The notes below the pieces were generated by a model. It made no database searches. It was not told where the DNA came from and worked only from the letters and a program-made list of their open reading frames with translations. A stretch of 64,000 nucleotides of DNA. It comes from Squalus acanthias. Taxonomy: Eukaryota. Of the stretch, positions 1 through 64,000 are shown in pieces; the first letter of the stretch is position 1; every line of letters starts with the position of its first letter. The stretch is taken from contig CM059432.1 in assembly GCA_030390025.1 (NCBI GenBank), forward strand, positions 94,118,001-94,182,000, in the 5' to 3' direction. The translations under genes were made by a program, and so were the position numbers.

Positions 1-258
1 TATTAGCTGAGTCTATTCTGTAGGAAAGTGCCCAGGATTAGGTCTCTGTGCTTTTTTTTATTTGTTTCCTTTTTCCCTGCCCCAAAGTTCCTGATCTTAA
101 CTGACTATGTGATCAGCATTATTCTGGAACACCAGCCTTAAAATGACACTGAAGAAGAGTTGGTTGGTGTGGTACCGGTGGGCGAGTCTTCTGCTGTTGA
201 AGTGGCATTGTTTTCTTTTCTTTTCTTAAAAAAAATTGCACTACACAATTTGTTTCAG

Positions 259-291
259 ATTCAGAGGAAGATAGTCGGAAAGATGTTGCAG
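259..291 (+). CDS. AKAP7-like: AKAP7-like gene, probable 33-nt internal exon (phase 1/1; xSEEDSRKDVA)
   Basis: Acceptor tttgtttcag|AT and donor GCAG|gtaata; open, and phase-compatible with the next exon. No homology recognised for this short peptide. Confidence 0.55.
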
Positions 292-349
292 GTAATATAT
301 GTGTTGAAGTATTGGGGATGGAGTGGGAAGTAAAGGATGATTTGGGTTT

Positions 350-437
350 AGAAAGAAAGACTTGTATTTATATATCACAGGACATCCCAAAGCACTTTAC
401 AGCCAATTAAGTACTTTTGAAGTGTAGTCACTGTTCG
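350..437 (-). repeat. SINE/L2 3' tail fragment
   Basis: Reverse complement resembles the tail of the SINE at 33895-34290 (ttggctgtaaag...aaat.caagt). Confidence 0.55.
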
Positions 438-1499
438 TAGTGTTGGGAGGTGGTCTAGGTGTCGGAGAACGCAAAGGGATGTTGAAATGTAGGAATATTT
501 GATATTGGATTACTGAAATGAGGTTCTAGAGTATATAAGTGGTGGGAAAAGATGTTGGGGTGTGGTAGAATAGTGGTCTTTGGGTTTGAGAGAATGGGAA
601 TAGTGATGTGCTATTAGAGTCTGGTGGGTGGGAACAGTGGGAGGAGAGTTGCTGGTATGTGGTATAGCCACATCTGCAGCTGTGACCAGGACTGGGGTAT
701 AAGATGTTTTAGGTGCTTCCTGCACTTTAGATCTGGGTAACAATGCTGTAATATTTAAAAGAACTTCAAGCTGGTTCCCCAGTCGTGGTTGCGATCGTGG
801 TAATAGAAGGTAGGCAATGGGTGGAAAGGTGTAGGCACTTGGAGTTGGTGGTGTGAGACAGGAGGGAGTGAAGGGAAAGGTCTGGAGTGTTATGGTAGGA
901 GCAGGGGTGAAGGGTTGAGAATGAAGACTTTAACCTCCCAATTCCCTCCTTATCTCAGAAGTTAAAAAAAAATAATGGGCCTCTTGTTCAAAGCTCAAAC
1001 CGTGCTCGCACTATACTATGAAGTTTGCATTAGAGGCTTCCCCAATATATTATAAATAAGATTGGGAGCGATTACAGGCCTGTCATAAAGTATGAAGCAA
1101 GAAAACTGTGGAGACATGGTACAAATAGCTTAATCTGTGTTTTTTCCCCTTTCACCTGCCATTTTTGCTTTCTGGTCAGGAAGTCAATCTGGCTGCCAAT
1201 CCAAGATGTAGTGTTCTTACTGACATCCTCCTTCCATGTTCAAGTAATTGCATTTCAAATTGTGAGACAATTATGACACATATATACTCACACATTTTTC
1301 ATAAGATTAGAGGCTAGTGAGATTAAAGGCTGACCTGATTTACATCTGTAATGTGTGTGCTTGGGGGGGGGGGGGAAATAAAAACCCCAGGTGGAAGAGT
1401 GCCCCCTGCGCCGCCCCCCTCTCCCAACCCTGCAAATAAAATGCAAGGCTGGCACTGTTAATACAGAATTAAGAGTATCTTGTAACCTATGCCTGTACA

Positions 1500-3815
1500 T
1501 ATTGGCCATGGCACCATGGGTGGCTCAGCTGTACAAGGCGGGAGGGGGAAGGTCTGGCGGAGGTGGGAGCTGCACAAGTCGGACGGGTTGTAGCTCAACA
1601 GGGCTGGGAGCAATGTCCTCGCAGGGAGGTTTGCTAGTGCTTTTGGGGAGGGGGATGGGAACCTGAGCGTAGATTCAGAAGGGAGAGAAGCAAAGCTGGA
1701 AATGGAAAGCAGAAAATTACTAAGTGAATTTGGAAGGCAGAGGAAAGAAAGGCTAGAAAATAGGGGGGGGGGGGGAAAGGGGTTTGACAGTGCTTAATGG
1801 TATACACTTCAATGCAAAGAGTCTAGTGAATAAGGCAGATATGCTGAGGGCACAGATAGACATGTGGAAGTATGATGATATAGCTATTACTGAAACATGG
1901 CTGAAAGAAGGGCAGGAATGGCAGCTCAACATTCCTGGTTACAGGGTTTTCAGACGAGATAAAGAGGGGGATAAAAAAGGCGGGGTGGGGGGGGTGCGTT
2001 GCAATATTGGTTAAAGAAACAGTTACAGCTGTCAGAAGGGCTGGTATGTTAGAAGGATCATCAAATGAGGCCATATTGGTTGAACTGAAGAACAAAAAAG
2101 GGGCAGTCACACTGCTGGGAGTGTACAATAGACTCCCAAATAGTCAGGGGGAGATAGAAGAGCAATATGTAGGTATTGTAGTTAAGGAGGAAGAGTGTGA
2201 AATATTAGATGAGATAAACATAGTGAGAGAGGAAATATTAAAGGGTTTAGCATCTTTGAAAATAGGTAAATCGTCAGGCTCGGATGAAATGTATCCCAGG
2301 CTGTTAAGAGAAGCAAGGGGGGAAATAACAGAGGCTCTGACCATCATTTGCCAATCCTCTCTGACTACAGGTGTGGTGCAGGAGGACTGATAACGTTGTA
2401 CTGTTGTTTAAAAAAGGAGAAAGGGATAGACGAGTAATTTACAGGCCAGTCAGCCTAACCTCAGCAAATTATTGGAAAAAATTCTGAGTGACTGTATTAA
2501 TCGTCATTTATTAAGACACGGAGTAATCAAGGACAGTCAGCATGGATTTGTAAAGGGAAGGTCGTGTCTGGCTAACTTGATTGAAGTTTTTGAGGCGGTT
2601 ACAAGGAGGGTCGATGAGGGTAGCGTGATTTATGCAGTCTACAAGGCTTTTGACAAGGTCCCACATGGTAGACTGGTCAGAAAAGTAAAAGCACATGGGA
2701 TCCAAGGGAAAGTGGCAAGTTGGATCCAAAATTAGTTCAGTGGCAGGAAGCATAGGGTAATGGTCGACGTGTATTTTTATGACTGGAAGGCTGTTTCCAG
2801 TTGGGTTCTGCAGGGCTCAGTATTATGTCCCTTGTGGTATATATCAATGATTTAGATTTAATGTAGGAGCTGTGATTAAGAAGTTCACAAACTTGGCCAT
2901 GTGGTTGATGTGAGAAAGAAAGCTGTAAACTGCAGTAAACTGCAGGAAGGTATCAATGGACTGGTGGGTGGGCAGGAAAGTGGCAAATGGAATTAAATCT
3001 GGAGCAGTGTGAGGTAATGCATTTGGAGAGGGCTAAAAAGGCAAGGAAATACATAATAAATGGTAGGATACTGAGAAGTGTAGAGGAACAGAGGGACCTT
3101 GGAGTGCATGTCCACAGATTCCTGAAGGTAGCAGGACAGGTAGATAAGGTGGTTAAGAAGGCATACGGGATACTTTCCTTTGTTAGCCGAGGCATAGAAT
3201 ACAAGAGCAGAGAGGTTATGCTTGAACTGTATAAAACACTAGTTAGGCCACAGCTAGAGCAATGTGTACAATTCTGGACACCACATTACAGGAAAGATGT
3301 AATTGCACTGGAGAGGATACAGAGGAGATTTACAAGAATGTTGCCAGGACTGGAGAATTTTAGCTATGAGGAAAGATTGGATAGGCTGGGGTTGCTTTCT
3401 TTGGAACAGAGGATGCTGAGGGGAGACTTGATTGAGGTGTATAAAATTATGAGGAGCCTAGATAGAGTGGTTAGGAAGGACCTATTTCCCTTAGCAAAAG
3501 AAAAAGAAAGCAGAGAGGTCAATAACCAGGGGCCATAGATTTAAAGTAATTGGTAGAAGGATTAGAGGGGAGTTGAGGAGAACTTTTTTCACCCAGAGGG
3601 TGGTGGTGGTCTGGAACTCACTGCCTGAAAGGGGGTAGAGGCAGAAACCCTCATCGCATTTAAAAAGTACTTGGATATGCGCTTGAAGTGCCGTAACCTA
3701 CAAGGCTACGGACCAAGAGCTGGAAAGTGCAATTAGGCTGGATTGTTCTTTTTCACCCGGCAAAGACGCAATGGGCTGAATGGCCTCCTTCTGTGCCATA
3801 AATTTCTATGATTCG
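1500..3815 (+). mobile_element. CR1 (HER1-like) LINE, degenerate and internally deleted
   Basis: APE motif AITETWL, RT motifs [11 protein letters not shown] and KAFDKVPH, C-terminal LVRPQLE.CVQFW, and a ttctatgatt 3' tail. Confidence 0.9.
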
Positions 3816-4052
3816 ATATTGAGCACTGACTCATATCATTACCAGGTAACTGTCCAATTGTTTTTTTAAAGGAATGTCAACTGCTTCTGAGTGCCATTCA
3901 TATCCTACTGTAGAGAAAACATTTGTTTTCTTATGAAATTACTGATTTTGTTCATGTATCCTTTATCCCATTGAAATGGGAAATTACTTTTTGGGACAAT
4001 ATTCTGTGAAACAGTTCGATATGATTTAAAGCAAGAATTTTTGCTGTTCTAG

Positions 4053-4139
4053 GTGAATTGTTTCAAGTCTGTTCGAGGACTTTTGAGGAGCTTGCAGAAT
4101 TGCCATTTTATGAGACGGATATTAAGGAACTATTTGAAG
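4053..4139 (+). CDS. AKAP7-like: AKAP7-like exon, 87 nt (GELFQVCSRTFEELAELPFYETDIKELFE)
   Basis: Acceptor ttttgctgttctag and donor AAG|gtgagg, phase 1/1. LAELPFYETDI resembles the LVDMPFATVDI segment of the AKAP7 gamma N-terminus (from recall). Confidence 0.8.
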
Positions 4140-4529
4140 GTGAGGTTTGAAAGGACTCCACTAATGTATGATTGAACTGAATAGTTGAATTTTTTTTAAT
4201 AATTATGTTTAAGATTTTTACCTGCTATTGGTGATGATGACTTAAAATATTAATGCAGGGAAGCACTGGGTCAATAACTTGCACAATTGATGTCTTGAAG
4301 GAGGGGAAAAAGAGGCAAGCAGAAGGCTCTAGGTCAATAATTTTGCCACATCCATTTCTCATCATAATGACCTGGCAAGAGATGCAATTTTATTTTCCCG
4401 TTGGAAGAGTTGGTCTTTTTTAATTTTTTCGCTCATCATCATCCGGTAAAATTCTAGCTTTTATACGGTAGCCTACCAGCAATCGAAGGAAGGCAGATTT
4501 TGCAGAGAAAGTATTTCTCACGGAGGAGA

Positions 4530-4950
4530 ACATCCATCGTGTCGTGTGACACTTCCACCATGTGGAGTGGGATAGATTAAGAACAGATCCAGCAGCTCAA
4601 AATTTGGCATCCATGAGGGGCTTTGGGCCATCAACAGCAGCAGAATTGTATACCATCATAATCTGTAACCTCATGGCCCGGCATATCCCTCGCTCCTCCA
4701 TCACCATCAAGCCAGATGACCAACCCTGGTTCAAGGAGGAGTGTAGAAAAGCTTGCTGGGAGCAGCACCAGGCATAACTAAAAATGAGGTGTCAACCTGA
4801 TGAAACTACAACACAGGACTAAATGCTTGCTCAACAACAAAAGCTGTATGCATAATTAAAGCTAAGCGATTCCACAACCAGTTGCTCAAGTCAAAGCTCT
4901 GTAGCCCTGCTATATCCAGTCGTGAATGGTGGTGGACAATTAAGCACCTG
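4530..4950 (+). mobile_element. LINE family 2 (CR1/L2-group) ORF2 fragment, 5' part of an element that resumes at about 10231
   Basis: Collinear with the uninterrupted copy at 24340-26390 (DQPWF..ECR motif). Confidence 0.8.
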
Positions 4951-4964
4951 GCTGCACAGATAGT

Positions 4965-5888
4965 GGATTCATTAGTTGGCTGCAGAAATAGTGGATCCAT
5001 TGGTTTTGATCTTCCAAAATTTCCTAGATTCTAGAACGGTCCCAGCGGATTGGAAGGTAGCAAATATAACCCCACTATTCAATAAAGGAGGGAGAGAGAA
5101 AACAGGGAACTACAGGCCAGTTAGCCTGACATCAGTTGTTGGGAAAATGCTGAAATCCATTATTAAGGAAGTGTTACCAGGGCATTTAGAAAATCATAAT
5201 ATGATTAGGCAGAGTCAACACGGCTTTATGAAAGGGAAATTGTGTTTAAAAAAATTTATTCGAGTTTTTTGAGGATGTAACTATCAGGGTAGATAAAGGG
5301 GAACCTGTGGATATAGTATATTTGGATTTTCAAAAAGCATTCGATAAGGTGCCACATAAAAGATTGTTACGCAAGATAAGGGCTCATGGGGTTGAGGGTA
5401 ATATAATAGCATGGATAGAGGATTGGTTAACGGACAGAAAACAAAGAGTAGGGATAAATGGGTCATTTTCAGGTTGGCAGGCTGTAACTAGTGGGATGCA
5501 GCAAGGATCAGTGCTTGGGCCGCAGCTATTTACAATTTATATTAATGACCTTGATAAAGGGACCGAGTGTCGTGTATCCAAGTTTTCTGACGATATAAAG
5601 CTAGGTGGGAAAATAAGCTGTGAGGAGGACACAAAGAGCCTGCAAAGGGATATAGACAGGTTAAGTAAGTGAGCAATAAGGTGGTAGATTGAGTATAATG
5701 TGGGAAACTGAGGTTATTCACTTTGGTAAGAAGAATAGAAAAACAGAATATTTTTTAAATGGTGAGAAAGTATTAAATGTTGATGTTCAGAGAGATTTAG
5801 GCGTCCCCGTACAGGAAAAACGGAGAGTTAGCATGCAATTCGGAAGGCAAATGGCATGTTGGCTTTTATTGCAAGGAGGTTTGAGTAC
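4965..5888 (+). mobile_element. CR1 LINE RT fragment
   Basis: [29 protein letters not shown] and FSDD motifs. Confidence 0.9.
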
Positions 5889-8670
5889 ATAAGAACATAA
5901 GAAATAGAAGCAGGAGTAAGCCATTTATCCCTTTGAGCCTGCTCCGCCATTCAATAAGATCATGTCTGATCTTCTACCTCATCTCCACTTTCCTGCACTA
6001 TTCCCATATCCCTTGATTTCCTTAATATTCAAAAATCTATCAATCTCTGTCTTGAATATACTCAACAACTGAGCCTCCACAGCCCTCTGGGGTTGAGAAT
6101 TCCAAAGATTCACCACCCTCTGAGTGAAGAAATTTCTCCTCATCTCAGTCCTAATTGGCCGACCCCTTATTCTGAGACTGTGACCCCTGGATCTCGACTC
6201 TCTAGCCAGGGGAAACATCTACCCTGTCAAGCCCTGTAAGAATTTTGTATGTTTCAATGAGATCACCTCTCATTCTTCTAAACCCTAGAGAATATGGGCC
6301 CAGTCTACTCAATCTCTCATCATAGGACAATCTTCCCATCCCAGGGACCAGTCTGGTGAACCTTCGTTGCACTCCCTCTATGGTAAGTATATCCTTCCTT
6401 GGGTAAGGAGACCAAAACTGTACACGATACTCCAGGTGTGGTCTCACCAGAGCCCTATATAATTGCAGTAAGATGTCTTTACATACCATTTGCTTTCTTA
6501 ATTGCTTGCTGTACCTGCATGTTAACTTTCAGTGATTTGTGTACATGACACCCAGGTCCCTCTGAACACCAACATTTCCCAATCTCTCACCATTTAAAAA
6601 AAATACTCTGCTTTTCTATTTTTCCTACCAAAGGGAATAACTTCACATGTCTCCACATTATATTCCATTTGCCATGTTCTTGCTCACTCACTTAGCCTGT
6701 CTATATCCCCTTGAAGCCTCCTTGCATCCTCCTCACAACTTACATTCCCACCCAGCTTTGTATCATCAGCAAACTTGGATATATTACATTTGGTCCCCTC
6801 ATCCAAATCATTGATATAGATTGTGAATAGCTGAGGCCCAAGCACTGATCCTTGCGGTACCCCACTAGTTACAGCCTGCCAACCCGAAAATTACTCATTT
6901 ATTTCTGTTTTCTGTCTGTTAACCAATCCTCAATCCATGCTAGTATATTACCCCCAATCCCATGAGTCCTACTTTTTTTTAATAACCTCTTGTGTGGCAC
7001 CTTATTGAATGCCTTCTGAAATTCCAAATACACGACATCCACTAGTTCACCTTATCTATTCTGTTAGTTACAACCTCAAAAAACTCATAACAGATTCGTC
7101 AAACATGATTTCCTTTTCATAAATTCGTGATGACGCTGCCCAATCCTATTATTTTCTAAGTGCCCTGTTACTATGTCCTTAATAATAGATTCTAACATTT
7201 TCCCTACTACTGATGTCAGGCTAACTGGTCTGTAGTTCCCCGTTTTCTCTCTTCCCTCCTTTCTTAAATAATGGGGTTACATTTGTTACCTTCCAATTCG
7301 CGGGAACCGTTCTCGAATCTATGGAATTTTGGAAAATAACAACCAATGCATCCTCTATCTCTATAGCCACCTCTTTCAAAACCCTAGGATGTAGATCATC
7401 AGGTCCAGGGGATTTATCGGCTTTCAGTCCCATTAATTTCTCCAGTACTATTTTTTTTACTAATACTAATTTCTTTCAATTCCTCATTCTTGCTAGACCC
7501 TTGGTTCTCCACTATTTCCGGGAGGTTTTTTGCATCGTCTTCCTTGAAGACAGACACAAAAGTATTTGTTTAATTTCTCTGCCATTTCCTTATTCCCCAA
7601 TATAATCTCTTCCTTTTTACATACCTATAGAAGCTTTTGCAGTCTGTTTTTATGACTCTCGCTAGTTTACTCTATTTTCCCTTTCTTTACCAATTTCTTG
7701 GTCCTCCTTTGCTGAATTTTAAATTCTCCCAACCCTCAGGCTTACTACTCTTTTTGGCAATATTATAAGCTTCTTCCTTTGATCTAATACTATCTTTAAC
7801 TTCTCTTGTTAGCCACAGTTGGACCACTTTTCCTGTGGGGTTTTTGTGCCTTAAAGGAATGTATATTTGTTATAAATTATTTATTAATTCTTTAAATGCT
7901 AGCCATTGCTTGTCTACTGTCATGCCTTTTAATGTAGTTTCCCAATCTACCTTCGCCAACTCGCCCCTCATACCCACGTAGTTTGCTTTGTTTAGATTTA
8001 AGACCCTTGTTTTGGATTTAACTAAATTACTTTCAAACTCAATATAAAATTCTATCATATTATGGTCACTCTTCCCTAAAGGCCCCTTTACTACAAGGTT
8101 ATTAATTAACCCTTTCTCATTGTACAGTACAAGATCTAAAATAGCCTGTTCCCTAGTTGGTTCTTCAATGTACTGATCCAGAAAACTGTCTTGCATATAT
8201 TCCATGAATTTGTCCTCCACACTATTACTGCAATTTTGGTTTGCCCAGTCTATATGTAGATTAAAGTCCCCCATGATTACTGTATTACCCTTGTTACATG
8301 CGCCTCTAATTTCCTTATTTATACTCTGCCCTACATTACAACTACTATTTGGGGGCCTATAAACAACTCCCACCAATATTTTCTGCCCCTTGCTGTTTCT
8401 TGGCTCCACCCAAACTGATTCTACTTCTTGATTTTCGGAGCTAAGATCCTTTCTCTCTACTGTCTTTATCCCATCCTTTATTATCAGGGCTACATCTCCT
8501 CCTTTTCCATTTTTGCCTATCTCTTCTAAAAATTAAGTATCCTGGAATATATAGTTCCCAACCTTGGCCACTTTGCCACCACATCTCCGTTATGGCTATT
8601 AGATCAAACCTGTTAATTTCTATCTGCGCTATTAATTCATCTATTTTGTTGCGAATGCTTCGCGCATTTA
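5887..8670 (-). mobile_element. CR1 LINE, near-complete degenerate ORF2 (APE + RT) with 3' tail
   Basis: NARSIRNK, AITE, VVYRPP, MGDFN and SDH motifs plus RT fragments; cataagaacataagaa tail at 5888. Confidence 0.92.
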
Positions 8671-8896
8671 GATTGAGTAGATTGGGCCTATACTCTCTGG
8701 AGTTTAGAAGAATGAGGGGTGATCTCATTGAAACATAAAAGATTCTGAAGGTGATTGACAGGGTAGAGGCTGAGCGGTTGTTTTTGCTGGCTGGAGAGTC
8801 TAGAACTAGGAAGCATAGTCTTAGGATAAGGGAATAACAACAGAAAATGTTGGAAATACTCAGCAGGCCAGGCAGCATCCGTGGAGAGAGAAACAG

Positions 8897-8933
8897 AGTT
8901 AACGTTTCAGGTCTGGGACCCTTCATCAGAACT
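8897..8933 (-). ncRNA. Minimal hammerhead ribozyme motif, mirror copy in the left arm
   Basis: Reverse complement of 9808-9844. Confidence 0.75.
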
Positions 8934-9807
8934 GGAAAAAGCTGGAGATGCAACAGCTATTAAGCAGGTGCAGAGACAGGGTGGGGTTTAGGAGGGGAGG
9001 AAGGAATTGAAAGAACATACTGTGCTTATGTAAGTGGAAGGAAAGATAAAATGTTGCAAATGGGAATGGCAAAATCATACAGCATGAAAAATGGGGGCAG
9101 GGATTATTGTCTGAAATTGTTGAACTCGATGTTGAGTCCAGAAGGCTGTAAAGTGCCTAATAGAAAGATGAGGTGCTGTTCCTCGAGCTTACGTTGAGCT
9201 TCATTGGAACAATGTAATAGGCCGAGGACAGAGAGATCAGAGTGGGAGTATTAAAGTGACAGGCGACCGGAAGCTCAGGGTCACCCTTATGGACTGAACG
9301 GAGGTGTTCCGCAAAGTGGTCACCCAATCTGCGTTTGGTCTCCCCAATGTAGAGGAGACCGATGCTCACGATGCGGTCTCCTCTACACTGGGGAGACCAA
9401 ACGCAGATTGGGTGACCGCTTTGCGGAACACCTCCGTTCAGTTCGTAAGGGTGACCCTGAGCTTCCGGTCGTCTGTCACTTTAATACTCCCACTCTGATC
9501 TCTCTGTCCTCGGCCTATTACATTGTTCCAATGAAGCTCAACGTAAGCTCGAGGAACAGCACCTCATCTTTCTATTAGGCACTTTACAGCCTTCTGGACT
9601 CAACATCGAGTTCAACAATTTCAGACAATAATCCCTGCCCCCATTTTTCATGCTGTATGATTTTGCCATTCCCATTTGCAACATTTTATCTTTCCTGCCT
9701 CTTACATAAGCACAGTATGTTCTTTCAATTCCTTCCTCCCCTCCTAAACCCCCCCCCCCCCCTGTCTCTGCACCTGCTTAATATCTGTTACATCTCCAGC
9801 TTTTTCC

Positions 9808-9844
9808 AGTTCTGATGAAGGGTCCCAGACCTGAAACGTTAACT
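9808..9844 (+). ncRNA. Minimal type I hammerhead ribozyme motif (Penelope-associated)
   Basis: AGTT-CTGATGA-A-GGGTC-cca-GACCT-GAAACGTT-AACT: stem I AGUU/AACU, stem II GGGUC/GACCU, palindromic stem III. Confidence 0.75.
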
Positions 9845-10230
9845 CTGTTTCTCTCTCCACGGATGCTGCCTGGCCTGCTGAGTATTTCCAGCATTTTCTG
9901 TTGTTATTTCAGATTTCCAGCATCCGCAGTATTTTGCTATTGTCTCAGGATAAGGGGTTGGCCATTTAAGACTGAGATGAGGAGGAATTTCTTCACTTGG
10001 TTGTGAATCTTTGGAATTCTTTACCCCAAAGGGTTCTGGATGCTGAATAGTTGAGTATATTCAAGGTTGAGAGCAATAGATTTTTGGACTCCAGGAGAGT
10101 CCAGGGACATGGAGATCGGGCGGGGAAGTAGAGTTGAGGTCGATGATCAGCCGTGATCTTATTGAATGATGGAGCAGGCTCGAGGGGTCGTACGGCCTAC
10201 TCCTGCTCCTAATTCTTGTGTTCCTTTTTT

Positions 10231-11215
10231 CTAACGGGAGGAGGAAACTCCATGAACATCCCCATCCTCAATTATGGTGGAGTCCAGCTTGTGAGTTCAA
10301 AAGACAAGGCTGAAGTGTTTGCAACCATCATGACCCAGAATTGTCAAATGGATGATCCTTCTCCACCTCCTCCTGTGGCCTCCACCATCACAGATACCGG
10401 TCTCCAGCCAATTCTATTCACTCCACATGGTGTCAAGAAATGGCTGAGTCCAGTGGACTCAGCCAAGGCTATGGGCCCTGACAACATCTTGGCTATAGTA
10501 CTGAAGATCTGTGCTCCAGAACTGGCCACACCCCTAGACAAGCTGTTCCAGTACAGCTGTAACACTGGTATGTACCTGACAATGTGAAAGATTGCCCAGG
10601 TATGTCCTGTCCACAATAAACCGGACACATTCAATCCGGCTAATTACCGCCCCATCAGCCCACTTTTAATCATCAGCAAAGTGATGGAAGGAGTCATCAA
10701 TAGTGCTATTAAGCTGCACTTGCTCACTAATAACCTGCTCAGTTTGGTTTTGCCAGGACCACTCTGCTCCAGACCTCATTACAACCTTGGTTCAAACATG
10801 GACATGAACTGAATTCTAGAGGTTAGGTGTGAGTGACTGTCCTTGCAATCAAGGCAATATTCAACTGAATGAGACCTAGTTAACCTGAAGTCAATGGGGA
10901 GCAAGGGAGAAAACTCTCAAGTGGCTGGAATCCTACATGTCACAAAGGAAGATGGTTGTGGTTGTTGGAGGGCAATCATCTCCACCCCAGGACATCGCTG
11001 CAGGAGTTCCTCAGGGCAACATCCCAAGACCAATTATCTTCAGCTGCTTCATCACTGACCTTTCCTCCATCATGAGGTCAGAAGTGAGGCTCTTTGGTGA
11101 TGATTACAGTGTTCACCTCCCTTTGCAATTCCTCAGATAATGAAGTAGTCTGTGCCTGCATGCAGCAAGACCTGGATAACATCCAGGATTAGGCTGATAA
11201 GCAGCAAGTAACAGT
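10231..11215 (+). mobile_element. LINE family 2 RT fragment (continuation of 4530-4950)
   Basis: KAMGPDNI, NYRPIS and GVPQG motifs; collinear with 24640-25640. Confidence 0.85.
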
Positions 11216-11523
11216 GTTAAGATGATTTCAACAGGTTGGCATATATATGTCTTTTGATCACAGTGATTCAAGTAGGGCTTTTATCTCGCACCCATTTTAC
11301 TATAATTACTGTAAAATACTTTATTTTTCATACATGGTGTGTGCAGTCAGTCTTGCTGCTGATTGTGATTTAAGACCAGAAGGTATGTGACCTCCTTTGA
11401 CTGATGATGCAGTATTGAGGGTATTTTCAGCAGTATATTTCTGATAATTAAAATAATCCTGTATATTTTACAGCAAGCTGTTGTTTTTTTTTTGTCCATG
11501 ATTTGGCATTAACCTGAAATAAT

Positions 11524-13131
11524 GACCCAGATTTTGCAGTCAGCGGCGAAGTGACGGCACTCACCGCTGACCTCGAAGAAAGTTGCTCACAAACTTTTAG
11601 TGGGTTCTATGGCATGGATTTCACCTTTCCCGGCATTGATTTAATTCTGGCACCATCTATAGGGGGTCTCTGGCGTCCAGCAGCTAAGCAGCCAGTCACA
11701 TTGAAGAATTCTCACAGACCGCAAACCAGGATGTAACAAGCCGGTTTTATCGTCACTTTTTATAATTTTACAGAAAGCAAAATAAAGAATGAGACATACA
11801 CATGAGATTAAGCTAAAAGCTGAAATATCATTTATAGTTTTTTTTTAAGTTTATTTTTTATTTTAAAAGATCTGTGGAATTTTTAACATGGAATCCAGAA
11901 ATTTGACATTCCACAAATTAGTTTTATAGGGCCAGAGAGGTTGTTCAGCAATAATTATGACTTAGTACACCGTTAAAAACCCAGTTACACCTCATTCAAC
12001 AAGGCTTAACTTTTTCAAGGGATTTTACAGTGAGAATAGAGTGTAAAAAGTGCAAGTTCACATCAAATCAGTGATTTTAATTGAGTTCCATCTGCGAGGA
12101 CTGCAACATAGAGCATAGAAGATAGGAGCAGGAGTAGGCCATTCGGCCCCTCGAGCCTGCTCCGCCATTTAATGAGATCATGGCTGATCATCGAAATTCA
12201 GTACCCTGTCCCTGCTTTCTCCCCATATCCCTTGATCCCTTTAGCCTTAAGAAATAAATCTATCTCCTTCTTGAATATATTTAATGAATTGGCCTCAACT
12301 GCCTTCTGTGGTAGAGAATTCCACAGGTTCACCACTCTCTGGGTGAAGAAATTCCTCCTCATCTCAGTCCTAAATGGCTTACCCCTTATCCTTAGACTGT
12401 GACCTCTGGTTCTGGACTCCCCCGCCATCGGGAACATCCTTCCTGCATCTAGTCTGTCTAGTCCTGTTAGAATTTTATAAGTTTCAATGAGATCCCCTCT
12501 CATTCTTCTAAACTCTAGCGAATATAAGCCTAATTGACCCAATCTCTCTTCATACGTCATTCCTGCCATCCCAGGTATCAGTCTGGTAAATCTTCGCTGC
12601 ACTCCCTCCATGGCAAGAACATCCTTCCTCAGATAAGGTGACCAAAACTGCACACAATACTCAAGGTGTGGTCTCACCAAGGCCTTGTACAACTGCAGCA
12701 AGACATCCTTGCTCCTGTACTCGAATCCTCTCGCTATGAAGGCCAACATACCATTTGCCTTCTTAACCGCCTGCTGCACCTGCATGCTTACCTTCAGCGA
12801 CTGGTGCACAAGGACACCCAGGTCTCGTTGCACTTCCCCTTTTCCCAATCTATTGCCTTTCAGATAATCTGCCTTCCTGTTTCTGCCACCAAAGTGGATA
12901 ACCTCGCATTTATCCACTTTGGGCAGATGCATGGCAGATGCAGTATAATCACCCAACCTGTCCAAATCATACTGGAGTTTCTGTGGAGAAGCAGGGTATC
13001 ACTGACAGCAACTTCAGGATTTCCGCGTTTAACTGCGCGTGTGCACACTCCAGAAGTTGCTGTCAGTTTTACAGCATAATGACGGCGAACACTGACAGTT
13101 TCACCGTCATAGCAACCGCAAATTCCGGCCC
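11524..13131. mobile_element. Non-autonomous Harbinger-type DNA transposon (MITE) interrupted by a CR1
   Basis: Imperfect TIRs GACCCAGATTTTGCAGT and reverse complement GGGCCGGAATTTGCGGT, resembling the Harbinger ends at 35036/38766; TSD not clean. Confidence 0.55.
12107..12970 (-). mobile_element. 5'-truncated, relatively young CR1
   Basis: Uninterrupted C-terminal ORF2 (ORF 12198-12965) and 3' tail. Confidence 0.92.
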
Positions 13132-13286
13132 ATTAATAATTAGTTTCATTGTATTTGGTGAATTAAGGAAAAACAAAATGTCGAACAATTTATAAATGTT
13201 GCTTGGAAATTTGACATTTTCAAATTATTGTCTTAGTGTAGAAGATTGATCAGATAAAGCTGTCTTCGTAATTTGTTTTCATTTAG

Positions 13287-13444
13287 ATCACGACCAAGCG
13301 AGTTCACGGAGAAGTCACAAAACACGCCGTCCAAAGCGAAAATATAACCTGACTCACAAAATGGGAGAAAAAAGTCTTGCAGCTGGGGAAAGAAGAAGGG
13401 AGCCACCAAACTATTTTGTATCAATACCTGTGACCAATCATCAG
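13287..13444 (+). CDS. AKAP7-like: AKAP7-like exon, 158 nt (DHDQASSRRSHKTRRPKRKYNLTHKMGEKSLAAGERRREPPNYFVSIPVTNHQ): basic NLS-like stretch and start of the 2H domain
   Basis: Acceptor tttgttttcatttag and donor CAG|gtataa; PNYFVSIPVTN matches AKAP7 PNYFLSIPITN. Confidence 0.92.
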
Positions 13445-13777
13445 GTATAACTGAACAGTTAAAGATTTACGCTCGTGTCTAATCTGTTTAATGGAGTTTG
13501 GAATTTGTTCGGTGTTTGAAACCACAGGTCTGTTGCTTAGATTATGCAACACTTCTGTAGCAGTCAGCAGAAAACTAGAATTGCTTTATGGTTTCTGTAG
13601 GTGGCCTTAATTACTTTTTATCTTTTGGATAGTACAGTAAATTCCTTCACTCCCCCTCAGGGTCACACATTAACTGGCAGTGAAAGTCTAGTGATATGTT
13701 CTTGGCTAATTATTGCCCTTTGCTTTCTCCCATGCAGTGCAACCTCTTTTTTTTTTCTCGTATCAGCAATACGATCA

Positions 13778-14172
13778 GCCTCCACCACTGGTGTACCGTG
13801 GCTGCAGTGTGCACTATCTACAAGATGCACTGCAGCAACTCGCCAAGGCTTCTTCGGCAGTACCTCCCAAACCCGCGACCTCTTCCAGCTAGAAGGACAA
13901 GGGTAGCAGGCGCATGGGAACACCACCACCTCCAAGTTCCCCTCCAAGTCACACACCACCCTGACTTGGAAATATATCGCCGATCCTTCATCGTCGCTGG
14001 GTCAAAATCCTGGAACTCCCTCCCTAACAGCACTGTTGGGAGTATCTTCACCACACGGACTGCAGCAGTTCAAGAAGGCGGCTCACCACCACCTTTTCAA
14101 GGGCAACTAGGGATGGACAATAAATGCTGGCCTTGCCAGCGACGCCCAGATCCCATAAACGAATAAAAAAAA
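13778..14172 (+). mobile_element. LINE family 2 3' end
   Basis: Matches 26010-26390; ends ccagcgacgcccagatcccataaacgaat plus poly-A. Confidence 0.85.
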
Positions 14173-15829
14173 ATATAGCTGAAATTCGGAACTCAATGGT
14201 GTGGGGTGGGGAAGTTCTGTTATTAGGGTCTCGCCATTCTGTTACTGCCAAGTTCACTTAATTTAGTGATTGAAGATGTAGGCTGTATTTTTCACCAGTT
14301 ATTGGAGTACATCTCCGATGGAGTGGGACTTTTGTCTGTGCCACAGATGCCCCTGAATGTGGTTGTATCTGGTCTCGGGGCCTTTTACGTAAGGGAGGCA
14401 GCCTTCCTGACCTCTGCTGGGGAGTTGGACCAGTATGGGGTGGAGAGTTGCTGCAGCAGACTCCAGCATAAGAATCCAATGACAAAGAAGTCGCCTGATT
14501 TAAAAAAAAAAAATAATAATAATGGCCTTTTTAGATTAAAAAAAAAGGTTTAATTAACGGTGCCTGTGCATGGCCACAATCTGAGAGCATTTGCACAAGC
14601 TCCTCTTCAGTTCTTGTCCTGAGACCTCCTTTGCTGATGTCTGAACACTGGAGGCAGGGGTCTAATGGGCAGCCCCTGCCTCCAGTGTTCCAAGAGTGCA
14701 TACGTGAAACACCGTGGAACTGGTACTCCCCTGCTTTGCAAATATTTACCACACATCTGTCCACATGGGTGGGTGCACTTCCCTGTTGGGGCCAGCCAAC
14801 ATAAAGCCCCAGGGAGGTAGGGACACAACGAAGAGCTTCCAACTTGCTTTCTGCCTCTGACCACTTCAGATCGATTGAAACATTGGGATGGGATGGGAGG
14901 TGGTGGAGGGTGGGAAAGGAATGCCCAGCCTGTAAACTCAACCACACGTAAATAACAATGCTTTATTTTAGAAGTAAATGTGAATTATTTGAGTAACTTC
15001 CACATGTACTAGTTGACTCGGTGACTATCTAAAATTGTGAAATATCTACCTCTTATCTTTTGCTCGAATGTAGTGGACTGAAGTTCACTTAACTGATGGC
15101 ATCTATTTGACAATGGAATGTAGTTAATCTTAAACTTCTTTTTCTCCAGTAAGACTAAGTATAAAGAGAGCTGTAATCATTGGACAGTTTCTAGGTATGA
15201 GATTCAGCTTTATACCTGAGGCACTGTTTCATGCCAAAGACAAACATTTAAAAACCGCAAGGTGTGTCCAGTGCGTGGGCAAGAGGTGAAGGCCTCTGTG
15301 CTGTAATCTGAGTTCTTTGTCCTGTTACCGCTGATACAGCAGCTGAGTAATGTTTTTCCATTATCAACAACCAAGTCATATCTCCACATAGCTAGAGAAG
15401 TGTACAGGTAGTGGGAAGCCAGTAAGCAGTGCTCTATACATTCTTGTGTAGCACCGAAGATCCCCAGCAAAATGGGTTTGTGAAAACCTTCCAGTGCTCA
15501 CAGTCATACTTGAAACAGAGGAAGATGGTTGGGGTTGCACAGTTAAACAGACATATCAGTGAAAAGTTTCTGTTGACTTGCATTCATACTTGTGCCTCTT
15601 GTGTTGCTCGTATGAGTATTGCATCCATTGCACCATCTGTGGATATGTACCCCATACCCAGGTCACCGCTGCTCTTAAACCAGTTGCTGGGAGACATCCT
15701 TACAATTTGGGTCAGCATGGTAGCATATCTGGTTGTAACCTATGATTTTCCCTTTCATGACTGTCTTGTCTAAATGTTAAATGCTTGAGTTGCTGTATAG
15801 TTTATACGTGAAGTGCAGAATGATGATGA

Positions 15830-16275
15830 AATGTGACTCCATGTTTGAACGCTTCCAGTCAGGTTTCCACCCCTGCTGCAGTATTGAAACGGCCCTGATC
15901 AAAGTCACAAATTACATCCTATGTTGTGGAGATGCCGGTGTTGGACTGGGGTGGACAAATGTGAGAAGTGATTTCAAATAAAGCTGTTGGACTATAACCT
16001 TGTGTTGTGCGACTTCTCACATACATCCTATGTGACTGTGACCGTGGTAAACTATCCCTTCACATCCTTCTCAACTTGTCTGCAGCCTATGATACGGTTG
16101 ACCACACCATCTTCCTCCAATGCCTCTCCTCCGTTGTCCAGCTGGGTGAGACAGCCCTTGCCTGATTCCATTCCTATCTATCCAGTTGTAGCCAGATAAT
16201 CTCCAGCAATGGTTTCTCTTCCTGCACTGTTACCTCTGGAGTCCCTCAAGGATCTATCCTTGGCCCCCTCCTAAT
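15830..16275 (+). mobile_element. L2 LINE RT fragment interrupted by a mini Penelope-type insertion
   Basis: FQSGFHP..S.ETALIKVTN.IL, LSAA.DTVDH and GVPQGSILGPLL motifs. Confidence 0.85.
15925..16021. mobile_element. 97-bp collapsed fold-back element, same family as 45308-45736
   Basis: Same tail (tgtggagatgcc.g.gttggactggggtggacaaa) and right-arm end as the 45-kb element; 12-bp TSD tacatcctatgt at 15913-15924 and 16022-16033. Confidence 0.85.
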
Positions 16276-16725
16276 ATACTTTGGGGAAGAGCCAACTCGA
16301 GTTCTATGTAACTGTCTGCATTTCAATAGTCGTAGAAGTCTGCGTGGAAAATTAACAATCGGATGTGTAGTTCTGTTGTTCACTCAACTATGCCTTTTAA
16401 ACAAAGGGTGACTTAGGACCTGGTTAAACTGAAAACTGTTGACATCACCTGAGCTCGAGACATTGTAATTACAGCAGTGGATGAGATGGAACAACCTTGG
16501 CTGTTCTATGAACTTTATATTACAAGTGTTTTCCTTGCTTAGATCAATTTGGAAATGTGAGGATGCCATTATAGACATTCAAACATACAAATTTATTTAA
16601 ACAGAGATTAATTGTTTAATTCAAAGGACCAATGTAAAAGTTGTATCTATTTTTTGTATGCAATCTGGTGTGAGATGGATTTCTAATTTCTCCAAGTTAA
16701 ATACTATTTTCCATTTTTAACACAG

Positions 16726-16862
16726 ATCTTGGACAAAATTGAGGATGTCCAGGAGCTAGTGGTAACCAAAGAACCCAAACTGCTTCCTGCTGTGATTCCT
16801 GTGGGAAGGATGCATTTGACCATCATTGTTGCTCACCTAAATACACCAGCTGAAGTAGAGAA
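16726..16862 (+). CDS. AKAP7-like: AKAP7-like exon, 137 nt (ILDKIEDVQELVVTKEPKLLPAVIPVGRMHLTIIVAHLNTPAEVE) with the first HxT motif
   Basis: Acceptor tttttaacacag and donor AA|gtaagt; in frame with both neighbours; HLT motif at the expected position. Confidence 0.93.
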
Positions 16863-17656
16863 GTAAGTAGTATGACCTGATGTGGTGGAGTTCAAGGGCA
16901 CTGAGTTTTTTTCCCCAATCTTAATTCTAACAGGAATTCTGTCATATTTGGATATTTAAAATTATTGTAATATTTACTAAAGGTCTAGGATATTCACTTC
17001 ACTTTCTAACATTTTATTACACAACTGAACCATACAAACCCAAGTTTCACTTGTGAAAGCCAACAACTACTATGGTTTTAAAAATGCTATCTATTTTGTA
17101 ATTGCATCCCTACCACTGTTGCTAATTACGTAATTTTTAATGCTTTTCTGATATTGATTGCTCTGCCGCTTAAGTTAATGAGACTGACTCTCCGTTGCAT
17201 TCAAACCAATATGAGAACAATTTTACTCTTTCCAACGCTGAACTGAAAGGAGAGGCTACCCATGAATGCCTGTTGTAACTGGCATTTATCTTGTCCTTTG
17301 CTTTTCAATATTTGTAAAGATTGCCTCTTCTAAATGTATACAATTGTATTCTATTGATTATTAATCTTTAAGAGCCCTTTCCTTTTCAAGAAGCTTATAT
17401 TGTCATTTCTTTCACCCACAAGTGATTAACCTGTGCTTTGTGACTTTGAGCAAGGCACTTAATCAATCTTCTCACATTTTGATTCCTAAAAGAATATAAA
17501 GTACAGAGTTCTGGCATTGAAGGATGATCATAGCTTTAGATTAGAGGTTTAAAAAATGCTGTCTAGGAAAGATACTCCTTCATTTAACTGGAAACCTAGA
17601 ATGATGAACTACAGGTCATAAATAAAAGTGTGTTGTAAAATACTGACCAATTATGT

Positions 17657-20600
17657 ATCATAGAATCATAGAGTAGTACAGCACAGAAGGAGGTCATTTG
17701 ACTCATCGCGTCTGTGCCGGCTCTTTCCTCATATCCCTGCAATTTTTTCTCCTTCAATTCCCTTTGCAGGCTACTATTGAATCTGTATCCACCACCCTAT
17801 CAGGCAGTGTATTCCAAATCCTAACCACTCGTTGTGTAAAAAGGTTTTTCCTCATGTCGCCTCTGCTTCTTTTGCCAATCACCTTAAATCTGTGCCCTCT
17901 CATTATCGACTCTTCAGCCATTGGGAACAGTTTCTCTTTATTTACTCTTATCTAAACCCGTCCTGATTTTAAACATCTCTCTCAAATCTTCTCTTAACCT
18001 TCTCTGCTCCAAGGAGAACAACTCCAGCTTCTCTAGTCTATCCATGTAACTGTAATCCCTCATCCCTGGAACCATTCAAGTAAATCTCTCTACCCTCTCA
18101 AGTCTTCACGTCCTTCCTAAAGAGTGGTGCCCAGAATTGGATACAATACTCCAGCTGGGGCCGAACTAGTGTTTTATATAGGTTTAGCATAATCTCCTGG
18201 CTTTTCTACTCTATGCCTCTATTTATAAAGCCCAGGATCCCGTATGCTTTATTAACTGCTTTATTAACCTGTCCTGCCACCATCAAAGATTTGTGCACCA
18301 ACACCCCCAGGTGTCTCTGTTCTTGTACACCCTTTAAAATTGTACCACTCTAGTATGTATGGCCTCTCCTCATTCTTCCTACCAAAATGTATCGCCTCAC
18401 ACTTCTCTGCGTTATTATTGGCCTTGGAGGGAGTGCAGTGTAGGTTTACCAGAATGATACCCGGACTTCAAGGGTTAAATTACGAGGAGAGATTACACAA
18501 ATTAGGGTTGTATTCCCTAGAATTTAGAAGGTTAAGGGGTGATTTGATCGTAGTTTTCAAGATATTAAGGGGAACAGATAGGGTAGATAGAGAGAAACTA
18601 TTTCCGCTGGTTGGGGAGTCTAGGACTAGGGGGCATAGTCTAAAAATTAGAGCCAGACCTTTCAGGAGTGAAATTAGGAACCACTTCTACACACAAAGGG
18701 TGGTAGAAGTTTGGAACTCTCCGCAAATGACAGTTGATGCTAGATCAATCATTAATTTTAAATCCGAGATTGGTAGATTTTTGTTAACCAAAGGTATTAA
18801 GGGATATGGGCCAAAGGCGGGTATATGGAGTTTGGTCGCAGATCATGGCGAAACAGGCTCGAGGGGCTAAATGCTCTACTCCTGTTCCTACGTTCCTATC
18901 CGCATTGGATTGCATCTGCCATGTGTCCGCCCATTCCACCAGTCTGTCTATGTCTTCTTGAAGTCTATTACCATCTTTCTCACTGTTTACTAAACTTCCA
19001 AATTTTGTATCATCTGTAAATTTTGAAATTGTGCCCCATACCCTCAAGACCAAGTCATTAACGTATGTCAAAAACAACCGTAGTCCTAGTACTGAACCTT
19101 GGGGAATGCTACTATATACCTCCCTCCAGTCCGAAAAACAGCCATTCACCACAACACTCTGTTTTCTACCTCTTAGCCAATTTTGTATCCAAAAATTGCT
19201 GCTACTGCCCCTTTTATCCCATGGGCTTCAATTTTGCTAACAAGCCTAATATGCAGTACTTTATCAAACGCCTTTTGAAAGTCCATATACACAACATCAA
19301 CTGCACTGCGCTCATCCACCCTCTCTGTTACTTCATCAAAAAACTCAATCAAGTTAGTCAAACATGATTTGCCCTCAACAAATCTGTGCTGGCTCTCCTT
19401 TATTAGTCCATGCTTGTCCAAGTGGCTGTTAATTTTCTCCCGGATTATTGTTTCTAAAAGCTTCCCCACCACCGACGTTAAACTGACTGCCCTATAATTG
19501 CCAGGTTTATCCTTCTCCCCTTTTTGAACAAGGGTGTAACATTTGTAAACCTCCAGTCCATTCGCACCACCCCTGTATCTAAGGATGATTGGAAGATTGT
19601 GGCCCCCACCTCCGCAATTTCTACCCTTACTTCCCTCAGCAACCTAGGATGCATCCCATCTGGACTGGGTGACTTAACTATTTTAATTACCACCAGCCTT
19701 TCTAGTACGTCCTCTTTATCTATTTTTATCTCCTCCAGTATCCCAGCAACCTCCTCGTTTGCCATAGCTTTGGCAAAGTCCTCTTCCTTGGTAAACACCA
19801 CTGCAAAGTACTCATTTAGTACCTGAGCCATGCCTTCTGCCTCCACCAATAGTTATCCATTTTGTTCCCTAATCGGTTGTATCGCTCCTCTGACAACCCT
19901 TTTACTGTTAATATACTGCCTATAGAAGACCTTTGAATTCCCTTTTGTGTTAGATGTCAATCTATTCTCCTAGTTTCTCCTTGCCCCCTTATTTCCTTTT
20001 TCACTTCTCTGTACTTTTTATATTCAGCCTGATTCTCCCTTGTGTTATCAAGCTGACATCTGTCATACGCCCCCTTTTCTGCTTCATCCTACTCTCGAAC
20101 TCCTTCATCATCCAGGGAGCTCTGGGTTTGGTTGCCCTCCCTGTCCCCTTTGTGGGAATGTACTTCGACTGTATCCGAACATTCTGCTCTTTAAAGGCCA
20201 CCCATTGCTCCAATACATTTTTGCCTGCCAGTCTTTGACTCCAATTTACCCGGGCCAGATCCCTCCTCAATTTGCTGAAATTAGCCCTCCTCCAGTTAAG
20301 TATTTTTACTCTAGATTGCTCCTTGTCCTTCTCCATAACTAATCTAAACCTTAGGAAAGTATGATCACTATTCCTGAGATGCTCTCCAACTGTGACATTC
20401 TCCACTTGACCCACTTCATTCCCCAGGACTAGATCCAGCAATGCCTCCTTGTTGGGCAGGAAACATACTGATCAAGAAAATTCTCCTTAACACACTTCAG
20501 AAATTCCACCCCTTCTCGCTCTTAATGCAATTACTGCCCCATTTAATATTGGGGTAGTTAAAGTCTCTCATTATCACTACTCTATAGTTCTTGCACCTCT

Positions 20601-20660
20601 CGCCAATTTCTTTGCAAATCTGCTCCTCTATCTCCTTCCTGCTATTTGGCGGCCTATAAG
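17657..20660 (-). mobile_element. CR1 LINE (degenerate ORF2) with a nested + strand CR1 3' end at about 18415-18898
   Basis: APE and RT motifs on the minus strand; catagaatcatag tail; the insert carries its own 3' tail. Confidence 0.9.
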
Positions 20661-21171
20661 ACCTGTTCATTACTAACATTGCATTAGCACAATTTCAACT
20701 TAAAAATCTGCTATAAATGCAATTAAGCTTTTTTTTAGTAATTTTGAAAGTCAAATTAAGAGATGCCTTATGAACTGGAAAATAATTCAATTTTTAAATT
20801 AATCCAATTATTTCGCTGGAACTTAGCTTTATGCTGCAACAGTTCTGTTTTTTTTCTACAGTTCAAAGTCTTTCCATTTGAAATATGACTCAATCCTTTG
20901 CAGTTTTTAACAAATTTGATCGTGTCAAAGTCAAGCAACACTGTTGTTTTACAAAGAGGTCTGAAACAATTAATATCTTTGTTTTAATTGGTTACTAATT
21001 CATTTAGAACTCAACTTGCATGAAAGGTTAAGTCACACATCTCCCCTTTATTGCTGCCCTCCAATCTTCCTCCCTCATTACCAGCGCTGCTGGAAAGTTG
21101 CAGAAGGTTGCAACTCAAACTTTAGAGATGTCTTTCACCCCTCCTTCCCCGCCTTTCTTGCGGAGATATGT

Positions 21172-21843
21172 ATTGGAAGGAAGAATGAGGAGAGGTAATA
21201 TAAACAAAATGGTACAATTTTAAAGGGGGTGCAGGAACAGAGATGTGGGGATTCACATACACAAATCTTTGACGGTAGCAGAATAAGTTAAAAAAGCATA
21301 CGGGATCCTTGGCTTTATAAATAGAGGCATAGAGTACAAAAGCAAGGAAGTTGTGCTGAACCTATATAAAACACTGATTAGGCCTCAGCTGTAGTGTTGT
21401 GTCCAATTCTGTGCACCACACTTTAGGAAAGATGTCAAGGCCTTGGAGAGGGTCCATGGGCGATTTACTTGAATGGTACCAGGGATGAGGGACTTCAGTT
21501 ATGTGGAGACTAGAGAAGCTGGGATTGTTCTCCTTAGAGCAGCGAAGGTTAAGGGGAGATTTAAGATAATTGGCAAAAGAATCAGAGGGGAGATGAAGAG
21601 AAATTTTTTTACACAGCAAGTTGTGATGATCTGGAATGCACTACCTGAAAGGATGGTGAAAGCAGATTCAATAGTAATTTTGAAAAGGGAATTACATATA
21701 TACTTGAGAAGGAAAAAAATGCAGGGCTATAAGGAAAGAGCAACGGAAAGTGGGACTAATTGGCTAGCTCTTTCAAAGAGCTGGCACAGGTATGACGGCT
21801 TGAATATCATCTTTCTGTGCTATTCTTTGATGCTCTCTATGAT
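21172..21843 (+). mobile_element. CR1 3' fragment
   Basis: Degenerate C-terminal ORF2 and 3' UTR. Confidence 0.85.
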
Positions 21844-22014
21844 TTATTTTAAAAGTTTACTTTTCCAGTAGCCCTTGTTAAGGCAGAGTGCTTGTAGTTG
21901 GGCATGGTCCTTAATTTTTTTTCCTCAAAATTCCTACTTGTATGTACCTTCCCCTCCCACATTTTACAATTACTTGATATCATTTTTCCCACACCGTCCC
22001 TTCAGAGGCACTCT

Positions 22015-23470
22015 TAGAACATAAGAACAAAAGAAATAGGAGCAGGAATAGGCCATTCAGCCCTTCAAGCCTGCTTCGCCATTCAATAAGATCATGGCTG
22101 ATCTTCTAGTCAACTTCACCTTCCCGCACTATCCCCATATCCCTCGGTTCCCTTAGTATCCAAAAATTTATCGATCTCTGTCTTGAATATACTCAACAAC
22201 TGAGCATCCACAGCCCTCTGGGGTAGAGAATTCCAAAGATTCACCAACCTTTGAGTGAAGAAATTTCTCCTCATCTCAGTCCTAAATGGCTGACCCCTTA
22301 TTCTGAGACTGTAACCCTGAGTTCTTGACTCCCCAGCCAGAGGAAACATCCTCCCATCATCTACCCTGTCAAGCCCCTTAAGAATTTTATACATTTCAAT
22401 GAGATCGCGCCTCATTCTTCTAAACTCTAGGAAGTATAGGCCTAGTCTACTCAATCTCTCATCATAGGACAATCCTCCCATCCCAGGAATCAGTCTAGTG
22501 AGCCTTTGTTGCACTCCCTCTAAGGCAAGTATATCCTTCCTTAGGTAAGGAGACCAAAACTGTGCACAGTGCTCCAGGTGTGGTCTCACCAAAACCCTGT
22601 ACAATTGCAGTAAGACTTCCTTACTCTTGTACTCCAATCCCCTTACAATAAAGGCCAACATACCATTTGCCTTTCTAATTGCATGTTAACTTTCATTTCA
22701 GCCTTAAAAAAAATATTCTGCTTTTCTATTTTTCCTACCAAAGTGGATAACTTCACATTTCTCCACATTATATTCCATCTGCCATGTTCTTGCACACTGA
22801 CTTAACCTGTCTATATCCCTTTTCAGCCTCTTTGTGTCCTCCTCACAACTTACTTTCCCATCTAGCTTTGTATTGTCAGCAAACTTGGATATATTACACT
22901 CAGTCCCTTCATCTAAGTCATTAGTATAGATTGTAAATAGCTAAGACCCAAGCACTGATCCTTGCGGTACCCCACTAGTTACAGCCTGCCAACCCGAATA
23001 TGACCCATTTATCCCTACTCTCTGTTTTCAGTCCATTAACCAATCCTCTATCCATGCTAATATATTACTCCCAATCCCATGAGCTCTAATTTTGTGTAAT
23101 AACCTCTTGTGTGGCACCTTATCGAATGCCTTCTGAAAATCCAAATATACTACATCCACCCTGCTAGTTACAACCTCAAAGAACTCTTCTAAATTTGTCA
23201 AACACGATTTCCCTTTCATAAATCTGTATTGACTCTGTGCAATCATATTGTGATTTTCTAAGTGCCCTGTTACCACATCCCTAATAATAGATTCTAGCAT
23301 TTTCCCTACTGCTGATGTCAGACTAACTGGTCTGTAGTTCCCCGTTTTCCCTCTCCCTCCGTTCTTGAATAGCAGGGTTACATTTGCTACCTTCCAATCC
23401 TCGGGAACCATTCTAGATTCTAAGAAATTGTGGTAAATCAAAACCAATGTGTCCACTATCTCTAGCCACC
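22015..23470 (-). mobile_element. 5'-truncated CR1
   Basis: RT motifs in ORFs 23028-23456 and 22116-22661; tagaacataagaac tail. Confidence 0.9.
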
Positions 23471-24339
23471 AGGGGAGGATGATCTGGTGTTATTCCACAC
23501 TGTGTGCATGGATTTGATGGTTTTCTAATCTGAATATAAACCATGGTCTACCATTTTTAAGCAGCCTTAGTATATGGTGCTGTGATAGTAGAATTCCTTC
23601 TGTTTTATTTAACATTACAGAATTTCTCTTTTTTTAAGGTGAAGCAGTGGGAGGGAGGTGAGGGCTGCTTGTGTTAATACTTTGAAATGAAGTTGTGTAT
23701 GTGTGTGCTTATATATTCATTCCCATTGTTGGAATCTACAAAGGACTCAAAAAGGTATTTATATGGTTGATACTTGAGAGCATTTAATAGAAATCGGATA
23801 ATGATCTGTGCAGTTGCTGCAAGAGTTGGAAGAGCAGAGTACAGTTGACCTTTCCAAAGAAGTCTTGTTCCAAATGATTGGATTAATTAATGTTGTACAT
23901 AAACTATACCTTAGGCAGAAATTGCCGGTTAGTGTACTGTTAATTCATGTTGTATGTATTATCCAGTACTGTTTATTTGTAACCTGTTGTCTGGCTATTC
24001 ATTAATGGATCTTTGCCTTAAGCCAGTACAATCAAATTTCTTTCCCACCCCATTGCCTTACTTTAAAATAAAAATTGAAGTAATTGTACTGAATAAGAGC
24101 AGCAGGGAGCAGACAGACATAATTTTAGTCCCTCTTGAGTATTCTAAACTATTCATGAGTGTAATTCTTAATGAACAATATTTAAATTCATTACCAGAGT
24201 TGCATATCCGTTTATATTCTCATTTGGATTATGTATATCGGAAATTGCAGAGTCACACAACCTTGATGACCTAAAACGTCATTTCTGTCTAGCTTCGTTC
24301 TAATTTTGAGGTGTCTATTGATGCATGACCTTGAGTCCC

Positions 24340-26390
24340 TGCCCACACCACAATCTGTAACCTCATGGCCTGGCATATCCCTCACTCTACCATTAACATC
24401 AAGCCAGGCGACCTACCCTGGTTCGACGAGGAGTGTAGAGTGCATGCCAGGAGCAGCACCAGATGTACCTAAAAATGAGGTGCCAATCTAGGGAAGCTGC
24501 AACTCAGGACTACATGCATGCTACACGGTGGACGCGACATGCTATAGATAGAGCTAAGCAATCCCACAACCAACTGATCAGATCAAAACTCTGCAGTCCT
24601 GCAACATCCAGTCGTGAATGGTGATGAATAATTAAACAATGAACTGGAGGAGGAGGCTCCATGAACATCCCCATCCTCAATGATGGCGGAGCTCAGTACG
24701 TGAGTGCAAAAGACAAGGCTGAAGCGTTTGCAACCATCTTCCGCCAGAAGTGCCGAGTGGATGATCCATCTTGGCCTCCTTCTGAGGACCCCACTATCAC
24801 AGATGCCAGTCGTCAGCCAATTCGATTCACTCCACATAATATCAAGAAACCACTGAGCCCACTGGATACAGCCAAGGCTATGGGTCCCGACAACATCCCG
24901 GCTGTCATGCTGAAGACTTGTGCTCCAGACCTAGCCGTGCCTCTAACCAAGCTGTTCCAGTACAGGGAAAACACTGGCATCTACCGACAAAGAAGAAATT
25001 TGCCCAAGTATGTCCAGTCCACAAAACCAGCACAAATCTAATCTGACCAACTACCGCCCCATCAGCCTATTCTCAATTATCAACAAAGTGATTGAAGGTG
25101 TCGTCGACAGTGCTATCAAGCGGCACTTACTCACCAATAACCTGCTCACTGATGCCCAGTTTGGGTTCCGCCAAGGCCACTCTGCTCCAGACCTCATTTC
25201 AGCCTTGCTCCAAAAATGGACAAAAGAGCTGAATTCCAGAGATGAGGTGAGAGTGACTGCCCTTGACATCAAGGCAGCATTTAACAGTGTGGCATCAAGG
25301 AGCCCTATTAAAATTAAAGTCAATGGGAATCAGGGGGAAAACTCTTCACTGGCTGGAGTCATACCTAGCACAAAGGAACATGATTTGTGTTTGTTGGAGG
25401 CCAATCATCTCAGCCCCAGGACATCGCTGCAGGAGTTCCTCAGGGCAGTGTCCTAGGTGCAACCATCTTCAGCTGCTTCATCAATGACCTTCCCTCCAAC
25501 ATAAGGTCAGAAGTGGGGATGTTCGCTGATGATTGAACAGTGTACAGTCCCATTCGTAATTCCTCAGACAATGAAGCAGTCCATGCCCGCTTCCAGCAAG
25601 ACATGGACATCATCCAAGCTTGGGCTGATAAGTGGCAGGTAACATTCGCGCCACACAAGTCCCACGCAATGACTATCTCCAACAAGAAGGAGCCTAACCA
25701 CCTCCCTTGACATTCAGTGGCATCACCATTGTGGTGGTCACCGTTGACCAGAAACGTAACTGGACCAGCCACATAAATACTGTGGTTATAAGAGCAGGTC
25801 AGAGGTTCGGTATTCTGCGATGAGTGACTCCACTCCTGACTCCCCAAAGCCTTTCCACCACCTACAAGGCACAAGTTTGGAGTGCGATGGAATACTTTCC
25901 ACTTGCCTGGATGAGTGCAACTCTGACAACACTCAAGAAGCTCAACACCATCCAGGACAAAGCAGCCTGCTTGATTGGCACCCCTTCCACCACCCTAAAC
26001 AGTCACTCCCTCCACCCTGCACAACGTGGCTGCAGTGTGTACCATCTACAAGATGCACTGCAGCAACTCTCCAAAGCTTCTTTGGCAGCACATACCAAAC
26101 TTGCAACCTCTACCACCAAGAAGGACAAGGTCAGCAGGTGCATTGAAACACCAGCACCTCCAGTTCCCCTCCAACTCTCACCATCCTGACTTGGAAATAT
26201 ATCGCTGTTTCTTCATCGTCGCTGGCTCAAAGTCCTGGAACTCCCTACTTAACAGCACTGGGAGTACCTTCACCTCATGGACTGCAGCGGTTCAAAAAGG
26301 TGGCTCACCACCACCTTCTCGAGGGCAATTAGATATGGGCAATAAATTCTGGACTTGCCAGCGACGTACACATCCCATGAATGAATACAT
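24340..26390 (+). mobile_element. LINE family 2 (CR1/L2-group), 5'-truncated RT through 3' end
   Basis: [32 protein letters not shown] and FADD motifs; 3' end catcccatgaatgaat. Confidence 0.88.
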
Positions 26391-26429
26391 TTTTTCAAAA
26401 AATCACTGACACAGGTATGCCTTTCGGTC

Positions 26430-26700
26430 ACAATATTACAGCTGAGGTTAATGGTGTGCCTGTCCTTGGGTGCAATGCAGTGGACCCGAGGATTCCATCT
26501 CCCTCCGGCCACTGTCTGCATTTGAACCAAACTGTCCCCAACCTCGGTGTCCTATTTGACTCCAGGCTGAGCTTATGATGCCACATCCTCTCTATCACAA
26601 AGACCGCCTATTTCCACCTCCATAACATCGCCTGTCTCTGCCTATCTGCTGCTGACACCCTCATCCGTGCCTTTGCCACCTCCAGGCTCAATAATTCTTA
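26430..26700 (+). mobile_element. Old L2 LINE fragment
   Basis: NLGVLFD..L, HI..ITKTAYFHL.NI and TLI.AF.TSRL motifs. Confidence 0.75.
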
Positions 26701-27595
26701 TTTAATACACTTTGAAATATTAGGAAATATCTAACCGAGTAACACAAAAGACCAGTCCATTTAGTCTGCCCTTCCAAACCTGCCAACCAGTTCCTTGCTG
26801 TGATTCTAGATTTAATAGACCTGAATCTTAATTGCTAAGAGGAATTCATCCAGTCCTTTAAGAAAAATTATTATATTCTGCTGCACCATCCTTCCTGGTA
26901 ATCTCATCCACCTGGTACTTGTAAATCTGGGCAATATTTGTTTTTCTTTTGACACTACTCCCTGAATCTTGTGCCAGCAGAAGAATTTTCTTGGATATAA
27001 TCTCCATCCCCCTCAAGACTGCCAATAACTCTCCCCTCATCCTCCTATTTGGACAGTAGTCCCAGGGTAGATTATCTTTCTTTGTAACCCTGCCCTCTTA
27101 AATTCAGGAATCTGCACTAGCCTGGTACCACTATGCTGGTTCAGCCAGGGGTGCAAATTTTTCTGTACCATTTCAAAAGAAAAGTTAGTTTTAACTTTTC
27201 AAGTACTCATTCTTGAGCACAAACCTGAGGAGAGGAGATGGTGAGAAAGTGTTATGGTTCTGCATTTTCAGCATACAGTGTACATAATGAAAGCTGTGCA
27301 ACTGCTGTGGTAAGTGTTGCCTGTAAATTAGCAATGCAGCTCGAAATTTTATAATAATTAAAGGTGGTTTAATGTTTTTTTTAGGGATGTTCAATTATTG
27401 TTTAGGTGGATATTTTAAGAGAGGTAAGAAGCGGTTTGTGTAAACATTGGAGACTGTCGTGAGGGGTGAAAGGGCTGTTTGTTTAAATAGTCTATTAAAA
27501 TTTACAAATGTTAAGTTTATTTTTTTGACAAATGTATCCTTGGCAGTAGTGGAGTAAGAAATGTATTCACAAGTGAACTGTTTCTCATTTCCCAG

Positions 27596-27765
27596 AGCTG
27601 TGTCAGCACTACAACAGTGTAAAAGCAAAGTGGATGCCATCCTAGAGGGAAAACCTCTAAATCTGCTATTCCAGGGAATAGGACAATTTCACGGCCAGGT
27701 TCTGTTTGCAAAACTGTCAGAAGATATGAGCGATAAAGTAGTATCTACCCTGAGAGCAGTGGCTG
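27596..27765 (+). CDS. AKAP7-like: AKAP7-like exon, 170 nt (KAVSALQQCKSKVDAILEGKPLNLLFQGIGQFHGQVLFAKLSEDMSDKVVSTLRAVA)
   Basis: Acceptor tttctcatttcccag and donor G|gtcagt; LEGKPLNLLFQGIGQF matches AKAP7 LQGKHLTLPFQGIGTF. Confidence 0.93.
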
Positions 27766-28448
27766 GTCAGTACAAGATTCACAGACTGATCTAATTGTTA
27801 TTGTCTTGAACCCTATTTGATAAACCTATTTGCCTAATAACAAATTGTATAACTTAAAGTGAGAGGCTGTAAACTTGAGTACTGCACATTTCTGTAAATC
27901 TTTCATGAAAGTAGGGATGTGATCGAAGACGAGGTTAAGACTTCCCAATATTTGTATAGCTTGTACAAGCAGAATTAGCTTCTGTAAACCATTAAAGAGG
28001 TTGTATGTACCCTTCCCTTTTAGCTCTCGTTAGCAAAATAAATTGGATACGTCTTCCCCTAATCACTTAGCTGAAAGTGATTCCCTGTTTCCAACAATAC
28101 CAAAGAGCCAGTTGGACTTTTACCTGCTGGACGTCTGCACATAGCTAATGTGATTTAATTACAGGAAAAGGTGCATCGCAATGTGGTTCTGAATACCAAG
28201 TCTCCTCCTTAGAACATAAGAAATAAGAGCAGAAGGCGGCCATACGGCCCCTCGAGCCTGCTCCGCCATTCAATAAGATCATGGCTGATCATCGACCTGA
28301 ACTCCACTTTCCTGCCCGATCTCCATATCCCTTGATTCCCCATGAGTCCAAAAATCTATCTATCTCAGCCTTGAATATACTCAATGACTCAGCATTCACA
28401 GCCCTCTGGGGCAGAGAATTCCAAAGATTCACAACCCTCTGAGTGAAA

Positions 28449-30079
28449 CATAGAAAAATCGGAGCAGGATTAGGCCCTTCGAGCCTGCTCCGCCATTCAA
28501 TATGATCATGGCTGATCCTCTATCTCAATAACATATTCTCGCTCTCACCCCATACCCCTTGATGCCTTTTGTGTCTAGAAATCTATCGATCTCCTTCTTA
28601 AATATATTCAGTGACTTGGCCGCCACAGCCTTCTGTGGTAGAGAATTCCACAGGTTCACCACCCTCTGAGTGAAGAAATTTCTCCTCATCTCAGTCCTAA
28701 ATGTCCTACCCCGTATCCTGAGACTGTGATCCCTCGTTCTAGATCCCCCAGCCAGGGGAAACATCCTCCCAGCATCCAGTCTGTCGAGCCCTGTCAGAAT
28801 TTTATACGTTTCAATGAGATCCCCTCTCATTCTTCTAAACTCTAGTGAATACAGGCCTAGTCGACCCAATCTCTCCTCATATGACAGTCCTGCCATCCCA
28901 GGAATCGGTCTGGTGAACCTTCGCTGCACTTCCTCTACGGCAAGTATATCCTTTCTTGGGTAAGGAGACCAAAACTGCACACACTACTCCAGGTGTGGTC
29001 TCACCAAGGCCCTGTACAACTGCAGTAAGACATCCTTGCTCCTGTACTCAAATCCTTTTGCAATGAAGGCCAACCTACCATTTGCCTTCCTAACTGCTTG
29101 CTGCACCTGCATGTTTGATTTCAGTGACTGGTGTACAAGGACACCCAGGTCCCTTTGTACATCAGTATTTCCCAATCTATCACCATTTAAATATTACTCT
29201 GCCTTTCTGTTTTTCCTACTGAAGTGGATAACTTCACATTTATCCACGTTATACTGCATCTGCCATGTATTTGCCCACTCACTCAACTTGTCTAAATCGC
29301 CTTGAAGCCTCTTTGCATCCTCCTCACAACTCACAATCCCACCTAGTTTCGTGTCATCAGCAAACTTGGAAATATTACATTTGGTTCCCTCATCCAAATC
29401 ATTGATATATATTGTGAATAGCTGGGGCCCAAGCACTGATCCCTGCGGTACCCCACTAGTCACCGCCTGCCACCCTGAAAAAGACCCATTTATTCCTACT
29501 CTCTGTTTCCTGTCTGTTAACCAATTTTCAATCCATGCCAGTATATTACCCCCAATCCCATGTGCTTTAATTTTGCACACTAACCTCTTATGTGGGACTT
29601 TATCAAAGGCCTTCTGAAAATCCAAATACACCACATCCACTGGTTCTCCCTTATCTATTCTACCAGTTGCATTCTCAAAAAACTCCAGTAGGTTTGTCAA
29701 ACACGATTTCCCTTTCATAAATCCATGTTGACTTTGTCTAATCCCGTTGATATTTTCTAAGTGTCCTGTTATCACATCCTTTATAATAGACTCTAGCATT
29801 TTCCCTACTACTGATGTGTGGCTAACCGGTCTGTAGTTCCCTGTTTTCTCTCTCCCTCCATTTGTAAATAGTGGGGTTACATTTGCCACCCTCCAATCTG
29901 CAGGAACTGTTCCATAATCTATAGAATTTTGGAAGATGACAACCAATGCATCCACTATTTCCATGGCTACCTCTTTTAGTACTCTGGGATGCAGATTATC
30001 AGGCCCTGGGGATTTATCAGCTTTCAGTCCCATTAATTTCTCCAGCACTATTTTTTTACTAATACTAATTTCCTTTAAT
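28449..30079 (-). mobile_element. Younger nested CR1 (RT through 3' end)
   Basis: Long ORF 29194-30048 with FADD; its own 3' tail at 28449. Confidence 0.9.
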
Positions 30080-33000
30080 TCCTCATCTCAGTCTTAAATG
30101 GCCTGCCCCTTATCCTGAGACTATGCCCCCTAGATTTAGATGCTCCAGCCAGGGGAAAACAACCTCTCAGCATCTACCCTGTCAATCCCCTTCAGAATCT
30201 TGTATGTTTCAATGAGATCACCTCTCATTCTTCTAAACTCCAGAGAGTGTAGGCCCATTCTACACAATCTCTCATCATAGGACCGCCCTCTTATCCCAGG
30301 AATCAATCATTGCACCGCCTCCAAGTATATATATATATATATCCTTCCTTCGATAAGAAGACCAAAACTGTGCACAGTACTCCAGGTGTGGTCTCACCAA
30401 GGCCCTGTACAATTGTAGCAAGACTTCCTTACTTTTATACTCCAACCCGCTTGCAATAAAGGCCAACATGCCATTTGCCTTCCTTATTGCTTGCTGTACC
30501 TGCATGCTAGCTTTCTGTATTTCTTGCACGAGGACACCCAAATCTCTCAATGCCAACATTTGAAAGTTTCTCACCATTTATAAAATATTCTGTTTTTCTA
30601 TCCTTCCTACCAAAATGAATATCCTCACATTTCCCTACATTATCCTCCATCTACCACCTTACTGCCCACTCACTCAGTCTATCTATATCCCTTTGCAGAC
30701 TCTGTGTTCTCCTCACAACTTACTGTCCCACCTAGCTTTGTATCATCCGTAAACTTGGATACATTACACTCGGTCCCTTCATCTAGGTCATTAATATAGA
30801 TTGTAAATAGCTGAGGCCCCAACACTGATCCTTGCGGCACCCCACTAGTTACAGCCTGCCAACCTGAAAAAGATCCGTTTATCCCTACTCTCTGTTTTCT
30901 GTCCGTTAACCAATCCTCTATCCATGCTACTATATTATCCCCAACCCCGTGAGCCCTAATCTTGTGTAATAACCTTTTATGTGGCACCTTATCGAATGCC
31001 TTTTGGAAATCCAAATATACTACATCCGCTGGTTCCCCTTTATCTACCCTGCTAGTTACATCCTCAAAAAACTCTAATAAATTTGTCAAACATGATTTCC
31101 CTTTCATAAAACCATGTTGACTCTGCCTAATAATGTTATGATTTTCTAAGTGCTCTTATGCCACTTCCTTAACAATGGATTCCAGCATTTTCCCGACGAC
31201 TGATGTCAGGCTAACTGGCTTGTAGTTCCCTATTTTTTTCTCTCCCTCCTTTCTTGAATAGCGGTGTTACATTTGCGACCTTACAATCCGCTGGGACCAT
31301 TCTAGAATCTAGGGAATTTTGGAAGATCAAAACCAATGCAACCACTATCTCTTCAGCCACCTCTTTTAGAACCCTAGGATGTAGGCCGTCAGGTCATGGG
31401 GATTTGTTGGCTTTTATTCCCTTTAGCTTCTCTAGTACTTTTTCTCTACTTATATTAATTACATTAAGTTCCTGACCCTTGGTTCCCCACCATTTTTGGT
31501 ATGCTTTTTGTGTCTTCTACTGTGAAGACAGATACAAAATATTTGTTTAACGTTTCTGCCATTTCCTTATTCCCCATAATAATTTCTCCTATCCCAGCCC
31601 CTAAGGGACCAACGTTTACTTTTGCTACTCTCTTCCTTTTTACATACTTGTAGAAGCTCTTACAATCTTTTATATTTCTTGCTAGTTTTCTCTCATTCTA
31701 TTTTTTCCCTTTTTATCAATTTTTTGGTCAACCTTTGCTGGTTTCTGAAACTCTCCCAATCCTATTATTCTTTAACATTATAAGCTGCTTCTTTCAATCT
31801 AATGCTATCCTTAACTTCTTTAGTTTGCCACGGTTGGATCACTTTTCCCGTGAAGTTTTTGTTTCTCAATGGAATGTATTTTTGTTGAGAATTATGAAAT
31901 ATTTCTTTAAATGCTAGCCACTACTTATCTACCACCATACCCTTTAATCTATTTTTCCAATCTACCTTAGCCAACTTGCCCCTCATACCTATGTATTTGG
32001 CTTTATTTAAGTTTAAGACTCTAGTTTCGTACTTAGGCAAGTCACTCTCAAAATTAATGTGAAATTCTATCATGTTATGATCACTCTGCCCCAGAGGATC
32101 CTTTACTATGAGATTGCTAATTAACCCTGTCTCATTACACAGTACAAGATATAAAATAGCCTGTTCCCTGGTTAGTTCCATGACACATTGTTCTAGGAAA
32201 CTGTCCCGAATGCATCCATGAACTCGTCCTCCAGACTACCTTTGCCAATTTGATTTGTTCAGTCTATATGAAGATTAAAGTCCCACAAGATTAGTGCATT
32301 ACCTTTGATGCAAGCTCCTACTATTTCTTGATTAATATTCTGTCCAACGGTGCAGCTACTGTTAGGGGGGCCTATATACTACTCCTACCAGTGTTTTCTG
32401 CCCCTTGTTATTCCTTATCTCCACCCATACTGATTGTACTTCCTGAGCTTCCGAGGCAAGGTACTTTCTAGCTACTGTCCTTATGTCATCCTTTATTATC
32501 AGGGCTACTCCCCCTCCTTTTCCATTCTGCTTGTCTTTTCGAAACGTCAAGTACCCTGGAACATTTAGTTCCCAACCTTGGCCACCTTGCAACCATGTCT
32601 CTGTAATGGCTATTAGATCAAATCTATTTATCTCTATTTGTGCCACGAGTTCGTCTGTCTTGTTACGAATGCTTCATGCACTTAGATAAAATGCCTTTAA
32701 TTTTTTTACCATTATTCCCTGCTTTGACTTTATTCTCTGCTGCACTGCTACTGTTAAACTCACTGTCCCTTCCTGTCACACTCTGCTTACTTTTACCCAA
32801 ATCGCTACACTGTTCTATTGCCTTGACCTTTCTCTTTAGATTTCTAAATTTCCCCTCACCTGACCCCCTTCCCCACCCCCCTTTTTTAGTTTAAAGCCCT
32901 ATCTATAGCCCTAGTTATTCGATTCGCCAGGATGCTGGTCCCAGCCCGGTTTAAGTGGAGCCCGTCTCGACGGAACAGCTCCCTCTTTCCCCAGTACTGG

Positions 33001-33704
33001 TGCCAGTGCCCCATGAATTGAAACCCCTTTTTCCCACACCACTCTTTGAGCCACGCATTTAACTCTCTGATCTGCTTGACCCTATGCGAATTTGCACGTG
33101 GCTCAGGTAGTAATCCAGAGATTATTACCCTTGTGGTTCTGCTTATTAATTTAGACCCTAGCTCCTCAAACTCCCTCAGCAGAACCTCATTGTTAGTTCT
33201 ACCTATGACATTGGTTCCTACATGGACCACGACAACTGGATCTTCCCCTCCCACTCCAAGTTGTTCTCCAGCCGTGAGGAGATATCCTTAACCCTGGCAC
33301 GAGGCAGGCAACACAGCCTTCGGGACTCTATCGTGGCCGCAGAGAACTGTATCTATCCCCTTGACTATACTGTTCCCTACTACTACCACATTCCATCCTT
33401 CTCCCCTCACTCGGATGGCCCCCTGTACCACAGTGCCATGGTCAGTTTGCCCATCCTCCCTGCACTCCTTTTCCTCATCCGTACAGGTAGAAAGTACTTC
33501 GTACCTGTTGGACAAGGTCCAGGGCTGAGGCTCCTCCATCACTACATCCTGGGTCTCCATACCTTCCTGACTCGCAGTCACACCCTCCTGTCCCTGACCA
33601 CTGACTAACTCTAAAGTACTACTTAACCTAAAGGGTGTGACTGCCTCCTGGAACAAAGTGTCCATGTAACAGGTGACGTCACTCTTTAACGTTGTTTTTG
33701 AATC

Positions 33705-33880
33705 GGAGCCTCGGCGCTGCCGCTGCTTTAATTCAGGTCCGCTCTCAGGCTGCTCTTTATCCTCTCGCCGCTGCTTTAATTCAGGTCCACTCTCGGGCCG
33801 CTCTTTATCCTCTCGCCGCTGCCGCTGTTTTAATTCAGGTCTGCTCTCGGGCTGCTCTTTATCCTCTCGCCGCTGCCGCA
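33705..33880 (-). repeat. Tandem repeat of 48-54 bp units (about 3.5 copies) at the CR1 5' end
   Basis: Repeated cgctgctttaattcaggtccgctctc.ggctgctctttatcctctcgc. Confidence 0.9.
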
Positions 33881-33894
33881 CAGTAGAGTGTGCT

Positions 33895-34290
33895 ACCACT
33901 CCAGGGACTTGGCACGTAATCTAAGCTGACACTTCAATGCAGTACTAAGGGAGTGGTGCACTGTCGGAGATGCCGTCTTTCGGATGAGACATTAAACCGA
34001 GGCCCTGTCTACCCTCTCGGGTGGACATAAAAGATCCCATGGCACTATTTTGAAGAAGAGCAGGGGAATTCTCCCAGTGTCCTGGCCAATATTTATCCCT
34101 CAACCAACAACACTAAATCAGATTATCTGGTCCTTACTTCATTGCTGTTTGTCGGACCTTGCTGTCTATGAATTGGCTGTCACGTTGCCTACATTGCAAC
34201 AGTGACTCACTTCATAAAGTGCTTCATTGGCTGTAAAGCACCTAGGGTTGTCCTGAGGGTGTGAAAGGCGCATATTAAATGCAAGTGTAA
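33895..34290 (+). mobile_element. DeuSINE (SacSINE1/AmnSINE1-like), head truncated
   Basis: Deu-domain-like core gatcccatggcactattttgaagaagagcagggga...gtcctggccaatatttatccctcaa and an L2-like tail; family name from recall. Confidence 0.8.
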
Positions 34291-35035
34291 CTTTTCTCTC
34301 TCTCCTAATTTGTATATAATCTAACCATGTGTAACTGTAGCCAAAAGAACAATTTGCAATACAGTTTCTCAGCCTTTTCCTTTCCACTCCGGCTTTCTTT
34401 TCTACTTTGTTGTGTAGGTTTTAACTTTTTTTCTTTGTTGTCTTAAACTTTCACAAATGAGCTATTCAGTTAAGAAGCATCACCGTCGAGTCTGACCCTG
34501 TCTTTTCATACGCACGCACACGCATGAACGTATGTACACGAGCTCTCACTTCTAGAAGGGGTCATTTAGATGGAGATAAAGAAAGGAAGGCCTGGCTTTT
34601 TTTTTCTTTCATCCCTTCCTTCCCACATTCTCCCAAAAAAGGGGTGCTGGGGCTAATTGTTACTTGCTATAGCCCTGACAGAGATCCAGTCAACTTGGCA
34701 CAGACCAGGGATCAAACCTTTTGGTCTGCATGATTTAACAACTTGCTGAGCTTTTTTAAAAAAAAAGTTAGAATTAAAGAAGCAAAGTTGTAGAACTTGT
34801 CTCTTCTCCCACCCTTGCCCCCTTCCATTGTAACTAGTCTTCCCCCTTTAGATTGCAGAATTACTTCCAAGTACAAGGAGCTCGAATATGTTGGAATTCC
34901 TTGTGTTCAATTTTACCTACCAATGCTAAATTATATATTTACTTTGTCTATTCCTTGTATTATCCCAGTAATTCTGTTATACATTTTCAGGGCTATTATA
35001 TTCCTTTAAGTGAGGGGGCCAGAATTGCACATATT

Positions 35036-38000
35036 GGCCGGAATTTTTACCTTCGTGGCGTGCTGGCAGCGGGGGAGCCCTGGATTGCATGGGGAATCCG
35101 GATGTTGAAGCGGCATGTTATGCGGTGGCTTTTTAATGAAGCCGCTGCATTTGAATCTGACTTCCAGGTTTCCCAACCAATTAACGGGAGCAGGCGTGAT
35201 GACGTCTCGCGTGGGTCCAATTCGGCTCTGGTATTTAAAGGAGCAATGCACAGATGAGAGTTGAAGGTTGGTGGAGGTGCAAGTGGTTGGTGGGGAAGAG
35301 AGTGGTTTGTGTGGATAGTGATTTGCTTGTTGGTAAAGACATTTATATTGCTGGAGAATAAAAAATGCAGGCTCAGCACCAAGGGGCTGGATTTTGTCAA
35401 TGGGGAGCTTTTGGAGGCGGGACTCCCACTTGACAGGTTTTAGTCCCGCCTCCATCGACTTGTGGCTAACCCACGCTATTTTCCCTTGATTGACCTTGTT
35501 AAGCCCGGCCAGCGGGCTTAGGCCAATTAAGGGAAAGCCGGTTACAGGTGACGTCAGCGAGTGACGTTTCATCCGTCGAGCTTTTGACAGATGAAATGTC
35601 AGTGTTTGACGGCTCTGTGAAGCTGTCAAACACTGACAGTCTGTCCTCTAAGTTGAGTCCTTCCACTCAGGCTCAGTTAGAGAGCGTTCCTGGGCAGAAA
35701 GCAGAAGGCTGCAGCTTTTGACAGTTCAGCGGCCATTCTGCTTTCTGTGCCGGTGAGCTGAGGGACTCCTGAGATCTGAAGGGAGGAAGCCTGCAGGAAG
35801 AAGTAAAGGTAAGTAAAACTTATTAAAACACTTTATATATACACACACCTCACACACTTACCTCTCCACACTTGCACTCATCACTCACCTGCACACCGGA
35901 CATCTCGGCCCCTCCGACCCCCGCAGACCGACAGCCCGCCTCGCTGACCCTGGCGAGGTTTGGAGCCATCGGGAAGCCCACACGTCAGGGCTGAAAATAG
36001 GGATTCTCAAAAAAAACTGCCTGTTAACTACTGTTAATTGGCACTAATCCCCTTCCCGCCTCGGGGAGGCGGCTCCCAGTGCGGGTCGGGTACCCGCCTC
36101 CTGGGAAGATGGCTTGGGGGCGGGATGGGTACCCACCCCCAGATTCTGCCATTTTCCGGGCAGTCCCGCCTCTTTACCCACCTCTCCAGGGCTGGCAAAA
36201 TCGCCCCCAAGGAGTTGGGGCCCGTAGTGAGGTCCCAGTCCCTGCTGACAGGAGGAAGAGGCCAACTGCCGAGACTAAGACGGCATGGCTGGAGATAGCA
36301 GCAGGAGTGTGGTAGCCAGGTTGTGGATACAGTGCAGGAAGCACTTTAATGACCTCATGAGGGCAGGAAAGGTGAGTACAGTGCCACATTCAACTTCATC
36401 TTGATGTGCGTGTCACTCCAACCCCATCACTCTGCCTTCCCAAGCCTATTCCTGCACATCACTCCTCACACCAACCTACCTTGCAAGGTGCACCCATCCG
36501 TCTCTATCAGTGCACTTACTCACATCCCCATCTGACCATCCACCACAGAGACTCCCCCTCATCTTAATGCAATGTCACGCCTCTCCCTCATAGTCACCCT
36601 CTACAGATGTTGCCCATCCGTCCCTTCCACTCATTCAAAGCTCTCACTCAAAGGTCTCTTGTTTCCCTCCTTGCAAGAGAAGAGAGCACAGAACAGCCGG
36701 GAGAGGCAGAGAACCGGAGGTGGCCCTCCAGTCATCGCAACACTGACTGCTGCAGAGGAGGAAGCGCTGGAGGTCAGCGGAGTTGCTGGCGCTGGGAGAT
36801 GGAGAAACGGGAAGCTCCCAGCGACCTGGTGACAGAATTAAATATTACACAGCCACATGGCATACAACAGTCACTCATGTTGACTTGATGTCAGCAGCCA
36901 GTGAAATATAATCATGTGCATAATGGTCACTTAAAACATTCTTATCATGACAGTTCTAATTCAAGTCTTTACTCTCCCACAGGCCCATCAAGTGTCCCCC
37001 AGAAAGTCCAGGCAGAGGAGGAATAAGACTTCACAGAGGAGGTTGTGGACTCTGAGGGTGCACTATCACAGGACCCATGCACACCAGCACCAGTGCATAT
37101 ATAAACACGTCGGTGGGACCAGTAAGTCAGAAAGTAGTGTTGTCACCTGATGTCTCTCACATCACCTGTGAGCAGGAGCAGTTGGTACAGACAGGGACAA
37201 CAGTGGAGAGTCCTCATTGGAGGGTTTAGGACACTCCAAGCTCTGCTCAGCTGGACGAAGATGCTGAACCTCGGGCACCGTCGACAAAGAGGATGATTCT
37301 GGGGGAACAACAAAAAATGCATGAACCTCTGGCAGGATTTCCCTGGCTGGTTCGTATGAAGATCTCCTCCAGATCTGTGCAGGCATCTGAAGCGCATCTT
37401 CAGCATCCCGATTGCTTTCTCTATTACACATCTCGTTGTTATTTGGCTTTGATTGTAGCGCTCTTTGGCCTCATTACTTGGCCTCCTCAGAGTGTCATCA
37501 ACCATGTCTGCAGTGGATACTCCTTGTCTCCAAGCAGCCAGCCGTAAGTCTGGTCAGAGGTGCGAAGAGCTGAGGGAGGGTGGACTGGTGAATGAATCAT
37601 GACAGCTCCCTGGGAGTCCGGCGCACACATGCATGATTATCTTTTTGTGGTTGCAGTCAAGCTGCACATTGATGGAGTGGAAGCCCTTACGGTTCACGAA
37701 CACGCCTGCATGATCTGAGGGTGCCATGACGGCCACATGTGTGCAGTCGATGATGCCCTGCACCTGTGGGAAGCCAGCCAGGGCAGCAAAACCGAGCGCC
37801 CACTCATTCTGACTGGCTTCATCGGTTGCAAAGTGTACGTAAATGCCTGCCCTGGCAAACATGGCAATCAGTCACCTGGGTGTTGCATTTGTGGGCATCT
37901 GACTGCGAGATCCTGCAAATATCTCCTGCAGATCCCTGGAAGGAGCCTGAAGCGAAGAAGTTGAGGGCGGTGGTCACTTTGACAGCCACCGGTAACGCGT

Positions 38001-38766
38001 GTCCACCAGGTCCACTTGGCAGCAGGTCTTCTTCCAGCAGGCTGAAAATATCTGCCACGACCTGACGCGTTACCCTGAGCCTCATGTCCAGGAAGCTGAT
38101 CCTCTGCCGATATACCCAGTGCTGGGGGTATCGCCTCCTGCGAGGTGCACCCATGTGCTCATCCCTTCCTGTGGAGCGGCAGGTCGGTGAGGAGAAGGCT
38201 GCCGCTGGTGCTCATCTAAGGTCCAAGGTGAAACAGCATAAGCGGCACCCATGCTGATCTGATAGATGACAAATGTAAAGTGGAGATCAGAGGCACAATC
38301 CTCCAGTGTAGTGAGGGTGACCTCCAAAGTTGTACAAATCGCCAGCAAACTCCCAGATCAAGTGGTGTCAGCAAAAGCCTTTCCCTTCGGCATGGAAGCA
38401 GGTATGAGGTCTGAGTATTTATGGGATTTTTTGAGTGTCATTTGTTCAGCTCCCTCAATTGCCACTGTGCTCTCGCCTTGCTTTCACTGGCGAGGTTCAG
38501 CAAGCCCGGAAATCCTGTGGACACCCAGTAAAAGTTCAAACCGCAGGTGAAAAAGGCTCATAATAGCCTCTTAACTAGCTGTACATTGATTTAAATTGGT
38601 AACCCGCCTCTCCCGAGGGGGTGTCTCGCTCGCAGCCTAACGTGCTCGAGTTAAATGCAGAAGCCGGCGGGTTGAAGCCGGCTTCCCGACACGCTGTCAA
38701 TTTCAGTGCTTTTAACCAGCCACCCGGTCCCAAACCCACTCACTCTTTAATGTTAAAATTCAGACC
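35036..38766. mobile_element. PIF/Harbinger DNA transposon, degenerate: HARBI1-like DDE transposase on - (about 37350-38251) and convergent Myb/SANT gene on + (about 35365-37330)
   Basis: [32 protein letters not shown] and IEKAIGMLKMRFRCL motifs; Myb-like AWLEIA...QCRKHFNDL; imperfect TIRs GGCCGGAATTTT/GGTCTGAATTTT flanked by ATT on both sides. Confidence 0.85.
35384..36208. mobile_element. Harbinger-type MITE nested in the Myb gene of the Harbinger
   Basis: TIRs GGGCTGGATTTTGTC and reverse complement GGGGGCGATTTTGCC; 3-bp TSD AAG at 35381-35383 and 36209-36211. Confidence 0.7.
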
Positions 38767-39412
38767 ATTATTCCAAATGTGGCCTAAGCATCATTTTGTA
38801 CAGAGCATGAAAACTTTTTTGATTTTTGTATTCAATCTTGATCTAAACCTCCAATCTCCCATTTACCACCTTTTTAAAATATCTGCACATTCTCCTAGCC
38901 TATTTATTTCCTACTGTCATCTTCGGTCTTCCTAGTAATTTACTACTCCTTCCAGTTTAGTCTCCTATGTAAACTATGATATCTACTTCTTTGAATCAAA
39001 ATTTTGCATATTGAACTTGGTATGTGAGGAACCTATTTCACTGAGAACTTTCATCATAACTTTTCCCTGTTGACATCTGTAGGTGGGTGTAACATCTTGC
39101 TTGTCATACACTCAACTAGCCTGACATTCCACACATCAGGAATAATTGTGTTGGTAGGGTTGTAAATAGTACTTCTTTCTCTATAAAATGAAAAGCTATG
39201 GTAAAACAGTGAAACAATAGTTAATTGTCTGCATCTGCAGACACGGACCTTTGGAACAGTCTCCAAACTCTAATTCATTGAGCTCTCTTAGCTTTTAGCG
39301 GTTTGACAAGCTGCTGCTGGGTGCAGCTGTCTCGTATGCTGAGTTACTCATCCAGCTCCAGCAAATGCCTTTCTAGCAACCAAAATACTGCTCTCTATTT
39401 GCCTTTTGACAG

Positions 39413-39525
39413 AATCTGTTGAGGTATTGTTTCGAGAATTGGGTGTGAATATTGAAGACAGCAACGAGTTCAAGCCCCATGCAACCTTTCTGAAGCTCTC
39501 CAAAGCACCTATGCTTCGCCGCAAG
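39413..39525 (+). CDS. AKAP7-like: AKAP7-like exon, 113 nt (ESVEVLFRELGVNIEDSNEFKPHATFLKLSKAPMLRRK) with the second HxT motif
   Basis: Acceptor gccttttgacag and donor AAG|gtaatc; FKPHATFLKLSK matches AKAP7 FKPHLTFMKLSK. Confidence 0.94.
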
Positions 39526-39797
39526 GTAATCGTTTTTGGTTTCCTGCACTAATTTACCTATATGTAATTTTACAGACTTCTGACACAAGACTTTCTTTGT
39601 TCGATACAAACCCTAACCCACAAGTTGTACTAGCTTGCTCAGCCCTCTGGTGAAATTAGATAGTAACCGGCCACTGGGTCTTGGCATTAGCTAATGTGAG
39701 TAAGCCAAATAATTAAAGAACGTCTAAGATTTGTGTGTCCTTTATAAAAAAAAAAAAAATTCAATTTAACATCTACTTCCTGCAATAGAGAAACCTG

Positions 39798-40058
39798 TGT
39801 GGTGGATCGCCACCTAAAACGGGCATAATCCACTCTTCCGTCTGTGGACAAATTTCCAGCCCCTCCCCTTTAAGGCACATTACCTTTAAGGCAGAAGGGG
39901 GCGGGGCCTCAGGTTTTACCCAGAGAATTCTGGGGGTTTTCCAGAGAATTCTGGGAGCAGCTCTCGCAGCCATTTTGATATAGCATGCAGTGAATAAAAG
40001 TTTCTTGTTTTCCACACATGGATTCAGCCTCCATTCGTGTTTCGCGGCAGCCTCAACA
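39798..40058 (+). repeat. Gypsy 5' LTR
   Basis: Direct repeat of 43725-43985 with 2 differences seen by eye; AATAAA at about 39993. Confidence 0.95.
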
Positions 40059-40059
40059 T

Positions 40060-40073
40060 TGGTGACCCCGACG
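40060..40073 (+). other. Primer binding site, tRNA-Trp
   Basis: TGGTGACCCCGACG is complementary to the vertebrate tRNA-Trp 3' end ...CGUCGGGGUCACCA. Confidence 0.85.
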
Positions 40074-40098
40074 CTCAGAACGTATTCCGAGCACTGCA

Positions 40099-40790
40099 AT
40101 GGCGGACACGAACGCAGTTTCCGTGAAACTGCCGGAGTTTTGGGAAAACCAGCCCGAAGCCTGGTTTCTCCAAGCTGAATCTCGCTTCCGGCTGCGAAAT
40201 ATCACCACAGATGGGACGAAGTACGACTATCTCGTCACATCACTCAGTAACTCCACAGTTTCCAAGGTTTGGACAACGCTGCAGAACCCACCAGAGGAAG
40301 GCAAGTACGTACATCTCAGAACAGCGCTCCTTAAAAAATTTACGGCCTCGGCATATCAGCGAAACTGCCACCTCCTCGACCTTCCAGGCCTCGGTGATGC
40401 CTCACCGTCAGACCTCCTCTCCCACATGCTCTCCCTCACCGACGAGAGCCCACCCGGATCCCTCTTCCGCACGCTGTTCATCCGCCAGCTACCTCTCAGC
40501 ATCCGCCCAGCGATCGTGGCGTCCGGCCTCACGAACCTGGAAGCCCTGGCCGATGAGGCCGACAAGCTACTGTCCGCTCACTCCAGCCGTGACGTCACTC
40601 CGGACCTGGCAGCCAATGCCTGGGCGCGCCCCTCACCATCCAGCACACGGCTACAAGGGCCTGTCACCAGGCCCACGGGGCCTTCACGCCCACTAACCCA
40701 GGCCACTGTTACTACCACACACGGTTCGGCGCCAGGGCACAACGGTGCACACCTCCCTGCTCTTTCAAGTCCGCCCCCGTTCCAGCCCCC
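40099..40790 (+). CDS. gag: Gypsy gag, frame-shifted before the CYYH..FG..A..C..PC zinc knuckle
   Basis: VKLPEFW...PEAWFLQAES.F N-terminal motif; the knuckle CYYHTRFGARAQRCTPPC at 40707 is in the pol frame. Confidence 0.85.
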
Positions 40791-40793
40791 GCG

Positions 40794-42640
40794 ATGGCCG
40801 TGGGCCACGCGGGCTCCCTGCTGTTCGTCACGGATGACAAAACCGGCCGCCGGTTCCTGTGCGACACTGGGGCTCAGCACAGCATCATCCCGGCCTCCGC
40901 CCTCGACATCCAAAAGGGCGAACGAGGACCGGTGCTGGCTGCTGCCAATGGCTCGGAAATCCGGACGTATGGCACCCGGACAGTCACCCTCGACCTCGCT
41001 GGTCACCGCTACCGATGGGAGTTCATCACTGCCAAGGTGCTCTCCCCCCTCATCGGCGCAGATTTCCTGTGCGCCCACGGCCTACTGGTAGACATCCCTC
41101 GTCACCGCCTCGTGGACATGAACACCATGTCCCCCATCCTGGGTGCCATGGCCCCCCGTCAACCCGCCGACATGGCGTCACAGTGCCACGCCCGGGTCAC
41201 GGATGACTACTCGGCACTCCTGGCCGAATTCCCGGCCCTTACCAATCCGACCTTCTCCGCGGAGGCCGCCAAACACGGGGTGGAACACTTCATCCCCACC
41301 ACAGGCCCCCCAGTGTACGCCCACGCCTGCAGGCTGGACCTGGCCAAACTGGAGATCGCGCGGACCGAGTTTGCCACCATGGAACAGCTCGGCATCATCC
41401 GCCGCTCCAACAGTCCCTGGGCCTCCTCACTCCACATCGCCCCCAAACCAGGCGGAGGTTGGCGCCCCTGCGGGGATTACCGCCGCCTCAATGACGCCAC
41501 CACCCCTGATCGGTACCCCGTGCCGCACATTCAGGACTTCTCGGCTAGACTGGCCGGCCGCTCAGTCTTTTCCAAGGTCGACCTGGTGCGCGGCTACCAC
41601 CAAGTCCCCGTCCACCCCGCGGACGTCCCCAAGACGGCCGTAATCACCCCCTTCGGCCTGTTCGAGTTCCTGCGGATGCCCTTCGGCCTCAAAAACGCAG
41701 CCCAGGCATTCCAACGGCTCATGGACTCGGTCCTTCAGGACCTGAAGTTCCTGTTCGTCTACCTGGACGACATCCTGGTAGCCAGTTCCTCCAAGCAGGA
41801 ACACCTCGAACACCTTCGCATCCTGTTCGGGCGCCTCAGTGACCACGGGCTCATCCTCAGCCCAGCCAAATGCCAGTTCGGCCTGGACAAGATCGACTTC
41901 CTCGGCCACCACATCACCCATTCTGGGGCCATTCCCCTGCCCACCAAGGTGCAGGCCGTCCAACAATTTCCCCGCTCCACCACCATCAAAGGCCTCCAGG
42001 AGTTCCTCGGGATGGTGAATTTCTATAACCGCTTCATCCCCAAAGCGGCATCCCTCCTGAGGCCCCTGTATGAAGCCCTCCGGGGCAGGAGCAGCAAGAT
42101 GGCGGTCGAATGGACGGCAGACGCGTCCGCCGCCTTCGATTCCACCAAGACAGCGCTCGCCAACGCCACCCTGCTCGCGCACCCACAGCCCAATGCCAGG
42201 GTAGCGCTCACCACGGACGCCTCCGACCACGCGGTCGGCGCCGTGTATGAGCAGTGGGTCGACGGCGCCTGGCAACCACTTGCCTTCTTCAGCCGCCAAC
42301 TACGCCCCCCGGAGGTCAAGTACAGCACCTTCGACCGCGAGCTCCTCGCGCTGTTCCTGGCGGTCCGCCATTTCCGGTTTTTGCTTGAGGGCCATCCCTT
42401 CACTGCGTTTGTCGACCACAAGCCCCTGACATTCGCAATGGCAAAGACAACCGACCCCTGGTCCGCCAGGCAGCAGCGCCAGCTTGCGGCAGTGTCCGAG
42501 TTCACCACGGACATCCAACACGTCTCCGGCCGAGACAATGTGGTAGCCGACTGCCTCTCCCGCCCCGCCATCCACGCCGCACACCTAGCAGTCGACTACG
42601 CTCAACTCGCAGCAGACCAGATCACCGACCCTGATCTGCT
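40794..42640 (+). CDS. pol: Gypsy pol: protease, reverse transcriptase, RNase H
   Basis: LCDTGA, DYRRLN, MPFGLKNA, YLDDIL, TDAS and YSTFDRELLA motifs. Confidence 0.95.
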
Positions 42641-42642
42641 CT

Positions 42643-43704
42643 CCGCACCTTCGCAAGGATGTGCGTACTTGGGCCAACTCCTGCCTAGCCTGCCAACGGG
42701 CCAAGGTACAGCAACACACAAAAGCACCCCTCGAGGAGTTTACCGTCCCCTCGCGGAGATTCGACCACATCCACGTGAACATCGTCGGGCCCCTGCTGCC
42801 GTCGCAAGGCCACACGCACTTGCTGACCATCGTTGACCGCACCACACGCTGGCCTGAGGCAATTCCACTGACCTCTACCACCACCGCCGACATCGCCCGA
42901 GCCTTCGTCAGCACCTGGGTCGCACGGTTCGGCGTCCCCTCCGACATGACGTCGGACAGAGGTCCGCAATTTACCTCTGAACTCTGGACAGCCGTCGCAC
43001 GCAATCTCGGGGTGACCATTCACCGCACCACAGCGTACCACCCCCAAGCCAACGGACTGTGTGAGCGGTTCCACAGATCCTTGAAGGCATCTCTTCGAGC
43101 CAGCCTCCAAGACGGCACCTGGACCGACCAACTTCCGTGGGTCCTCCTCGGCCTGCGCACCGCGGTTAAAGAAGACCTCCACGCATCGGCAGCAGAGCTC
43201 GTGTACGGTCAGCCGCTGCGCGTACCCGGCGAGTTCCTGCCCACCGCCACGACACCCTGGTCAGCCGACCAGCAACGCCACAACTTCGCCTCACCAGCGC
43301 TGCAGTTCGCCCCGGTGCCCATTGCCCGACACGGCGAATCCACCTCACACGTCCCACTAAGCCTGCACCAGGCACGGTTTGTTTTCGTCCGGCACGACGC
43401 CCACCGCGGACCCCTTCAACCCCCGTACGACGGGCCCTACAAGGTGCTGCAGGCTGGGGACAAATTTTTCACCCTGCAAGTGGGCGACAGGACCGAAAAA
43501 GTGTCGGTGGACCGACTCAAGCCAGCACACTCGGAGCCCGGGGAGCAGGTCCCTGTAGCTCGTCCACCTCCACGCGGCCGACCTGCCCTCAAGCCGGTTC
43601 ACCCGGCTGCTCCACGCCCGGCCGTTCCACGTCCACCGGCGTCCTACAAGAGCCGCTCCGGCCGGCCCATCAGACCGCCGCACCGTCTCATCCACACCTC
43701 CTGA
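42643..43704 (+). CDS. Gypsy integrase, N-terminally deleted and out of frame with RT/RH
   Basis: C..CQ, SDRGPQF, YHPQANGLCER and GPY motifs; the HH half of the HHCC finger is missing. Confidence 0.9.
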   Translation, partial: PHLRKDVRTWANSCLACQRAKVQQHTKAPLEEFTVPSRRFDHIHVNIVGPLLPSQGHTHLLTIVDRTTRWPEAIPLTSTTTADIARAFVSTWVARFGVPSDMTSDRGPQFTSELWTAVARNLGVTIHRTTAYHPQANGLCERFHRSLKASLRASLQDGTWTDQLPWVLLGLRTAVKEDLHASAAELVYGQPLRVPGEFLPTATTPWSADQQRHNFASPALQFAPVPIARHGESTSHVPLSLHQARFVFVRHDAHRGPLQPPYDGPYKVLQAGDKFFTLQVGDRTEKVSVDRLKPAHSEPGEQVPVARPPPRGRPALKPVHPAAPRPAVPRPPASYKSRSGRPIRPPHRLIHTS

Positions 43705-43724
43705 GCGGATTCTGGGGGGAGCTG

Positions 43725-43985
43725 TGTGGCGGATCGCCACCTAAAACGGGCATAATCCACTCTTCCGTCTGTGGACAAATTTCCAGCCCCTCCCCTTTAA
43801 GGCACATTACCTTTAAGGCAGAAGGGGGCGGGGCCTCAGGTTTTACCCAGAGAATTCTGGGGGTTTTCCAGAGAATTCTGGGAGCAGCTCTCGCAGCCAT
43901 TTTGATATAGCATGCAGTGAATAAAAGTTTCTTGTTTTCCACACATGGATTCAGCCTCCAGTCGTGTTTCGCGGCAGCCTCAACA
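43725..43985 (+). repeat. Gypsy 3' LTR
   Basis: Preceded by the polypurine tract ggggggag and followed by the CCTG TSD. Confidence 0.95.
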
Positions 43986-45397
43986 CCTGCTTTACTATCA
44001 AAAAAAACTCACTCACTCGTATGATAAATGTCCTTTATTTTGTAACTAATATTCTCATTCCACTCTGCACATAACCGTTCACGTGCAGTTAAAGAATGTG
44101 TGTGGGGTGAAGGGGAAGCTGCTTTCATGCAACATTTGGTGGTCTCTGTAGCATTAGACAATACCCTAGAAGCAAGTTGACCAACTACAGGCCAAAGATG
44201 CACTGATGAAACTTGTAGGTACTATTGGCAAAATGAAGACATTCATGCTATTTCACAACAAAAGCTAGATTGGACAGGATGGATGCAATGGAAGAGATTT
44301 TATTATAATTCCACCACTATACTTTTGGGGTCTCTGAATCAACATCAGTGTGACATTTTCCTTGAAGTAGATTTCTCCTGAAGCTGTGCTGATGCATTGT
44401 TTGATTTGAGATTATCTGCATTTAATCGATTGGAACCGGACAGAATCTTATTTTGCAATATAACAGTGCCATGATATTCTCAGAAGTGCAAAGATCTAGT
44501 TTTAGTGTCTCTGCCTTTTAACCCAGCAACTACAGACCAGTCAGTTTGACCTCGGTAGTGGGGAAACTTTTCGGAACAGTAATCAGGGACAAAATTAAGT
44601 TACTTGGACAAGTGTGGATTAATTAAGGAAAGCCAGCACGGATTTGTTGAAGGCAAATTGTGTTTAACTAACTTGATTGAGTTCTTTGACGAGGTAACAG
44701 AGAAGGTTGATGAGGGTAATGCAGTTGACGTAGTGTACATGGATTTCCAAAAGGCGTTCGACAAAGTGCCACATAATAGGCTTGCCAGCAAAGTTGAAGC
44801 CCATGGAATAAAAGGGACAGTGGCAGCATGGATACGAAATTGGCTAGGGAATAGGAAACAGAGAGTAGTGGTGAACGGTTTTTTGTACTGGAGGAAGGCA
44901 TACAGTGGTGTTCCCGAGGGGTCGGTTCGAGGACCGCTGCTTTTCTTGATATATATTAATGACTTGGACGTGGGTGTACAGGGCACAATTTCAAAATTTG
45001 CAGATGACACAAAACTTGGAAGTATAATGAACAGTGAGGAGGAGTGTGATGGACTTCAGGAAGACATAGACAGGCTGGTGAAATGGGCGGACACGTGGCA
45101 GATGAAATTTAATGCAGAAAAGTGTGAAGTGATGCATTTTGGTAGAAAGAATGAGAAGAGGACATATAAATTAAATGGTACAATCCTAAAGTGGGTGCAC
45201 GACAGAGAGACCTGGGGGTATGTGTGCACAAATAGTTGAAGGTGGCAGGGCAGGTTGAGAAAGCATTTAAAAAAGCTTACGGGATCCTGGACTTCATAAA
45301 TAGAGGTCATGATGTGGAGATGCCAGCGTTGGACTGGGGTGGACAAAAATGAGAAGTCGCACAACACCAGGTTATAGTCCAACAGATTTATTTAATT

Positions 45398-45436
45398 TTA
45401 CAAGCTTTCGGAGCGGTTCGCTCCTTCCTCAGGTAA
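45398..45436 (-). ncRNA. Minimal hammerhead ribozyme motif, mirror copy
   Basis: Reverse complement of 45650-45688. Confidence 0.78.
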
Positions 45437-45649
45437 GTTAGCAGTGAGAATCTCCCAGAATTCACAATTTAAACACAGACAAAATCTATTCAAATCTTTC
45501 CCTACATCAAAGACACACTAAGAGTACACACTGGGACACATCTCATTGTCTTGGCTGTACTCTTAGTGTGTCTTTGATGTAGGGAAAGATTTGAATAGAT
45601 TTTGTCTGTGTTTAAATTGTGAATTCTGGGAGATTCTCTCACTGCTAAC

Positions 45650-45688
45650 TTACCTGAGGAAGGAGCGAACCGCTCCGAAAGCTTGTAA
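45650..45688 (+). ncRNA. Minimal type I hammerhead ribozyme motif
   Basis: TTAC-CTGAGGA-A-GGAGCG-aac-CGCTCC-GAAAGCTT-GTAA: stem I UUAC/GUAA, perfect 6-bp stem II, palindromic stem III. Confidence 0.78.
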
Positions 45689-46619
45689 AATTAAATAAAT
45701 CTGTTGGACTATAACCTGGTGTTGTGCGACTTCTCATTCATAAATAGAGGTTTAGAGTACAAAAGTGTGGAAATTATGATGAACCTGTATAAAACACAGG
45801 TTCGGCCCCAACTGGAGTATTGTGTCCAATTCTGGGCACCACACTTTAGGAAGGATGTGAAGGCCTTGGAGAGGGTGCAGAAAAGATTTACGAGAACGAT
45901 TCCAAGAATGAGGGACTTCAGTTACGTTGATAGACTGGAGAAGCTGGGGTTGTTCTCCTTGGAGCAGAGAAGATTGAGAGGAGATTTGATAGAGGTGCTC
46001 AAAATCATGAGGGGTCTGGACAGAGTAGATAGAGAGAAACTGTTCCCATTGGCAGAAGGGTTGAGAACCAGAGGACACAGATGTAAGGTAATTGGCAAAA
46101 GAACCAAAGGCGACATGAGGAAAAACTTTTACGCAGCGAGTGGATAAGATATGGAATGCACTGCCTGAAAGGATGGTGGAGGCAGACTCAATCACGGCTT
46201 TCAAAATGAAGTTGGATAAGTATCTGAAGAAAAGAAATTTGCAGGGCGGGGGAGTGGGACTAGCTGAGGTGTTCTTGCAGAGAGCTGGTACGTACTCGAC
46301 TGGCCGAATGGCCGCCTTTCGTGCTGTAACCATTCTATGATTCTAACATTAAATTTTTACCTTGCTACACATCATCTGACTCAATTTAAAAGTTTAAACC
46401 TAATTATTATTTCCTGTGAAGTAGTTTTGAATACTTTTACAAATTGCAGCAAAACAAATTTGCAGTCCATTTTTTGAGAATTTTGACTTTTATGTTCTGT
46501 CATAGTTTATTTAAACACTACCATCTAGTGGTGATTCTGTAAACCACAATTAGGATATCTGTATTGGCCTTCCTGCTTCTAAATGCCCAGTCCTATACGT
46601 TTTTTGTAATTGAACCTCA

Positions 46620-46893
46620 GAACATGGAAGGTTCTCCACTAGAATGCCTTGGCTGCGGCTGATAATGCATCGTATAAAAGGTTGGTGGGGTATTGGGCAG
46701 TCAGAGAGGAATTTCCACCCCCCCGCTTTTTTAATTGGCCTAGGGCCTTATTTAATTTTTCCCAGGAAAGTATGTGGTTGCTGGTTGCTAGGGAGGGGGA
46801 TGGAGTGGTGTTGGAGATGCTCAATTGCGCCATGACTATGGGACAAGGTCGATGGATCAGCTGGTCTTTTCCTGTTCGTCATTTCTTATGTTC
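46620..46893 (+). repeat. Old SINE/CR1-derived repeat with a CR1-like tail
   Basis: Ends gatggatcagctggtcttttcctgttcgtcatttcttatgttc, resembling CR1 3' termini; family not identified. Confidence 0.45.
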
Positions 46894-47374
46894 GGTTATC
46901 CCCATTACCTTATTCCCTGCTACTTGCTACAGCAAATTTTGTAAAACTTCCCAGGGTCTTCCTGCAATCTTTATTTGGTTACAATATAAATCAAAAATGT
47001 ATGCATGTAATTTGGGCACACGTCCCAGAATATCTTGCCTACATTTGTGCGTCTCTGCAGAAATTGCTCTTACTTTTGGCATGCTAATGTATAACATTCA
47101 GTATTTCAGTGTTGCAGTGTTGGCAAATCTTTATAAATAGATTTTCAAATAAGTCTTTTGAAAACATTTGACCAGACAGATTTAAGTGGGACTGGAGCCT
47201 TTTTCTGCTGAAGTATGCAATTTTATTCAAAAACAATTTAATATCCATTGTGGTTAAATTTCAAGAGAAATCTCAACAACCAATTCAACTTATTATCCTG
47301 TACATTTTTAAAATAGAAGTTTCTCCAGCTCTACATAAATGCAATATCTTGTACAACGCTGAAAACTTAAACCA

Positions 47375-50300
47375 GAAGGAGTGGACCTGAGCAGGAGCTG
47401 ACCGAGAGCGGAGCGGCACGAATAGTGCGGTGGAGCAGGCCCGAGACACGAGGTGGCAACAGCTGAACGAGAGCGGAGCTGGGAGCAACGCAACACAGGC
47501 AGAATTTGAAAGAGTGACGTCAGAGTAAAAAAACCTAAAGTGACGTCCGCACAAGGGAAGGAGCTGATTGGTCAGTAGCTGGTGAGTTTTTTTTTAAGTC
47601 TTAAGTTTATTTCTGTTAGTTAGTTAATAGTCTATTTAAATAGATGCAGGTACCTCAGTCCCGTGGAATGTACATCTTGTGCCATGTGGGAACGCCAGGA
47701 CGCTTCCCGTGTCCTGGACAACCACATGTGCAGGAAGTGTTGTCAGCTGGAGGAGCTCGAGCTCTGGGTTTCAGAGCTTGTGCAGTAGCTGGCATCACTG
47801 CGGTGCATTCGTGAGGCTGAGAGCTTCGTGGATAGCACGTTTCAGGAGGTGGTCACCCCGCAGCTTAAAGAGTGTGCAGGCAGAGAGGGAATGGGTGACT
47901 GCCAGACAGAAGAGGAGGACCAGGCAGGTAGTGCAGGAGTCCCCTGAGTGTATCTCGCTCTCTAACTGGTACTGAACACGAGTGAGGGCGATGGTTTCTC
48001 TCAGGAGTACAACCAGAGCCAAGTCCGCTGCACCACGGGTGGCTCAGCTGTACAGGCGGGGGAGGCGGAAGATTGGGAAAGCAACAGTGGTAGGGAATTC
48101 AATAGTTAAGGGAACAGACAAGTGTTTCTGCGGCCACAGACGTGATTCCAGGATGGTACGTTGCCTCCCTGGTGCCAGGGTCAAGGATGTCACTGAGCGG
48201 CTGCAGAACATTGAGGGGAGAGGGTGAACAGCCAGAGGTCGTGGTCCATATCACGACATAAGTAGAAAGAAGGATGAGATCCTGCAGGCATATTTTAGGG
48301 AGCTTGGAAAGAGATTAAAAAGCAGGACCTCAAAGGTAGTAATCTCTGGATTACTCCCGGTGCCACATGCTAGTGAGTATAGAAATAGGAGGATAGCGCA
48401 GATGAATGTGTGGCCGGTGAGATGGTGCAGGAGGGAGGGCTTTAGATTCCTGGGGCATTGGGACCGGTTCTGGGGAAGGTGAGACCTGTACAGGCCGGAC
48501 AGGTTGCACCTCAACGCCACTAGGACCAATATCCTCGCGGGGTTTTGCTTGTGCTGTTGGGGAGTGTTTAAACTAATTTGGTAGGGGGATGGGCACCAGG
48601 ATGTAGCATGAGAAAGGAGAAACATGGTGCACAAAAGAATGAGTAATACAAATAGCACTAGAGTAAGAGAGAGTACGGTATTAGTTGGGGTCAGACTAAG
48701 AGAAAATACAAAAAGGTTTAAGAGGTTTATAGTACATGCTGCAGGCACAAATAGCCTAATGGGAATATGATGTTGTGACGATAACAGAGACCTGGCTCAA
48801 AATAGGGCAGGATTGGATACTAAATATTCCTGGATATAAGGTGTTCAGGAAAGATGGGGAAGGAAAGAAAGGAAGGTGAGATGGCAGTATTGATTAAGGA
48901 GAATATTATAGTATATGGAGAGAGAGGATGTCCTGGAGGGGTCAAGGACAGAATCTATTTGGTTAGAGTTAAGAAACAATAGATGTGCCATTACACTACT
49001 AGGTGTATTCTATAGGCCACCTACTAGTGGGAAGGATATAGAGGAGCAAATTTGCAGGGAAATTAGAGACGTGCAAGAACTATGGAGTAGTGATAATGGG
49101 GACTTCAATGATCCTAAAATAGACTGGGATAGTAATAGTGTAAAGGACAGAGAGGAGGAAGAATTTCTGAAGTGTGTTCAGGAGAACTTTCTTGATCAGT
49201 ACATTTCCGGCCCAATGAGGAAGGAAGCATTGCTGGATCTGGTTCTGGGGAATGAGGTGGATCAAGTTTCAGTAGGGGAACATTTAGGGAACAGTGATCA
49301 TAGTATCATAAGGTTTAGGTTAGCTATGGAAAAGGACAAAGAGCAATCTAGAATCAAAATATTTAATTGGAGGAGGGCTAATTTCATGGGTCAAGAACGG
49401 CCCTGGCCCGGGTAAATTGGAATCAAAGATCAGCAGGCAAAACTGTAATTGAAGAATGGGCTGCCTTTAAAGAGGAGATGGCTCGGGTGCAGTTGAGGTG
49501 CATTCCCAAGAGGGGGAAAGGTAAGGCAATCAAAGCCAGAGCTCCCTGGATAACGAAAGAGATAGAGAGTAAGATGAAGCAGAAAAAAGAGGCGTATGAC
49601 AGATGTCGGGTTGAGAATACAAGTGAGAACCAGGCTGAATATAGAAAGTTCAGAGGGGAAGTGAAAAAGGAAATAAGAGGGTCGAATAGAGTGGCAGCTA
49701 ACAAAAAAGGGAATCAAAAGTCTTCTATAGGCATATAAATAGTAAATGGGTCTTAAGAGGAGGGGTGGGACCGATTAGGAACCAAAAAGGAGACCTACTC
49801 ATGGAGGCAGAGGGCATGGCTGAGGTACTAAATGAGTACTTTGCATCTGTCTTTACCAAGGAAGAAGATGCTGCCAAAGTCATAGTGAAAGATGAGGTAG
49901 TTGAGATATTGGATGGGATAAAAATTGATGGAGGAGGTACTAGAAAGGCTGGTTGTACTTAAAGTAGATAAGTCACCAGGACCGGATGGGATGCATCCTA
50001 GGATGCTGAGGGAAGTTCAGGTGGAAATTGCGGAGGTACTGGCCATAATCTTTCAATTCTCCTTGGATATGGGGGTGGTGCCAGAGGACTGGCGAATTGC
50101 AAATGTTACACCATGGATAAACCCAGCAACTACAGGCCAGTCAGCTGAACCTCGCTGGTGGGGAAGCTGTTAGAAACAATCTGGGACAAAATTAACAGTC
50201 ACTTGGACAAGTGTGGATTAATTAAGGAAAGCCAGCACGGATTTGTTAAAGGCAAATCGTGTTTAACTAACTTGATCGAATTTTTTGATGAGGTAACAGA

Positions 50301-51512
50301 GAGGGTTGATGAGGACAATGTGGTTGACGTAGTGTATATGGATTTCCAAAAGGCGTTTGATGACGTGCCACATAATCGGCTTGCCAGCAAAGTTGAAGCC
50401 CATGGAATAAAAGGGACAGTGGCAGCATGGATACGAAATTGGCGAAGTGACAGGGAACAGATGGTAGTGGTGAACGGTTTTTCGAACTGGAGGAAGGTAC
50501 ACAGTGGTGTTCCCCAGGGGTCGGTACTAGGACCACTGCTTTTCTTGATATATATTAATGGTTTGGACTTAGGTATACAGGGCAGTATTTCAAAATTTGC
50601 AGGATGACACAAAACTTGGAAGTATCGTGAACAGTGAGGAGGATAGTGATAGACTTCAAGAGGACACAGACAGGCTGGTGGAATGGGCGGACACGTGGCA
50701 GAAGAAGTTAAATGCAGAAAAGTGCAAAGTGATACATTTTGGTAGGAAGAATAAGGAGAGGCAATATAAACTAAATGGTACAATTCTAAAGGGGGTGCAT
50801 GAACAGAGATACCAGGGGGTATATGTGCACAAATCATTGAATGTGGCAGGGCAGGTTGAGAAAGCAGTTAAAAAAGCATACAGGATCCTGGGCTTCATAA
50901 ACAGAAGCATAAAGTACAAAAGCAAGGAAGTTATGATGAACCTTCATAAAACACTGGTTTGGCCACAACTGGAGTATTGTGTCCAATTCTGGGCACCACA
51001 CTTTAGGAAGGATGTGAAGGCTTTAGAGAGGATGCAGAAAAGATTTACAAGAATGGTTCCAGGGATGAGGGACTTCGGTTATGTGGATAGACTGGAGAAG
51101 CTGGGGTTGTTCTCCTTGGAGCAGAGAAGGTTGAAAGGAGATTTGATAGAGGTGTTCAAAATCATGAGGGGTCGAGACAGAGTACATAGAGAGAAACTGT
51201 TCCCATTGGCGGAAGGGTCGAGAACCAGAGGACACAGATTTAAGGTGATTGGCAGAAGATCCAAAGGCGACATGAGGAAAAACTTTTTACACAGCGAGTG
51301 GTTAGGATCTGGAATGCACTGCCTGCGAGGGTGGTGGAGGCAGACTCAATCGTGGCTTTCAAAAGGGAATTGGATAAGTACCTGAAGGAAAACATTTTGC
51401 AAGGCTACTGGGAAAGGGCGAGGGATTGGGACTAGCTGAAGTGCGCTTGCAGAGAGCCGGCATAGGCTTGATGGGCCAAATGGCCTCCTACTGTGCTGTA
51501 ATGATTCTATGA
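47375..51512 (+). mobile_element. Near full-length degenerate CR1 (5' UTR, ORF1 zinc finger/coiled coil/esterase, ORF2, tail)
   Basis: CTSC...CRKC, VVGNSIV and CLPGARV in ORF1; APE and RT motifs; gattctatg tail. Confidence 0.92.
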
Positions 51513-52289
51513 AAGCAAGGAATGGGAAAACTGAGAAGAGCAGAAGATTAAACGTCTATAAACCACGTAATCAAAGAAAACTTTGATTTTCTCTGTCTTT
51601 AGATGGAAAGCCTGGCTATTGGGGTGTCTCAAATCACACTCTCTTTTCCATTGTGTTTTATATCAGGGTAGGAAAAGGGAAGGAGATGGACTGATCTAAA
51701 TTGATTATCCTACGAAGCTTATGTAATAGAGCAAGAAGGAATTTCCTCAATATCCCACAAAGGACAGGAAGCTATAATCCCCTTCTCGCATTTCTGGCTG
51801 TATTCATCTACATCAGTTCCTTGTAGCAGGTAGTATATGTGGAACTTACTACCACAAGCAACTCAAAGTCTCCGTTACTGTTCAGGCCTGGCCCAAAGAT
51901 CTCCTTCAACAGATAAGTCTCCTCTCCCTGTGAACTAAAATGTATTGCTTACGTGCAAAGTAATCTGGGGTAGTCGTCTGCAAGGTGAGCAATGAACCCT
52001 TTTCTTGGAGACATGGACTTGACATAGTATGGGTTAGATGTTTCTGGCACAGAAGGAGGCCATTCGGCCCATCGCGTCTGTGCCAGAATGTAACCGCTTC
52101 TGGATTATGTGCACAGCTCTGGTCACTTGATCATTAGAAGAATATTATTGCTCTTTAGAGGTTACAGAAGCAAGCAACAAAGATGATACCGGGTATCAGG
52201 AATATAACATGTCAGAACGGCGAAGGAAATTGAAGCCTTTAGCGGCTGCCTCGCTTCCGGCAAGTCCCGCGGCAGCCACCTTTTTGGGC

Positions 52290-52530
52290 AGCGCCATCAC
52301 AAAACACACATTCCAAACATAATTAATTTATCAAATGCAACTCAAAAAAGTCAATTAATCACCCTTGTGCATTCCCTTAGTGCCTGTCTTTCGTGTACCT
52401 TTTCCTACTCTAATGCTTCTATGCAGTGCTACCCCAGTGGCTGCAGCATGGCTGGTGGAAGGCTGCTGACTTTCAGTGGGGGAGACTGCTGATGGCCTTC
52501 CAGGGCGACCGCAAGCAGCTCTGGTGCTAG
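52290..52530 (+). mobile_element. Harbinger internal fragment duplicating 54470-54710
   Basis: Shared sequence aatcac.cttgtgcattcccttagtg...gtgctaccccagtggctgcagcatggctg. Confidence 0.75.
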
Positions 52531-52764
52531 GGTTATCCCTGCACCACCTTAATCCCACTGGCTGAAGGCATCTTTTTCTGGCTGACAAATAACATCGCAG
52601 ACTGTATATCTTGGGCTACAAACTATGAATCTGGTTTGCTAACTAAAACTAGCAAAAGCTGAAGTCAAAATGTCACCAGTTCTCGCCATTCTCTGTAGTA
52701 TTAGACCAATGTCCGTGACATTAAATTCATGTTTGAAATTGGATGTTCACTGAGGTCGTGAAAC

Positions 52765-55700
52765 TTGGCACCTTAGCGCCGGCAGATAAGGCCGGTTTCT
52801 GAGGAAAAAATGGTGGCTGCTTCGCTTCTGCCCACTTCCAATGGGTCCCGCGGCGGCCGCCATTTTGGGTAGGTCGTCCGAGCAGCGGTTGCCTGCGCTC
52901 ACTGGAGAAATCGTAATAAGGCAGATCGTGATGTCAATCAGAGTACAACACTGATTTAACGCATGAAATGCTATTTTTTACGTCACCGCTCCATTCAACA
53001 CCCTCTCCAAATCACGAACAGCTGAACATGTGTTCAGCAGCAGGAAGAACTCCCACTCTCCCCCCCCCCCCCCCCCCCACCCCAGCGCTGTTTAAAGGGA
53101 TCAGCAACAACTTGCAGCTGACTTGCTTTTTGATTTCTACTGGCTCTGTGTAAGTTTGTGCAACTGTTTGGAGCTTTCTACAGTTATTTAAAGTTGCTGA
53201 GGTGGCAGGGAGTGTTGCTGCAAGTGGAGAACGACTTGCTTCTCATTTAAAGGGTTCTGCTCAGAACACTTGCTCCCAGTCATGGGGGCTCTACTTGCAG
53301 TCCCCCTTGCGCTGGAGTACGACAGGGAGATGGAGCAGAGGCAGCAAAGAAGAGGACAAGCTGCTCGCAGAAGGAGGAGGGGCAGGATGGTCTCCTGGTA
53401 GGAGGCCTTACCCACCTCTGGTCTTCATGGAGCACTTCTCCGACTTGCACGTAAGCCAGAAGCAGCGTATTAGGAGGCTCCGCTTCACCAAGGAGGTGGT
53501 CAAAGAACTCTGCCACCTCTTGGAACAAGACCTGCAGCATCAGAACAGGGTGTCGATGGCGCTGCCAGTAGTCCTCAAGCTGACCATGGCCCACAATTTG
53601 CCACCGGATCCTTCCAGTCTGGAGCAGGAGACCGAGCTAATATCTCCCAGTTCACTGTCCATCGCTGCATCCCGCAGGTCACAGAGACTCTGTATTCCAG
53701 GAGAAGGGACTTCATTGTCCTCTCTGAACACAGAGAAGCAGGAGGAGTGCGCATGTGGCTTTGCCAGGATATTGGGCTTCCCCATGGTGCAGGGTGCCAT
53801 CGACTGCACACACATGGTTTTGTGGGCACCACATATCAATCCTGAGTTGTATCGCAGCCGCAAAGGCTACCACTCACTTAATGTGCAGTTGGTGTGTGAC
53901 CATGCCCAGCACATAATGATGAATGCCCGATATCCTGGCAGCAGTCATGATGTGCCAGCAATCTTCCAGCCACCACGTCAAACCAGAAGGTGGCTGCTCA
54001 GAGACTAGGGCTATCCGCTGTACACCTGTCTGATGACTTCCCCTCCACAACCCCACCACTCGTGGCCAGCACTCATAATGAGAGCCATGCTGCCACGAGG
54101 AACCTCATCAAGCAGACCATCGGGGTTCTGAAGCAATGGTTCCGCTACCTTGAGCGCTTGGGAGAAGCCCTCCAGTACTCGCTGGGGCGGGTGTCTCATT
54201 TCATGGTGGTTTGCTGCATCCACCACAACTTGGCCATCATGAGGGAGCAGCCGTTGCCACCACTGGTTCCGGGACCACCTCAAGAAGAGGAGAAAGGGAG
54301 CAGGCAGGCAGCAGATCTCCGTTCCGGACTGGCTGTCCGTGAGCGCCTCATCAGAATCCGGTTCCAATGAATGAAACCCCAGATCCCTGCTGCTCACCAC
54401 TCCCCCACCTTACAATCCCTGTGTCATTGAACATCACTCTGTCCTCTTGGGCACAAAGCTGAAATGAGAGCCACTACAAAACAAACATTCCAAATATAAT
54501 TTATAAACTTCTCAATTCCAATACGACACAACGTCAACTAATCACTCTTGTGCATTCCCTTAGTGTCTGACTTTCATATTCCTTTGCCTACTTTAGTGCT
54601 CTTACGAAGTGCTACCCCAGTGGCTGCAGCATGGCTGATGGAAAGGCTGCTGATTTTTCGTGGGGGACTGCAGATGGTCTTGTTGGATGACCTCAAGCAG
54701 CTCTGGGCTTAGAAGGCCCAACTGTAGCCTGCACCACCTTGGCATGGGCGGCAGCAATCTGGGCTGGCTGGATAACCAGCAGCAACAAGGGCAGTGGTGG
54801 GAGTAGGAATGCTGTCCTCTTGAGAGAGGACAGCAGGTTCTAGCTCCACTGAGCCACTGCCACTTCCCTGTGGCAGCGCCTCAACATTCCTCGCCATCTG
54901 TTGGGAGCACAGATTGCTGGACTGATGAGACCCTGCAAGCCTCTTTCCGTACTCGTAAACCCATCCGCGATGGCAGCAGTCTGATCTTGCGTGGCAGCAA
55001 GCTGAGACTGCAGGAGAACAGCCTGAGCTTCCACGGCAGCACTAAGACGTTGGGTTGCTGTTGCTTCTGCTTGTGCTGCAATGGAAGCTGCGAGATTGCC
55101 CATCACACCCAGCATCATGTTTGGGTCCACAAGTGTCCTAATGGAGTTGGCCATCATTTCCATCCTGGAAATCATGGGCTCCAAGCTCTGCGCAAAACCC
55201 CGTGCAATGTTGGAGCCGGACTCCTCCATGATCTTTGACACTGACAAGAGACTCTCTGGCAGGGTTGCCATTGCACCCAGCATTTCTGTGCGCATGCCCA
55301 CCACCCTCCTTCTGAAGGCCGGTCCATCGAGGACGTCATCTGAGTCCTGTGCAGCAGAACTTGTGCGCAAACTCACCCTCCGGGGAGCTGGCACCCGAGC
55401 TACCCTTTCCCCCTGGCCTGGCTGCAGCCCACTCGTGCCCGGTGACTCACCACGTGCAGATCCCGCCTCTACACTACCCTCTAAAGTTCGCGCAGTGTCA
55501 TTTTCTGAGCTGGTAGCTGGGAGTGTCAGATCGAGTGACTGCCTCTTCTCCTTCAATCTCCTCCTCCATAACATCGGGGGCAGGCTGGGCTGGTGGGACT
55601 TCTTGGGTATCTGAAAGGAGAAAGGTACAAGGGTGGGTTGTGGTTGTGGGGGGGGAAACAAGATGTACATGCTTACACCATCAGCAGCTTGTAAGTGAGA

Positions 55701-55862
55701 AGAGATTGTGGGATGAGGGGGAAATGAGATGTGAGAAGAAGGATTTGATATGAGCATACCATCATCATCAGCAATGCTTTCAACTTTGCCGATTGCCACG
55801 GTCTCAGTGACTGCCCCTCCAGTTATCTCCAGCACTGTGTCCTCCAGCTCTGTGATTCTCTG
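52765..55862. mobile_element. Second PIF/Harbinger transposon: DDE transposase on + (about 53282-54370) and convergent partner gene on - (about 54540-55860)
   Basis: GFPMVQGAIDCTH, RKGYHSLNVQLVCD, YPGSSHD and QTIGVLKQWFR motifs; frameshifted. Confidence 0.85.
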
Positions 55863-56877
55863 GATCATAGAATCATAGAAGTTTACTGCACAGAAGGAGG
55901 CCATTTGGCCCATCGTGTCTATGCCGGCTGAAAAAGAGCTATCCAGCCTAATCCCACTTTCCAGCTCTTGTAGTTTCGTAGCTGTGCAGGCCACGGCATT
56001 TCAAGTGCATATCCAAGTGAATCAGACAGCCCTCTTTAGAGTGATGATATCACGTTAATCAAGATGTGTATTTCTTTGATACAGAGAAATGCAGCCTTCT
56101 GAATGCAAGGGGGTCACTTTAAACTTGTCACAACACTACCAAGCTACAAATTCCCATAAATATGGAAAAAAAATTAAATAATTGATCTCTGATTTTTCAT
56201 AGTCCCCACTTGCACTTTCTTAAACCAATCCAGATAGGATGTGGCAAGTGAGCGTATTGTCAGAATGAGGTGATGAATGAAGGACATTCATTTTTTCTTG
56301 AAGCAAGATGGAATTTGTAATTTAATGTTTAAGAACAAGTGTTCAAGCTGTGGACCAAGGCCTACATCTGCACCTTTGACTGAGGAAAAGTGTGCAGGGA
56401 GACATGAACGCCAGCCTGAAGATAAAAATATTTAACTTAAATGCAATTTATTAGTTGTATTTTATGCAAGTTTTTAATGCTGGTGAAACTAGTGTTACTT
56501 ATACATTCGGAAAGAACAATGCTTTGCTGACTGGGAAGTACAAGTCACAAGATTTTCTGGTAATAAAGATTGTTCATTTTAACATGAGGGCTCCCTATTT
56601 AAATATCCCTAAAATCCTTCTCTTTGCAAAATATGAACTGAATGCATAACTTGATTTTTCACTTAAATATCCTTCTCCAAACCAGTTAAAGTGGAATGCT
56701 GCCATATTAATCTCTCGCTCCCAACAGATTACTGTTTCAGTCTAACGTGTTTACTGATTTTGTTGGTAGAAGCAGAAAGAAGCTATTTATTTGTGCAGTG
56801 CCTTCTGGGTAGGATGATGGCTGTTTGCACTCCATAGATGTACCATAAAAATTTCCACAGATTTGCTTCCCTATTAC

Positions 56878-57210
56878 CAATGTTTCCCCTGGTTGGGGAG
56901 TCTAGAACAAGGGGTCACAGTTTCAGAATAAGGGGTCAGCCATTTAGGACTGAGATGAGGAGAAATTTCTTCACTCAGAGGGTGGTGAATCTTTGGAATT
57001 CTCTACCCCAGAGGGCTGTGGAGGCTCAGTCGTTGAGTATATTCAAGACAGAGATCGATAGATTTTTGGATATTAAGGGAATCAAGGGATATGGGGATAG
57101 TGCAAGAAAATGGAGTTGAGGTAGAAGATCAGCCATGATCTTGTTGAATGGCAGAGCAGGCTTAAGGGGCCAAATGGCCTACTCCTGCTCCTATTTCTTA
57201 TGTTCTTATA
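56878..57210 (+). mobile_element. CR1 3' end
   Basis: MFPLVGESRTRGHS...; ttcttatgttcttat tail. Confidence 0.9.
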
Positions 57211-57479
57211 TTTAACAAATAGAATAGGCAATGGTTTGTCATTTTAAAACAGATTCTCTTAGAAATTAGTATGGTCTTTTAGGGTTTAGGGGTGTGTTTC
57301 CGTTAAAGGAAATTGGTGGGGAACGAGGAATGGAAACTGGGGATCAAGACTAGGAAAATGTCAGTAGAAATACCAATGTTTAATGTGCAAAACAAATTTA
57401 AACTTGTGCTGAAACATGGGTTGGCACTGATTATTAATGCACTCAATTGATGCAGGTAGCAGTTACATTCCCCTCCATT

Positions 57480-57860
57480 CACCATCTGAACAATGTTGAA
57501 TGAGAAGATTCTGAGGCTGCCATCTCTCAGCATCGGAGAATCTTGGAGTCCTTTCTCTGGCCTGTTGAGCCATTACTCAATCTTGTTTTCCTGATAGCAG
57601 GCTTCACAATCACTTCCACCACCTGTTGCTGGCAGAAGGCACCTCCCCTTTAAGAAGTGCAGACTGCCTTTAATTAGTGCAGGCTAGCTTTAATTGGTAC
57701 TAGCCTCACACAAACTTGGGCCCCCAGCTGAGCGTTCAGCCACTCAACAGCTTGTTCAGCACTCCACAGAATGCTACAATCATGTTAACTAGCTGGTAGC
57801 CCGAATTTTACATGCTGCCTGCAGCTTTCCGAACAGGCGCAGGTTGCTATCAGTTTCTAG
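57480..57860 (-). mobile_element. Harbinger Myb-gene 5' fragment
   Basis: Minus strand from about 57573 reads MAQQARERTPRFSDAE, typical of Harbinger Myb/SANT N-termini. Confidence 0.55.
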
Positions 57861-57984
57861 GCCTGTGGCTGGGGAGGGGGATGTATTTGATGGCAAGGGT
57901 ACGGAGTTTGTGATGGGGGCCTAGAACAATGGCTTTGGTCTTCTCAGTGTTGAATTGAAGGAAATTGTAGCTCATCCAGGACTA

Positions 57985-58810
57985 GGGGGTAGGAATTCCC
58001 CTGCTCAGCGCCGGCAGTTAAGGCTGGTTTCGGCAAAAAAAATGGTGGTCGCCTCACTTCTGCCCACATCTGGCGCAGGCCGAGGCGGAAGTCATTTTAG
58101 TATGGGCCAAACAAGGCGTCGTTTACCTATGTCTGAAGCAGGTGTTAGACCATTAACATATTCAAATAAGGAGCCTAACGCCTGCTTCTGCTCCTTCTTG
58201 CAAATTTGTTTTTTGTCTAAGGCAGCCAGCGCCAGTGATGTTTACCCTCAGGAAAACCAACACTAAACAGCACTGAATTAAAAAAAGGTAACTACTTACC
58301 ATTATCATCAATGCATCGGTCCTGAGATATCCGACCTCACTCCCAACTCTGACCTCCAGCCCCCCGATCTTCCTCTGACCCCGACTTCCTAGCCCCCCTG
58401 ACACCAATGCTGACCCCCCAGTAATACTGCAGGCTCCGCCCCGATCTTCTTATTTGACTCCTGACAACTTTCTGATCACCCACCGCACCCCACAATACCG
58501 CTGCTCCCCCCCAGCCCCCCCCCCCCATTGAAAGCAATGCCGATTTTTCCCCAACAAAATTTCAGGACCACGCCCCCCCACCCCCTCCGATCTTCTTACC
58601 CGACACTCGACAGCCCTCTGATCATAGACTTCGAGGCCCACCCATTCCTCCTCCAGACCCACGCTATGCATCCCAATCACTTACCTGGAAATTGGAACTT
58701 CAACCTGCGGGGGCTCCTACAGCTATGATAATGAAGTCCGAGGCCCAAAATCCCAGGCTCCTCGGACCTTCCCATTTGAGAGCGGGTTGTTGGGACTCTG
58801 CGGGTAAGAC
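57985..58810. mobile_element. Harbinger-related non-autonomous element within old L2 fragments (about 57870-59335, minus strand)
   Basis: Left part resembles 52770-52870 (agcgccggcag.taaggc.ggtttc...aaaatggtgg); right end not resolved. Confidence 0.45.
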
Positions 58811-59426
58811 GTCTGAAGAGCAACCTGACATCAGAGGCACTGGAGGGGTTGAGCGAGGTGGTGGAGAGTTAAAGTTGGATGTCATCAACATATACAAAGA
58901 AGCTGACCCCATGTCTGAGGCTACTATCACCAAGGGGCAGCTATTTGTTGCAGGAAAGGTCCAAGAATAGATTCTTGGGGGACTCCAGATATAATCATGC
59001 CGGGAAGAGAAGCTGTTGTTGGAGATATGCTGGCTACCATCAGATGCAAGAATGATATCAAGTAAGTGCAGTCCCACTCAGCTGGACAATGGAGGAGAGG
59101 TGTTGGATCAGGATGACGTGCTTGATCATCTCAAAGGCTGCAGAGAGGACGAGGAGGCATAATACACTATGGACACAATCACGGTGGATGTCACTTTGGT
59201 TAGGGCTGTTTAGAGCTGTGGCAGGGATAGATAGCTGATTTGGAGAGATTCAAACAAGGAGTTTCAGGAAAGATGAGCACAATTTGGGAGGCAATATCAT
59301 ATCCAGGACTCTGGAGAGGAGATGGAGTTCAAGTTTGACGTACAATATAAATCAGTATTATAATAGTGAAATAGATATGTATTCCACTTTTTCTTGTGAT
59401 CATACATGGAAGGAGTTGGCAGCACA

Positions 59427-59640
59427 GAGGCAGAGAATAAAGAGAGGGGGACCCGAGGACAGCGTGGACCTGGAAGGAGTAGGCAAGACCGGAGGCAGAG
59501 AATAAAGAGAGCAGGGCCCGAGGACCTGGAAGGAGTAGGCAAGACCGGAGGCAGAGAATAAAGAGAGCAGGGCCCGAGGACCTGGAAGGAGTAGGCAAGA
59601 CCGGAGGCAGAGAATAAAGAGAGCAGGGCCCGAGGACGGA
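59427..59640 (+). repeat. 56-bp tandem repeat, about 3.6 copies
   Basis: Unit gaggcagagaataaagagagcagggcccgaggacctggaaggagtaggcaagaccg at 59492, 59548 and 59604, with a variant copy at 59427. Confidence 0.92.
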
Positions 59641-59861
59641 GGCAGTACAAATCCGGCGAATTCCAAAAGAACAGCAAAAAAACAAGGAGTGACGTCACAG
59701 GACAGCAGATAGGTGATTGGTGGGTGAGTATTAACTTTTTTTTCTATAACTTAACTAGATAAACTAATTAATATAACTATAAATAATAATTTGAATAAAG
59801 ACTTTAAGAGAGTGAGAGAAGAGGCTGCAGAGAAAGGTAGGCCCGACTTTTAAGACTCTTC

Positions 59862-60615
59862 GGGGGAAAAGTTCAGTTGTTTTGCGCCTCCCGTTAGAGC
59901 CCGAAGAGGGTGCTAACGGGACGCAAAGCAACTAGCGCCCGGGTGCAGAACCGCCAACGCCTCCCGAGAAATTCAGCGGGATATTGGCGGCGGCAGTAAC
60001 CGTTAGCGCCCTGTGGCGCTGCGTCGCCGGCCATGACGTCATGGCCGTGCGCAGCGCCCCAGCCGCAATCTTCGGTAGCGTCCCCTGACTTACCGCTGGA
60101 CGCCATGTCCAACAGGATCAGGGGGGCGTACCTGCGGCCGGGGCGGCGCTAATTAAAGGTGAGGTGCCGGGCGGCCATTTTCATTGCTGGCCGTCTGCCA
60201 GCACCTGCCCCCGTTGCCGTCCCCAGCCCCCTCCCACCCCCCTGCAGAGTGCCGGCTGCGCTCCGTGAGCCCAGCACTTATCTTGAGTGCCGGGCTCTTT
60301 TGCCGGCACTCCGATCCCTGGTGGCCCAGCTGGGCCCCGGGTCGTGCTGCACAAGGCCCCTCCCCTTTAAGAAGGGGAGGAAGGCCTGCAGTACCGCGGC
60401 GCGACGTGCCGCAGAGCGTGACGCTGCAGTACGTAACGCCGCGATGTTCCCTCGCAGTGCCCCAAGAGGGAGGCGGGGCGCTTCCAGTAGTGCCCCACTT
60501 CCCTCTTGGGGCGCTACCGATGAATTTCGGCCACGGGTGCTAATTTTTTCGCTGCTAAAAGTAGCGCCCCGGCAAAGTTAGCGCCCCAAAGTGGGTGCGA
60601 CTCAATTTTCCCCCC
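59862..60615. mobile_element. GC/CpG-rich MITE (Harbinger-type ends)
   Basis: Ends GGGGGAAAAGTT and AATTTTCCCCCC with subterminal tagcgccc repeats; flanked by CR1 5' UTR sequence. Confidence 0.65.
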
Positions 60616-62339
60616 TTAGTATTAAGTTTATTTCTGTAAGTTAGTTAACAGTTGAATAAATAGAGACATGGCAGGGCACCTCAGTCCCATGGAATGCACA
60701 TCTTGTGTCATGTGGGAACTCCAGGATGCTTCCAATGTCCTGGACAACCACTTGTGCAGGAAGTGTCATCGGCTGGAGGAGCTCAAGCTCCAGGTTTCGG
60801 AGCTTGAGCAACAGCTGGCATCACTGTGGTGCATCCGCGAGGCTGAGAGCTATGTGGATAGCATGTTTCAGGAGGTGGCCACCCTGCAGCGTAACAGTGT
60901 GCAGGCAGAGAGGGAATGGGTGACCATCAGACAGACTAGGAGGACCAGGCAGGTAATGCAGGTGTTCCCTGAGTGTATCTCAGTCTCTAACCAGTATTCA
61001 GGACTGAATACTGGTGAGGGCAATGGTTCCTCTGGGGAGTACAGCCAGAACCAAGTCCACGGCACTACGGGTGGCTCAGCTGTACAGGACGGGGAGGAGG
61101 AAGATCGGGAAAGCAACAGTGGTAGGGGATTCGATAGTTAGAGGAACAGACAGGCGTTTCTGCAGCCGCAGACGTGATTCCAGGATGGTATGTTGCCTCC
61201 CTGGTGCCAGGGTCAAGGATGTCACCTGAGCGGATGCAGAACATTCTGAGGGGGGAGGGTGAACAGCCAGAGTTCGTGGTCCACATTGGTACCAACGACA
61301 TAGGTAGAAAGAGGGATCAGGTCTTGCAGGCAGATTTTAGGGAGCTAGGAAAGAGATTAAGAAGCAGGACCTCAAAGGTAGTAATCTCCGGATTACTCCC
61401 AGTGCCACGAGCTAGTGAGTATAGAAATAGAAGGATAGAGCAGATGAATGCGTGGCTGGAGAGATGGTGCAGGAGGGAGGGCTTTAGATTCCTGGGACAT
61501 TTGGACCGGTTCTGGGGGAGGTGAGACCTGTGTTGTACCTCAACAGAGCCGGAATCAATATCCTCATGGGAGGGTTTGCTAGTGCTGTTGGGGAGGGTTT
61601 AAACTAATTTGGCAGGGGGGTGGGCACCAGGATGTAGCATTAGAAAGGAGAAACAAAGTGCACAAAGGATTGGGAGAGACAGATAGCACTATAGTAAGAA
61701 ATAGTGAGGCATTAGATAGGTTAAGACTAAGAGAGAATACAAGAAGGTCTAGGATAGGTTTACAGTGCATATGTATAAACTTATGATGCGTGGTAAATAA
61801 GGTTGGTGAGCACAGGCACAAATAGCCACATGGGAATATGATGTCGTGCTGTTTAAAAATTGTAAAAATTCTATTAAACTCTGCTTTCACTAGTAGACTA
61901 TGTATAGCAGTATTCTGGCTCTGATATGTACTTTAAAAAAAAAAAAAATTACTATCTAGACTTGCAAAGAATGGCCACTTGGATGAGGTACCAGAAGATG
62001 TTTAGGATCTAGAATAGTTCTCTGTTTAGGAGTGCGGGAAAAGAGAAATAAAATTCGGCAAGATTAATATTTTAAAACGTAATATCTGTAGATCATACTT
62101 AATGTTGATGATTTGATCCAAAATCTACAAATCAATGGGGGATGACGAGCATTCAGGAAGTAATGTAGCCTATCAACATGGTCAAACTAACATTTAGATC
62201 ATTTTAAAACCGATAATTCAATAGTTAATGTTAGATCATTTCTGGTACCCCTGTACTGATACAGACTCGTACACCAATTCTAAACAATAGATCTGTAATG
62301 AAGCTAAGGCTTTTCTAGTTGTGTTGTTTTCTATTTCAG

Positions 62340-62487
62340 GGCTTTCGAAAAATCTGCCCAGAACTCTACAAGGAATATGAAAATGCTGTCTTTGGCACAG
62401 AAGTGTTTACACGTATTGATCTCTGCTCAATGCGCAAGGAAAAGCAGCCCTCTGGTTATTACCATTGTGAGAGCACAATAAATGTAG
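62340..62487 (+). CDS. AKAP7-like: AKAP7-like exon, 148 nt (GFRKICPELYKEYENAVFGTEVFTRIDLCSMRKEKQPSGYYHCESTINV); end of the 2H domain. If unspliced it reads through into CR1 to a stop at 62570
   Basis: Acceptor ttttctatttcag and donor G|gtaggt; RIDLCSMRKEKQPSGYYHCES matches AKAP7 [21 protein letters not shown]. Confidence 0.93.
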
Positions 62488-62502
62488 GTAGGTATGGTGA
62501 TC

Positions 62503-63502
62503 AGTGCTGGGGCCTCAACTATTTTCAATCTATATTAATGACTTGGATGAAGGGACTGAGTGTACTGTAGCCAAATTTGCTGATGATACAAAGATAGGTG
62601 GGAAAGCAAGTTTGTGAGGAGGACACAAAGAGCCTGAAGGGATATAGATAGGTTAAGTGAGTGGGCAAAAATTTGGCAGATGTAGTATAATGTAGGAAAA
62701 TGTGAGATTATCCACTTTGGTAGGAAAAATAAAAAAGCTAATTATTATTTAAATGGAGAGAGACTACAAAATGCTGCGGTACAGAGGGATCTGGGTGTCC
62801 TTGTACATGAAACACAAATAGTTAGCATGCAGGTACAGCAAGCAATTAGGAAGGCAAATGGAATGTTGGCCTTTATTGCAAGGGGGATGGAGTATAAAAG
62901 TAGGGAAGTCTTGCTACAACTGTACAGGGCGCTGGTGAGACCGCACCTGGAGTACTGCGTACAGTTTTGGTCTCCTTATTTAAGGAGGGATATACTTGCA
63001 TTGGAGGCAGTTCAGAGAAGGTTCACTAGGTTAATTCCTGAGGTGAAGGGGTTGTCTTATGAAGAAAGGTTGAGCCGGTTGGGCCTATACTCATTGGAGT
63101 TTAGAAGAATGAGAGGGGATCTTATTGAAACATATAAGATTCTAAGGGGGCTTGACAGGTAGATGCAGAGAGGATGTTCCCCTCGTGGGAGAATCTAGAA
63201 CTAGAGGCATATTTTCAGGATAAGGGGTCGCCCATTTAAAACAGAGATGAGGAGAAATGTTTTCTTTTCAGGGTTGTGAATCTTTGGAATTCTCTACCCC
63301 AGAGAGCTGTGGAGGCGGAGTCATTGAATATATTCAAGGCGGAGATAGACATATATTTGAGCTACAGGGGAGTCAAGGGTTATGGGGAGCGGGCGGGAAA
63401 GTGGCGTTGAGGCCAAGATCAGATCAGCCATGATCTTATTGAATGGCGGAGCAGGCTCGAGGGGCCGAATGGCCTACTCCTGCTCCTATTTCTTATGTGA
63501 TC
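62503..63502 (+). mobile_element. 5'-truncated CR1, 1000 bp, inserted about 10-15 nt past the exon donor
   Basis: RT through 3' tail; gtgatc duplicated at 62497-62502 and 63497-63502. Confidence 0.92.
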
Positions 63503-64000
63503 TCATAACTGACCAAATGAAAACTAGAAGCTCATCTTTATAGAAGAAAAAGTAATATAAGAGTTCAATATTTCTCTAACAAAGAGTCCAGTCATTCAAA
63601 CAGTGAATAGCAATGAGATTTTAGAAGACAAAGTGAATGGCGATGGTGAGGTTGCTATAGTTACGGTGCCAGTGTGATGGTGCATCTAGGAAAATGCTAA
63701 GAGTTTAGAAAATACAAGTACAGCCAGAGCAGGCAAAGGAAATGGGATGGTAGATGCTGATGAAGCAATGATTAAGCAACTGCATAAAATCGCTTGAGAC
63801 CAAATTGAATAATGGTGAAATTAATTCAAACTCGGATGTCCAGTCTGTGGTGGTTCCAGCTAGTGATGTGGCAACAGAAGAAAAGTTAGCAGATATTTTG
63901 TTTTCTCTTAATGATGCAAAAGCGAGAGAACTGCAGCTAGCAGATATTCCCTTGAATGGACATTTTGAAATGGTAAGAAGAAATCGGTCAGGACAGTCAT
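63503..64000 (+). pseudogene. Decayed coding-like acidic extension, possibly the former 3' part of the AKAP7-like terminal exon
   Basis: Protein-like E/D/N/V-rich translation (IEEKVI*EFNISLTKSPVIQTVNSNEILEDKVNGDGEVAIV...; LETKLNNGEINSNSDVQSVVVPASDVATEEKLADILF...) with in-frame stops at 63558, 63675 and 63687 and inferred frameshifts; not repeat-like. Confidence 0.45.

What the first reader, a model, noticed from the sequence alone, without database searches (positions are those of the whole stretch)
45293..45751. Second, sequence-unrelated and non-coding fold-back element with the same architecture
Seen: about 180-bp arms, near identical apart from a 2-nt indel, with a 27-nt loop, a roughly 41-nt one-sided tail, a 15-bp TSD and a hammerhead in each arm. 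It has no coding sequence and no obvious similarity to the 8.8-kb element outside the ribozyme core. Inference: two families producing tail+arm+loop+arm+TSD suggests a general insertion mechanism. It could alternatively be a non-autonomous, ribozyme-bearing palindromic unit that mimics a MITE but is retrotransposed.
Basis: partly seen in the sequence, partly recalled or inferred. Interest (0 to 1): 0.75.

Follow-up and report, generated by a model that had tools for sequence, protein, structure and literature searches.

The report
Truncated head-to-head Penelope retroelement insertion
This hairpin-shaped piece of DNA is real but mostly ordinary: two short tail-end copies of a Penelope-type jumping gene joined head to head in one insertion, a layout already described for these elements, though its joint hints at how such insertions are built.

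Summary
In detail: 15-bp TSD, 40-nt one-sided tail, 181-bp matched arms with one 2-nt indel, 27-nt loop and a minimal type I hammerhead motif per arm, inserted in a CR1 ORF2. The insert is not a replicating palindromic unit. A missed copy of the same family at 15913-16033 has 10-bp arms, a 42-nt loop and a 12-bp TSD. Public contigs show thousands of fragments, two 3' end classes (tail, no tail), other arm lengths, and that the loop is upstream family sequence of the tail-less copy. This is the published 'inverted 5'-truncated copy plus tail' layout of Penelope-like elements; this scan noted it before in two other shark-type genomes. No RT+GIY-YIG ORF could be linked to this end (no genome held), so membership rests on the non-coding hallmarks. 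Two inferences add something: loop polarity argues against one cDNA folding back on itself and for two primings joined by microhomology; and 2 of 9 mapped 5' ends lie at the predicted hammerhead cleavage site (post hoc, weak).

The parts
45293..45307 (+). Left target-site duplication (15 bp), in CR1 ORF2
45308..45347 (-). One-sided 40-nt 'tail': 3' extension of the left copy; outer of the family's two 3' end classes
   Evidence: loose ends with mixed flanks at 45308/45309
45348..45528 (-). Left arm: 5'-truncated 3' end (pLTR) of the element, sense on the minus strand; lacks 2 nt (GA) that the right arm and many family contigs have
   Evidence: table 4 (GA put in behind 45445 in 12/9/3/5 contigs of the four runs)
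45398..45436 (-). Minimal type I hammerhead motif, left arm; predicted cleavage between 45402 and 45401
   Evidence: predicted; no activity test
45529..45555 (+). 27-nt 'loop': the extra 5' part of the right (tail-less) copy, i.e. upstream family sequence
   Evidence: table 7: loose ends behind 45528 (1 contig) and 45513 (4 + 2 contigs) run into the reverse complement of the loop
45556..45738 (+). Right arm: second 5'-truncated 3' end, no tail; its last 2 nt are shared with the TSD
   Evidence: loose ends at 45340-45350
45650..45688 (+). Minimal type I hammerhead motif, right arm: stem I UUAC/GUAA, core CUGAGGA, stem II GGAGCG/CGCUCC, GAAA, palindromic stem III AGCU; predicted cleavage 45684|45685
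45737..45751 (+). Right target-site duplication (15 bp)
44583..46270 (+). Host: decayed CR1-type LINE ORF2 (RT domain upstream of the insert); 87-89% identical to an uninterrupted paralog at about 50200-51440
   Evidence: (RVT_1 E 6.9e-26); the CR1 label is recalled from the sequence type
15913..16033 (.). Short copy of the same family with the same layout: 12-bp TSD, about 35-nt tail, 10-11-bp arms, about 42-nt loop of sense 3' sequence starting at the predicted hammerhead cleavage site
   Evidence: family variant loose ends at 45393
8823..9956 (.). The 8.8-kb comparator, a different family: 529-bp arms (11 mismatches, one 6-nt indel), 12-nt loop in frame with a GIY-YIG fragment, tail on the right, TSD 10 bp exact or 15 bp with one mismatch, same hammerhead topology

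Best explanation
A dead-on-arrival insertion of an abundant Penelope-like element (PLE) family in a cartilaginous-fish-type genome. It is made of two 5'-truncated copies of the element's 3' end (pLTR with minimal hammerhead), joined head to head in one event. Shown: the anatomy, the TSD in an otherwise continuous CR1, two 3' end classes in the family, variable arm and loop lengths, and the loop's polarity. Inferred mechanism: the PLE endonuclease nicks both target strands about 15 nt apart. Each 3'-OH primes reverse transcription on the same source RNA, one at the outer start site (with tail) and one at the inner start site (without). Both cDNAs stop early, their 3' ends anneal through 1-3 nt of microhomology or RT jumps from one to the other, and fill-in yields the palindrome. 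The overhang of the longer cDNA becomes the loop.
For: Layout matches published PLE insertions: inverted 5'-truncated copy plus a 30-40-bp tail at one end (PMC8557442). Pen2a_Av has a 181-bp inverted pLTR, a 31-bp tail and a 9-bp TSD (PMC3846280). The anole PLE protein nicks and extends both strands, starts RT at two adjacent sites that delimit the tail, and is modelled as a dimer (PMC11167929). Its main start lies 111-118 nt into an ORF that begins at hammerhead stem II; here the tail end is 117 nt from stem II, and 127 nt in the 8.8-kb element; 11516, 9834, 1791 and 1289 contigs laid in 4 of 4 runs. Loose ends with unrelated flanks (agreement 0.37-0.52) cluster at 45308/9 (42, 13 and 10 contigs) and at 45336-45350 (5, 27, 45, 54). 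Five contigs join left-copy pieces ending at 45322, 45324, 45371, 45393 and 45401 to loop sequence, so other arm lengths exist. The 15.9-kb copy has its own TSD, arm and loop length. Each insert's two arms share variants with each other rather than with the other insert, pointing to one source template per event. Junction microhomology: GT at 15.9 kb, and CG at 8.8 kb inferred from R before CxxC in 16 of 21 homologs. Hammerhead matches the PLE type, with short palindromic stem III (PMC6765202). Among 16 substitution rows, the only core position hit is N7; the two stem II substitutions keep a G-U pair, and one contig shows a C-G to U-A change in stem II. The 8.8-kb comparator carries the C-terminal GIY-YIG of RT+GIY-YIG proteins from skates and rays.
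Against: No ORF is linked to this particular pLTR: no genome is held, and five pattern scans gave 0 hits while one gave 3 hits that match only 21 nt. Rfam found no hammerhead. The five joints rest on one contig each, with 22-26 letters on the short side where given, at 85% likeness, which the tool flags as unreliable; 354 loose ends and 24651 pieces were not shown. The microhomology at this element's own junction is unknown because the sequence upstream of the loop was not recovered. Two independent cDNAs need not end close together, yet 3 of 3 inserts here are near-symmetric (loops 12, 27, 42 nt); detection bias or coupled synthesis would have to explain that. Published A. vaga TSDs are 8-10 bp, shorter than the 12-15 here. 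PMC3846280 reads head-to-head junctions as self-priming on an antisense template.
Confidence: 0.86

Rival explanations
1. Same PLE origin, but the palindrome forms by self-priming: one nucleic acid strand folds back and is copied on itself, and the endonuclease then resolves the hairpin asymmetrically to leave the tail.
For: [quoted passage not shown] It explains identical arms and near symmetry. It fits the 8.8-kb element, where the loop belongs to the tail-bearing copy with a CG overlap. The 27-nt loop can itself form a weak hairpin with three G-U pairs.
Against: At 45.3 kb and 15.9 kb the loop is sense sequence of the tail-less copy. A tail-less cDNA folding back cannot template the tail, and a tail-bearing cDNA folding back would leave a loop of the opposite polarity. 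An antisense-RNA version with a later jump is not excluded.
Confidence: 0.2
2. A non-autonomous, ribozyme-bearing palindromic unit (MITE-mimic or retrozyme-like) that is copied as a whole by a PLE in trans.
For: The insert is non-coding, very young (0 mismatches in 181 bp) and belongs to a high-copy family. Non-autonomous PLE derivatives and PLE-mobilised retrozymes are described. Without the genome, a non-autonomous short source for the pLTR cannot be excluded.
Against: The second copy has different arms, loop and TSD. Contigs run from the arm into the opposite-polarity loop sequence and show other junctions; none of the 32 pieces shown spans this arm-loop junction. In a read-through transcript the whole insert folds into one 181-bp duplex and the pairing probability of hammerhead stem II is 0.0, against 0.87-0.995 for a single arm. 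No tandem array lies here.
Confidence: 0.05
3. A DNA-transposon foldback element or MITE with long terminal inverted repeats.
For: Long inverted repeats, a TSD and no coding capacity.
Against: The inverted repeat is not terminal on the left (40-nt tail outside it); TSD length differs between copies (15 vs 12 bp); arm length varies from 10 to 181 bp; two 3' end classes and a hammerhead motif are present.
Confidence: 0.02

Closest known systems
Complex insertions of canonical EN+ Penelope-like elements (inverted 5'-truncated copy plus 30-40-bp tail; Craig et al. 2021, PMC8557442; Arkhipova et al. 2013, PMC3846280)
   Same: Head-to-head inverted 3' ends, one-sided tail of about 40 nt, single TSD around the unit, hammerhead in the pLTR, strong 5' truncation.
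   Different: Both copies are truncated to about 200 nt, so the unit is a near-perfect non-coding palindrome; TSD 12-15 bp against 8-10 bp in the A. vaga examples; no ORF linked here.
Poseidon_Ac of the green anole (Frangieh et al. 2024, PMC11167929)
   Same: Two adjacent 3' end classes delimiting the tail; similar distance from hammerhead stem II to the outer end (117 nt here, 111-118 nt there); minimal hammerhead.
   Different: [quoted passage not shown] There no RNA reads ended at the cleavage site, whereas 2 of 9 genomic 5' ends here lie at it.
Minimal type I hammerhead ribozymes of PLEs (reviews PMC6155905, PMC6765202, PMC7761336)
   Same: 4-bp stem I, 6-bp stem II, palindromic 4-nt stem III, no peripheral loops.
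   Different: The two motifs are on opposite strands rather than in tandem, so they cannot dimerise in cis; in a read-through RNA the sense motif is buried in a duplex.
Metazoan non-LTR retrozymes (PMC7761336)
   Same: Non-coding, a few hundred nt, type I hammerhead, possibly moved by PLE proteins.
   Different: Retrozymes are head-to-tail tandem monomers that yield circular RNAs; this is a head-to-head pair with a PLE tail and per-insertion junctions.

Membership tests
EN+ Penelope-like element insertion | Single ORF with PLE RT and C-terminal GIY-YIG endonuclease belonging to the same family as this 3' end | not testable with these tools
   No genome held; pattern scans of viral, metagenome and prokaryote collections gave no real hit; the contig pieces shown are mostly short. 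The neighbouring 8.8-kb family does carry the GIY-YIG end.
EN+ Penelope-like element insertion | Minimal type I hammerhead with short palindromic stem III in the pLTR | tested here: met
   Descriptor hits 4 of 4 in the two palindromes, 0 in 100 simulations; core unvaried except N7 among the listed variants; no Rfam hit; activity not tested.
EN+ Penelope-like element insertion | Inverted 5'-truncated copy joined head to head | tested here: met
EN+ Penelope-like element insertion | Optional 30-40-bp tail at one end; two 3' end classes across the family | tested here: met
   40-nt tail; loose-end clusters at 45308/9 and 45336-45350
EN+ Penelope-like element insertion | One short TSD of variable length around the unit, no poly(A) end | tested here: met
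   15 bp and 12 bp for the two family copies; no A-run at either end
EN+ Penelope-like element insertion | Preference for AT-rich targets | tested here: inconclusive
   TSDs are 11/15 and 8/12 A+T (read), but two sites are too few
MITE / foldback DNA transposon | Inverted repeats flush with both termini | tested here: not met
   40-nt tail lies outside the left arm
MITE / foldback DNA transposon | Fixed TSD length and uniform unit among copies | tested here: not met
   15 vs 12 bp; arms 181 vs 10-11 bp; loops 27 vs about 42 nt
Metazoan non-LTR retrozyme | Head-to-tail tandem monomers of about 150-300 nt | tested here: not met
   No tandem array at the locus among 7 rows; arrangement is inverted
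Metazoan non-LTR retrozyme | Expressed as small circular RNA | not testable with these tools
   Only contigs were available; RNA status of runs X7 and X10 is a guess

The most novel reading that the evidence does not exclude
These mini-palindromes are a genomic record of the PLE reaction. Both target nicks prime separate cDNAs, one at each of the two RT start sites, and they are joined 3' to 3' by microhomology. In some events the template's 5' end was made by hammerhead self-cleavage in the germ line: the sense copy at 15.9 kb starts at the first base after the predicted cut (within a 2-nt overlap), and one contig joint ends at the same position. That would give the minimal PLE hammerhead a visible in vivo footprint, which the anole study did not find, and make it countable in shark genomes.
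Probability: 0.22. Interest if true: 0.6.

Novelty: new member of a known kind. Interest (0 to 1): 0.22.

Why it matters
As a locus it is an ordinary dead retroelement fragment inside another dead retroelement. It matters for annotation, since such inserts look like MITEs or microRNA hairpins (Rfam's best local hit was a chance MIR815 match, E 0.072). It also matters as material: the family has thousands of fragments with junctions that can be read. [quoted passage not shown] Loop polarity, junction microhomology and the share of 5' ends at the cleavage site are three genome-wide counts that bear directly on both questions.

Tried and rejected
Whole-genome search: no genome is held, so copies could not be counted or extended. 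Pattern scans: 0 hits in viral contigs, 0 in genome contigs, 0 and then 3 in metagenome contigs; the 3 loci match only 21 nt of the tail and were dropped as chance. Rfam: 6 weak microRNA matches, none reaching a gathering score, no hammerhead. The bare hammerhead core count is at chance level and was replaced by a full descriptor. Free folds of the hammerhead region are not unusually stable (z -0.45 to -0.86; -2.46 only for the tight 56-nt piece). A window scan for TSD + tail + arm gave 6 hits: the 3 real inserts, 2 internal by-products of the palindromes and 1 unrelated hairpin at 13000, against 8 hits in 30 simulations. Pfam on the 8.8-kb fragments: GIY-YIG at E 0.023, below the cut-off, for 1 of 2 pieces, so homolog search was needed. 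The fall in contig depth near the cleavage site was not used: depth in contigs is no measure of ends, and this copy differs from a common family variant at 45393-45399. Three joints from the flank/TSD into the arm (45302-45305 to 45345-45361) could be separate insertions at the same CR1 site, but have 21-22 letters a side and were not trusted. Look-ups of earlier scan notes by sequence and by junction words returned nothing. A paper search for head-to-head template switching in Penelope returned 0 papers.

Full report
1. Observation. A 15-bp direct repeat lies at 45293-45307 and 45737-45751. Between them are a 40-nt tail (45308-45347), a left arm (45348-45528), a 27-nt loop (45529-45555) and a right arm (45556-45738). 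The arms match at 181 of 181 aligned bases with one 2-nt indel. The right arm's last two bases are shared with the TSD. The host is a decayed LINE ORF2 (RVT_1 E 6.9e-26; the CR1 label is from recall of the sequence type). It is 87-89% identical to a paralog near 50.2-51.4 kb that has the target once and no insert; 3 of 3 paralog hits over the site are uninterrupted. The insert has no reading frame of note and no blastn match to the 8.8-kb palindrome.

2. Hammerhead. Rfam did not find it (6 weak microRNA matches only), and the bare core is at chance level in the window (8 against 7.3). A full minimal type I descriptor gives four hits, one per arm of this and of the 8.8-kb element, and none in 100 first-order Markov simulations. 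The motif is stem I UUAC/GUAA, core CUGAGGA, stem II GGAGCG/CGCUCC, GAAA and a palindromic stem III AGCU, with predicted cleavage at 45684|45685 and 45402|45401 (core numbering from established knowledge of the ribozyme). Reviews describe this form for PLEs and say it probably cleaves as a dimer (PMC6765202, passages; PMC6155905, passages; PMC7761336, passages). Among family contigs, 16 substitution rows are listed; the only core position is N7, two stem II changes keep a G-U pair, indels fall in or beside loop II, and one contig shows a two-sided change in stem II. The laying favours similar contigs, so this conservation is an upper view. The two motifs face apart on opposite strands. In a read-through RNA the insert forms one long duplex (-346 kcal/mol) and stem II pairing falls to 0.0, against 0.87-0.995 in a single arm.

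3. The family. No genome is held, so I used public runs. Twenty of 24 listed runs hold the stretch or part of it, from 9 studies and at least four organism codes. One arm with tail and loop was laid on 4 of them at 85% likeness: 11516, 9834, 1791 and 1289 contigs (not copy numbers). Loose ends with unrelated flanks cluster at the tail end (45308/9: 42, 13, 10 contigs) and at the arm end (45336-45350: 5, 27, 45, 54 contigs), which are the two 3' end classes known as tail and no tail. Beyond the left arm's inner end, contigs continue into the reverse complement of the loop (1 contig behind 45528, 4 + 2 behind 45513), so the loop is upstream family sequence belonging to the right, tail-less copy. 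Four of the 10 joints in table 5, and one more in table 5c, link left-copy pieces ending at 45322, 45324, 45371, 45393 or 45401 to loop sequence, i.e. other insertions with other arm lengths. Each rests on one contig with a short side, and 354 loose ends and 24651 pieces were not shown. Each window insert's two arms share variants with each other and not with the other insert. Six pattern scans of viral, metagenome and prokaryote collections found no real copy, as expected for an animal repeat.

4. The comparator. The 8.8-kb element has 529-bp arms with 11 mismatches and a 6-nt indel, a 12-nt loop, a right-hand tail and a TSD of 10 bp exact or 15 bp with one mismatch. Its loop and right arm read as the start of a GIY-YIG domain. 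The search gave 21 homologs among 31 candidates, the named ones from skates and rays, several with an RT-like region upstream of the C-terminal GIY-YIG. This places the window in a cartilaginous-fish-type genome (inference) and shows that the architecture arises from a coding PLE. R precedes the CxxC in 16 of 21 homologs, so the left arm's last CG overlaps the right copy's upstream codon: a 2-nt microhomology (inferred).

5. Mechanism. Published PLE insertions often have an inverted 5'-truncated copy and a 30-40-bp tail at one end (PMC8557442, passages). Pen2a_Av has a 181-bp inverted pLTR, a 31-bp tail and a 9-bp TSD (PMC3846280, passages and Discussion). The purified anole PLE protein nicks and extends both target strands and starts RT at two sites that delimit the tail, 111-118 nt into an ORF that begins at hammerhead stem II (PMC11167929, parts 1-2 of 4). 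Here the tail ends 117 nt from stem II. Read strand by strand, the top strand is antisense tail + antisense arm + sense loop + sense arm. The bottom strand is antisense arm + antisense loop + sense arm + sense tail. If the tail-less cDNA folded back it could not supply the tail; if the tail-bearing cDNA folded back the loop would have the other polarity. The simplest fit is two primings, one per nick and one per RT start site, joined at their 3' ends or by an RT jump. The same holds at 15.9 kb. At 8.8 kb the loop belongs to the tail-bearing copy and either route fits. This step is inference. The published self-priming reading on an antisense template is not excluded, and the near symmetry of 3 of 3 inserts is not explained by independent truncation.

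6. A lead on the ribozyme. A common family variant just after the hammerhead (loose ends behind 45393 in 44, 38, 12 and 6 contigs) matches the 15.9-kb copy, whose sense copy then starts at the first base after the predicted cut, within a 2-nt GT overlap with the other copy. One contig joint also ends at 45401, the same position. That is 2 of 9 family 5' ends: four from the window and five from joints; the five sense starts in the joints were left out because the laid stretch confines them to 45529-45537. The chance of two or more in a 3-nt window is 0.006 for ends spread over 220 nt and 0.07 for ends spread over 60 nt. The test was chosen after seeing the data, ends are 3'-biased, and one of the two is a single short contig. 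The anole study found no RNA reads ending at the cut and no need for cleavage in vitro. It is a lead, not a result.

7. Comparison and novelty. It works like, and by four of four testable non-coding hallmarks is, a truncated EN+ PLE insertion; target preference is inconclusive and the defining ORF could not be tested. It fails the MITE tests (terminal repeats, fixed TSD) and the retrozyme test (tandem monomers). Six paper searches found the architecture in print but no description of this shark family or of the loop-polarity argument; the library lacks most subscription papers, and the primary hammerhead papers (Cervera 2014, Lunse 2017) were seen only in reference lists. Earlier notes of this scan report the same pattern in two other shark-type genomes and reach the same class; they are unchecked notes and not counted as support.

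8. Verdict. Real feature, correctly described, ordinary class: a new member of a known kind, interest 0.22. The remaining value lies in using such junctions, genome-wide, to test two-nick priming and hammerhead-defined ends.

Noticed in passing
window 15913-16033: Short copy of the same family with the same layout, 12-bp TSD; its sense copy starts at the predicted hammerhead cleavage site.
   Followed up: yes
window 8818-8832 and 9942-9956: The 8.8-kb element's TSD extends from 10 to 15 bp with one mismatch, and paralogous sites carry the right-hand version, so its tail is nearer 33 nt than 38.
   Followed up: partly
window 45308-45311: The tail ends in an ATG on the element's sense strand; it could be the start codon of the next unit's ORF in a tandem. 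Not testable without a full-length copy.
   Followed up: no
window 39795-43985: Young LTR retrotransposon-like element: 264-nt repeats 99% identical, gag-, RT/RNase H- and integrase-like frames (by eye), apparent 4-bp TSD. Described only.
   Followed up: no
window 53154-56000: Frames resembling a Harbinger-type transposase and a partner protein on opposite strands (by eye, family name recalled).
   Followed up: no
window 45280-45361 (joints): Three contigs join the CR1 flank or TSD region directly to the arm without tail (one at depth 811); possibly other insertions at the same CR1 site, but only 21-22 letters a side.
   Followed up: no
window 12987-13079, 14638-14695, 60011-60062, 60456-60515: Four short imperfect hairpins with no hammerhead motif or tail; two gave chance microRNA matches in Rfam.
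   Followed up: partly
protein P0003: A skate gene model fuses a LINE RT piece to a PLE GIY-YIG C-terminus, probably another truncated PLE inserted in a LINE and annotated as a gene.
   Followed up: no
window 59466-59637 and 33710-33879: Tandem arrays: 56-nt unit, 3.1 perfect copies; 48-54-nt unit, about 3.3 copies.
   Followed up: no
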